Source of the DNA: Macrostomum lignano
Taxonomy: Eukaryota
DNA: 64,000 nucleotides
Direction: 5' to 3'
Assembly (NCBI GenBank): GCA_002269645.1
Contig: NIVC01000169.1
Location: forward strand, 711,308-775,307
Positions 1 to 64,000 of the stretch are shown here, piece after piece (positions within the stretch are counted from its first letter, which is position 1; the number at the start of each line of letters is the position of its first letter). The notes under the pieces are model-generated. The model searched no databases, was not told the origin of the DNA, and worked only from the letters and a program-made list of their open reading frames with translations. Made by a program: the position numbers and the translations under genes.

Positions 1-2185
1 GTACCGCAACGTCCTCATCTGCATCCTGTTGGCGCTATTCTGGCTGGCGCTGATCATCATCATGCAGATTCCGCTAGAGATGCAGATGCAACAGGTAACC
101 ACGGACAGCGACACCTGCTTCAGCCAGGAGGCCATCAAGGTGGCATTCTATACTATTGTGGTTCATGACCTCAAAGTACTGGAGAATGTCAGCGTTCGCG
201 CGATTGAGAACAAAACTCGCGGAGGCCAGTGGGGACTGTGAGTAACCGGCCAGTGACAATCACTGAATTTAAGATGCTCTGAACAGTCAAATTTCTGACC
301 CTAAGACATCCTGAAAAGTCAAATTTCTGACCCTAAGACGTCCTGAACAGTCAAATTTCTGACCCTAAGACGTCCTGAACAGTCAAGTTTCTGATCCTAA
401 GACGTCCTGAACAGTCAAATTTCTGATCCTAAGACGTCCTGAACAGTTAAATTTCTGACCCTAAGATGTCCTGATGTCCTGAACAATCAAATTTCTGATC
501 CTAAGATGTCTTGAACAATCAAATTTCTGATCCTAAGATGTCTTGAACAATCAAATTTCTGATCCTAAGATGTCTTGAACAATCAAATTTCTGATCCTAA
601 GATGTCTTGAACAATCAAATTTCTGATCCTAAGATGTCTTGAACAATCAAATTTCTGATCCTAAGATGTCTTGAACAATCAAATTTCTGACCCTAAGATG
701 TCCTGAACAGTCAAATTTCTGACCCTAAGATGTCCTGACCAGTCAAATTTCTGACCCTAAGATGTCTTGAACAATCAAATTTCTGACTCTAAGATGTCTT
801 GAACAATCAAATTTCTGACTCTAAGATGTCCTGAACAATCAAATTTCTGACCTTAAGATGTCCTGAACAGTCAAATTTCTGACCTTAAGATGTCCTGAAC
901 AGTCAATTTTTTACTGTACTCGTAAGGCGTACCGAATAACCAACTTTGTGACAGACAAATGATGATATTCCATTAATAACTACAGACAGAAAAACCTTCA
1001 CCAGTTTCACAATTATCTTTACAGCAAAAATGCGTCGAGTACAAACGAATCGACAACCGAGCACCTAGCCCTGGCAACCAGTGGTACCCACGCCAGCCAA
1101 GATGTGTGCAGCCTGTTTTCGACTATCCGCTACACCTACGTGGCTGTGAGCGTGTTCCTGGTGCTGTGGCACGCCCTGACCATCTGCCAGAGAGTCTGGA
1201 TCAAGCTACGGATGCGTCGGCAGGGTCAGCTGGTGTACAAACGGTTCCTGAACTCGGTGGAGACTGGCTGGATGGACCAGGACTGGCTGTCCTATCTGTG
1301 CCGGTTCTGCCTCATCCTGTTCTCCGTGATTCTGTGCTCGGTGCGCATAAGCACCCTGCCGTGCCCTCAGAGTCCTCTGTACGACTATCTGATCCACTAC
1401 AGGAGTATTTTGAGCAGGGTGAGTTCGCGACCATAACATTGGGAGCGCTTCACATTCACAACCCCCCGGAGACTTCACAACCCCCTATACTTCATTCTAT
1501 GGAATTGTCAGCAGTTCGAACGCATTTCTACAGTATCACTTGCCTCCCCTGTCACCATTTGCAGGATCACATCACGGATATATTTCTAATTCTGAGAGTG
1601 ATATTCCACCTGTGCTACCTGTTCCTGCACATCCTGCTGGTGTACTACCTGGAGATGATACCACACCTCGGTCCGGTTGTGCACGCTTTCCGCTGCATGT
1701 TCTCAAGATTCCTATCGTTTGCAGCCATCTACCTGGTAGTGCTGTGGGTTTTCTCCAGCATCTTCTATTCGGTCAGCTTCGCCTCGGTGCACACGCACCA
1801 GGACCGGGAGAAACTCGAGAACCTCACGCATTACTATTCTCACCATCTCCGGCAAGTGTACTACGCTTTCACTGTCAGCCTGAACATGGAGAAGCCGTCG
1901 GAACTGGTTGCCAAGCGCGACCAGATTGGCAACTCGGAGGCCAGCGTTGTGCACCTGATCTTCGTGCTGGTGTTCGCCGTTCTCGTGCTCAACTTCATCA
2001 TAGCCCTGCTAGTCAGCGCAATGAACGAAGTGAACGAATACCGGGACATTTTCTATCGCATCAGGACCACCAGGATGTTTCTGCAGATTGACGCCGTCTG
2101 GTATCCGGTACTGGCCAGGCTGTCCGACATCACAGGCTGGCAGCTGGCCGGACAGGAGACTTACACCACTGTCACTCCCGTGTAG
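1..2185 (+). CDS. Divergent TRP-superfamily (TRPV/TRPA-like) 6-TM ion channel, C-terminal part, 5'-partial
   Basis: Exons <1-237 (donor CT|GTGAGT), 1025-1418 (TTTACAG|; donor AGG|GTGAGT) and 1565-2185 (TTTGCAG|; stop TAG) join in frame. Several hydrophobic helices, an S4-S5-like HLGPVVHAFRCMFSRFLSFAAIY, a pore-like YYAFTVSLNM and an S6-like LVLNFIIALL followed by a TRP-helix-like segment. The family call rests on motif similarity only. Confidence 0.65.
270..907. repeat. 32-bp minisatellite (~19 copies) in TRP intron
   Basis: Unit ~GTCCTGAACAGTCAAATTTCTGACCCTAAGAT, lying inside intron 238-1024. Confidence 0.95.
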
Positions 2186-2888
2186 CCATGCACTCTTAAG
2201 ACCAAATATAAACTCATTTTTATGTGACAATAATACCCCCCACACCCGCATCAACTGCTATTAACCCGCTTACAGGTACCCAATACATGCAAGATTGTCG
2301 CTTATCCACTGGTTCAGGATATGCCATAGACAAGTAGCTGCCGCTTACCCTTCACTTTGAAGAAGATTTTGTTGCAATTTTCAGTTCTCTTCTCTGTAAG
2401 ATTCGTTGTCAGTTTTTAGTGAAAGAAAAACAAAACTATAGACGTAATAATATAAAAATTATTTTCGGAGAATTCCGCCCCCCCCCCTACACAGAACGTG
2501 GCACTGACTGCGTGACTTCTATGGTAAAATATCAATAAAAATCTTACGTTTATGCTTAAATTAGTGCCTTTCTTTCACAGGCTCAATATAGCTTTAGAAT
2601 TCGAGATGAATTGGCCCTTAAAATTTCGCCCGGCTCGTGTGTATGGCCTTTAGAGACTATAACTACATACAGATACGAAAATAATTGACATCACAATCAA
2701 TGTTACTATGACAACTAATTTGTCCCACAAAGGCAATCCACAATCTGAATAGAGACAGGGAGAAAGGAAGAGAGGGCCACACGGTACAATCTAATTAGCT
2801 AATTCGCATTGAGAGCGCTGTGATGGCCTCAGAATTGGACCATTGTCCCGCTCCGGTTGCTGAGTGGCCCCTGACGGGAGAGAGTGGC

Positions 2889-2997
2889 AACCAGGTAAAC
2901 GGAAACAGCCAATGCGCAGAGTTTATAGTAGCGGAGTTTCGGTGTTTACCTGGTTAAACAATCCACCGTACACGCAATGCAGGGCTGTTATATAAAA
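2889..2997 (+). promoter_or_regulatory. Pol II promoter: CCAAT box (2909-2913), TATAAAA (2991-2997), 12-bp inverted repeat
   Basis: TATA about 60 nt before the ATG at 3059. AACCAGGTAAAC (2889-2900) and GTTTACCTGGTT (2944-2955) are exact reverse complements. Confidence 0.55.
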
Positions 2998-3058
2998 TGG
3001 AAAAAGTCAGAAACTTGCCTCTCCAGAATTTTGGCATCAGTTTCCAGCATCCAGCACA

Positions 3059-4072
3059 ATGATGCCGTCATCAAGCATTGCTGACCGGCTTGTCATTCTG
3101 ATCCTTGCCAGCTCCGCAGCCTGCGCTCAGAATAGCAGCAGCAGCAGCAGCAGCTTCGATTCACAGCCAATCTGTCCGAGCGCTCTGTCCGACTGGTCAG
3201 TCCTGGACGTGCCAGTGTCCGGAGTGACTCGGCCGAACTCCTGCATAGTGGAGTGCGCAGTCAGGCCCAACTGCTCAGCTGTACACTACAACAAGACCGC
3301 CGCGTCCTGCTGGACGGCCTCCGGCTGGCAGTGGCAGGACCGCTGGGGCCGGTCGGCGACGCCGTCCGCTGACTGTCTGACATTCACCAAACGGCCCAGT
3401 CCAGCCCAGCAGCTGCCTGCGACCCTCCAGGCCAGCCTGACGCTGTGGTACAGCTTCCGGTACTCGCTGGACAACCTGGCAGGCAATGGCACCGTCCAGC
3501 AGGCGGTGGCGGGCCTGAGATCCGGCGCCGTCAGGAACGCCTCCGGCCTGGTGCTGAACCCCAGCACCGAGTCGCACGCGAATGTCAGCATCCCGAGTGG
3601 CGGCAATCTTGAGTCGCTGTTCTCAAGCGGGAAATTTTCGGTCTACATAAAGGTGGACAGGAGGCCCAGAGGCCAGGAGGTGAGCTACCTGCAGACCTCG
3701 GAGTCCAGCGGCAAGGCTGTGACCTTCATGTCTGAGGCAGCTGACGGCAAGTTCACCGTGGGCTGCAGGCTCTACGCGCAGCGGAGCCAAACCACGACGC
3801 AGGCGGTGCTGAAGACCCCGATAGCCGCCGGCTGGGTGTCTGTCGGCTTCAGCTACGACGGCAGCGCCTTCCGCGTCTTCAACAACGCCACGATGTACGC
3901 GACTAGCAACGATGGCAACCTCCCGGCGGTGTCGGCCTCCACGGAGACTCGGATCGGCGGCAAGTACGGCGACTCCACGGCCACCCTGGACGGCCGGGTT
4001 CTGTGCTTCGGCTTGGCCAACAGACAGCTCAGCTTGTCCGAGTTTGAGACGCTGGAGGCCGCTTGCGACTGA
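3059..4072 (+). CDS. Secreted protein: signal peptide + PAN/Apple-like Cys module + LamG/concanavalin-A-like (pentraxin-like) domain, intronless
   Basis: 337-aa GC-rich ORF with a hydrophobic leader (LVILILASSAACA). CIVECAVRPNCSAVHYNKTAASC fits a PAN pattern. FSVYIKV...WVSVGFSYDG..FRVFNN...RIGG...LDGRV..F...NRQLS fits LamG_3. TATA box upstream. Confidence 0.75.
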   Translation: MMPSSSIADRLVILILASSAACAQNSSSSSSSFDSQPICPSALSDWSVLDVPVSGVTRPNSCIVECAVRPNCSAVHYNKTAASCWTASGWQWQDRWGRSATPSADCLTFTKRPSPAQQLPATLQASLTLWYSFRYSLDNLAGNGTVQQAVAGLRSGAVRNASGLVLNPSTESHANVSIPSGGNLESLFSSGKFSVYIKVDRRPRGQEVSYLQTSESSGKAVTFMSEAADGKFTVGCRLYAQRSQTTTQAVLKTPIAAGWVSVGFSYDGSAFRVFNNATMYATSNDGNLPAVSASTETRIGGKYGDSTATLDGRVLCFGLANRQLSLSEFETLEAACD

Positions 4073-4188
4073 CAAGGACAACTGAAGTAACATATACTTA
4101 AGTTGTCCTTGGCGACTGAGCGGGCTGCGACCTCGTGCTTCGCTTGGGGACATTGGACTGCAGCACATTGGCTGCTGAGCTCTGGTCC

Positions 4189-4457
<269 letters not shown>

Positions 4458-4890
4458 CATCCGTCATGGACAGCTGCCGTAGAAGACTCCCCAGGATTTT
4501 CTTATGTATGCTCTTATGTACGCATGCACAGCGCTAAATGGAGTTTTTCCATATACGAATTGGGCTAGAAAACTCCGACTTTTCCTGACCTTCTACTGCA
4601 GATGTTCATGGTACCCCATCCGATTGTTTTTGCCCACATCCTTGACCTCAACACAGCCCATTAACTATACTGTTGAATTAATAATTTCACTCAAAAACAA
4701 TTGGTACTGTCGTGCTTCACTACTGAAAAGCATATCTGCTGGTTTATTTTATTAAACGATCTGTGACATCTGTCATCGAAAGCACACCCTGTAGAGTACG
4801 TAAGCACAGTCTTGATAATTTACATGCTCCTTATATGTTTCTGGTTCTGGCGAGATTAACTAATTTTGACTGACAATATACAACTATTTT

Positions 4891-7800
4891 TCAAGTTTCA
4901 GATTGCTTTTTCTCTTCATTCTCTGGTTCAGAAGTAGTTTTGTCCTTGTCAGCGGCCGGTGTGTCAGCCAGTTGGTCACCAATGACGTCAGGCCTTGAGT
5001 CTTTGACTGCTTTATCCTGGTTGCTGTCCGGATAGTCGTCCACTGACTTGGCCTTGCTGTGCTTCACGCCGTAGAGAATGTACATCAGCAGGCCTGCGGC
5101 GATGGTGAGGAGCGAATTGCACAAGAGAGTGACTTTGGACTGCAGTGGGAGTGACAATTGGGGCTGAGGGAGTGACAATTGGGGCAGTGGGAGTGACAAT
5201 TGGGGCAGTGGGAGTGACAATTGGGGCAGTGGGAGTGACGATTGGAGCAGTGGGAGTGACAATTGGGGTTGAGGGAGTGACAATTGGGGCAGTGGGAGTG
5301 ACAATTGGGGCTGAGGGAGTGACAATTGGGGTTGAGGGAGTGACAATTGGGGCTGAGGGAGTGACAATTGGGGCAGTGGGAGTGACTTTGGACTGCAGTG
5401 GGAGTGACAATTGGGGCAGTGGGAGTGACAATTGGGGCAGTGGAAGTGACAATAGGGGCAGTGGGAGTGACAATTGGGGCAGTGGGAGTGACTTTGGACT
5501 GCAGTGGGAGTGACAATTGGGGCAGTGGGAGTGACAATTGGGGCAGTGGGAGTGACAATTGGGGCTGAGGGAGTGACAATTGGGGCAGTGGGAGTGACAA
5601 TTGGAGCAGTGGGAGTGACAATTAGGGCAGTGGGAGTGACAATTAGGGCAGTGGGAGTGACAATTAGGGCAGTGGGAGTGACAAGTGGGGCAGTGGGAGT
5701 GACAATTGGGGCAGTGGGAGTGACAATTGGGGCAGTGGGAGTGACAATTGGGGCAGTGGGAGTGACAATTGGGGCAGTGGGAGTGATAATTGGGGCAGTG
5801 GGAGTGACAATTGGGGCAGTGGGAGTGACAATTGGGGCAGTGGGAGTGACAATTGGGGCAGTGGGAGTGACAATTGGGGCAGTGGGAGTGATAATTGGGG
5901 CAGTGGGAGTGACAATTGGGGCAGTGGGAGTGACAATTGGGGCAGTGGGAGTGACAATTGGGGCAGTGGGAGTGACAATTGGGGCAGTGGGAGTGACAAC
6001 TGAGGCTGAGGGAGTGACAATTGGGGTTGAGGGAGTGACAATTGGGGCAGTGGGAGTGACAATTGGGGTTGAGGGAGTGACAATTGTGGCAGTGGGAGTG
6101 ACAAGTGGGGCAGTGGGATCAGACCAGACACAGTAAGGACGAGACCAGACACAGTAAGGATGAGACCAGACACATTAAGGACGAGACTAGACACAGTAAG
6201 GATGAGACTAGACACAGTAAGGATGAGACCAGACACAGTAAGGATGAGACCAGACACAGTAAGGACGAGACTAGACACAGTAAGGATGAGACTAGACACA
6301 GTAAGGATGAGACCAGACACAGTAAGGATGAGACCAGACACAGTAAGGACGAGACTAGACACAGTAAGGATGAGACCAGACACAGTAAGGATGGAACCAG
6401 ACACAGTAGAGCAAAATTTCAAATGCCCCTAGAAGCAAAACCAGTCGCAAACCAAGGAAAAGCCAGCAGAAGAATCGAATCCAGGATCTGATTGACAGCC
6501 TGGACAGCAGCAGGACATTGATCAGAACTGCCAACAGAGGCGCCAGCGGCAGGCCAGGCGACATGTACATTCCAGGCACGTCGTACGGCTTGAAGGCAGT
6601 CAGCAGGGCTCCAGAGAAGATCAGGGCGAGTCCTGGCGGTGCAAGAAAGGCCCAGCGCCAGAGCTGAGTGCCTTTGATAATGACTGACAGGGTGGTGGCC
6701 AGCCAGACGCAACCCAGCAGGAACGCTAAAAACAGTCTGCGAAGCCACCGAACCCTGGCGAGTCCTGGAACGCATCGAGCCAGAATTCCGTTGGCAGCCC
6801 AGGCTCTCAGTTGAACCGGCGAGTCGCCAGGCAGCTCTGCAAAGTGCAAGTAGCGCAGCACGAATAGGTCGACCCCGATGAAGCAGTACGACACCAGGGT
6901 GCCCATGCTGACCATCTCGGCTAGGAAGTTGAGTCTGAACAGCAGGGCCAGTACACTCGATACGACTGCGCCAAAGGCTAAGCCGAGCAGAGGCACCTGC
7001 GTGAGGGAGCGTTGGCAATTCACTGCACTGCTGGCTTCTTTGAGTCATTTCACTGACCTCTGCCTGGCAGTCTGTTTGTCCACCGAATCTCTACCTTATC
7101 AGTCTGTTTGTCCACCAAATCTCTACCTTATCAGTCTGTTTGTCCACCGAATCTCTACCTTATCAGTCTGTTTGTCCACCGAATCTCTAACTTATCAGTC
7201 TGTTTGTCCACCGAATCTCTATCTTAAAGCTTCAGGCTTCAACCACTATCTGCCCGTCACTCCAGCCTCCATCTCGCGCACCTGCACTCTCTCATTAACG
7301 TTGGCAAAGGCACCAAAGATGACCCCGTCAGATGCCAGGGCGTACATGAGCCGCGGCACCACGAACAGCCCGGTAACTTTGGTCGCACCCGTGGCCAGCA
7401 GGGTGCCAACCGCGGCGGTGACCTCCGCCCATTTGGCTCCCGGATGTCCAGAGAAAGCCACCACAAATGGTGCAGCAACGTTGAGCTTCCAGTAGGGCTG
7501 AACGAATGACAGGCCCAAGCAGGCCACAACGTACACCACACTGACGGCCGACAGGCTCGCTAGCAGAGCCCTGGGCAGGTCCCGCTTCGGGTTGCTGCAC
7601 TCCTCCGCTGCCGAGCCGACGCTCTCGAAGCCCGAGAAAGCGAACATGGCGATGCTGGCGCCTTCCACCACGCCGACGCCGCCGAAGGGGAAGAAGCCGC
7701 TGCCGGCAGTCCAGTTGTCAAGGGAGCCGTAGACGAAGCAGGCAACTGTGGCGGTGAGCAGGCACAGCAGCTGAGCAGTGCTCAGTCCAGCGTTAACCGA

Positions 7801-10484
7801 CATTGAGAACTTTGCTCCGCCGATGAGCAGCAGGGCCAAGACTAAGATCAAGCCCACAGCCAGCAGGTCCCAGGTCTCGTCAAAGATTGACCAAGCTTTT
7901 GGCAGAGTGCCAAGATTTGCAGACACGAAGTTGCTGATCTTCTGCTTGCTCAGAGAGTCCACTGTGCCGCTGAATGCCTGTCGGATGGTTTGTGAAACTG
8001 TGCGTTAAATTTTTCGGCCAGATGTGCAACCGACAGCTCAGCCGCAGCTATTGTGCGGCGCATCTGAAGGCTGCGTACGGCTGTTCAGTCCAAGGACGTC
8101 TCTGGGGGGTCGCTACACACAGCCTCAATTACCCCAGTTAATGCTGACACCCATTTTACAGCTGGGTGAACTGAAGCAATGCAGAGTTAAGCGTCTTGCT
8201 CAAGGACACAAATTGTTCAAGTGGGATCGGGAATCGAACCCCCGACCTTCAAGTTGTGAGTCTGACTCTCTAACCCACTAGGCTACAAGCCCCTATAAGA
8301 CCAAGGAAGAATCCCCTTGACATTTTATTGCTGCGCCGGAACCAAATACAAGAACTTTTTGTTGGGCACCTACGCAAACAAGAATCAAGTAGACAGCCGA
8401 GGGACAGACAGTCGAGATATTCAGCAATTCTGCCAGAGGGTCGGCCTTTTACCATGTGAACTCCTGTGCGCCAGTCAGCACTGCGCCTCAGTGCGGCCTT
8501 GCCAAGCCTCCAAATTTCATCAGCACATCGACCATATGTGTCTGCATCAGCTCTGACTTCGTTGGTCACTGGCCGTCACCCCAGGCGGAGCAAATATTGC
8601 GATTTTCTCCTCGATGGTGGTAAAACTGAAAGGTCAGGTGTTCGATTCCCGATCCCACTCGGAACAATTTGTGTCCTTGAGCTAGACGTTTAACTCTGCA
8701 TTGCTTCAGTTCACCCAGCTGTAAAATGGGTGCTTGGGGCAATTGAGAGTGTGGGGCGACCCCCCCCCCCCCCAATCCTTGGGCTGAACAGCCGTACGCA
8801 GCCTTCAGATGCGCCGCGCAATAGCTGCGGCTGAGCTGTCGGTTGCCCATCTTCCCAATTGAGGCAGGTGTAATCATTATTATGCTATTAGGTTTTAGGT
8901 TCGGGTCAGGTTTGGGTAATTGTCAGGATTATACAGCAATTTTTTCATTTCATGCAACTATGCAAGCACTAATGATACCTTAGCAACAGTTGCCATGCTG
9001 AGAATATAGTCCAGCAGCATAGTCCAGCCAACAATGAAGGCGGGCAGCTCTCCCAGAACGCAGTAGGTGTAGGTGTAGGAGCTGCCCGCCTTGGGCACCA
9101 GGCTGGCGAACTCAACGTAGCACATGCCGGTGAAGAGCGAGGCGATGGCGCACAGAGTGAAGCTGAGGCTGGCGGCTGGGCCTGAATAATAGCATATTGG
9201 AGTGTGAAATCGGGCATCATCTGGCGCGAAATACCGGTGATGATAAAATGGCCCCAAAATACCGGTTTGATAAAAACGGCGCCAAAATACCGGTGATGAT
9301 AAAATGGCCCCAAAATACCGGTTTGATAAAAACGGCGCCAAAATACCGGTGATGATAGAAACGGCGCCAAAATACCGGTGATGATAAAATGGCCCCAAAA
9401 TACCGGTGGTGATAAAAAACGGCGCCAAAATACCGGTGATGATAGAAACGGCGCCAAAATACCGGTGATGATAAAAAACGGCGCCAAAATACCGGTGATG
9501 ATAAAAAACGGCGCCAATACTGGTGATAATAAAAAATGGCGCCAAATTACCGGTGGTGATAAAAACGGCGCCAAAATACCGGTTTGATAAAAACGGCGCC
9601 AAAATACCGGTGATGATAGAAACGGCGCCAAAATACAGGTGACGATAAAAAACGGCGCCAAAATACAGGTGATGATAAAAAACGGCGCTAAAATACAGGT
9701 GATGATAAAAACGGCGCCAAAATACAGGTGGTGATAAAAAATGGCGCCAAATTACCGGTGGTGATAAAAACGGCGCCAAAATACCGGTGACGATAAAAAA
9801 CGGCGCTAAAATACCGGTGATGATAAAAACGGCGCCATAATATCGGTGATAATAAAAAATGGCGTTAAAATACCGGTGATTATAAAAACGGCGCCATAAT
9901 ATCGGTGATAATAAAAAATGGCGTTAAAATACCGGTGATGATAAAAACGGCGCCAAAATACAGGTGGTGATAAAAAATGGCGCCAAATTACCGGTGGTGA
10001 TAAAAACGGCGCCAAAATACCGGTGACGATAAAAAACGGCGCTAAAATACCGGTGATGATAAAAACGGCGCCATAATATCGGTGATAATAAAAAATGGCG
10101 TTAAAATACCGGTGATTATAAAAACGGCGCCATAATATCGGTGATAATAAAAAATGGCGTTAAAATACCGGTGATGATAAAAACGGAGCCAAAATACCGG
10201 TGATGATAAAAACGGAGCCAAAATACCGGTGATGATGAAACGGCGCTTAAAAGTACACAACATGCACACGTTCTGGCGCGCCACTCACCAGCGTACTCCT
10301 TGATGACTGTCCCGGACAGAACATAAATCCCGGCACCGGCCATGTGCGCCACCCCGAAGAAGGTCAGATGCCACACAGACAGGCACCGGTTGAGCGGAGT
10401 ATCCAGTGACTGCGCCTCTGTCAGACTCTTCCGTCTGATGGCCTTGGCGCCCAGGAGTTCGATCCAGCTGCGGTCGCGAACCAT
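4891..10484 (-). CDS. Cationic amino acid transporter (SLC7A1-4/CAT family), 5 exons, ~613 aa
   Basis: Exons 10484-10289, 9181-8979, 7977-7282, 6996-6453 and 5093-4891 have compatible phases with GT-AG. Motifs: LNRCLSVWHLTFFGVAHMAGAGIYVLSG, YVEFASLVPKAGSSYTYTY, FAFSGFE..AAEECSNPKRDLP, PRLMYALASDG, SWIRFFCWLFLG|LLMYILYGVKHS. Confidence 0.93.
5128..6116. repeat. 21-bp minisatellite in SLC7 intron 4
   Basis: Unit GGGAGTGACAATTGGGGCAGT, about 47 copies. Confidence 0.95.
6118..6408. repeat. Second, unrelated 21-bp minisatellite abutting the first in SLC7 intron 4
   Basis: Unit GTAAGGATGAGACCAGACACA, about 14 copies. Confidence 0.95.
7067..7224. repeat. 32-bp minisatellite in SLC7 intron 3
   Basis: Unit CAGTCTGTTTGTCCACCGAATCTCTACCTTAT, about 5 copies. 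Confidence 0.9.
8021..8293 (-). mobile_element. tRNA-derived CORE-like SINE, full length
   Basis: The minus strand begins GGGGCTTGTAGCCTAGTGG (A box) ... GGTTCGATTCC (B box). On the + strand the body CCCATTTTACAGCTGGGTGAACTGAAGCAATGCAGAGTTAAGCGTCTTGCTCAAGGACACA resembles the MIR/CORE consensus. A second copy lies 330 bp away. Confidence 0.75.
8625..8851 (+). mobile_element. Second copy of the same SINE, 5'-truncated, inverted relative to the first
   Basis: TGTTCGATTCCCGATCCCAC...TGTGTCCTTGAGC...CAGCTGTAAAATGGG...GCAGCCTTCAGATGCGCCGC...GCTGTCGGTTGCCCATC is the reverse complement of most of 8021-8260. Confidence 0.75.
9225..10250. repeat. ~29-31-bp minisatellite in SLC7 intron 1
   Basis: Unit AAAATACCGGTGATGATAAAAACGGCGCC, with an internal higher-order duplication. 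Confidence 0.95.
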
Positions 10485-10914
10485 CCCGCGACTTTACAAA
10501 TATGTACGGATGTAGCAATTTCAGTTGCTTTCAAATCAACATCGATTTCTAATCAGCATAAATAACTAAACATGTGCATCTAGAGTGGAACCTTAATGAA
10601 GATCAGAGAAGCGACTATTTAAATGAGGATTGGCCAGAGACAATACTAGCTCCACAGATTTTAAAACAATTTCAACTAACTACGAGTAGCAGTTTTGTAG
10701 ACTTTCTCTGGCAATTTTGTAAGTCCAAGAAGTAAAAATACGAGTACACTGTGTACTTTCATGGCATTTTTTGTACAAATATTTCTAGTTGCATGGATCC
10801 TTTTAAGACTAGACTTTATTATTAGTCATTTCATTAGTATATTCATCTGCCCTCGTCTCTGCATGCTTACTCTCCTTCTCTGCCGCTTTGATCACAAGCT
10901 CCAAAACTTCACAT

Positions 10915-12219
10915 GGTCGATTAAGAGACTAACTTAATAAGCTCAAATTTCATAATCACGAATCTTCACAAGCTCGAATCTTCACAAGCTTGAATCTTAC
11001 AAGCTCGAAGCTTCACAAGCTCGAAGCTTCATAAGATCGAATCTTCACAAGCTCGAATCTTCACAAGCTCGAAGCTTCACAAGATCGAATCTTCACAAGC
11101 TCGAAGCTTCATAAGATCGAAGCTTCATAAGATCGAATCTTCACAAGCTCGAATCTTCACAAGATCGAATCTTACAAGCTCGAAGCTTCAAAAGATCGAA
11201 GCTTCACAAGATCGAATCTTCACAAGCTCGAAGCTTCACAAGATCGAATCTTCAAAAGATCGAAGCTTCACAAGATCGAATCTTACAAGCTCGAAGCTTC
11301 ACAAGATCGAAGCTTCACAAGATCGAATCTTCACAAGCTCGAAGCTTCACAAGATCGAATCTTCAAAAGATCGAAGCTTCACAAGATCGAATCTTACAAG
11401 CTCGAAGCTTCAAAAGATCGAAGCTTCACAAGATCGAATCTTCACAAGCTCGAAGCTTCACAAGATCGAATCTTCCAAAGCTCGAAGCTTCACAAGATCT
11501 AATCTTACAAGCTCGAAGCTTCACAAGATCTAATCTTCAAAAGCTCGAAGCTTCACAAGCTCGAATCTTCAAAAGATCGAATCTTCACAAGCTCGAATCT
11601 TCAAAAGCTCGAATCTTCACAAGCTCGAAGCTTCAAAAGCTCGATGCTTCACAAGCTCGAAGCTTCACAAGATCGAATATTCAAAAAGCTCGAAGCTTCA
11701 CAAGATCGAATCTTACAAGCTCGAAGCTTCACAAGATCGAATCTTCAAAAGCTCGAAGCTTCACAAGATCGAATCTTCACAAGCTCGAAGCTTCACAGAA
11801 AGATACTTTACATCGTCGATTAAGATTAACTTTATAAGCTCAAATTTCATAATCACGAATCTTCCAAAGCTCGAAGCTTCACAAGATCTAATCTTACAAG
11901 CTCGAAGCTTCACAAGATCTAATCTTCAAAAGCTCGAAGCTTCACAAGCTCGAATCTTCAAAAGATCGAATCTTCACAAGCTCGAATCTTCAAAAGCTCG
12001 AATCTTCACAAGCTCGAAGCTTCAAAAGCTCGAAGCTTCACAAGATCGAATATTCAAAAGCTCGAAGCTTCACAAGATCTAATCTTCAGAAGCTCGAATC
12101 TTCAAAAGATCGAAGCTTCACAAAATCGAATCTTCACAAGCTCGAAGCTTCACAAGATCGAATCTTCAAAAGCTCGAAGCTTCACAGAAAGAAACTTCAC
12201 ATAGTCGATTAAGACTAAC
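10915..12219. repeat. 16-bp satellite with higher-order spacer, left of the LTR insertion
   Basis: Units TCGAAGCTTCACAAGA / TCGAATCTTCACAAGC. A spacer GTCGATTAAGACTAACTTAATAAGCTCAAATTTCATAATCACG recurs at ~10917, ~11815, ~12205/16675 and ~16846. Confidence 0.93.
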
Positions 12220-12226
12220 TGTCAGA

Positions 12227-12421
12227 TGTCAGTGCGCAAGCACTAATCATCTAATGTTCATACTGTATATTTAAGTTTATTTTCTGTCTATGGTCTTAAT
12301 CTTGAGGACAGCGGCCTACCAAATATATACTCTTATGCAACCGACGGACCACGGCTGGAAAGCGCTTAGACCGAAGCACCGTCATCCTACATCGCATAGT
12401 CTCATCGGCCATAACTCGACA
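12227..12421 (+). repeat. 5' LTR (195 bp)
   Basis: TGTCAGTGCG...CTCGACA, preceded by 7 extra nt (TGTCAGA). Confidence 0.95.
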
Positions 12422-12422
12422 G

Positions 12423-12440
12423 TGGCGACGAGGATGGGAT
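12423..12440 (+). promoter_or_regulatory. Primer-binding site, tRNA-Ser(GCT) type
   Basis: TGGCGACGAGGATGGGAT is the reverse complement of the metazoan tRNA-Ser(GCT) 3' end ATCCCATCCTCGTCGCCA (recalled sequence). It starts 1 nt after the LTR. Confidence 0.85.
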
Positions 12441-15400
12441 CCATTGGCAGAATCCCTGCGCTCACGGCAAACTCCGATGTAGACGTCTACCTGGAGAGGT
12501 TTGACCAATTCCTCAAATACAAGGAGATCAAAGATGAGGCAAAGGTTGCAACGCTTGTGACTGCCATTGGAGAAGAGGCATACAAAGTGCTTCGCAATCT
12601 GTGCCAGCCCGATGCTGTGGCTTCAAGGTCATACGAAGATCTGGTGAAACTTCTAAAGGAGCACTATGCTCCGAAGACTTCTATGCTCTCGGCGAGATTT
12701 CGGTTCCAGCAGTGCGTGCAGAGACCGGGTGAGAGCTTCGCTGACTTGATTTCCGGTCTCAAGGCCGCATCAGAGCACTGCGAATTCGGCACGGCTGATC
12801 AAATAAAAGAGAGGCTGAGGGATCAACTCGTCTTCGGTCTTCGCAGCGACTCTCACCGTGCCAAGATTTTAGAAATTGAAAAGCCAGATTTTCAAGCTCT
12901 GATTTCCAAGGTCAACGCTCTGGAAGCAGCCGAGACGAACTCTACTGAGATGGCGCATAAAGTGGAACCGATGGCTCACCTGCGGTACTCCAAGAAGCCA
13001 GCGTCCAAGGTCAGCGAAAACAGCCAAAAGTCTCCGGCCAGCGTCACCCAGGCAAGTTGGGCAGCGGGAGCGTGTGCCAGCTGCGGCGGTGCCCACAGTA
13101 GGCAGCAATGCAAACTTCGCGAGGCTAAGTGCCACAACTGCGGCAAGGTCGGCCACATCCGGAAGGTGTGCAGATCCTCTAAGCTGCACAAGATGGATAC
13201 GGAGACGGCTGAGCTACAGGAGCCCCTCTTCAGCATTCGCCCAAACGGATCCAGCAAGGGACTGAGAATCGAGTTGCTGCTGCAAGGCCAGCCATGTTGT
13301 TTTGAGGTTGACACCGGGTCCGCCCTCACCGTCATCCCAAAAGCAATTCAGGAGAAGGTACTGCCTGGACTTTGCCTGTCGCCGACTTCCACGGTGCTTA
13401 GAACCTACACCGGCGAGAGCTTCCGGCCAGTCGGTCAGGCGGACGTCACCGTCCAGCACAACGGCCAGGGTCGGCGACTGACGCTATTGGTGGTCGAGCG
13501 TGGCGACGTCGCACTGCTCGGCCGTGACTGGCTGACGGAGCTGAAGCTGGACTGGCCAAACATCCTCAGCCAAGTCAACTCAGTGGCTGGTGAAGCTGGC
13601 GACCTGCTAGCGCAGTTCCTCGAGGTCTTCCAAGGCGGCTTAGGCACCTATCGGTACGGGAAGGTCACGCTGCACATGCCGGTGGAGGCCAAGCCGCGCT
13701 TCTTCAAGGCCAGACCGGTTCCCTACGCTCTCAGGGATTGCGTTGACGAGGAGCTGCGACGGATGGAAGCTGACGGAATCATCACTCCTGTCAAGTACTC
13801 CGACTGGGCGGCGCCCATCGTGCCGGTGGTCAAAAAGAACGGTGCGGTGAGAATCTGTGGCGACTACAAGCTGACTTACAACGCCGAAGCCAGGCCCGAG
13901 CTATACCCATTGCCGCGCATCGAGGACCTGTTTGCCAAGCTGGGCGGCGGCTGCAAGTGGTCCAAGCTGGACATGTCCAATGCTTTCCTGCAACTGCCGC
14001 TATCCCAGGACAGTAGCGGCCTATTTGACATGCGATCATGCCGTTCGTGACATGCGATCATGCGATCATGCCGTTCGTGACATGCGATCATGCGATCATG
14101 CCGTTCGTGACATGCGATCATGCGATCATGCCGTTCGTGACATGCGATCATGCGATCATGCCTGAATCGCATGCCGTTCGGCATCAACTGCGCCAGCGCC
14201 GTGTTCCAGCGCACGCTCGACTCGCTGCTCGGAGACTTAGAGCCGGTTCAGGTATTTGTCGACGATATCCTAGTAACAGGCAAGACTCTGCATCATCATC
14301 ACCAGAACCTGGTAAAGGTACTTCAACGCCTACAAGAGGCGGGACTGCGGTTGAACAGGGAAAAATGCGAGTTCTTCCGTGACTCGGTTGAGTACCTAGG
14401 CCATCGAATCGACAGCAACGGACTCCAGCCGCTGGCTGAAAAGGTAACGGCGGTGCAGAATGCGCCGTCACCTACAGACTGCAGCCAGCTCCGAGCTTAC
14501 CTGGGCATGCTGACGCACTACGGCAAGTTCTTGCCGAATCTGTCAACGGTTATCGCTCCGTTAAACCAGCTTCTGACGAAGAACACACGCTGGACTTGGG
14601 AAGGACCTCAACAGCAGGCCTTCGAGAAGTCCAAGCGTCTCCTGCTGGAGTCTCCAGTGCTCATTCACTACGATGCTAAGCTGCCGCTGCGACTGGAGTG
14701 CGACGCCAGCCCCTACGGATTGGGTGTGGTGCTGACGCATCGCGTGGATGGCAAGGACCGGGCCATCGCCTTTGCCAGCCGCAGCTTGACCACAGCTCAG
14801 AAGGGCTACTCGCAGCTGGACAAGGAAGCGTTAGCGATTATGTTCGGCCTCCAGCGCTTCCATAAGTTCCTCCAGGGCCGCAAGTTCGTCATCGTAACCG
14901 ACCACAAGCCGCTCCTGGGACTCCTAGGGGAGCACAAGGGCATCCCGGAACACGCGGCGGCTCGCATGCAGCGCTGGGCGATCCGCTTGGCGGGCTACGA
15001 CTACTCGCTGGAGTTCCGGCCGACCAGCCAGCACGCCAACTGCGATTCGCTCTCCCGCCTGCCGCTGCCAAGGCAATTTGAGGAGGAGCCGGCCGTGAAC
15101 GCTCTGCTGCTAAACGAGGAGACCGGATCCGCCATAACGGCTAAGGCAGTGGCGCGGCACACCCGAACAGACGCCGTCCTCGGCCGCGTACTGCGCTGCC
15201 TAGAGGCCGGCGTGCCCATGACCGGCTCGGATCTCATCGACTTTGCCAGGCGTAGCAACGAGCTGAGCGTCGAGCAGGGCTGCGTGCTGTGGGGCGCCCG
15301 CGTTGTGGTGCCGACGGCTCTGCGGCAAGGCGTGCTGGACGAGCTGCACCAGGCGCACCCCGGCATCAACCGCATTCGAGCGCTGGCCCGCAGCTATGTC

Positions 15401-16426
15401 TGGTGGCCAGGCCTTGACAAGCAACTCGAGACGACTGTCAAGTCTTGCCGGACCTGCATGCTCAACCAAGCCGACCCTCCCAAGGCGCCAGTGCAGCCAT
15501 GGCCGTTTCCGGCTGAACCATGGGCGAGGCTGCACCTGGACTTCGCAGGCCCTGTTGACGGCAGCACCTACCTGGTGATTGTGGATGCCTTTAGTAAGTG
15601 GCCGGAGGTTCTTCGGGTGCACAGCGTCACGTCTATGGCTACCATTGAGCGGCTCCGCGAGGTCTTCGCCAGACTGGGTATCCCCCGGGTACTGGTTTCC
15701 GACAACGGCACGCAGTTCACATCTGCGGAGTTCGCCGAATTCACTAGGCGCAACGGCATCCGTCACGTCTTCTCTGCACCATTTCACCCGGCAACGAACG
15801 GGCAGGCGGAGAGATTCGTCCAAGTGCTTAAGCGGCACCTGGTCAAGAGCGGGCACTCAGCGGCCGCTCTGCAGCAAATGTTGATGACTTATCGCAACAC
15901 GCCGCACTCCATCACCGGTGCGGCCCCCAGCCAGCTGCTCATCGGAAGGAAATTGCGCAGTCGGTTGGACTTGCTGATGCCATCGCTGACGGACAGCATG
16001 CAACAACGCCATGAGCAGGAGGTGGAGCAGCAGCCGCAGGCGCGTGATTTCCAAACCGGTGATAAGGTTCTGCTGCGAAACTTTAGTTCGAGCGCCAGGG
16101 TCGGCGGAGGCACTCGTTGGACCGAAGGTACCGTGCGATCTGCCGGCGCGCGCAACTGCACTGTTGAAGCTGATGGCACCATCCACCGACGGCACACCGA
16201 TCAGCTGTTGACAAATTCGCTTCCCGATGCCGAGGCCGTGTCATCACCGGAACTCTCAGATGCGACGACCCCGACAATTGCTGAGATGCCAGACAAAGTC
16301 GCTGGACCCATAGACAGCGAGATCATCAACCCTGCTGACAGCATCGGTGGCACAGTTGCAACGAACACCCAGGCCAGGCGTTACCCACAGCGGCGCAGAC
16401 AACCGCCGGATCGCCTTCAACTATGA
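12434..16426 (+). pseudogene. gag-pol polyprotein in a single frame, interrupted by a 132-nt in-frame insertion carrying 4 TGA stops
   Basis: Two zinc knuckles (CASCGGAHSRQQC, CHNCGKVGHIRKVC), protease VDTGS, RT RICGDYK...FVDD, RNase H CDAS/KEALA/TDHKPL, integrase HHCC and HLDF/SDNG/QAER. ORFs 12290-14050 and 14150-16426 share one frame. Confidence 0.93.
14026..14161. repeat. 30-bp tandem repeat (4.5 copies) inside the RT coding region
   Basis: Unit CCGTTCGTGACATGCGATCATGCGATCATG at 14041-14160, plus a partial copy upstream. Confidence 0.97.
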
Positions 16427-16469
16427 TTGGGGACTGTTACTTTGACCTGACTGAATTTCTTCGAACTTT

Positions 16470-16479
16470 AGGGGGGAGA
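16470..16479 (+). promoter_or_regulatory. Polypurine tract
   Basis: AGGGGGGAGA immediately before the 3' LTR. Confidence 0.9.
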
Positions 16480-16674
16480 TGTCAGTGCGCAAGCACTAAT
16501 CATCTAATGTTCATACTGTATATTCAAGTTTATTTTCTGTCTATGGTCTTAATCTTGAGGACAGCGGCCTACCAAATATATACTCTTATGCAACCGACGG
16601 ACCACGGCTGGAAAGCGCTTAGACCGAAGCACCGTCATCCTACATCGCATAGTCTCATCGGCCATAACTCGACA
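16480..16674 (+). repeat. 3' LTR (195 bp)
   Basis: Identical to the 5' LTR except one T/C (TATATTTAAG vs TATATTCAAG). Confidence 0.95.
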
Positions 16675-17150
16675 CTAACTTAATAAGCTCAAATTTCATA
16701 ATCACGAATCTTACAAAGCTCGAAGCTTCACAAGATCGAATCTTCACAAGCTCGAAGCTTCACAAGATCGAATCTTCAAAAGCTCGAAGCTTCACAAGAT
16801 CGAATCTTCAAAAGCTCGAAGCTTCACAGAAAGAAACTTCACATAGTCGATTAAGACTAACTTTATAAGCTCAAATTTCATAATCACGAATCTTACAAAG
16901 CTCGAAGCTTCACAAGATCGAATCTTCACAAGTTCGAAGCTTCACAAGCTCGAATCTTCACAAGCTCGAAGCTTCACAAGATTGAATCTTCAAAAGCTCG
17001 AAGCTTCACAAGCTCGAATCTTTACAAGCTCGAAGCTTCATAAGATTGGATCTTCACAAGCTCGAAGCTTCATAAGAATGGATCTTCACAAGCTCGAAGC
17101 TTCATAAGATCGGATCTTCACAAGCTCGAATCTTTACAAGTTTGAAATTT
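16675..17150. repeat. Continuation of the 16-bp satellite right of the LTR element
   Basis: The same units and spacer resume exactly after the TSD. Confidence 0.93.
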
Positions 17151-17866
17151 CACAGGCACGAAACTTTACATCGTTGAAAACTATTCTGTCACATTTACAA
17201 GCTCGAAAACAGAGTCATAAACTCGGATGTGATTACCCATGAAAATTGCCATTATTGTTTCACATTGACTTTATTGCCTTTTCGCGACTCTTAATTAGAT
17301 TCTACAACTCGCGTGATGTTGACAAGTGTCATCTCTCGTGACTCAACAGTCGCCTCTCAGTCGCATTGCAGTCGTTTGAGTCGTTTAAAAGTCACAAGAG
17401 CCGCTAAGAGTCACTATTTTTGTCACGAGAACGTTTTCAACGGGGTGTTGAGTCCTGCTTTGAGTCTTAAAGATCACACACATGACTGTAAGCATGTGGA
17501 AAAAATGTGGAAAATGATACAAAACTACTGACAGGCATTTCAATGTCTAGAGCAACACACTGAAGTAATAAATAATAATATTTATAATATAAAAGCCAGT
17601 TTATTTCAATTTTAGAGAGCTGTCGTCCCATACACGTCGATATTAATAGAGCAAACTAAGAGCAAGAGGAACCATGCAAAGTTGCTAGGCAAACTGTTTA
17701 ACTGCTAAATTTTAGTTTTTTTGTGTTGTTGTCAAGCGGGTAGCTGATTATTGCTATTGATTCTTTAACACAAAAGTGCACAGTATAGCTTTATTATTCC
17801 GCCAATCAATCAATGACTTTCTATAGGTCAATCAAGGTCAAGGTCAGATCGAACAGGCTTCCCCCC

Positions 17867-20800
17867 TCAGACCAGCTCGAGCGAGGGCCAATGGGCCGCG
17901 TTGACTTTTTTGAGCAGAATTTCCACCTTGGTGGGCCGGATATTCACGCAGGATTGCGACGGGTCGATCACCTGCGAGAGGGGGGTTGAATGGCTATTAG
18001 GACAATAAATCAAGGTCAGTTAAGGTCATAAAAATGTACGTGCAAATAAGAAAGTGTGAATGACTTCGAATCTTATATAAGATTAGATATTCTTAAATCG
18101 CAAATTAGATATACTTAAATCTCGTATAAGATACTCGAATCTCATATAAGATTAGACACCGGAATCTCATATAAGATTAGACACTGGAATCTCATATAAG
18201 ATTAGACACTGGAATCTCGTATAAGATTAGACACCGGAATCTCATATAAGATTAGACACTGGAATCTCGTATAAGATTAGACACCGGAATCTCATATAAG
18301 ATTAGACACTGGAATCTCATATAAGATTAGACACTGGAATCTCGTATAAGATTAGACACCGGAATCTCATATAAGATTAGACACTGGAATCTCATATAAG
18401 ATTAGACACTGGAATCTCGTATAAGATTAGACACCGGAATCTCATATAAGATTAGACACTGGAATCTCGTATAAGATTAGACACCGGAATCTCATATAAG
18501 ATTAGACACTGGAATCTCATATAAGATTAGACACTGGAATCTCGTATAAGATTAGACACCGGAATCTCATATAAGATTAGACACTCGAATCTCATAAAAG
18601 ATTAGACACTGTAATCTCATATAAGATTAGACACTGGAATCTCATATAAGATTAGACACTGGAATCTCGTATAAGATTAGACACCGGAATCTCATATAAG
18701 ATTAGACACTAGAATCTCATAAGATTAGACACTGGAATCTCATATAAGATTAGACACTGGAATCTCGTATAAGATTAGACACTGGAATCTCATATAAGAT
18801 TAGACACTGTAATCTCGTATAAGATTAGACACTGGAATCTCATATAAGATTAGACACTGGAATCTCATATAAGATTAGACACTGGAATCTCGTATAAGAT
18901 TAGCCACTGGAATCTCATATAGGATTAGACACTGGAATCTCATATAAGATTAGACACTGGAATCTCATATAGGATTAGACACTGGAATCTCATATAAGAT
19001 TAGACACTGGAATCTCATATAAGATTAGACACTGGAATCTCATATAAGATTAGACACTGGACTCTCATATAAGATTAGACACTGGAATCTCATATAAGAT
19101 TAGACACTGGAATCTCATATAGGATTAGACACTGTAATCTCATATAAGATTAGACACTGGAATCTCATATAAGATTAGACACTGGACTCTCGTATAAGAT
19201 TAGACACTGGAATCTCATATAAGATTAGACAACAATGAAATGAGTAAGTGCTCACATCGTAGAGCACAAAGTCGCGCTGAAACCGGCTCTGCCCAGCTGC
19301 AAACAGCAGCTTGACAGAGCAGCAGACCCGATTAGCTTCGATGACGCATTCCTCTGGGACACACAGCTTTGCAAACACATCAAGCGTGATGTAACCGGCC
19401 TTGCCCTGATGATGGTCGCAGCGGCAATGGACGCTGGCAGGACCATCCTTGCTATCGTCACCTTTAGAGTTCGGTTTAGTCCAGCAGTGCTTGCCCTGCT
19501 CGCAGCCCTCCTGAGACATGAAATTATCGAACTCTGTGGTCTTCCTCTGGCAGCAGCTCCAGTACTTCATGCCCTCGTGGAACACGGGGCCGCCTGGGTG
19601 GTAGTAGCAGACCTGCCTGTCCGACTGTGGCCCGGAGTAGGTGGCCCGGCAGCCCGAGTTTTTGCAACCGGTTCCCATGGCAACGCTGCCGTTGTCGGAT
19701 GAGGCCGAGGCAGCGGAGTCTGGTTGCTGGGCGGAACCGCTGGCGGCGGCCTTCTCGGCTTCGGCCCTGCGACGCTCGGCTGTTTTGTCCAGCTCGGCTA
19801 GCAACCGGGAGTCCACCTGGATTTCAGAAGGAGCGAGTTGAGGGCGATTCTAAGAATGAGTTGAGGGCGATTCTAAGAATGGGTTGAGGGCGATTCTAAG
19901 AATGAGTTGAGGGCGATTCTAAGAATGAGTTGAGGGCGATTCTAAGAATGAGTTGAGGGAGATTCTAAGAATGAGTTAAGGGAGATTCTAAGAATGAGTT
20001 GAGGGCGATTCTAAGAATGAGTTGAGGGCGATTCTAAGAATGAGTTGAGGGCGATTCTAAGAATGAGTTGAGGGCGATTCTAAGAATGAGTTGAGGGCGA
20101 TTCTAAGAATGAGTTGAGGGCGATTCTAAGAATGAGTTGAGGGCGATTCTAACAATGAGTTGAGGGCGATTCTAAGAATGAGTTGAGGGAGATTCTAAGA
20201 ATGAGTTGAGGGAGATTCTAAGAATGAGTTGAGGGAGATTCTAAGAATGAGTTGAGGGAGATTCTAAGAATGAGTTGAGGGCGATTCTAAGAATGAGTTG
20301 AGGGCGATTCTAAGAATGAGTTGAGGGCGATTCTAAGAATGAGTTGAGGGCGATTCTAAGAATGAGTTGAGGGCGATTCTAAGAATGAGTTGAGGGAGAT
20401 TCTAAGAATGAGTTGAGGGAGATTCTAAGAATGAGTTGAGGGCGATTCTAAGAATGAGTTGAGGGCGATTCTAAGAATGAGTTGAGGGCGATTCTAAGAA
20501 TGAGTTGAGGGCGATTCTAAGAATGAGTTGAGGGCGATTCTAAGAATGAGTTGAGGGCGATTCTAAGAATGATTTAAGTATGATTCTAAGAATGATTTAA
20601 GTATGACTCTAAGAATGATTTAAGTATGACTCTAAAGATGATTTATGGGTTCTATGAATAAGTTAATGGCGATTCTAAGAATCATTTAAAAAGCGATTCT
20701 AAGAATAAGTGAAACATGCTTCTAAGAAACATTTACGAGCAATTCTAAAAATGTATTAAGAGCGATTCTACAAATGATTTAAATATGATTCTAAGAATAT

Positions 20801-21209
20801 TTGGAGGCCGATTTCATAGCAAATTCCCCGAGCCCAAACCTCACTTAATTCTAAGAATCCTCACCTGTTTATTAAGCGGCAATTTTTCTTCATCAACTGG
20901 CGGCCGACTGGCAGCCTCTCCATTGCTGGCAGCCTCCGCGGGTCTCCGCACCAGCACAGGCTCATTGTAGATTTCAGCACTTCTCTCCGGCTTCGGTGGA
21001 GGCGGCGGCTTGACGGGATTATGCGGCCCCTTAGAGCAGCCTTTGATCTGCAGGAAGGTGGTGAAGTCTACCGAGCTCTTGTTGCAGCAGGACCATTTCT
21101 TGCCACCATCGTGAAACACTGGCGCGCCGGGATGAAATACGCAAGCGTTGTCCGAGTTTTTAGTTGGGTCGAACTTCTGATCGCAGCCTTTGTTGTAGCA
21201 GTATTGCAT
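17867..21209 (-). CDS. CHORDC1: CHORD domain-containing protein (Morgana/CHP-1), Hsp90 co-chaperone; 3 exons, 336 aa
   Basis: Exons 21209-20865, 19816-19256 and 17971-17867, all phase 0. CHORD-I CYNKGC...[20 protein letters not shown]...GC..GPH, CHORD-II CKNSGC...[20 protein letters not shown]...GC..GKH, and a C-terminal CS/p23 domain ([22 protein letters not shown]...W). Confidence 0.95.
18066..19230. repeat. 25-bp minisatellite in CHORDC1 intron 2
   Basis: Unit GGAATCTCATATAAGATTAGACACT, about 44 copies. Confidence 0.95.
19835..20860. repeat. 23-bp minisatellite in CHORDC1 intron 1; homogeneous to ~20572, degenerate beyond
   Basis: Unit GAGTTGAGGGCGATTCTAAGAAT. Confidence 0.95.
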
Positions 21210-21574
21210 TGCAATTAATTGTAGATTGATTAAGCATGAAATTCAATACAATTCGATGTAGCTACTTACTTTCCGTAAACTCAACTAGTAGTATAGACGG
21301 AATTTTTTGGTAAAAGAATAAAAAATAAACACAATTTCTAGTCAAACGCAAACAGTTTTAAATCATGTATTTATTTTTTAAATAGAATTTCGTAAATGAA
21401 AATATTTACGCAAAGCAGTAATAATTTTTTTTAAAAAGATTGCTGAATTTTGTGACTTATAACAGCGGCTTCATGGTAAGTGTAAGCAATTTTTACTGTA
21501 TTTTAAAGAGTTATTTATATTGATAATCTCTGATATCCCATTGGTAGTCTCTGATTTTAGAGCCATTCTCGTTG

Positions 21575-22260
21575 ATAATCTGTGAGATTAGAGCCCTTCT
21601 CACTGATAATCTGTGAGATTAGAGCCATTCCCGTTGATAATCCATGAGATTAGAGCCATTCTCACTGATAATCAATGAGATTAGAGCCATTCTCACTGAT
21701 AATCTATGAGATTAGAGCCATTCTCACTGATAATCCATGAGATTAGAGCCATTCTCACTGATAATCCATGAGATTAGAGCCATTCTCACTGATAATCTAT
21801 AAGATTAGAGCCATTCTCACTGATAATCCATGAGATTAGAGCGAGCCATTCTCACTGATAATCCATGAGATTAGAGCCATTCTCACTGATAATCCATGAG
21901 ATTAGAGCCACTCCCGTTGATAATCTATAAGATTAGAGCCATTCTCACTGATAATCTATGAGATTAGAGCCATTCTCACTGATAATCTATAAGATTAGAG
22001 CCATTCTCACTGATAATCTATGAGATTAGAGCCATTCTCACTGATAATCCATGAGATTAGAGCCATTCTCACTGATAATCCATGAGATTAGAGCCATTCT
22101 CACTGATAATCTATAAGATTAGAGCCATTCTCACTGATAATCTATGAGATTAGAGCCATTCTCACTGATAATCCATGAGATTAGAGCCACTCCCGTTGAT
22201 AATCTATGACATCAGAGCCATTCTCACTGATAATCTGAGATAAGAGCCATTCTCACTATT
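21575..22260. repeat. 31-bp minisatellite between CMPK and CHORDC1
   Basis: Unit GAGATTAGAGCCATTCTCACTGATAATCCAT, about 21 copies. Confidence 0.95.
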
Positions 22261-22375
22261 CACTAATAATCTATGATATTCTCTCAGTTAAACAACAAGA
22301 CTAATCTTATAGCTAAGCTAAAAACCCGCTCCAAGCAATTCAGCTTCTCCTAAAATGTCAATTCCGTAAATAAAT

Positions 22376-23657
22376 TCACAACCGCATTTTCTCGCAAGCC
22401 AACTTGGCCAGTTGATAGACCGTTTCCACACCTCCGCTGGCATCAATCCGATGAAGCAGACCCAGCCGCTGAAACTCTTCAACTACAGGCTCCGTATCGG
22501 CCGAGTACGACTGCAATCTCTTGGCTAAAGTTGTTGCATTGTCGTCGGCTCGACATCCGACACCGACGCTGCCGGAGCGCTCAAGGCATCGACTCAAACA
22601 GGTTTCGTCTGACACATCAAACAGTAACACGCCGGCTACTGACAGGTTAGCTCGCAAATCTGCTGCATTACTGACGCTGTCAGGTGGGCAGCACCGTTGC
22701 CAGCCAAGCCAATTGTCCAGATTGCGCGGAAATCCATCAATTATGAAGCTGGCTGCCTGCTTGCATTACAGTCAATGGAAAGGTTTTGTAGGGTGAGATT
22801 CTGAGATCTGATACTAGATCTAAGGGTGAGATTCTGAGAGCTGATTCTAGATCTAGGGTGAGATTTTGAGACCCGATTTTCGATCTAGGATGAGATTCTG
22901 AGATCTGATTCTAGATCTAGGGTGAGATTCTGAGATCTGATTCTAGATCTAGGGTGAGATTCTGAGATCTGATTCTAGATCTAGGGTGAGATTCTCTGGT
23001 GTGCCAGCGACCCAGGCTCGATTCCAAGTGCAGTCACATTAATTTGGGGCTGAATTGGAATCTCGGCTTGGCTCTGCTCGTGCAATTAACGGCCTTGAGC
23101 CAACCCCCTAAGGCGCAGTGAAGTGTACATCTAGATCTAGATCATGAAGTGATTCTAGATCTAGGCCGCTAGGGTGAGATTCTGAGATCTGATTCTAGAT
23201 CTAGGGTGAGATTCTGAGATCTGATTCTAGATCTAGGGCGCAAAACCGGAAGATTTGCCTCAACTAAGATTCAATTATACTTAACAAAACTCACTAATTC
23301 AAAGATAATGCAAATAGACTTACTTACTGTGTTACAAGCACCGCTACTGACAGCACTGGCAGCCATGTTATCCAACAATAACCGACAAGTGATCTCGGAC
23401 GGTACAATCTTGCCAGTGAGCATTCGGTTTGCAATGTCCTGACCAGTTGGTGTGTCAGACAGGCGCTTTAGTTCACTTCTCAGCAGCTCTCCAGCTGACA
23501 GATGGTGAAGGCCCAGACGACTGGCCAAGAGCTGACCTTGAGTGCCCTTTCCACTGCCTGGCTTGCCTAATACAAATGCAATGCGCCATTCGTTTATACT
23601 ACTACTGATCCTACTAGTAGATGAGTAGTATAGAAGCTGCTGACTGAATTGCCTCAA
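22376..23657 (-). CDS. CMPK1: UMP-CMP kinase (adenylate kinase family), 2 exons, ~236 aa
   Basis: Exons 23657-23328 (donor GTAAGT) and 22756-22376. P-loop FVLGKPGSGKGTQ, HLSAGELLR, GKIVP, FIIDGFPRN, short LID CLER...RADDN. The start codon is uncertain. Confidence 0.88.
22792..23238. repeat. 32-bp minisatellite in the CMPK intron, interrupted by a ~175-bp foreign insert (~22996-23170)
   Basis: Unit AGGGTGAGATTCTGAGATCTGATTCTAGATCT. The insert has a B-box-like GGCTCGATTCC and may be a SINE fragment. Confidence 0.9.
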
Positions 23658-26600
23658 GCTGATTGTCTGGCATTGACAACAACTTGATAGGAGTTGGAGA
23701 CTTCTATTGCAATGCTGATTAGCAGCATCAGTTAATGGAATAGAAAATTGAAAGAAATGGCAAATTAGAATTTTATAACATTTAAAAAAAACATAATTGA
23801 AAAAGCAACTTGACTATAAATTTGGTATAGCTGATTGACTTTTAGCATAACACTTTTAAATGGCAAAAAAATATTACACAACAAATTATATTATTAGCCT
23901 TGGTTATATACTTAACAAATACTTACAAATGATTGGTAAGATTTCACATTTGATTGGTTTCTTTCATAGGTAAATCAATTTTGGTCAAAAATTAAGTTGC
24001 ACGGCCAGTGTAAATCAGGGGGGGGGGGTTGCACATATTTGTTTCAACCTATAAAATAGCCTATAAACCAATAAACTCATCAACAATAAATGATAAGCTC
24101 AAGTCTATTGTGATACAATAATAATGTATTATTACAATCAGAATTTAGTCACTTAGTTTTTTCTTCAAAATTCTTATAAAAATACATTTTAAGTGGAAAA
24201 GTTAGTTTGACCTTTGCAAAAAAAGCATTTTTTTCAAATTTAAAATATCTTTTTATGTGTAGCATTTTTTAGCCATTATACATGCACAATTGTAGTAAAA
24301 TTTCTAATTGAATTGACAATAATATACAGTTTATAGAAATTGATTAAGCTATTTTTTCTGAAATTAGCCATAGATAAGTCCCCATTTGCAAATCCTACAT
24401 GTATGCTAGAAAATTCTAAGATACAGTGGACCTGAAAATATGCTTGGCATATATATCTATTATCTAGTATAGCATAATAGCTATACTATGGTAAATTTGC
24501 ATGCCACTGTGCCAATATATGGCATAGCCATAATGGCATGTTAAAAATAACTTTTTAAAGTATTTCTGGTAAAAAATATTAAAACAAAATAAAAAACAAG
24601 AAATGATATACAACAATTAATATTTATTCACTTAAAGATTTAAGAATGTGGAAATTAGTCCATAGAGAACATCAAACCATTGGCAAAATAGACTAATGGA
24701 CTACTTTGAATAGACCTATGTTTTTGCCTATTTTTAAGCCTTCAAAGGCTAGAAAAATAGGCAACCCTTGATTCTATATTGTCTATGGACTATCCCATAG
24801 CTAAGTCAAATAAGTCAAGAGAAAAGTCATGATTTTATTATTGAAGTTAATTAGTTAAAAATACCAAAAAATTAAGAAAGTTTGGCCTAATAAGATTTAC
24901 TATCTAAACATTATCTCTAAATTTATAATCAAAGAAATCATCTTATTTAGATATAAAACAATGTCAATAATAGAATTACTTAATAAATAGAATATCACTT
25001 AAGAGTAAACTATAAATAAGCCTTTACCCTTTTGATTGCAGTAATGCCTAGATTAAAAGAAATCCTTAAGGCCTAATATGTGCAAATCAGTAGTAGATCT
25101 AGGATTTTTAAATGAAAGGATAGATTGGTCTAAAAAAGCCTTATGCTTAAATTTAAATTGCAATATTCCCCCATTTATCATATGTAAGTTCAACTATGGC
25201 ATGGCAAAAAAGAGGGCAGCTGCCCTCCTAGACCTAGGCCTACTTCTCCCCCTCTGGATCTGCAACTAGAGTAAATAAAGAGATTAGAAAATAGTAGATA
25301 TACCTAAATATATCCTGGAATAATGTTATAACATAGGAATAAGACTTGCTTAGACCAATAATATATTTTTATCTATAATATAACTATAGCTTATAGTCTA
25401 TTACTAGTATTACTATTAGGCCTAAAATGGGAAGGCCAATAATGGTATCCTGGCCCTCCATATTTTAAATGTAAAATGTAAACTTTTTGCTTATTCTTGA
25501 CTTTTGCTACTTTGCATAAATGCATTTTGCTATAGGGTGACAAAACATAATGCCTCGCCTGCAATGCCAAAATGAATACATATACATGCAACACTAAAAT
25601 GCGTGCCTGCAATGCTAAAATGAGTGTCTATGGCACTACAATAAGTGCCTGTAATGTTAAAATGAAATGAATACCTACAACACTAAAATGAGTATCTTTG
25701 GTGCCAAAATGAATGCCTGTAGCACTTAATAAAATGAATGCTAATATGATGGATTCTGAAAATAATTGGCCATGTGTATTTTCCATATAAAAAATCTAAC
25801 TTGACGAGGGCATGCATCCTGTGTACCTTTCCCCCCCCCTAAATTTGCCATTGAACTTGGCCCCCCACTTTTTGAAACATTCCTACACCTATGCAAGCAT
25901 TACTAAGTTACATAATATAAAATAATAATTGCAATGCAAACAAATAAAGTGTTGACAGTCTTAAATCTGCTTTGTACTTTGTTACTGAAGTGGCTGTTCC
26001 CAAAATGGCTGTTGCCTGTAACCAAAGTGGATTGTATTCTTGTTTACTACATAATTGGTAGAATAGAAAGTTAGAAAAAATAATATCCCTACAAAAAAGC
26101 CCATGGTATTAGTAACAAATGCCAAATAGAAACAATAGGCCTAAGATTAAAAAAAGATTTCAGGGAGCCAAGAACAAAAACCCCTATATAATATAATCGG
26201 TTTTTTGTGCAATAAAGATGCTATAGCATCCTGACTCTCCTGAAATTTTTAGTAGGCCTTGGCCTAGCGCCTAGTCTGTCCATGGTCATGCCGCCATGGA
26301 CATGTCACATGGACAGGTCGTTTCATCTTTCTGATGAATAGGCCTATCCATCAAAGATCACATCCATGACTTTTGACATAAATTCATCTACCTTCTACCT
26401 ACTGTTTACAATGAAAATGTTTTTAAAGAACGGCCAGCAAACTAGAGCTGCTGATATTGGCAGATACTTTGCCTGATCTACTCTGTGCTGTGTTGCGAAT
26501 CGGCGTTATAGCAGCGTCAGTAATTTTTAATGTCGGTACCGTACCTACCGGTAGATCGGCATACTCGTGTATTTCAATTTAAATAGCCACGAACTTTCTA

Positions 26601-28620
26601 GAAACTTCTTTTCTTTCCGGGTTTTAGACGTAAACTGTTTTAAATATTTACAAATCTAAATTAAATCTATATATTAGGTTTTGATTTATCGACAATATCT
26701 CATTCTCAGATTTTACATGAACATGACCAATTATTATTCGGTTAAATTATTTTTAATCACCTTGCAGTCTGCAGTAATAGGCCCAGTTTAACTCCACGCC
26801 ATGGTGTTCGCATGTATTCTGATTCACAATCATTGATTAAGTATTTGATAAATTTATACAGTTGCTGATTTAGGCCGTGGACTAGGTCTGATTCATGACA
26901 GTTTTTATAAGTTTATTTTAGTTTTTTTCTATGGGTTATATACATTGTCATGTGCTACATACATGTACCTACATGTAGAAATCCTGTGCCCCCGTTTGAA
27001 ATTTTCTGGATCCGCGGCTGATTTTGTATAATAAAGAAATTTCATTTTGGGATGTTAAACTGATTCACTACTGACTGACGAAAGTGACGGTTCCAGGGGT
27101 GGGGCCTGCGGGGTGGCCACACGCCTCTCTCTCTGCCCCTCTGCATGGCTGGACTCTGGACTTGCAAAGGGCGAAATTTTGGGCCAACCAAAAAAGTTGG
27201 ACCAATTTGCCCCACCCTACTTTAAAAGCATCCTGGATCCGCCACTGTTCGCTTAATGGGAGTATATAATTTAATTTATGCTCAATACAAGTATTTTCGT
27301 CTTTTTTATAATCTGTTATATGTACATGTATTAATGTACTACGTACGTCGATCATGACGTACTTCGCTAAACGGTAAAGTGCTCTTGGGAAATAATTGCT
27401 TCAGATGTACGAGTATTTTAATGCCGTTTATTCAGTGCCGTACCCAAAGGGATACGGTGTCGGAACCTGGGAAGGGGGCCTGGGGGAGCCCCCACCTTTT
27501 AGCATAATCCTACATGTGTCATTTTTTAATTTAAAGTTAGTGTTAGGGTTTGTTGGGCCTTGGCTTTTCTGAGTCTTGGGCGCAGACCAATAGGTATAAC
27601 TTATTGGTTATACTTAAGTTATACTTATTGCATGGTCTGTGGTCTTGGGAGATAAGGGTAGAGCGAGAGGGCCGCACCGTTGCTATCCACACCTTAGAGA
27701 TCAATGCACATGTAAGAACTGCAAAGAATGTACAGTACGTGTCGCCTCTTGTACTTTGTCGTCTCTTTTGGCCACTTTCAAAACAGAATTGAATATAATT
27801 AGCCTGGTTGTAACAATGTCACAAACTGACATAACAGCGAGAGTAGGCCAGGGTGCCCTTAGATCGCAGCAATGTGGCCTCCCACCAATATATAGCCCCC
27901 CCCCACTTTGAAATATGTTCCGACACCGCTGCTAGCAACTATAAGCGCTTTATATTGGCGGCAAAATGCTGCCAAAATCTTGCCTGCCACCCTTACAGGA
28001 ATCCGACGTCGGTGAGACGTCCGCCGCCGTTTTAAACGTCTATCAACGTAGCTGGTAAATGTGTATACTTTCCCATTGTTTAGCAATTTGATGATCATTA
28101 TTCACATTTTTAATGCAGAACAATCCACTACTACAAACAATGCATTGTCTGTAGGATCGTCAAACAGAAAAACAATGCAAAGAATCAGCGGTCGCAGCAC
28201 GTGACAACGATTTGTCTATGGCTCGCGCCTACCGGCGCTCGCCAGACAATCGTTATCACGCACTGGGACCGCTGATTATTTATCCATTATACCGAGATGT
28301 TTGGTCAACGTTCCGCAGACAAAGCGCCCGAGAGAGATTGCCACCGCCTCAGCAGTCGCGGAAGAAATCGAAGCGAGATAAAAAAGATCAGAAAGCTAAG
28401 AAACGCCCCATAGATCTATGGTCTAACCACCACCCGATAGTTAAATTTTGTGTCAAAAAACCAGGCATGGCCATAGACTATCCTCCCTCCGACCCTCCCC
28501 CAATATCACCCCCTGCCCTGCGCACAATATCAAGCAAGCAAAGCTATCGAAATCTTCACTTAGTTAAGCTGCCCGTCAACAAGAGGTTTTGTTTTACACA
28601 GCGATTCTTCACTTTAGAAA

Positions 28621-31600
28621 ATGTCCTCTGTAAAACAGCAGACAGGAGCAACGGAGAACCTCGTTAGAGTTAGCGCTGAAATGCTAAGCACCGTTGCACC
28701 CTCCAGTCGAGAGCAGATGATAGAACACGGCACCCGATTTGTGCAGTTTGTTCACAGTAAAAATACCAAAGTTGATCTGCGTACAATCGACGAGAGAGCC
28801 GTCAACGAGTACCTGCGCTTCTTCTATTTCACGTTGCGAACGAAGCAAGATAAATTGTATTCCCCGTCGTCGCTAATCTGCATCCGGGCTGGGATTCAGC
28901 GCTATTTCGATGTGGTGCTGGGTCGACCGCTAATCCTGCCCGGAAATCCGGTGTTCATGACCTCCAACCGGATGTTGGGCCAGCGAGCTCGGGAATATGC
29001 TAGCTCCAGTGGCAGCTCCGTGCGACACTATGCGCCAATGCTGCACGCTGACCGTCAACTGCTTGAAGACTATTTCAATGGCAGCAGTGCCGGAGGTTAC
29101 TCGATGGAGGAGCGTCTACAAGATGGAGCGCTATTCGCGTTGTTCTACCATTTTGGCTGCACCCCATCGCAGCACCAGCAGAGGCATAACCAACAGGCCC
29201 AGCAAAAGCTAATAAGACGCGACCACCTAGTGTTCTCTATCGACGAAGAGGGTCGTGAATTCGCAACTCTGGAGCAGGATGAAGGCTTCTACACAGATTT
29301 AACACCTGGCGGAACCAGCAGGAATGCCTGTGGGTCGGTGCGAATGTACACGGGCTTAGAGCAGCTGAAGTCATACATCAACCTATTGCCGGAATTTACT
29401 AATGACAACTCGCTATTCCCTAAACCGGCGCGCAACGGTAGAGGCTATTCTACCAGTATTAATCGGGGTATTAATTATATGCAGAATTTTATGCGATACG
29501 TCAGCAAGAAAGCACGGCTTAGCAAGCTGTACTCGAACCACTGCATTCGGTGAGACTATATCCCTTGGCTTTGTCATTTCACATTACACACAGAAAATCG
29601 CATCGTAAAATCTTACATGTACTTTATTACTTTTAGAAGTAAGATACGTCTGTTTACTTTAAGAATTACATAGATGACAGATAAGTACATACAAGTAGTG
29701 CTTGTTCGAAAAACATCTTCTGCTCAAGCATGGTGGTACTGGGCTTCATTTCATAAAATCGCGACAAGTTATAAAAAATCTTTGGGATCAATTTCGTTCC
29801 AACAGGACTTAAGAGAGCCTTCGGGAGGTTGTAAAAGAGGGAGGAGGGGTTATCGATGTACAGGCTAGCTTGTCTCCGGAGGAGGTTGGCGCCTTGGCAG
29901 GGTGTGATACTAAAATTGAAGAAAGGAAAGGCCCAACCAACCCTTAAACTGCGATAGGGTCTGCAATGTACATTATCCTGTCCCTAGAAGGGGTTATAGC
30001 TAGGGCTCGGATGGCGAGGCAATAAAATCGATAATAAAGGCGGCTAGAGAGAGGGTTTTATTTTACTGTTATTTTTAATCAGACTAAGACACTTAAAGTA
30101 TACTAAACCAAAGCATTTAACCAGTCCTGGCTCCACAAGTGATAATTTAACTAATTTAAGGCCATAGACATTTTATTATTATTTTCCTATATACTAAAAA
30201 TGAGTTGTCTGTATGTATGTATGTATGTATGTATATGGGTATGCGATAGATTTCAGAAAAAACGGCTCAACCGATTTTCTTCAAACTTGCACCATTCGAT
30301 CAGAAATTTTTCTGGGACGGTACATGCATCTTAGCTAAGAAATTGCTAAATGTGAAAGGGATTAAATATTCATTATACCATGTGAATTTCAATTCTGATA
30401 AAGATTGCATCGCAACAAATTGAAAACAGTGTCGAAGAAATGCACACACGACTTGATTTAAATTGCGTAACCATATTGCTAACTTAAATTGAGACTGATA
30501 CTGGCTGACTGAGAAATTGATTATGTCATAACTTTTTACTCCAATTGACTTGCTGTAAGAATTGAATTATAAGGGCCACAATTCATGTGCTCCAATTGAA
30601 AAAAGATAGCCTAGATGCGAACAGACTGGACTGCTAATGTAGCGATCTGGGTTCGAATCTTAGTAGCGCAAATAGATTTTTTTATTAAAACAACTTAAAA
30701 ACAAAAAACTGCTAAACATAAAAGAAGCGCAATGTCAAACATAGAAGAGCCACCATGTCAAAAATAAAAGAGCCACCATATCGAACATAAAAGAGTTACC
30801 ATGTAAAACATTAAAGAGCCACCATGTAGAATATTAAAGAGCCACCATGTCAAACATAAAACAGCCACCATTTCGAAAATTAAAAAGCCATTATGTCAAA
30901 CATAAAAAAGCCACCATGTCAAACATAAAAGAGCCATCATGAAGAACATTAAAGAGCCACCATGTCGACCATTAAAAGAGCCACCATGTCGAACATTAAA
31001 AGAGCCACCATGTCGAACATACAAGAGCCACCATGTCAAACATAGAAGAGCCACCATGTCGACCATTAAAAGAGCCACCATGTCGAACATTAAAAGAGCC
31101 ACCATGTCAAACATAGAAGAGCCACCATGTCAAACATAGAAGAGCCACCATGTCAAACATAGAAGAGCCACCATGTCAAACATAGAAGAGCCACCATGTC
31201 AAACATAGAAGAGCCACCATGTCAAACATAGAAGAGCCACCATGTCAAACATTAAAGATATACAATTTCAAATGAAAAGGTATAAAGCGCCATGCCAATT
31301 TAAAGGAGCCACTATAAAGCTAAGGAAATTGTTGCACTTAGCTACTGGTACTTATTGTCTGGTGGATGCTTGCTATTTGGGGATGCTTGCTATCTGGGGG
31401 ATGCTTGCTATCTGGGGGATGCTTGCTATCTGGGGAATGAATGGGAATGCGCCCAGTAAAGTAGTATTTTTGTCGCCAGGCTAGAGAACTATAAATGTAG
31501 ACTGCGAGAAAAGATCGTACATTATAAAATCTCCCCGTGCACAATCATATATACTAAAAATGAGTTGTCTGTGCGTATGCGATAGATTTCAGAAAAATTG

Positions 31601-34600
31601 GCTCAACCGATTTTCTTCAAACTTGCACCATCTAAATATACTAAATCTCTAAGGTTTGTATGCTTGAATCCCATATACTAAAAATGAGTTGTCTGTATGT
31701 GGGTAGGTATGCGATAGATTTTAGAAAAAACGGCTCAACCGATTTTCTTCAAACTTGCACCATTCTCATGCACCATATCTGAGCTCATGTAGTTCAGATA
31801 TTGAAATAGTACACACAAGTGATGCTGATTTCTGCTAATAGGAAATACCAGCGCATTTATTAAAGGTTTCATTCTTTGATCTAGGCTAATTAAAAGAGAG
31901 GGTCTAAGGCCGTCAATGATTTGCATATTTGCTGCGGATAAGAATATGCCCCGGCCAGCGACGATATGCACTAAGAGTTTGTGCTTGAAAGGATCAGCAC
32001 TATTTGCTGATTGAGAAAGGGTTTTGGGCTGATGAAGGAAACTTTTTTGGCTGATGAAAGTTCTGATTCATGGCAATTTATTTTTGCCAAAATGAGAAAA
32101 AATAATTTTTGAATAATGGAAATCAACATTTTGGATAATTATAGTAAGGTTACTCTTGTGTCAAAATAAAAACCAACTGGTGTCATTTTCAAGGCTCCCC
32201 AGAGGGGGGCTAAATGGCTAGTCTAAATATACTAAATCTCTAAGGTTTGTATGCTTGAATCCTATATACTAAAAATGTGATGTCTATATATATGTTCGAT
32301 CAGAAAATTTCCCGTGACTGTACATGCGTCGTGGCTAAGAAATTGTTCCATGCTAAAGGCATTAAATATTCGAAAAACATGCTTTTTTGCAAAGGTCAAG
32401 CAGCTCTTTCGACTTGAAATGCATTGTAAGAATGCTAGAGAAAAAACTGACTGGTTGAATTCTGATTCTGAAATAGATTGCATCATAACTGAATTGTAAC
32501 TCCGACTTGAATTGAAAATGCAGTGTGGAAGCGTAGCACCAGACTTGATTTAAATTGCGTAACCATATTGTTAACTGATACTGACTGACTGAGAAACTGA
32601 TTATGTCATAACTGCTTCGTGTGATTTACTCTATGCTTGGATTTTAAAGTGTTGAATTATATAAGTGCAAAATTTGATGTTATCAAAACGATGAGAGCTA
32701 GCCTAGAGGTGAACAAACTGAACTGCTAAATGCAGCGACGATGGTTCGAATTTTCATAGAGTATAATTTTTTTAATTTAAGCTTTTCAACGTCAGGAAAA
32801 CTAAAAGACTTTTTAAAAAGAATCGTCATGTAAAAATCGTAGAAGCGTCGTGTAAACAATCAGAGAAGCGTCATGTAAAAATCGTAGAAGCGTCATGTAA
32901 ACAATCATAGAAGCGTCATGTAAAGAATCGTAGAAGCGTCATGTAAACAATCATAGAAGCGTCATGTAAAAAATCATAGAAGCGTCATGTAAAGAATCGT
33001 AGAAGCGTCATGTAAACAATCATAGAAGCGTCATTTAAAAAATCATAGAAGCGTCATTTAAAAAATCATAGAAGCGTCACGTAAACAATCATAGAAGCGA
33101 CATGTAAAAAATCGTAGAAGCGTCATGTAAAAAATCATAGAAGCGTCATGTAAAAAATCATAGAAGCGTCATGTAAACAATCATAGAAGCGTCATGTAAA
33201 AATCATAGAAGCGCCATGTAAAAAATCATAGAAGCGTCATGTAAAAAATCATAGAAGCGTCATGTAAACAATCATAGAAGCGTCATGTAAAAAATCATAG
33301 AAGCCTCATTTAAAAATCATAGAAGCGTCATGTAAGCAATCATAGAAGCGTCATGTAAAAATCATAAAAGCGTCATGTAAACAATCATAGAAGCGTCATG
33401 TAAAAATCGTAGCAGCGTCATGAAAAAATCATAGAAGCGTCATGTAAGCAATCATAGAAGCGTCATGTAAACAATCATAGAAGCGTCATGTAAACAATCA
33501 AAGAAGCGTCATGTAAAAAATCATAGAAGCGTCATGTAAACAATCATAGAAGCGTCATGTAAACAATCATAGAAGCGCCATGTAAAAAATCATAGAAGCG
33601 TCATTTTTTAAAAAATCATAGAAGCGTCATGTAAACAATCATAGAAGCGTCATGTAAAAAATCATAGAAGCGTCATGTAAAAAATCATAGAAGCGTCATG
33701 TAAAAGTCATAGAAGCGTCATGAAAAAATCATAGAAGCCTCATTTAAAAAGTAATGAAAGTGTCATTTAAAATATTAAGAAGCATCATGGTAGAATAAAA
33801 GAAGCGTCATGTCAGACATGAAGGGTGTGATGTAAAAATTAAATGAAGCTATAATGCTGTGCTGGGGAGAATTACTGAGACGTCAAGGCTCTCAGAGAAT
33901 AACTGAGATTACGGGGGGGGGTTTCTGAGATGTCAAAGCAAAAGTCAGAGGCTACTTCAAAGTTCATGTACTTTACTCAATTTTTTATTGCATTCTTTGT
34001 TGGACTTTGTTGGCTCGCCACGGGGGGGCGCAGGTATAAAAAGCGTAATGTAAAAAATAAAAGAAGCTTCATGTCGAAGTTAAGAGATTCATTTAGGAAT
34101 CCCTACGATGTCGAGGCTTGCAGGGAATCGCTATAATGCTGTAGTAGTGCTATAATGACTCTCAGAGAGAATTACTGAAATTTCAATGCTTTAGGGTTAG
34201 GTTAGGGTTAGGGTTAGGGTAGGGTTAGGGTTAGGCTAGGGTTAGGGTTAGAAGGTTGACAGATATTTTTAGATTTTCAAGGCTTATTGGGGGCATTGCT
34301 GAGATGTCAAGGGGGGAAGTTGATGTGTTAAAGCTTGTGGGGGGAATTATTGACATGTCAAGGCTTACAAGGTTTGACAGGAGATTTTTTAAGATTTCAA
34401 GGATATATGTAGCTTATTAAAAAACGTGTATTGCATTTCTTTGGCTCCCCAACGGGGGGCGTAGATTGCTAGTCCCATATACTAAAAATGAGTTGTCTGT
34501 ATGTGGGTAGGTATGCGATAGATTTTAGAAAAAACGGCTCAACCGATTTTCTTCAAACTTGCACCATTTGATCAGAAATTTTCCTGGGACGGTACATGCA

Positions 34601-37600
34601 TCTTGGCTAAGAAGTTGCTCAATATTAAAGGGATTAAATATTCGAAAAACATGCTTTTTTGCAAAGGTCAAGCAGCTCTTTCGACCTGAAATGCATTGTA
34701 AGAATGCTAGAGAAAAAACTGACTGACTGAATTCCAATTGTGATAAGGATTACATCACAACCAGTGCCGAAGAAATGCACACAAGACTTGATTAAAATTG
34801 CGTAACCATATTGCTAACTTAAATTGAGACTGATACTGGCTGACTGAGAAATTGATTATGTCATAACTTTTTACTCTTACCGATTTGCTATAAGAATTTA
34901 ATTATAAGTGCCACAATTCATGTTCTCCAATTGACAAGAGATAGCATAGATGCGAACAGACTGGACTGCTGATGCAGCGACCTGGGTTCGAATCTTAGTA
35001 GTGCAAAAAGATTTTTTTATTCAAAAACCTTAAAAACACAAAATGCTAAACACAAAAATGCACAATGTCAAACATTAAAGAGCCACCATGTCGAACATTA
35101 AAAGAGCCACCATGTCAAACATAGAAGAGCCACCATGTCAAACATAGAAGAGCCACCATGTCAAACATAGAAGAGCCACCATGTCAAACATAGAAGAGCC
35201 ACCATGTCAAACATAGAAGAGCCACCATGTCAAACATAGAAGAGCCACCATGTCAAACATTAAAGATATACAATTTCAAATGAAAAGGTATAAAGCGCCA
35301 TGCCAATTTAAAGGAGCCACTATAAAGCTAAGGAAATTGTTGCACTTAGCTACTGGTACTTATTGTCTGGTGGATGCTTGCTATTTGGGGATGCTTGCTA
35401 TCTGGGGGATGCTTGCTATCTGGGGGATGCTTGCTATCTGGGGAATGAATGGGAATGCGCCCAGTAAAGTAGTATTTTTGTCGCCAGGCTAGAGAACTAT
35501 AAATGTAGACTGCGAGAAAAGATCGTACATTATAAAATCTCCCCGTGCACAATCATATATACTAAAAATGAGTTGTCTGTGCGTATGCGATAGATTTCAG
35601 AAAAATTGGCTCAACCGATTTTCTTCAAACTTGCACCATCTAAATATACTAAATCTCTAAGGTTTGTATGCTTGAATCCCATATACTAAAAATGAGTTGT
35701 CTGTATGTGGGTAGGTATGCGATAGATTTTAGAAAAAACGGCTCAACCGATTTTCTTCAAACTTGCACCATTCTCATGCACCATATCTGAGCTCATGTAG
35801 TTCAGATATTGAAATAGTACACACAAGTGATGCTGATTTCTGCTAATAGGAAATACCAGCGCATTTATTAAAGGTTTCATTCTTTGATCTAGGCTAATTA
35901 AAAGAGAGGGTCTAAGGCCGTCAATGATTTGCATATTTGCTGCGGATAAGAATATGCCCGGCCAGCGACGATATGCACTAAGAGTTTGTGCTTGAAAGGA
36001 TCAGCACTATTTGCTGATTGAGAAAGGGTTTTGGGCTGATGAAGGAAACTTTTTTGGCTGATGAAAGTTCTGATTCATGGCAATTTATTTTTGCCAAAAT
36101 GAGAAAAAATAATTTTTGAATAATGGAAATCAACATTTTGGATAATTATAGTAAGGTTACTCTTGTGTCAAAATAAAAACCAACTGGTGTCATTTTCAAG
36201 GCTCCCCAGAGGGGGGCTAAATGGCTAGTCTAAATATACTAAATCTCTAAGGTTTGTATGCTTGAATCCTATATACTAAAAATGTGATGTCTATATATAT
36301 GTTCGATCAGAAAATTTCCCGTGACCGTGACTGTACATGCGTCGTGGCTAAGAAATTGTTCCATGCTAAAGGCATTAAATATTCGAAAAACATGCTTTTT
36401 TGCAAAGGTCAAGCAGCTCTTTCGACTTGAAATGCATTGTAAGAATGCTAGAGAAAAAACTGACTGGTTGAATTCTGATTCTGAAATAGATTGCATCATA
36501 ACTGAATTGTAACTCCGACTTGAATTGAAAATGCAGTGTGGAAGCGTAGCACCAGACTTGATTTAAATTGCGTAACCATATTGTTAACTGATACTGACTG
36601 ACTGAGAAACTGATTATGTCATAACTGCTTCGTGTGATTTACTCTATGCTTGGATTTTAAAGTGTTGAATTATATAAGTGCAAAATTTGATGTTATCAAA
36701 ACGATGAGAGCTAGCCTAGAGGTGAACAAACTGAACTGCTAAATGCAGCGACGATGGTTCGAATTTTCATAGAGTATAATTTTTTTAATTTAAGCTTTTC
36801 AACGTCAGGAAAACTAAAAGACTTTTTAAAAAGAATCGTCATGTAAAAATCGTAGAAGCGTCGTGTAAACAATCAGAGAAGCGTCATGTAAAAATCGTAG
36901 AAGCGTCATGTAAACAATCATAGAAGCGTCATGTAAAGAATCGTAGAAGCGTCATGTAAACAATCATAGAAGCGTCATGTAAAAAATCATAGAAGCGTCA
37001 TGTAAAGAATCGTAGAAGCGTCATGTAAACAATCATAGAAGCGTCATTTAAAAAATCATAGAAGCGTCATTTAAAAAATCATAGAAGCGTCACGTAAACA
37101 ATCATAGAAGCGACATGTAAAAAATCGTAGAAGCGTCATGTAAAAAATCATAGAAGCGTCATGTAAAAAATCATAGAAGCGTCATGTAAACAATCATAGA
37201 AGCGTCATGTAAAAATCATAGAAGCGCCATGTAAAAAATCATAGAAGCGTCATGTAAAAAATCATAGAAGCGTCATGTAAACAATCATAGAAGCGTCATG
37301 TAAAAAATCATAGAAGCCTCATTTAAAAATCATAGAAGCGTCATGTAAGCAATCATAGAAGCGTCATGTAAAAATCATAAAAGCGTCATGTAAACAATCA
37401 TAGAAGCGTCATGTAAAAATCGTAGCAGCGTCATGAAAAAATCATAGAAGCGTCATGTAAGCAATCATAGAAGCGTCATGTAAACAATCATAGAAGCGTC
37501 ATGTAAACAATCAAAGAAGCGTCATGTAAAAAATCATAGAAGCGTCATGTAAACAATCATAGAAGCGTCATGTAAACAATCATAGAAGCGCCATGTAAAA

Positions 37601-40600
37601 AATCATAGAAGCGTCATTTTTTAAAAAATCATAGAAGCGTCATGTAAACAATCATAGAAGCGTCATGTAAAAAATCATAGAAGCGTCATGTAAAAAATCA
37701 TAGAAGCGTCATGTAAAAGTCATAGAAGCGTCATGAAAAAATCATAGAAGCCTCATTTAAAAAGTAATGAAAGTGTCATTTAAAATATTAAGAAGCATCA
37801 TGGTAGAATAAAAGAAGCGTCATGTCAGACATGAAGGGTGTGATGTAAAAATTAAATGAAGCTATAATGCTGTGCTGGGGAGAATTACTGAGACGTCAAG
37901 GCTCTCAGAGAATAACTGAGATTACGGGGGGGGGGGTTTCTGAGATGTCAAAGCAAAAGTCAGAGGCTACTTCAAAGTTCATGTACTTTACTCAATTTTT
38001 TATTGCATTCTTTGTTGGCTCGCCACGGGGGGGGGGCGCAGGTATAAAAAGCGTAATGTAAAAAATAAAAGAAGCTTCATGTCGAAGTTAAGAGATTCAT
38101 TTAGGAATCCCTACGATGTCGAGGCTTGCAGGGAATCGCTATAATGCTGTAGTAGTGCTATAATGACTCTCAGAGAGAATTACTGAAATTTCAATGCTTT
38201 AGGGTTAGGTTAGGGTTAGGGTTAGGGTAGGGTTAGGGTTAGGCTAGGGTTAGGGTTAGAAGGTTGACAGATATTTTTAGATTTTCAAGGCTTATTGGGG
38301 GCATTGCTGAGATGTCAAGGGGGGAAGTTGATGTGTTAAAGCTTGTGGGGGGGAATTATTGACATGTCAAGGCTTACAAGGTTTGACAGGAGATTTTTTA
38401 AGATTTCAAGGATATATGTAGCTTATTAAAAAACGTGTATTGCATTTCTTTGGCTCCCCAACGGGGGGCGTAGATTGCTAGTCCTATATACTAAAAATGT
38501 GATGTCTATATATGTGATAGATTAGAGAAAAAATGGCTGGACCGATTTTGTTCGAACTTGCACTGTTCGATCAGAAATTTTCCCGTGACTGTACATGCAT
38601 CGTGGTTAAGAAATTGCTCGATGCCAAAGGCATTAAATATTCGAAAAACATGCTTTTTTGCAAAGGTCAAGCAGCTCTTTCGACTTGAAATGCATTGTAA
38701 GAATGCTAGAGAAAAAACTGACTGGTTGAATTCTGACTCTGAAATAGATTGCATCATAACTGAATTGTAACTCCGACTTGAATTGAAAATGCAGTGTGGA
38801 AGCGTAGCACCAGACTTGATTTAAATTGCGTAACCATATTGTTAACTGATACTGACTGACTGAGAAACTGATAAATGATAAATGATAAATGATAAATGAT
38901 AAAAGCGTCATTTAAAAATCATAGAAGCGTCATATAAAAATCGTAGAAGCGTCATGTAAACAATCATAGAAGCGTCATTTAAAAAATCATACAAGCGTCA
39001 TGTAAACAATCATAGAAGCGTCATGTAAAAAATCGTAGAAGCGTCATGTAAACAATCATAGAAGCGTCATGTAAACAATCATAGAAGCGTCATGTAAACA
39101 ATCATAGAAGCGCCATGTAAAAAATCATAGAAGTGTAATGTAAAAAATCATAGAAGCGTCATGTAAACAATCATAGAAGCGTCATGTAAAAAATCATAGA
39201 AGCGCCATGTAAAAAATCATAGAAGCGTCATGTAAAAAATCATAGAAGCGTCATGTAAAAATCATAAAAGCGTCATGTAAACAATCATAGAAGCGTCATG
39301 TAAAAATCGTAGCAGCGTCATGAAAAAATCATAGAAGCGTCATGTAAGCAATCATAGAAGCGTCATGTAAACAATCATAGAAGCGTCATGTAAACAATCA
39401 TAGAAGCGTCATGTAAAAAATCATAGAAGCGTCATGTAAACAATCATAGAAGCGTCATGTAAAAATCATAGAAGCGCCATGTAAAAAATCATAGAAGCGT
39501 CATGTAAAAAATCATAGAAGCGTCATGTAAACAATCAAAGAAGCATCATGTAAAAAATCATCGAAGCCTCATTTAAAAAATCATAGAAGCGTCATTTAAA
39601 AAATCATAGAAGCGTCATGTAAAAATCATAAAAGCGTCATGTAAACAATCATAGAAGCGTCATGTAAAAATCATAGAAGCGTCATTTTTTAAAAAATCAT
39701 AGAAGCGTCATGTAAACGATCATAGAAGCGTCTTGTAAACAATCAGAGAAGCGCCATGTAAAAAATCATAGAAGCGTCATTTAAAAAATCATAGAAGCGT
39801 CATGTAAACAATCATAGAAGCGTCATGTAAAAAATCATAGAAGCGCCATGTAAAAAATCATAGAAGCGTCATTTTTAAAAAAATCATAGAAGCGTCATGT
39901 AAAAATCATAAAAGCGTCATGTAAACAATCATAGAAGCGTCATGTAAAAATCGTAGCAGCGTCATGAAAAAATCATAGAAGCGTCATGTAAGCAATCATA
40001 GAAGCGTCATGTAAACAATCATAGAAGCGTCATGTAAACAATCATAGAAGCGTCATGTAAAAAATCATAGAAGCGTCATGTAAACAATCATAGAAGCGTC
40101 ATGTAAACAATCATAGAAGCGCCATGTAAAAAATCGTAGAAGCGTTATATAAAAATCATAGAAGCGTCATTTTTTAAAAAATCATAGAAGCGTCATGTAA
40201 ACAATCATAGAAGCGTCATGTAAAAAATCATAGAAGCGTCATGTAAAAAATCATAGAAGCGTCATGTAAAAAATCATAGAAGCGTCATGTAAAAAGTCAT
40301 AGAAGCGTCATGTAAAAGTCATAGAAGCGTCATGAAAAAATCATAGAAGCCTCATTTAAAAAGTAATGAAAGTGTCATTTAAAATATTAAGAAGCATCAT
40401 GGTAGAATAAAAGAAGCGTCATGTCAGACATGAAGGGTGTGATGTAAAAATTAAATGAAGCTATAATGCTGTGCTGGGGAGAATTACTGAGACGTCAAGG
40501 CTCTCAGAGAATAACTGAGATTACGGGGGGGGGGTTTCTGAGATGTCAAAGCAAAAGTCAGAGGCTACTTCAAAGTTCATGTACTTTACTCAATTTTTTA

Positions 40601-43600
40601 TTGCATTCTTTGTTGGACTTTGTTGGCTCGCCACGGGGGGCGCAGGTATAAAAAGCGTAATGTAAAAAATAAAAGAAGCTTCATGTCGAAGTTAAGAGAT
40701 TCATTTAGGAATCCCTACGATGTCGAGGCTTGCAGGGAATCGCTATAATGCTGTAGTAGTGCTATAATGACTCTCAGAGAGAATTACTGAAATTTCAATG
40801 CTTTAGGGTTAGGTTAGGGTTAGGGTTAGGGTAGGGTTAGGGTTAGGCTAGGGTTAGGGTTAGAAGGTTGACAGATATTTTTAGATTTTCAAGGCTTATT
40901 GGGGGCATTGCTGAGATGTCAAGGGGGAAGTTGATGTGTTAAAGCTTGTGGGGGGGAATTATTGACATGTCAAGGCTTACAAGGTTTGACAGGAGATTTT
41001 TTAAGATTTCAAGGATATATGTAGCTTATTAAAAAACGTGTATTGCATTTCTTTGGCTCCCCAACGGGGGGCGTAGATTGCTAGTCCCATATACTAAAAA
41101 TGAGTTGTCTGTATGTGGGTAGGTATGCGATAGATTTTAGAAAAAACGGCTCAACCGATTTTCTTCAAACTTGCACCATTTGATCAGAAATTTTCCTGGG
41201 ACGGTACATGCATCTTGGCTAAGAAGTTGCTCAATATTAAAGGGATTAAATATTCGAAAAACATGCTTTTTTGCAAAGGTCAAGCAGCTCTTTCGACCTG
41301 AAATGCATTGTAAGAATGCTAGAGAAAAAACTGACTGACTGAATTCCAATTGTGATAAGGATTACATCACAACCAGTGCCGAAGAAATGCACACAAGACT
41401 TGATTAAAATTGCGTAACCATATTGCTAACTTAAATTGAGACTGATACTGGCTGACTGAGAAATTGATTATGTCATAACTTTTTACTCTTACCGATTTGC
41501 TATAAGAATTTAATTATAAGTGCCACAATTCATGTTCTCCAATTGACAAGAGATAGCATAGATGCGAACAGACTGGACTGCTGATGCAGCGACCTGGGTT
41601 CGAATCTTAGTAGTGCAAAAAGATTTTTTTATTCAAAAACCTTAAAAACACAAAATGCTAAACACAAAAATGCACAATGTCAAACATTAAAGAGCCACCA
41701 TGTCGAACATTAAAGAGCCACCATGTCGAACATTAAAGAGCCACAATGTCGAACATTAAAAGAGCCACCATGTCGAACATTAAAAGAGCCACCATGTCGA
41801 ACATACAAGAGCCACCATGTCAAACATTAAAGAGCCACCATGAAGAACATTAAAGAGCCACAATGTCGAACATTAAAAAGCCACCCCGTCAAACATAAAA
41901 GAGCCACCATGTCAAGCATAAAAGAGCCACCATGTCGAACATAAAAGAACCACCATGTCAAACATAAAAGAGCCACCATGTCAAATATGAAAAAGCCACC
42001 ATGTCGAACATTAAAGAGCCACCATGTCAAACATTTATGAGCCACAATGTCAAACATTAAAGAGCCACCATGTCAAATATTAAAGAGCCACCATTTCAAA
42101 CATTAAAGAGCCATCATTACAGACATTAAGGTGCCCCAGGTCAAACATAAAAGGACCAACATGTCAAACATTAAAGAGCCACCATGTCAAGCATAAAAGG
42201 ACCACCATGTCGAACATTAAAGAGCCACCATGTCAAAAATTAAAGAGCCACCATGTCTAACATTATAGAGCCACCATGTCGAACATTAAAGAGCCACCAC
42301 GTCAAACATCAAAGGGCCACCATGTCAAACATAAAAGAGCCACCATGTTAAACATAAAAGAGCCATCATGTCAAACATAAAAGAGCCACCATGTCAAACA
42401 TAAAAGGACCACCATGTCAAACATTAAAGAGGCACCATGTCGAACATTAAAAAGCCACCATGTCGAACATTAAAGAGCCACCATGTCAAAAATTAAACAG
42501 CCACCGTGTTTAACATTAAAGAGCCACCATGTCGAACATTAAAGAGGCACCATGTCGAAAATTAAAAAGCCACCATGTCAAACATTATAGAGCCACCATG
42601 TCGAACATTAAAGAGCCACCATGTCAAACATAAAAGAGCCATCATGTCAAACATTAAAGAGCCACCATGTCAAACATAAAAGAGCCAACATGTCAAACAT
42701 TAAAGAGCCACAATGTGAAACATTAAAGAGTCACCATGTCAAGTATATTCGTGACTCCATGTCAAACATCAGAGAGCCATCATGCCAAACATTAAAGAGC
42801 CACCATGTTGAAAATAAAAAGCCACCATTTAGAACATTAAAGAGCCACCATGTAGAACATAAAAGAGCCACCATGTCAAACATTAAAGAGCCACCATGTC
42901 AAACATTAAAGAGCCACCATGTAGAACATAAAAGAGCCACCATGTCAAACATTAAAGAGCCACCATGTCAAACATTAAAGAGCCACCATGTAGAACATAA
43001 AAGAGCCACCATGTCAAACATAAAAGAGCCACGATGTCAAACATAAAAGAGCCACGATGTCAAACATAAAAGATACACAATTTCAAACGTAAAAGTAAGC
43101 GTCATGCCAATTTTAAAGGAGTCACTATAGAGCTAAGGAAATTGTTGCACTAGCTACTTATTGTCTGGTGGATGCTTACTATTTGGGGATGCTTGCTATC
43201 TGGGGGATGCTTGCTATCCGGGAGGGGGGATGCTTCCTATCTGGTGGATGCTAGCTATCTGGGGGACGCTTGCTATTTGGGGGATGCTTGCTATCCGGGG
43301 GATGCTTGCAATCTGGGGGATGCTTGCTGTCTTGGGATGATTTCTTTTTGCATTACACTTTATTTGAGCAGTTTGTCTGCTGTCTTTGTGAAGGCTTTAT
43401 TTGGCTGTCTTTTTGTTACTTGTAGAGAACAGAGATTCTATCCAGATGTCCCCCAACGGGGGGCGAAGATTGCTAGTATTATTACTAATTTTTACACAGG
43501 GATCAGTGGCGTACGCAGGACTTTCCATTGGGAGGGGGCCGCGCGGCCCCCTGCCCCCCTGCGTACGCCACTGTAGAGGATCGGTGTAACCTAAGTTCTA

Positions 43601-44394
43601 TAAAATAAATAATTGATCTTGTAGTGTGCGTGCGTACGCACCGTTATTGTGGGCCAGTGCACACATGATTAGGGCTGTCTGATTAGTTACGGAGTGGGGG
43701 TGGGTGTCGCCAACCCCATTTAACCAAGTCAAGTCATAATAATATAAAGTCTGATGAGATGAGATGGATGAGTACGCGCCCTGAGAGGCGTTGAGTACCA
43801 GTTTCGCTGCACGCCAAAATATTGCCTGTTTTAGTTGTAGCAAATCCTATACTATCCTGTCAATTATGGTAGTTAGACCCATCCGCTGTAACATTAATGA
43901 CAAGACTATCCACCAGATCCGAATGTTACACACGTGTCACTAGGGCTCACAAATTCCCGGGATCCCAGGGGTTAATCCCGGGATATCACTGAAAAAGCGT
44001 CGAGTCCCAGTATGTCACTCTTCATCCGACAGCTCATTCGATTCAAATGGTACCTTTGATTTGCTATTATTGGAAAATGAAATACTTTCATAGAAAAATG
44101 GTGGCAAACAACAAAAATCCTCCTTAACTCCGAACTCAATTTGACAGACTGACTCGAATTCGCGACCTCAGCCAGAGCGGCTTAAGCGCCAACGAGATTC
44201 GCTTGGTCACCGGTCTGAAGTGTAGCAAGAGTGTTAGACGCTGTCTGAAATGGAGCTCCGCCGATGCTGCCGTGACTGCCGCATCTCCCTCCTCCGCTGC
44301 TAACGCCGTCGAGGACATCCCAGTTGACGATTTTGGCGAGGAATTTCAAGCGGGAATTGGAATGGAATTTCAAACTGACTTTGAGATGGAGTGA
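28621..44394 (+). CDS. DUF3504 / CryptonA-derived tyrosine-recombinase-fold protein (KIAA1958/KCTD1/ZMYM-type domain), 2 coding exons across a 14.6-kb intron
   Basis: Exon 28621-29549 ends NHCI-CG|GTGAGA. Exon 44148-44394 starts TTGACAG|A CTG ACT, giving NHCIRLTRIRDLSQSGLSANEIRLVTGLKCSKSVRRC. The N-part LRTKQDKLYSPSSLICIRAGIQRYF matches the family signature. The 5' end is uncertain. Confidence 0.8.
30745..31255. repeat. Helitron-internal satellite A (22-23 bp); also at ~35065-35265 and ~41680-43070
   Basis: Unit AGAAGAGCCACCATGTCAAACAT. Confidence 0.93.
32820..33760. repeat. Helitron-internal satellite B (23 bp); also at ~36835-37760 and ~38900-40340
   Basis: Unit AGAAGCGTCATGTAAAAAATCAT. 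Confidence 0.93.
34191..34251 (+). repeat. Interstitial degenerate (TTAGGG)n tract; copies at 38199-38259 and 40803-40863
   Basis: About 10 telomeric-type hexamers with the same variant pattern in all three copies. Confidence 0.9.
43504..43573. mobile_element. 70-bp MITE-like element
   Basis: Perfect 15-bp terminal inverted repeats CAGTGGCGTACGCAG / CTGCGTACGCCACTG. No clear TSD. Confidence 0.6.
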
Positions 44395-44761
44395 ATGACT
44401 GGATGATGAGACTCAGAGACCTGGTTTCCTCGTTTTTTATTGAGTTTTTAAACTTCAAGTTACGTAGGTCGGCTTGTTAAAGGCTACTTTAGTGCATACA
44501 TGTAGTATTCAGTAGTATCAGTAGGTTTTTTCACATTTCTCTTATCAAATGCTGAAGCTTGGTAAAATTTTTATATTACTCTACAGTCTAAAATTAATTA
44601 ATTAACCTTTCAAAGACACGCCGTTGAAGTGGTTATTGTTAAAATATATACTGTTTGTTTATTTGTAATCTGTTTCGTTAAAATATAAAATGATATTTAA
44701 TACTCTTAGTTTTAAAAACAGGTTGTGCTACCGAAAGATCTACGTAGATTTAATAGGAGTA

Positions 44762-44900
44762 GATGTGTTTCGGGCTTTGGATGTGTTTCAGGCTCTTTAG
44801 ACGCCTTTCAGGATCTAGAGAGCCTGAAGCATATCTAGAGAGCCTGAAACACATCTAGAGACTTTGAAACCCGTCTAGAGATTCCTGAAAGCGTCCAGAG
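44762..44900. repeat. Fold-back made of ~20-bp units in opposite orientations
   Basis: GATGTGTTTCAGGCTCT (44780-44796) is the exact reverse complement of 44839-44855. Confidence 0.8.
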
Positions 44901-45884
44901 GCCACAAAGCTTAAGATAAAGGTATTTATTTATTCTATAATATGTTACCATTTTGACAATCCTTTTTTCTTATCATTATAAGATTTACTATAAGATCCGC
45001 ATCACAAATTTTTTTCCTCGCTACTCACAAGTAATATAAAAAGCGACTACGACATCTCAAAATATGTTTAAACTTATTCAACCACAGGTCCACAACCGGA
45101 AAGAACCGATGTCCAATCGGTATTTTTTATACGCCTTTCTTTCTTTCTTTAGCCATGCCCACCAATGGTTGCGGGCAAGCCTAAAATGCTCGTGGCTTGA
45201 CGTTGGCAAGATGGCTGCAAAGCTATTGGCTATTGCTATATACACGATTAGCTCGCACAGGGAATATATCGGGTTTAGCCTTAGGGGGTAAGCAAACCTA
45301 TAGCTTCGACTTCAAGCTCCCTTCCTAACCCCTCTTTTTAGAACGTTTTTCTATAGCTTAGCTATCCGTGCACATATGGCATCACACCGTGTGTGTACAC
45401 TTGGAAACTGTTTTTCGGGAGACACTGTAGCTACCTACACAAACACAACGCACTGCAGACGTACAGAGATCTTGTGTTTGAAATTGGAAACTTCACGCTG
45501 TACTGCACGTTAATCTAATTTTCATATTTGTTAGTATTTTCAAAACTACACATTTATATGACCGCATAAACCTTCGTCTGCATTCTGCGAGATGGTCGGG
45601 AATCAGGTATGAACTATTACTCATTGACTTATTTATAAAGTGTGTCAATCTGTATATGAATCATCGTGAATGTACTTTATTTAAAGTACATAATGCAAAT
45701 ATAGTTGAATCCTTAGATAAGATGAATGATTCAAATACATATTGCATTAATAGTCACTGAAAATGTCTGGTCATCGAATCAGTCTGGTCATTGAAGTATT
45801 CTGGACATTAAGGTATTCTGATCATATAGATAGATGATCTAATCATTTTAAAATAAATCTGGTCATAGACAAGAATCTGGTCAT

Positions 45885-46010
45885 AGATAAGACTCTAGTC
45901 ACTGAAACCATATTCTGGTGATTGAAGCCATATTCTGGTCATTGAAACCATACTCTGGTAATTGAAACCATATTCTGGTCATTGAAACCATACTCTGGTC
46001 ATTGAAACGC
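45885..46010. repeat. 20-bp minisatellite (~6 copies)
   Basis: Unit TATTCTGGTCATTGAAACCA. Confidence 0.85.
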
Positions 46011-46227
46011 AGTTAATCCGTTCAATACATCCTAGAAATCTCCCATATGTTCATATTTCAAACATTGATAAGCATTAAAAAGCAGCATACATGAGTTTAA
46101 AGTCGTTATCTAAGTTAAAAATTAATATTGTAAAAATGGAACTGCCCACACAAAATTTTAAAACTATTTATGCTTAAAAAATCATTCAGTATGCTACAGA
46201 ATCGTTCCGGCTATTTTAGATCCAGTT

Positions 46228-48700
46228 TTGGCGCTGTTGGAGATGGCGCTATTAGATTTGGCGCTATTAGATTTGGCGATATTAGATTTGGCGCTATTAG
46301 ATTTGGCGCTATTAGATTTGGCGCTATTAGATTTGGTGCTATTAGATATGGCGCTATTAGATTTGGCGCTATTAGATTTGGCGCTATTAGATATGGCGCT
46401 ATTAGATTTGGCGCTATTAGATATGGCGCTATTAGATTTGGCGCTATTAGATTTGGCGCTATTAGATATGGCGCTATTAGATTTGGCGCTATTAGATTTG
46501 GCGCTATTAGATATGGCGCTATTAGATTTGGCGCTATTAGATTTGGCGCTATTAGATATGGCGCTATTAGATTTGGCGCTATTAGATTTGGCGCTTTTAG
46601 ATTTGGTGCTATTAGATTTGGCGCTATTAGATCTGGCGCTATTAGAATGATGCTATTAGATCTGGCGCTATTAGATTTGGCGCTATTAGATTTGGTGCTA
46701 TTAGATATGGCGCTATTAGATTTGGCGCCAATAGATCTGGCGCTATAGATATGGCGCTATTAGATCTGGCGCTATTAGATTTGGCGCCAATAGATCTGGG
46801 GTTGTTAGATTTGGCGCTACTAGATTTGGTGCTATTAGATTTGGCCCTATTAGATATGGCGCTATTAGATTTGGCGCCAATAGATCTGGCGCTATAGATA
46901 TGGCGCTATTAGATCTGGCGCTATTAGATTTGGCGCCAATAGATCTGGGGTTGCTAGATTTGGCGCTACTAGATTTGGTGCTATTAGATTTGGCGCAATT
47001 AGATATGGCGCTATTAGATCTGGCGCTATTAGATTTGGCGCTATTAGATTTGGCGCTATTAGATATGGCGCTATTAAATATGGCGCTATTAGATCTGGCG
47101 CTATTAGATTTGGCGCTATTAGATTTGGCGCTATTAGATTTGGCGCTATTAGATATGGCGCTATTAAATATGGCGCTATTAGATTTAGCGCTATTAGATT
47201 TGGCGCTTTTAGATTTGGCGCTATTAGATATGGCGCTATTAGACATGGCGCTATTAGATTTGGCGCTTTTAGATATGGCGCTATTAGATTTGGCGCTATT
47301 AGATTTGGCGCTATTAGATTTGGCGCTATTAGATTTGGCGCTATTAGATATGGCGCTATTAGACATGGCGCTATTAGATTTGGCGCTATTAGATATGGCG
47401 CTATTAGATTTGGCGCTATTAGATTTGGCGCTATTAGATTTGGCGCTATTAGATATGGCGCTATTAGACATGGCGCTATTAGATTTGGCGCTTTTAGATT
47501 TGGCGCTATTAGATATGGCGCTATTAGATTTGGCGCTATTAGATTTGGTGCTATTAGATTTGGCGCTATTAGATTTGGCGCTATTAGATATGGCGCTATT
47601 AGACATGGCGCTATTAGATTTGGCGCTTTTAGATTTGGCGCTATTAGATATGGCGCTATTAGATTTGGCGCTATTAGATTTGGTGCTATTAGATTTGGCG
47701 CTATTAGATTTGGCGCTATTAGATTTGGCGCTATTAGATTTGGCCCTATTAGATATGGCGCTATTAGATTTGGCGCCAATAGATCTGGCGCTATAGATAT
47801 GGCGCTATTAGATCTGGCGCTATTAGATTTGGCGCCAATAGATCTGGGGTTGCTAGATTTGGCGCTATTAGATTTGGCGCTATTAGATTTGGCCCTATTA
47901 GATATGGCGCTATTAGATTTGGCGCCAATAGATCTGGCGCTATAGATATGGCGCTATTAGATCTGGCGCTATTAGATTTGGCGCCAATAGATTTGGCGCT
48001 ATTAGATTTGGCGCTATTAGATCTGGCGCTATTAGATTTGGCGCTTTTAGATTTGGCGCTATTAGATATGGCGCTATTAGATTTGGCGCTATTAGATTTG
48101 GTGCTATTAGATTTGGCGCTATTAGATATGGCGCTATTAAATTTGGCGCTATTAGATTTGGCGCTATTAAATATGGCGCTATTGGCGCTATTAGATTTGG
48201 CGCTTTTAGATTTGGCGCCATTAGATATGGCGCTATTAGATTTGGCGCTATTAGATTTGGTGCTATTAGATTTGGCGCTATTAGATATGGCGCTATTAGA
48301 TTTGGCGCTATTAGATTTGGCGCTATTAAATATGGCGCTATTGGCGCTATTAGATTTGGCGCTATTAGATCTGGGGTTGTTAGATTTGGCGCTATTAGAT
48401 TTGGTGCTATTAGATTTGGCCCTATTAGATATGGCGCTATTAGATTTGGCGCCAATAGATCTGGCGCTATTAGATTTGGCGCTATTAGATTTGGTGCTAT
48501 TAGATTTGGTGCTATTAGATTCGGCGCTATTAGATTTTGTGCTATAGATTTGGCCCTATTAGATATGGCGCTATTAGATTTGGTGCTATTAGATTTGGTG
48601 CTATTAGATTCGGCGCTATTAGATTTGGTGCTATTAGATTTGGCGCTATTTGATTTTGTGCTATAGATTTGGCGCTAAAAGATCTAGCGCTATTAGATTC
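46228..48700. repeat. 15-bp satellite (~165 copies) with higher-order blocks
   Basis: Unit GGCGCTATTAGATTT. The variant block ATAGATATGGCGC...GCCAATAGATCTGG recurs at ~46744, ~46893, ~47791 and ~47941. Confidence 0.97.
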
Positions 48701-49121
48701 GGCGCCGTTATCTGCAACAACTGACATAGGCTAGGCTAATGCAATGCCCATCAAACACTTCAAGCTATATTAGCGCGGTGACTCATCAATGTTTCTTTTT
48801 TCATTGTTGCTCATCTTTCAAAACACCGCTTATTCCAGCCGTCTTTTCATCAACCCCCACTTTCAACCTGGCCAATTAAAGCAGTTAAAGGCAATGAAAT
48901 GATAACCATATGTGGCACAAAGTAAACACTGCCAAAGCCCGAACGCTAGGGGTTTAGGACGCAAGTAGAAGCCTCGACAGCAAAGGCCATTAAAACTGCA
49001 ACAGCCATCCGAGCTAAAATTGACTTCGCCAGAAAAAAATCTTCTCTTGAACTCTGCAGCGCCAGCGTCTCTGTGTTGATTTTTGTTTCGCCACCCTTTT
49101 CTGCAGATCGACGCTAGCGGC

Positions 49122-54854
<5,733 letters not shown>

Positions 54855-54860
54855 AATCCA

Positions 54861-55345
<485 letters not shown>

Positions 55346-56020
55346 TCCTGCTGAAGTCCGCTATTAAATGAGGCTTGCTCCAGAGCTTATATTTCACTGA
55401 TGTTAGATTTCCACAGTTTTACCAGCAAATGTAATTTGGTAGTTAAAAATTTCTGCAATTATTATACATTGTGTAATTATATTGTGAGCTTTCATTTCGG
55501 CACTGACGCTCTGAGTTAAAAGAATCACATGTATATTGTTTTCATACACAAAAATTAAAGGTAATTGTCGCTTTGTGATTTTATTATCCATTATGTACAG
55601 TTTTTAATCGAAGTTTTCAAAGTACATAGGGTGAAGTTCAAGCAGCTCATTGAAATGTACATACAAATAATTTTTACTGCAGAATAGCAATGAAAAATAT
55701 GCGCTAACAGGATTGTATCTAAATAAATATACAATGATTTCAAGCGAGATAGGGACACAAAGGGAAATAATATTAACTGACATCAATCCAACTGCACTAC
55801 TGACAACAATCAAATTCAGTAGCCACAACGAAATATTTTGCTCAAAGTTGCGACAATTCATCAAGTTTTGTCGTTTCCCGATAAAACAGGGTCGCAACTT
55901 GAATTAAGATTTGCCTAATTGCAAACAACTAATTGCTGTGGCGCAACGGGACAGTATTTCTCAGAAAATAAATAACAAATTTTAATACTTTAGTCCGACA
56001 AAGAGACTTGATAGAGAATT

Positions 56021-56211
56021 CTACTCAAACTCATTAGCTGATTTCAGCAGCTCATCGCACTCATCAATTACAGCAGTTAGTTGAAGACTGGCTCCCAGAT
56101 GGTCTGTTCCTCCTAGAAGACTGCTATTGCTGCTGCTGCCGCTGCTGATGTTGCCCTCATCGTAGCAATATCCTCCACTCAGAGGGTGATGCGATGGGTA
56201 GTGCAGCGACA

Positions 56212-56246
<35 letters not shown>

Positions 56247-56923
56247 AAGTAACCGCCGGCAAATCCATCACTGTAGAAGTCATAACCAATGTTCCGCCCC
56301 TCATGCTGATGTCCGAACACTGCAGATGAATGTCCGAATGCTGCAGAAGTCACGTGACTGGCCTGGCGCTGCTGCTGCTGAGGTGGCGGAGGCGGCGGCG
56401 GGGGCGTCGGCAGCGGCAGTGACGGCGGGTGTGGCGGTTCCGCCGATCCCTCCCGATCCTGCGCGGCCAGCAGCAGCCGCGGGTTGACCTGCAGCGACCC
56501 CGCAACCAGATTGGCGGTTCCCTGCGACAAGCCGTCCGTCAGAGCTCTGGCAAAGGCCAGCGGGTCCGGCTGCTCGCCCCGCCTCAGAATGTCGCTGAGT
56601 GCCGCGATGTAGTTCCTGGACAGTCTCAGAGTCTCGATCTTGCTCAGCTTTTGAGACTGCGAGAAGCAGGGGATGTACTGGCGCAGGTTGTCGAGCGCCT
56701 CGTTTAGGCCGTGCATTCGACTGCGTTCGCGTGCGTTCGCTCGAACCCGCCGGAGCTTCAGCTTGGCCACTCGCTCTGGCGTCATCTGCTTCTTCTTGGG
56801 GCCGCGCTTCTTTGGCACCTTGCCAGAGGCGGTCTGGGCCGCTGACGGGTCGGCTGCTGTGCCGGAGCTTCCAGCTTCTGCGGACTGCTCACACTTCATC
56901 GAGCTGGCGGTGGCTGTTGTCAT
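56021..56923 (-). CDS. neuroD: NeuroD bHLH transcription factor
   Basis: [11 protein letters not shown]...[25 protein letters not shown]...[24 protein letters not shown], plus the NeuroD-specific [18 protein letters not shown]. An in-frame acceptor (CCCGCAG|) at 56933/56932 suggests an upstream exon. Confidence 0.95.
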
Positions 56924-56969
56924 GCGGCTTGCCTGCGGGATCAGGGGGTGATGAAGAAATGCAATTTGG

Positions 56970-57470
56970 GATGTTGGAGATCTGGGAATTTGGGATCTGG
57001 GAATTGGGGATGTGGGAGCTGGGAATCTGAGAGGTGGGGATCTGGGAGTTAGGGATATGGGACTTGGGGATCTGGGAGTTGGGAATCTGAGAGGTGGGGA
57101 TCTGGGAATTGGGGATCTGGGAATTGGGGATCATGGAAGTTGAGGATCTGGGAGTTGGGGATCTGAGAGTTGGGGATCTGGGAGTTGGGATCTGGGAGTT
57201 GGGGATCTGGGAGTTGGGGATCGTGGGAGCTGGGGATCTGGGAGTTGGGGATCTGGGAGTTGGGGATCGTGGGAGTTGGGGATCTGGGAGTTGGGGATCT
57301 GGGAGTTGGGGATCTGGGAGTTGAGGATTTGGGACTTGGGGATCTGGGAGGTGGGGATCTGGGAGTTGGGGATCTGGGAGTTGGGGATCTGGGAGTTGGG
57401 GATCTGGGAGTTGGGGATCTGGGAGTTGGGGATCTGGGAGTTGGGGATCTGGGAGTTGGGGATCTGGGAC
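56970..57470. repeat. 15-bp minisatellite upstream of the NeuroD coding exon (probably intronic)
   Basis: Unit GGGGATCTGGGAGTT. Confidence 0.93.
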
Positions 57471-59711
57471 CTGCGAGATCTGTAGAATTAGGTCAAAGGT
57501 AAGACAAGAATAGGGGATCGTGAGAGTCGAGCATTGGACTGAGTTGAGGGAGGTCATGAGGGTGTTTTACAAGGAAGCCAAGTTTTTATATGAATTTATG
57601 ATGTCAAATACGCTTTCAACTGTATGATTGCTCTCTTCATCATACTTTATTATTTTTATGCTCAACTTAAAAAAAGTGCAAAAGTTCAATTAGGAGTGAA
57701 GGACCCTGGACTTGACTGCACCCGAAGTGTTTTATCAATTGTCCCTTTGTCTCATTTTTATGCTTTGCCGGCATATAAATAGCCCTATTAATGGGGGGGG
57801 GGCGCTGTCCTCATCTGACTCGAGATCCTATAGCAGATAAGCAACAGCTTTTATAAACACACGGCTCATGGACACTTAAAATTGTAAATATGGATTGGAA
57901 ACCCAGCTCTGAATTATTAGAAGGACGTTGGACTTTACTCGACCGATTTCGTCTATGGCAAAACTCCATTTTCTAGAACATACATTGCTTTTGTCAGCCA
58001 AGTCGAGAATTGCCATTTTGGCGCCAGTAGATTCGGTTTTGGCCATAGACATATAGACAGGGACCGAAAAAGGCAGCCAAGTTGATAGTTTGGCCATAGA
58101 CATCAGCACAAAGAAGGATGCCCTCTCAGACCCACTCTCTCTCTCTTTTGAGCTTTGGGCCAAAAGCAGAAGAGCAAAAAGCAGAGGAGGGAGAGTCTGA
58201 CACTATAAGAAATCCGTGCGTGCTGTAAAGTGATAAAAAATATCCGGCCAAGGCCAGCAAGAAGACGAAAAAGAAGAGAAAGGCAGAGCATATATGCAGG
58301 TAATTATTTCTTTATTGCCGAAGTGAAACTGGCAGACTTCTTCTAGAATTAACGTGTGAGGAAACTGGCTGAGTTGATCATTAAAAACTGGAGAGGCGGG
58401 CACTTGTGCGATCACACATCTGTCTCTCTTTCTGCTCGTCTCCGCGATGAAGTGAAAGAAGATTCCTACGCGGAGGCTGGAGCTCTGAAGTTAACAGCTT
58501 TTAACTTCATTACCGGCCCTTATATGTGCGCCAGAATCTTCAACTGCTGCTCATAAAACATGAATGAATGCCCTCTATATCTATCTCTCCCTGGTCTCCT
58601 CGAGGCTCTTGAAGTATGTTGAGAAAAATTACTTCGAATAGTCTTTATAGCGAGTGCCTTGCCTGCAACTGAAGTTTTCTTGTAACAGAATTTCCCTAAG
58701 CAAAGTTGCGCAAGAAGGTCTTCAATCGAATAGTAAGAAGTTTTGCCGGGGGGGGAGGGGCTTACTGTAACTTCTGGACTTCTTTTGGTTACGAGTATCA
58801 GACAGTACCGTTTTTGACTTGCCTGATTTAATATGTGGCTCACTAACTGATAAAAATAAAAATAAAAATTTTAGCGACAGATGTCACGCTGATAACAAAC
58901 TTGTCCGCCAGCTAAAGTAAGAACTCAAACTGGGTTGAGCACTTCAGGTGTCTGCTCAAATCATGTACATGCATAGAACGAAGATAGCTGAAAAATGTGG
59001 ACAAACAAATCACAAAACTCATTTCTGCTTTTTCAGACTCAGAATATTAAAAACCAACAGTTAAAATACTCCGACCCTGATAGATCAAAGTAAAGAATAA
59101 CCAAAAATTTGATTTCAAAAATCTTTAACCAGCAATCAATCAAAGTTGGCTACACTTTGCTCGATTTGAAAAAAAATTTTGCGACAGACGGTCGTGGAGC
59201 TGCCTTGTTGGTCCAGGGGACCTCCATTCGGGGAAATATTTGAGAATCGAAATAGGAGCACGAATCTTGCCGTCAATTCTCCCTACCTGGCTATGCTCCC
59301 TCCCCCTTGGGGTCTGTGCTATAATTTGAGCACAGGTCAAGCTTTTAATGTTTAACTGCCGGCTAAAATATAATAAATGGGTCATGGGCGGTCTGTCTGT
59401 GACCATTAGGGCAGTAGGGGACAGGTTTAAATTCCACTGAATCCCAGGTAACGCTTTGAGAATTATCCTCGATTCTATAAAATGAAAGACTTAAAATTAT
59501 GCCGCTAGGGGGAACTAAGCAATGCATAAATGGAAGCTTATGGGGAATATTGCCATAGCGATGTTTAATGGTAAATGCCTGGTCTCTTGGCAAACAGATT
59601 ATAAAAGCTTCAGTGCTCCCGGGGCTTAGGGATCGATTGAAATTGGATGACGGGATTAAAATTGCTAGCAAAGGAATTTTGGGGTTCAATGCGGAGCACC
59701 CTTGAGTTGAC

Positions 59712-60326
<615 letters not shown>

Positions 60327-61124
60327 CGCTTCAGACATCGCCCCAGACTTCAGACAACGCAGGTCTCACAAAACCGGACAATCACCGAGTTTGGCATCCT
60401 CCCATTTTGCTCGTTCCGCATCACTGCTTCAGCTTCTAAATAATTGGGCCCTCTATATACAATGCTTGCTGTATATGCATCATACTCGTAGTTATAGTGT
60501 TTTTTATATTTATAATATGTCCGGTTGGTAGAGCAGCTGAGAGACCGTTAAGCAAAACCCGCGATTACACATATATATATATATATTGATATATATATAG
60601 TATATGCATATAACATACCAATGCAACATAGAGGATTGCGGAACCACAGACAGGACCCCACACCTCACGAGACAACAACAGGTATATCCTAAGGCTGCGC
60701 TGCAGTCCCGCGGCCACTGCCCCCACCCACCCCCCCCCTCGAACTTGAACAATATCTATTCCCTCCATCGGAGCATAACTTCTCAAAAAACTGGAACTGC
60801 ATGACTTGACTGTAATAAATATTCCTACACTAATAAACTGGTCCAGCCCCAGCCGTTGTCATAAAACTAGATTTATCTAGTAACTTGTTGTAAAGCGCGA
60901 TGATGCTCATTATAACAAGTCCATTCTTATTTGTCTTGTCTTATATTTGTCTGTGTTCAGCGATTTGGCTCGCGACTCTGAGACTGTGTGACCTTCAGAA
61001 GTCGTCGGGATTCGGGGCATTGTATATATTTTGAGAAAAATAGTTTAACCGCAAATTATATAGGTATAAGGACTTAAGAAACTTATATTGGACCAGTCTG
61101 AGAACCTAAAGAGCATCTGAGGAT

Positions 61125-61558
61125 CTGAGAGGCTGGCCCAGCAACTGAGGATCTGGAAGGCTGGCCCAGCACCTGAGGATCTGGGAAGCAGTGGCCTAAC
61201 AACTGAGGATCTGGGAGGCTGGCCCAGCAACTGAGGATCTGGGAGGCTGGCCCAGCAACTGAGGATCTGAGAGGCTAGCCCAGCAACTGAGGATCTGGGA
61301 AGCAGTGGCCTAACAACTGAGGATCTGGGAGGCTGGCCCAGCAACTGAGGATCTGAGAGGCTGGCCCAGCACCTGAGGATCTGGGAGGCTGGCCCAGCAA
61401 CTGAGGATCTGGGAAGCAGTGGCCTAACAACTGAGGATCTGGGAGGCTGGCCCAGCAACTGAGGATCTGGGAGGCTGGCCCAACAACTGAGGATCTGGGA
61501 GGCTGGCCCAGCAACTGAGGATCTGGGAGGCTGGCCCAGCAACTGAGGATCTGGGAGG
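61125..61558. repeat. 28-bp minisatellite with a periodic variant unit
   Basis: Unit GAGGATCTGGGAGGCTGGCCCAGCAACT; variant GGAAGCAGTGGCCTAACAAC. Confidence 0.93.
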
Positions 61559-61907
61559 GCGTTTGTGACCCAAATATTTCAAAGCTTAGCTAGAGATAAA
61601 GATGACAAACAATCAGTTACGAATTCTTTTAACTAATAGTAATTGCGCTCACCTTTCTTTCCAAAGAGTTTTAACTTCAGTGTCGCCGAGCGGCTGAACA
61701 GCCTCACGAAATTTACTATTGATGCAGCAGATATTAAGCCAATTATTTACTCAAGGTTGGAATTTGAGAAGCTGTGCTAAGTGTTACCTGGTATATCGGC
61801 AGTTCTTCATCCCTGTGGGGTAGACTTTTATCCCAGAAGCGGGGATGTTGGGGTCAGGCGGAGCGGCTCAGTCGGATTGCTCAAAATTTTGCCGCCACCC
61901 GCGAGTT

Positions 61908-61960
61908 GACAGCCAATGAGATTCAATTTGAGCAGCGGATTGAGCAGCCAATGAGAATCC
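61908..61960. promoter_or_regulatory. Tandem CCAAT (NF-Y-like) boxes
   Basis: CAGCCAATGAGA occurs twice, about 35 nt apart. The target gene is unknown. Confidence 0.35.
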
Positions 61961-62027
61961 ATTTGTTGTTAGCTTCAGAGTTTGGTAATTGAGTTCGAAT
62001 TCTCCTCGTATTGCTTCTCGTGGCGCC

Positions 62028-62548
62028 TCTGTCTATACTATGGCGCCCCTGTCTATCCTATGGCGCTTCTGTCTATCCTATGGCGCCTCTGTCTATTCTA
62101 TGACGCCCCTGTCTATTCTATGACGCCCCTGTCTATCCTATGGCGCCTCTGTCTATTCTATGACGCCTCTGTCTATTCTATGACGCCCCTGTCTATTCTA
62201 TGACGCCCCTGTCTATCCTATGGCGCCTCTGTCTATTCTATGACGCCCCTGTCTATCCTATGGCGCCTCTGTCTATTCTATGACGCCCCTGTCTAGCCTA
62301 TGACGCCCCTGTCTATCCTATGGCGCCTCTGTCTAGCCTATGACGCCCCTGTCTATCCTATGGCGCCTCTGTCTATCCTATGGCGCCCCTGTCTATCTTA
62401 TGGCGCCTCTGTCTATCCTATGGCGCCCCTGTCTATTCTATGACGCCCCTGTCTATCCTATGACGCCCCTGTTTATCCTATGACGCCCCTGTTTATCCTA
62501 TGACGCCACTGTCTATCCTATGGCGCCTCTGTCTATCCTATGACGCCT
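62028..62548. repeat. 20-bp minisatellite (~26 copies)
   Basis: Units TATGGCGCCTCTGTCTATCC / TATGACGCCCCTGTCTATTC. Confidence 0.95.
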
Positions 62549-63529
62549 AGGCACACACCATGCATTGGCTAAAATCAATAATCCGCGCAACTCTGATGAA
62601 AATTAATTATCAGATAATATTGGATAAAACCATATCAATATGCAAATCCACGCCACTGCAACAGGTGTGCCTGCAGTTGTTACACCTGTCAATGTGTCTT
62701 CACCCACATCTGAGATAATTTCAACACTTCTGCCTGCTTTGTCAAATAAATTGATTCAATATTATTATAATTAAGCATTCAAAAGGGCGCATTATGCTTA
62801 ATCACGTTTATCTGAGGCCTGTCGCTTCAACGGATTAACTGAGTCGGAATAATCCAAAAAAGTTGCTATATGACTAAAATAGTCTATCGCATTAGCATAT
62901 CAGCACCCACTTAGATGCTGCAGTTGCAGGGAAATCTCAGTTTTCATAAATCTTTAAACATTGCCTTTAAAACAATTCTATTTTATTATATAGTCATTCG
63001 AATATACTTATAATGGTCCTTTGTATAATGAGCTGTTTATACTCAGGGAGAAAGTCACTAGAAGAGTGAAGTTGTTCAAGAAAACTAAAACTCCCTGCCA
63101 TTGTCAAGCATCGATTAGTTGAAGTGGGTCAATTACTAATTGTTTCAAGCATTTTAAACGTTACATTTATCTTTTTTAATTGCGCAAACTACATACTTGA
63201 GAACAGCCAAAGTCGATAGGACGCAAACTCTTGACATAATTTGAATGACACAGTTTGGACCTACACAAATGTCAACCCTACGGGTAGCTTTTTCAGATTC
63301 TTTCCCGCCCTGTGGGCAAACAGTTGTGCCAAAAATTAGGGATTGTTTTTTAGGCTATTTGGCGCCACAATCATTTGGAAATCGGCGCCAACCAAAATTC
63401 AAATCAGGCTTTCAGAGGAGCATCAAGGATATCAGTGATGGAAAGAGATGAGATAATAATTACCGAATTTATGATAACTTTCTGAGCTTGCGTGGGAACT
63501 TGACTTAAAATTGACTCAGCTAGACTAGA

Positions 63530-64000
63530 GGTGAGAGCTGCTGGGCCGTAGCCCCAAACCCAACAGCCGGGCCAAGAGTGGCGACCGGGGGTGGCTTAAG
63601 CCCTTACCGGCCCGACCGCTAGCATCCGTGAAACTCCCCGGCTCCCGGCTTGGAAAACCAGAGGCCGAACCAAAGCACCATCAGCGCAGTGCTACACTTG
63701 GCACTTGAGGGGGACAAGAGGCTGTCTCTGGAGCCTCCGGACTGCCGCATACCCTGTACGGTCAGAGGTGATACCTGCTCCTCAGAGCCGGTGCCAGAGG
63801 TACCTGATAGGCACAGTTCACTTCCGGACGGAAACCGTACCCAAATCGGCCAAGACAGAAGCCGAGGCCACGGATGGTTGCCGCCGCCGGAGCCCAGTCA
63901 GTCCAGCAGCCCTAGAGCTGCCTTGAACACATGCGGGACGTGAACCCCTGGGTCAGCTTGGAGTCAGCTTGAAGAGAGCTCTCCTGCCATTCCTGCACCA
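63530..64000 (+). other. GC-rich segment, possibly the 5' region of a non-LTR retrotransposon or an exon, cut by the window end
   Basis: Abrupt compositional shift. No recognisable domain. Confidence 0.25.

Follow-up and report, generated by a model that had tools for sequence, protein, structure and literature searches.

The first copies of a minisatellite are rarely seen, and the ancestral state is usually lost. In Macrostomum lignano, sister copies of a Ty3/gypsy element have kept that state for one short array, and the locus raises the question of how a perfect 30-nt tandem repeat came to stand within a reverse transcriptase (RT) gene. The window that we analysed is a 64,000-nt stretch of contig C169 (NIVC01000169.1, positions 711308-775307) in a 764-Mb assembly, to which all coordinates refer unless another contig is named; the element lies at 12220-16674 on its forward strand. 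It has the TG...CA long terminal repeats (LTRs) and the 5-bp target-site duplication of such elements, together with Pfam matches to gag (weak), RT, RNase H and integrase in Ty3/gypsy order (Table 1). The protease is represented by a DTG motif only, which we read from the sequence of the first frame and take to mark it. The copy is embedded in an older 16/32-nt array, and on two homologous contigs, C193 and C3538, the same flanks are found approximately 1.1 kb apart with the whole element absent. At the start of this host array (window 10900-10940), C3538 carries approximately 0.75 kb of other sequence. The element copy in the window is dead, its RT frame having been destroyed by the 30-nt array.

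Table 1. Features of the Ty3/gypsy element and of the array within its RT gene, in window coordinates.
Feature	Position	Strand	Remarks
Left target-site duplication	12215-12219		5 nt, identical at 16675-16679
5' LTR	12220-12421	+	202 nt, TG...CA; start equal in both LTRs of the C2719 sister
gag-protease-RT (5' part) frame	12275-14050	+	closed by a stop within the array; Retrotrans_gag E 7e-5, just under the cut-off
Extra base	14017	+	12 nt left of the junction; frame shift; missing in the C543 and C2719 sisters
Left flank end TGAC	14026-14029	+	recurs in every unit; from sequence and sister alignment
132-nt insert	14030-14161	+	replaces 28 nt of the RT gene; four in-frame TGA stops
Perfect 4.5 x 30-nt array	14029-14162	+	insert plus one flank base per side
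19-nt template zone	14162-14180		14166-14173 inverted source, 14170-14180 direct source
Palindrome GCATGC	14169-14174		likely switch point
RT (3' part), RNase H, integrase frame	14162-16426	+	RVT_1 E 1e-18, RT_RNaseH E 2e-31, Integrase_H2C2 E 3e-14, rve E 8e-15
3' LTR	16480-16674	+	195 nt; one substitution against the 5' LTR, first 7 nt absent
Right target-site duplication	16675-16679		5 nt, identical at 12215-12219

Using window positions 13700-14500 as a query, we identified sister copies of the scarred element at 98-99% (C543 and C2719) and at 88% (C1280). Measured from anchor to anchor, the interval spans 111 nt in all three sisters and 216 nt in the window, the difference comprising the extra base and 132 nt in place of 28 nt. 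The insert and its amplification as a 30-bp unit, both foreseen from the window sequence, were borne out by the alignment and by a period of 30 with 100% matches over 4.5 copies. The net change in length is a multiple of three, yet every unit adds an in-frame TGA. The 28 nt lost encode, in the sisters, the conserved RT motif that the original prediction had found missing. That prediction had placed the loss of this TINTH-type segment in a separate deletion approximately 15 nt upstream of the insert, using an apparent 'GLF' as its landmark. The sisters do keep the motif and the window copy does lack it, but the location needs correcting: the 28 nt stand exactly at the position of the insert, and 'GLF' is a shifted reading that appears because the extra base at 14017 displaces the frame. 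With the insert absent from the sisters and the motif retained in them, the comparison upholds the scar, which is one event and mostly as originally described.

We then considered read support, drawing on short-read contigs from seven of the 15 listed runs, six of which (X1, X2, X6, X8, X9 and X10) contain the array. X1 and X2 derive from one sample of 2015, X10 dates from 2017, and X6, X8 and X9 from 2024. Across these runs, which represent three studies and five samples, the unit and a junction were found with 0-1 differences, as the original prediction required. A 72-nt contig present in both X1 and X2 spans the extra base and the left junction with zero differences, the right junction is covered by contigs in X6, X8, X9 and X10, and the 30-nt loop occurs in all six runs (in X1 according to the depth table). 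In X3, a run bearing another organism label, only the insert-free form is present, joined across by one contig.

The depths of these contigs carry information on copy number. The array consists of 104 31-mers of 30 kinds, so that a loop-to-junction depth ratio of 3.47 is expected; the ratios found were 3.3 (X2), 3.0 (X6), 2.9 (X8) and 3.9 (X10), which fit an unchanged 4.5-copy array in these four runs. A ratio of 1.5 in X9 was set aside: the junction contig of that run reaches 303 nt, so that its depth is averaged over other sequence. In X2 the junction has a depth of 137, compared to 125 for a contig bearing the differences of the C2719 sister, and these depths fit an inherited single-copy allele. 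An artefact of assembly or library construction is therefore very improbable, given a unit and junction at roughly single-copy depth in runs from 2015, 2017 and 2024. It would draw on the facts that these are contigs rather than raw reads, that the 2015 runs are possibly the source of the assembly, and that none of the listed contigs of the examined runs spans the array whole. The junction contigs extend 29-43 letters (in one case 87) per side, 1-2 short of the 31-letter bridging rule. No contig was found for the left junction in X6, X8, X9 and X10, or for the right junction in X1 and X2. We take this to be pruning of the assembly graph, where the 30-word loop is left uncut on the other side and there is no other loose end, and it proves nothing.

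Having placed the insert, we asked what its unit is made of. The 134-nt array tiles fully into nine inverted 8-mers, four direct 11-mers plus one 6-nt piece, and four TGA linkers. Both the direct copy of 14170-14180 and the inverted copy of 14166-14173 lie where the original prediction saw them, with lengths of 11 and 8 nt, respectively; if one skipped base is permitted, the inverted copy matches 10 of 11 template bases. Each TGA linker, together with the base that follows it, reproduces the four bases with which the left flank ends. The direct and inverted pieces begin with the same five letters because 14169-14174 is the palindrome GCATGC. Of the CATG and GATC palindromes once proposed to join the pieces, the first is found at the likely switch point in the flank, and GATC occurs only at the new joints. 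We also weighed a source for the TGAC linker farther away, near 14376, and rejected it because, by a hand estimate, the match is probably due to chance.

These matches were compared with other sites and with shuffled units. A direct match of 11 nt within 50 nt was found at 0 of 674 other sites in the element; among 20,000 shuffled units, 13 reached it. Taken alone, the inverted match of 8 nt is weak (27/674 and 676/20,000), and the two jointly were seen at none of the 674 sites and in none of the 20,000 shuffles. Flank 6-mers cover 90% of the first unit, a level reached by one of 5,000 shuffles, and every source piece falls within 19 nt of the right junction or 4 nt of the left. The unit is absent from the sisters, and its longest match to the flanks is 11 of 30 nt. 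Nor is it a dispersed family: a 22-nt probe, allowed up to two mismatches across the whole genome, returned four matches, all within 14029-14162, so the unit is private to this locus. Collectively, the sequence comparisons suggest that the 30-nt unit did not exist as contiguous sequence before the event and was newly written from pieces of the flanks.

Given what is shown, namely the 28-nt loss, the 132-nt gain, the origin of the pieces and the occurrence of the unit at one locus, we infer the following course of events. The replacement of 28 nt by 132 nt likely reflects a chromosomal break repaired by Pol theta-type synthesis-dependent end joining that re-primed at the flanking 6-bp palindrome, a reading to which we assign a probability of roughly two in three. 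A germ-line break and trimming would have removed the 28 nt. A 3' end carrying CATG(C) could then have paired with either strand at GCATGC, where extension one way would give the direct 11-mer and extension the other way the inverted 8-mer. A jump back to the left junction would supply the TGAC linker and close the 30-nt cycle, which would be re-copied about 3.5 more times before the ends were joined through microhomology, one base long at the right junction and one (or four) at the left. The outcome would be a dead element copy and a new locus-specific minisatellite. Whether the re-copying took place within the same repair or came later, by slippage or unequal exchange, is a closer call; we lean somewhat towards repetition in one step on account of the perfect copies and the steady depth ratios. 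Counting against the one-step view, a neighbouring 23-mer array has 38 copies in the window and 627 in a homolog, so expansion is active in this region.

Several features of the locus accord with this mechanism. Relative to the three sisters, deletion and insertion coincide at one junction, and the sources of the insert, direct and inverted, fall within 19 nt of it, inside the approximately 30 nt over which SD-MMEJ templates reach; primers in that pathway can be as short as one base (Khodaverdian et al. 2017, PMC5728401, in the portion of that paper bearing on reach). In the relevant parts of their accounts, Yu and McVey (2010, PMC2943611) describe complex inserts that take several synthesis rounds to form and are not seen in polQ flies, and Kent et al. 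(2016, PMC4912351) describe a Pol theta that alternates between snap-back and in-trans copying. The genome encodes a full POLQ on C1342 (DEAD, Helicase_C, HTH_61, POLQ_helical and DNA_pol_A, with Pol theta as the best PDB matches). Matches to family A polymerases assigned to POLQ were seen on C1342, C672, C2099 and C4792, of which C1342 was verified. A second family A polymerase gene, on C616, C1020 and C2108, is perhaps Pol nu, in our estimation. The signature that had been attributed to Pol theta holds as regards the deletion and the direct and inverted templated pieces, and Pol theta itself is the best-fitting agent that we can propose.

Other features count against this explanation. A CATG(C) primer is shared at the palindrome, but microhomology at the joins is short, with 1 nt on the right side and either 1 or 4 nt on the left, and nothing obvious could have primed the jump to the linker. 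Published SD-MMEJ inserts, as far as the sections describing them go, are also less regular than this perfect 4.5-fold array. In one study, according to the part that reports it, human cells null for POLQ showed no depletion of locally templated inserts (PMC9241439), which argues against Pol theta as their sole source.

FoSTeS/MMBIR-like switching can yield the same direct and inverted local copies. The scar might thus have been made without Pol theta, by serial short template switches at a stalled fork or one-ended break, or by Ku-dependent fill-in with a polymerase of family X or Y. Ku genes are present in the genome, short imperfect duplications are frequent between the homologous contigs, and MMBIR-linked templated inserts are cited in the reference list of PMC9241439. 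We consider this route unlikely, though not negligible: the templates lie within approximately 20 nt of the ends and were copied in steps of 8-11 nt, which is the scale of SD-MMEJ, and polQ flies lose long complex inserts, according to the passages of PMC2943611 that concern them.

The duplications in question emerged from a three-way comparison of the homologous contigs, which yielded 194 length differences. Of these, 114 lie outside long arrays and measure less than 450 nt; 100 could be polarised and 14 could not. The polarised differences are mostly short deletions and imperfect duplications of 5-21 nt, as judged by eye, since substitutions blur the automatic classes. A second clear patchwork unit repeated at least three times was not found in this comparison, and among 16 further indels scored in host DNA none is as clear as the focal insert. 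Two inserts outside the element, each known from the assembly only, are similar patchworks without much repetition, and they count in favour of the end-joining reading. At C193 ~54450-54490 (window 63010-63030), an AT-rich inverted and direct patchwork with a 13-nt x 3.7 repeat stands against nine other bases of the window; this 24-33-nt insert was equalled in 44 of 5,000 shuffles and has no third copy by which to polarise it. At C3538 ~49100-49360 (window 7340-7460), a net loss of 55 nt accompanies a 208-nt insert in a host reading frame, and 87 of the 208 nt tile to local sequence (mean 18, maximum 68 in 1,000 shuffles). It could be a repair scar or an unpolished stretch of long reads. The corresponding frame in the window (7246-8004, minus strand) resembles an exon of what we take to be an amino-acid transporter. 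A 50-nt x3 array at C1342 ~95700-95870 was rejected as a patchwork, being a plain duplication of contiguous sequence. Its unit occurs in three copies on C1342, once on C672, once at one place on C2099 and at least four times at a second place there, so that the polarity of the array is not fixed.

Since the scar lies in a retroelement copy, the element's own RT has to be considered as well. Retroviral RT can make deletions with insertions. On this account repeated template switching before integration would have produced the scar, and the copy would have arrived dead. The scarred copy has also lost the first 7 nt of its 3' LTR, and the nearest sister, on C543, has two more templated-looking inserts, the 30-nt one of which was matched in 144 of 5,000 shuffles. 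We nevertheless regard this account as improbable. The inverted pieces would require several fold-backs on nascent DNA at one spot, patchwork inserts are found outside the element too, and in a related family with nine or more members, copies compared over 2.7-3.3 kb differ by no more than 19 gap letters. The substitutions specific to the window copy, five synonymous and seven non-synonymous, do not separate events before integration from events after it. Among the titles listed by our literature search, none concerned deletion with insertion by retroviral RT.

The sister on C543 (locus L031) merits description in its own right, from the assembly only for both inserts. The 30-nt insert, at ~3565-3595, combines direct and inverted pieces of its flanks and contains an internal repeat of 12 nt. 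The left end of this sister is truncated; there, at ~2940-2975, 17 nt of the LTR end stand in inverted copy, and a partial repeat comes next. A short piece whose inverted ends measure 24 nt cuts the right end (~5804-5900); it had no match in the other DNA compared and is possibly a miniature inverted-repeat element.

When did the event occur? The original prediction inferred a recent event from LTRs differing at one site. They do differ by a single substitution in 195 positions, to which the 7 nt absent from the 3' LTR must be added. The window copy has 12 private substitutions over 2,750 sites (0.44%), compared to 299 differences over 19,422 sites (1.5%) between host DNA of the window and C193, which indicates a young element that arrived after the homologs split. 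LTRs date the insertion of the element and not the scar, and the age of the element bounds the scar only if the scar postdates integration. No scar-free copy of this insertion was found, and C193 and C3538 lack the whole element; thus the scar cannot be placed after integration.

The original prediction further proposed that templated repair gave rise to palindrome-cored arrays throughout the window. To the window we added 38 content-blind 10-kb stretches and 23 kb of C193, for a sample of 467 kb, in which tandem repeats make up 142,659 of 467,300 nt (~30%). Filters on period (10-100), copy number (at least 3), complexity and edge distance passed 165 of 326 arrays, leaving 164 arrays with 155 distinct units once the focal array was excluded. 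Palindromes of at least 6 nt occur in 7 of the 26 distinct units in the window, against 7.0-7.6 in shuffles, so that palindrome cores are no commoner there than expected by chance; nor are they enriched when the sample is taken as a whole, where 45 of the 155 distinct units have one and two types of shuffle give 46.9 and 43.3. Inverted flank matches of at least 8 nt are in marginal excess, at 12/164 compared to 5.2 (maximum 11) in 200 permutations, and compared to 7 when flanks lying 100-150 nt away are used (paired p = 0.35). Direct flank matches are enriched (45, against 17 and 5.6) because array edges are ragged. A single array of the 164 reaches both of the thresholds set by the focal unit, and it is old, with 57 copies; the 12 arrays with an inverted flank copy include none of the four other young-looking arrays in the sample. 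The negative is a weak one, as old arrays may have lost the signal.

Comparison of the homologous contigs gives a similar picture. Every long host array of the window for which a counterpart stretch exists is also present on C193, C3538 or both, so the birth of these arrays is not visible here. One of them was confined to its locus among the matches listed (best 100 of 121). As judged from the sequences, the long host arrays are probably locus-specific but old, older than the three homologous copies of the locus. With no enrichment of palindromes, a marginal inverted excess and arrays shared with homologs, templated repair is not supported as the mechanism of the window's arrays. It is improbable that iterative Pol theta synthesis at germ-line breaks is a main source of this animal's many locus-specific minisatellites, with the unit and first copies written at once and later expansion erasing the flank signature. 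If it were true, the focal locus would represent the newborn stage of such minisatellites.

Four further features of the window are described here as observations. The 23-nt array mentioned above (19835-20710; 38 copies) has 40 copies on C193, and its 627 copies on C3538 are 99% alike, which suggests a large recent expansion in that one homolog. A host frame at 19175-19849 (minus strand) has Cys/His motifs that, to our eye, resemble a CHORD domain. In the region 44760-44890, the unit of a 20-nt array reappears inverted over 17 nt immediately to the left of the array, and two arrays stand head to head. A 13.3-kb block (30184-43476) with repeated sub-blocks, 23-nt and 18-nt arrays and short TTAGGG-like runs is missing from C193 and C3538.

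The significance of the locus has clear bounds: the mechanism is a known one, the event is single and lies in a dead element copy with no host-gene effect, and there is no sign that it explains other arrays. Within them, a unit that was newly written from flank pieces, and not duplicated, gives a repair-scar route to tandem arrays a concrete and testable form. Our literature search, which lacked most subscription papers, turned up no report of a natural minisatellite that had grown out of a templated repair scar. Long complex inserts are illustrated in supplementary figure S4 of PMC2943611, which may contain tandem examples.

Among known systems, the insert appears by sequence criteria to be an SD-MMEJ-like complex insertion. 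It shares with those described in the pertinent parts of PMC2943611, PMC5728401 and PMC4912351 a deletion accompanied by overlapping direct and inverted copies from within approximately 30 nt, and it may share their short primers and several rounds of synthesis. Those followed an induced break, whereas ours is a natural, inherited event with a perfect 4.5-fold array of one 30-nt composite unit. SD-MMEJ has already been suggested to expand and diversify short repeats, in the section of PMC5728401 that raises the matter. The array also conforms to a minisatellite in being a head-to-tail repeat with a unit of 10-100 bp. Minisatellite birth has been ascribed to the duplication of a stretch bounded by short direct repeats (Haber and Louis 1998, as relayed in part by PMC6947457). 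The products are alike in being short, locus-specific arrays of local sequence, often within a transposable element. The unit in that model is contiguous and ancestral, whereas no pre-existing contiguous unit between direct repeats is found here, and in its place stand a new patchwork with an inverted piece and a 28-nt loss. Finally, minisatellites derived from LTR elements, as portrayed in the relevant portions of PMC6947457 and PMC9659126, the latter naming end joining as one route to tandem arrays, resemble the present case in that the array was born in an element copy. They differ from it in that the array described here occupies one copy, is not spread by the element, and has killed the RT frame in which it arose.

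What the first reader, a model, noticed from the sequence alone, without database searches (positions are those of the whole stretch)
28621..44394. Domesticated, catalytically dead Crypton tyrosine-recombinase gene completed across a 14.6-kb transposon-filled intron
Seen: the 310-aa ORF stops at NHCIR only because a phase-2 donor splits the Arg codon. A matching acceptor at 44147 restores the recombinase box-II tail in frame. Only HxxR survives: the box-I Arg region reads HFGCTP, the GH position reads GL, and the nucleophile Tyr position reads C (SVRRC). An acidic C-terminal tail follows. Known: CryptonA YR domains were domesticated as DUF3504 in KCTD1, KIAA1958, ZMYM2-4 and QRICH1. Inference: an apparently stand-alone, possibly lineage-specific domestication acting as a DNA-binding or chromatin regulator, which ORF-based annotation would miss.
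Basis: partly seen in the sequence, partly recalled or inferred. Interest (0 to 1): 0.75.

Follow-up and report, generated by a model that had tools for sequence, protein, structure and literature searches.

The report
Dead Crypton recombinase gene in flatworm
A flatworm (Macrostomum lignano) gene, already annotated only as "hypothetical protein", encodes a transposon-derived tyrosine recombinase that keeps its fold but has lost its catalytic residues, probably another case of a Crypton recombinase reused by its host.

Summary
Exon 1 (28621-29549) and exon 2 (44148-44394) join through a phase-2 GT..AG intron of 14,598 nt to give a 391-aa protein. This protein is identical to GenBank BOX15_Mlig029737g1 of Macrostomum lignano, a model built from RNA-seq, so the gene is not missed by annotation.

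The protein has the two-domain tyrosine-recombinase fold; the best structural matches are Cre, XerA and QRICH1. Its relatives are Crypton-type elements, and 106 of the 157 closest keep the full R-K-H-R-H-Y set. The window protein reads T-D-H-R-L-C.

The intron position is ancestral to this subfamily and is only about 98 nt in one relative. Here a 13.3-kb block of Helitron-like, minisatellite-rich non-coding repeats has inflated it. That block is absent from the second genomic copy (g3).

Neutral decay cannot explain losing four catalytic residues while the reading frame stays open (joint probability at most 2.5e-4), so some constraint is likely. Domestication is still unproven: no orthologues or dN/dS were available, g3 carries a frameshift, and intact relatives exist in the same genome.

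Verdict: a new member of a known kind, of moderate interest.

The parts
28605..28620 (+). Pyrimidine-rich AG acceptor (ttcttcactttag|aaa) 3 nt before the start codon. The in-frame TAG stop is part of it. Candidate spliced-leader trans-splice or 5'-UTR acceptor.
   Evidence: Read directly from the sequence. Function not tested.
28621..29549 (+). Coding exon 1 (929 nt, residues 1-309 plus two bases of Arg310). It encodes the core-binding domain and most of the catalytic-domain fold. It includes the degenerate box I (HFGCTPSQ, T181 at 29161-29163), a Gln-rich insert (184-196) and HCIR (29539-29549).
   Evidence: tblastn with relatives hits 28585-29550 with E down to 1.7e-48.
29550..44147 (+). Phase-2 GT..AG intron of 14,598 nt.
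   Evidence: The position is conserved in relative L002, where the intron is about 98 nt. ORFs of P0068 and P0188 also stop at NHC[IV]R.
29550..30184 (+). Unique 5' part of the intron, shared with the second genomic copy (g3).
   Evidence: 98.8% identity between window 27188-30184 and L003 8562-11562.
30185..43476 (+). 13,292-nt insertion block of head-to-tail non-coding repeats. Ends are 5' TCCYATATACTAAAAATG... and 3' ...CCCCAACGGGGGGCGWAGATTGCTAG. It carries two 23-nt minisatellites, an 18-nt array and a TTAGGG-like 17-mer. A unit of about 4.0 kb is duplicated at 95-98% identity.
   Evidence: The block is absent from g3; the empty site is ...TTATTATTATT|TATTATTACTAA. Repeats. Terminal motifs. 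No ORF of 100 aa or more apart from repeat artefacts.
43477..44147 (+). Unique 3' part of the intron, ending in the acceptor tttgacag.
44148..44394 (+). Coding exon 2 (third base of Arg310, residues 311-391, stop at 44392-44394). It holds the box II tail with L333 (44215-44217, the family's His) and C342 (44242-44244, the family's nucleophile Tyr), then the disordered acidic tail 349-391 (44263-44391).
   Evidence: pLDDT is below 50 for residues 349-391.

Best explanation
This is a real two-exon gene of Macrostomum lignano (Mlig029737.g1). It derives from a Crypton-type DNA transposon whose only protein is a tyrosine recombinase.

Shown: the protein keeps the basic two-domain recombinase fold, with a core-binding domain and a catalytic-domain fold (pI 9.65). 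It has lost the first catalytic Arg, the Lys, the second His and the nucleophilic Tyr. From the roles these residues have in tyrosine recombinases, it cannot cut or rejoin DNA. It has also lost the family's N-terminal motif and ends in a disordered acidic tail.

Inferred: it is retained under constraint as a non-catalytic DNA-binding or protein-docking factor. That is how the known Crypton-derived DUF3504 proteins (QRICH1 in Zincore, ZMYM2-4, KCTD1) are thought to act.

The intron was inherited from the transposon lineage, where it is about 100 nt. It was later inflated to 14.6 kb by a 13.3-kb insertion of Helitron-like, minisatellite-bearing non-autonomous repeats.
For: - Gene model: the spliced protein is 100% identical over 391 aa to GenBank BOX15_Mlig029737g1, and the gene span is the same 15,774 nt. 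That annotation comes from StringTie/TACO assembly of RNA-seq and excludes transcripts overlapping annotated repeats (PMC5730564).
- Exon 2 is the only window fragment that matches the family's post-HxxR segment.
- The intron position is conserved in relatives.
- Fold: the AF2 model has pLDDT 71.5. The 35 best PDB matches are all tyrosine recombinases (Cre E = 1.6e-7) or QRICH1.
- Family: there are 12,003 representatives at E <= 1e-3. Relatives pass the Pfam DUF3504 threshold. A marine relative is a 1,889-bp unit with identical copies in different flanks, so it is mobile and encodes only the recombinase.
- Catalytic residues: the window protein reads T-D-H-R-L-C against RKHRHY in 106 of the 157 nearest relatives.
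- Losses concentrate in active-site motifs: 8 of 10 conserved active-site columns are lost against 5 of 28 other conserved columns (p = 9e-4).
- Neutral-decay simulation: the joint probability of at least 4 of 6 catalytic changes with no stop codon is at most 2.5e-4, indels ignored.
- Copy comparison: exon 1 has 2 substitutions in 929 nt against 19 in 2,068 nt of flanks between the two genomic copies (p = 0.033).
- The two copies lie in duplicated syntenic segments, not at scattered sites.
Against: - No read-level evidence of the junction was seen here. The protein is absent from the Logan assemblies in the collection.
- No orthologue is closer than 38% identity, so there is no dN/dS and no test of age.
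- The second copy (g3) has a 1-nt deletion in a GGG run that truncates it to 196 aa. This is either an assembly error or real pseudogenisation.
- The lineage evolves about 1.5 times faster than its nearest relative.
- The genome was not searched as a whole, so unannotated copies cannot be excluded.
- DNA binding and any regulatory role are inferred only from fold, charge and analogy.
Confidence: 0.55

Rival explanations
1. Transcribed transposon fossil. On this reading it is an old, immobile Crypton copy with no host function. Its reading frame is open by luck, or because it was inactivated recently, and RNA-seq-based annotation picked it up.
For: - Intact relatives exist in the same genome.
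- The second copy is frameshifted.
- The lineage shows an accelerated rate.
- The intron tolerates 13 kb of repeats, and in g3 an LTR retrotransposon.
- No orthologue was found.
Against: - Losing 4 of 6 catalytic residues while keeping 391 codons open is very unlikely under neutrality, at most 2.5e-4 without counting indels.
- Losses are concentrated in the active site, while the structural core is kept.
- Exon 1 is about four times less diverged than its flanks.
- The model survived the annotators' repeat filter.
Confidence: 0.27
2. Transposon-control factor. On this reading the dead recombinase is kept because it interferes with the active Cryptons of the same genome. It would occupy their recombination sites or poison their synaptic tetramers, much as truncated transposases repress their parent elements.
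For: - Catalytically intact-looking relatives (signature RKHRQY) coexist in M. lignano.
- The fold, the basic surface and both domains needed for DNA clamping and multimer contacts are retained.
Against: - It shares only 32-36% identity with those relatives. Shared DNA-site or subunit recognition is therefore doubtful.
- The family's N- and C-terminal motifs are lost.
- There are no data on Crypton activity in this species.
Confidence: 0.13
3. Annotation or assembly artefact. On this reading the two exons are not joined in vivo, for example because a transcript assembly was merged across a repetitive gap, and only the 310-aa ORF exists.
For: - The annotators' pipeline can merge transcripts across repetitive regions up to 10 kb.
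- The intron is about ten times the species average of 1.1-1.4 kb.
- No independent spliced sequence was found.
Against: - The canonical GT..AG sites are in the right phase.
- Exon 2 continues the domain exactly where exon 1 stops: relative P0003 aligns to residue 366 on both sides.
- Exon 2 is the unique profile hit in the window.
- The intron position is identical in relatives.
Confidence: 0.04

Closest known systems
Crypton-derived DUF3504 host genes (KCTD1b, KIAA1958, ZMYM2/3/4, QRICH1, WOC; Kojima & Jurka 2011, PMC3212892)
   Same: Both are a Crypton tyrosine-recombinase fold kept as an expressed gene with the catalytic set destroyed and the Tyr lost. There is a fold-level match to QRICH1 in the Zincore complex (9hjt_H, E = 8.5e-5) and a weak hit to Pfam's QRICH1 N-terminal domain.
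   Different: - The vertebrate genes lost the second Arg, and most lost the first His. Here HxxR is kept and the first Arg, Lys, second His and Tyr are lost.
- Those proteins are long and multidomain. This one is a stand-alone 391-aa protein.
- It does not reach Pfam DUF3504 at E <= 1.
- No conservation across species has been demonstrated.
Active Crypton-type elements (CryptonA-like): marine metagenome element P0006, and M. lignano Mlig009749 (P0187) and P0042/P0186
   Same: They share 30-38% identity over about 80% of the length. They have the same two-domain layout and conserved core motifs (YLRFFY, SPSSLICIRA, NHCIR). The flatworm subclade shares the RI.DL motif and, in several members, the same intron.
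   Different: Those relatives keep R-K-H-R-H/Q-Y, an N-terminal LINWxNLP motif and a C-terminal hydrophobic motif. One is demonstrably multicopy. The window gene has none of these features and is known only from two syntenic copies.
Cre / XerA / IntI tyrosine recombinases
   Same: The overall fold matches (TM normalised to target 0.52-0.57 for Cre). The family's HxxR, GH and Y motifs align to XerA.
   Different: Sequence identity is 12-14%. There is no nucleophile and no first Arg, so the chemistry is impossible.
Intronised, truncated 'Glomhopper' CryptonA copies of Glomeromycota (PMC13465315)
   Same: Both are DUF3504/Crypton-lineage loci in which intron-containing variants coexist with intronless, catalytically intact ones.
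   Different: They belong to a different kingdom. Those loci number in the hundreds to thousands and sit in repeat compartments. This gene is low-copy.
Non-autonomous Helitrons in head-to-tail arrays (for the intron block only)
   Same: The block has a 5' TC end, a 3' CTAG end and a short GC hairpin (CCCC-AAC-GGGG) 13 nt before the 3' end. It has no target-site duplication and shows tandem head-to-tail junctions with more 5' ends than 3' ends.
   Different: There is no Rep/helicase ORF. The outer insertion site reads T|T rather than A|T. The hairpin is short. Dispersal elsewhere in the genome could not be checked.

Membership tests
Tyrosine recombinase superfamily | Two-domain fold: N-terminal core-binding domain plus C-terminal catalytic domain | tested here: met
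   The AF2 model was searched against the PDB. The top 35 hits are all tyrosine recombinases or QRICH1, aligned over about 340 columns, with Cre at E = 1.6e-7.
Tyrosine recombinase superfamily | Catalytic residues R-K-H-R-H/W-Y | tested here: not met
   The window protein reads T181, D226 (or R234), H307, R310, L333, C342. In the 157 nearest relatives, 106 read RKHRHY.
Tyrosine recombinase superfamily | Match to Pfam Phage_integrase (PF00589) | tested here: not met
   There is no hit at E <= 1 for the window protein. Eight of 10 relatives hit at E <= 0.1, most below the curated cut-off.
Crypton DNA transposon | Element whose only protein is a tyrosine recombinase, present in multiple copies at different sites | tested here: inconclusive
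   The feature is met for a relative: a 1,889-bp identical core in at least 4 left and 5 right flank contexts. For the window gene, only two copies in duplicated syntenic segments are known. The whole genome could not be searched.
CryptonA / DUF3504 lineage | Match to Pfam DUF3504 (PF12012) at the gathering score | tested here: not met
   The window protein gives no hit. Relatives P0011, P0190 and P0191 score 37.2, 30.9 and 47.8 bits against a cut-off of 29.7, so the link is transitive only.
CryptonA / DUF3504 lineage | Phylogenetic placement among Repbase CryptonA recombinases and DUF3504 genes | not testable with these tools
   No Repbase Crypton sequences or named DUF3504 proteins could be brought in.
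Domesticated (exapted) transposon gene | Expressed and correctly spliced | tested here: inconclusive
   The identical public model was derived from RNA-seq. No reads were inspected here, and there is no Logan transcript.
Domesticated (exapted) transposon gene | Open frame and core kept beyond neutral expectation | tested here: met
   In the simulation the joint probability is at most 2.5e-4. Losses are enriched in the active site (p = 9e-4). Exon against flank divergence gives p = 0.033.
Domesticated (exapted) transposon gene | Syntenic orthologues in other species under purifying selection | not testable with these tools
   No other Macrostomum genome is available. The best non-self hit is 36-38% identical.
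ZMYM / WOC / KIAA1958 / QRICH1 / KCTD1 orthologue | Accessory domains (MYM zinc fingers, BTB, CARD) or upstream exons | tested here: not met
   Pfam finds none. There is no family or other coding signal upstream. The annotated product is 391 aa.
Helitron (intron block) | 5' TC, 3' CTRR, subterminal 3' hairpin, no target-site duplication | tested here: met
Helitron (intron block) | Insertion between A and T; Rep/helicase gene or a known autonomous partner; dispersed copies | tested here: inconclusive
   The outer site reads T|T, while internal 5' ends follow an A. There is no ORF. The motifs are absent from the other M. lignano loci held, about 34 kb in all.

The most novel reading that the evidence does not exclude
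A macrostomid-specific, independent exaptation of a Crypton recombinase into a stand-alone pseudo-recombinase. The protein would be a basic DNA clamp with its active site removed, fused to a short acidic and aromatic tail. It would act as a transcription-factor-like regulator or as a repressor of the Cryptons still present in the genome. This would be a young and experimentally tractable counterpart of the ancient DUF3504 domestications, because M. lignano has RNAi and transgenesis.
Probability: 0.4. Interest if true: 0.55.

Novelty: new member of a known kind. Interest (0 to 1): 0.36.

Why it matters
Crypton-derived DUF3504 proteins (QRICH1, ZMYM2-4, KCTD1) matter in human development and disease. 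All known domestications are ancient, so the steps from recombinase to regulator cannot be observed.

This flatworm gene sits next to still-intact relatives in the same genome. It shows a different pattern of residue loss, keeping HxxR and losing the first Arg, Lys, second His and Tyr. The host is a model organism with RNAi and transgenesis. If it proves to be under selection, it would be a young case for studying how a recombinase turns into a non-catalytic factor.

In practical terms, it gives a fold and an origin to a GenBank 'hypothetical protein' that Pfam does not recognise.

Tried and rejected
- Pfam and PDB sequence searches with the protein alone gave nothing usable: a QRICH1 domain hit at E = 0.013 and no PDB hit.
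- The word-indexed protein search with a profile added only two proteins. The exhaustive HMM search was needed to reach the M. lignano relatives.
- I looked for exon 2 of the second copy (g3). It is not in the 20.6 kb held, where the intron runs into an LTR retrotransposon.
- I looked for upstream exons carrying the family's N-terminal motif or for other Crypton copies in the window. There are none.
- I tried to identify the organism behind the closest intron-sharing relative (SRR28338156) through the literature. Nothing was found.
- No paper links Crypton with Macrostomum.
- There are no tRNA genes or Rfam families in the window.
- The intron-repeat terminal motifs were searched in the other loci held and are absent.
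- A first large MAFFT alignment timed out and was replaced by hmmalign.
- I rejected the idea that the gene is a ZMYM/KIAA1958-type orthologue, because it has no accessory domains.
- I rejected the idea that the intron holds an autonomous transposon, because it has no ORFs.
Full report
**Origin of the window**

That gene lies on contig NIVC01000169.1 of assembly GCA_002269645.1. It spans 15,774 nt, exactly 28621-44394 of the window.

The neighbours upstream are a CHORD-domain gene and an adenylate-kinase gene, both on the minus strand.

The annotation of this assembly was made from a genome-guided transcript assembly: STAR, StringTie and TACO on RNA-seq plus a de novo transcriptome. The GenBank subset excludes non-coding transcripts and transcripts that overlap annotated repeats (PMC5730564). 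The gene model is therefore already public, and by the way it was made it rests on transcript data. I did not see reads myself. The protein is not present in any Logan assembly in the collection.

**Check of the observation**

- The ORF 28621-29553 ends ...NHCIR followed by TGA.
- The stop is created by the donor cattCG|gtgaga.
- The acceptor tttgacag|A is at 44147/44148.
- Joining 28621-29549 to 44148-44394 restores CGA = Arg310 and gives an open frame of 391 codons.

To test whether exon 2 could be a chance find, I built a 42-column profile of the segment that follows NHCIR. It used nine relatives and excluded the window protein and its closest relative. I scored it against all 1,767 stop-to-stop fragments of the six frames of the window. 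The only hit is 44128-44391 (E = 9.6e-5); the next best has E = 3.7.

In tblastn, relative P0003 aligns up to its residue 366 at the end of exon 1 and from residue 366 at the start of exon 2.

The closest intron-bearing relative, P0002, comes from a 1,963-nt Logan contig. It has a GT..AG intron in the same phase in the same Arg codon, but of only about 98 nt.

**What the protein is**

Pfam does not recognise the protein. It gives only a sub-threshold hit to the QRICH1 N-terminal domain (E = 0.013) and no DUF3504 or Phage_integrase hit.

Its homologues are proteins of about 450 aa from marine metagenomes and sequencing-run assemblies, with 25-38% identity over about 80% of the length. Of these, 9 of 10 hit the QRICH1 domain, 8 of 10 hit Phage_integrase and 6 of 10 hit DUF3504. 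Three further relatives pass the curated DUF3504 cut-off. An exhaustive profile search finds 12,003 cluster representatives at E <= 1e-3 and 1,044 at E <= 1e-30.

One relative, P0006, occurs on seven Tara and other marine contigs. They share a 100% identical 1,889-bp core that contains only the recombinase ORF. The core is joined to at least four different left flanks and five different right flanks in mixed combinations. That pattern is the signature of a recently active multicopy element whose only protein is a tyrosine recombinase, which is a Crypton in the sense of Kojima & Jurka (PMC3212892).

An AlphaFold2 model built with 11 sequences has mean pLDDT 71.5. Its low-confidence segments are 1-16, 182-196, 221-238 and 349-391. 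Its 35 best PDB matches are Cre, Tre, XerA, IntI, Tn1549 integrase, XerH, a staphylococcal integrase, and QRICH1 in the Zincore complex (9hjt_H, E = 8.5e-5).

**Catalytic residues**

Alignment to relatives and of the family profile to XerA fixes the positions. Among the 157 nearest representatives the six-residue signature is RKHRHY in 106. Most of the rest are fragments. The window protein reads T-D-H-R-L-C, which is unique in the set.

In detail:
- Box I is HFGCTPSQ, followed by a Gln-rich insert, where relatives have HFGLRGRE.
- The hairpin Lys is D226. Under an alternative alignment of a low-confidence loop it is R234. There is no Lys anywhere in the hairpin region.
- H307 and R310 are kept.
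- GH has become GL (L333).
- The nucleophilic Tyr is C342.

By the established roles of these residues in tyrosine recombinases, the protein cannot cleave or rejoin DNA.

The folded part (residues 20-348) is strongly basic (pI 9.65, 45 K+R against 30 D+E). The last 43 residues have 11 acidic and no basic residues. The family's N-terminal motif (LINWxNLP...) and its C-terminal hydrophobic motif are both missing.

**Relatives in the same genome**

The exhaustive search led to several M. lignano proteins:
- A cluster of UniRef 'Tyr recombinase domain-containing protein' entries (P0042 and P0186, eight sequences).
- A 'PIPK domain-containing' fusion model (P0143).
- GenBank BOX15_Mlig009749g2 (P0187, 449 aa), which is intronless in the genome.

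P0042, P0186 and P0187 read R-K-H-R-Q-Y; P0143 reads R-K-H-R-Q-S. Together with the window protein they share the motif RI.DL after HxxR. They are 32-36% identical to the window protein and 46-53% identical to P0002.

The window gene is thus the divergent, inactivated member of a flatworm Crypton subclade. It has about 42 lineage-specific changes against 28 in P0002.

**The intron**

The intron has no ORF of 100 aa or more apart from repeat artefacts. It consists of three parts:
- 635 nt of unique sequence.
- A 13,292-nt block (30185-43476).
- 671 nt of unique sequence.

The block holds two kinds of 23-nt minisatellite, an 18-nt array and a TTAGGG-like 17-mer. It also holds a unit of about 4.0 kb repeated in tandem: 31052-34734 matches 35061-38733 at 98.3%, and 32819-35264 matches 39425-41877 at 95%.

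Its units begin TCCYATATACTAAAAATG and end CCCCAACGGGGGGCGWAGATTGCTAG. They are joined head to tail (CTAG|TCC). There are ten 5' motifs and four 3' motifs. All are on the plus strand and all lie inside the block.

A 5' TC, a 3' CTAG and a subterminal GC hairpin are the terminal signature of Helitrons (my own knowledge). The absence of a Rep/helicase gene makes them non-autonomous at best. The outer insertion site reads T|T. I could not test dispersal in the genome.

The block is an insertion. In the second genomic copy the flanks are directly joined (...TTATTATTATT|TATTATTACTAA...). So 'transposon-filled' is right in spirit for non-coding repeats. The intron itself is ancestral, not a by-product of domestication.

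**The second copy (g3)**

BOX15_Mlig029737g3 (P0012, 196 aa) lies on contig NIVC01003538.1. The segment is syntenic with window 21.5-30.2 kb, at 92-95% identity upstream and 98.8% over 27188-30184. This fits the known duplicated karyotype of the sequenced line.

Within the 98.8% stretch, exon 1 has two substitutions in 929 nt: M21I and one synonymous change. The flanks have 19 in 2,068 nt (Fisher p = 0.033).

g3 also lacks one G of a GGG run (window 28991), which shifts the frame. This may be a homopolymer error of a PacBio-based assembly or a real disabling mutation. Its intron carries a Ty3/gypsy-like LTR retrotransposon with open gag and pol ORFs. Its exon 2 lies beyond the DNA I could fetch.

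**Is it domesticated?**

Evidence for constraint comes from two tests.

First, I looked at the 41 alignment columns that are at least 85% conserved in the family. The protein keeps 25 of them. Of the 16 lost, eight lie in the catalytic motifs, three are shared with the subclade and the rest are conservative changes. The contrast is 8 of 10 active-site columns lost against 5 of 28 others (p = 9e-4).

Second, I let the coding sequence of the intact relative Mlig009749 decay by neutral substitutions. The joint probability of changing at least four of the six catalytic residues without creating a stop codon was 2.5e-4 at 5% divergence and 0 in 4,000 trials at 10% or more. Indels were not counted.

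The loss of catalysis with preservation of the frame and core is therefore not neutral decay. Something has selected for the protein.

Whether that selection acts for the host (domestication) or within the transposon family (for example as a regulator) cannot be told here. Orthologues, dN/dS, genome-wide copy number and expression pattern are all missing. I put the host-gene, non-catalytic-factor reading at about 0.55. The transcribed-fossil reading is about 0.27, a Crypton-repressor role about 0.13, and an annotation artefact about 0.04.

**Likely mode of action (inferred)**

The protein would be a basic two-domain clamp that can still embrace DNA or dock partner proteins but cannot cut. It is followed by a flexible acidic tail. 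This is what is proposed for DUF3504 domains (PMC3212892). It also fits QRICH1, which together with SEPHS1 forms a coregulator complex of zinc-finger transcription factors (Zincore; cited in PMC13538652; the solved structure 9hjt, 'binding to ZFP91 on DNA', is among my fold hits).

**Comparison with the known, and novelty**

The gene works like, and descends from the same kind of element as, the DUF3504 genes. It is not an orthologue of any of them, because it has no accessory domains and no upstream exons. It also fails the Pfam DUF3504 model itself.

Its pattern of residue loss differs from the vertebrate genes. Those lost the Tyr and the second Arg, and mostly the His.

Lineage-specific candidates of this kind were already anticipated, for example in tunicates. 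Intronised and intact Crypton copies coexisting in one genome have been described in fungi.

I therefore class it as a new member of a known kind. Its interest is moderate, mainly because the host is an experimentally tractable model and the event may be young.

Noticed in passing
window 56021-56923 (-): A 300-aa single ORF with a NeuroD/atonal-type basic helix-loop-helix motif ([24 protein letters not shown]...[15 protein letters not shown]) and a poly-Gln stretch. It is probably a proneural bHLH gene.
   Followed up: no
window 51929-52636 (+): An ORF with leucine-rich repeats ([24 protein letters not shown]). It is probably an exon of an LRR protein.
   Followed up: no
window 21.5-22.2 kb, 45.9-48.5 kb, 49.2-50.2 kb, 53.5-54.5 kb, 59.6-60.3 kb: There are long micro- and minisatellite arrays: a 31-nt unit, 20-nt and 15-nt-type units, and 4-nt-unit arrays that read as (CLSV)n/(RQTD)n in translation. 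They produce many spurious long ORFs.
   Followed up: partly
window 21545-30184 vs L003 331-11562: Identity between the two duplicated segments is 92-95% upstream, including the adenylate-kinase gene region, but 98.8% over the 3 kb around exon 1. This could be local gene conversion or constraint. It is unexplained.
   Followed up: partly
L003 11586-20591 (-): A Ty3/gypsy-like LTR retrotransposon sits in the intron of the g3 copy. Its ORFs are open: gag 326 aa, protease-RT 425 aa and RT-RNaseH-integrase 852 aa. Its far end lies outside the locus.
   Followed up: partly
L014 6001-7350: BOX15_Mlig009749g2 is an intronless 449-aa Crypton-type recombinase of M. lignano. It has the signature R-K-H-R-Q-Y and both terminal family motifs, so it is a candidate active Crypton or a second host gene.
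   Followed up: partly
L011 286-1686 (+) and 2276-3595 (-): A 3.7-kb marine metagenome contig carries two Crypton-type recombinase genes facing each other (466 aa and 439 aa, the latter with DUF3504 and the QRICH1 domain).
   Followed up: no
window 28605-28623: The sequence ttcttcactttag|AAAATG places an AG acceptor 3 nt before the start codon. The upstream in-frame stop is part of it. This would suit spliced-leader trans-splicing, which is common in this species.
   Followed up: no
window 34191-34251, 38199-38259, 40803-40863: A telomere-like 17-mer (TTAGGGTTAGGCTAGGG, 3.6 copies) lies inside each ~4-kb repeat unit of the intron.
   Followed up: no
protein P0143 (UniRef A0A1I8H8Y0, M. lignano): A 617-aa 'PIPK domain-containing' model includes a Crypton-type recombinase part (signature RKHRQS). 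It is probably a fused gene model from the older assembly.
   Followed up: no
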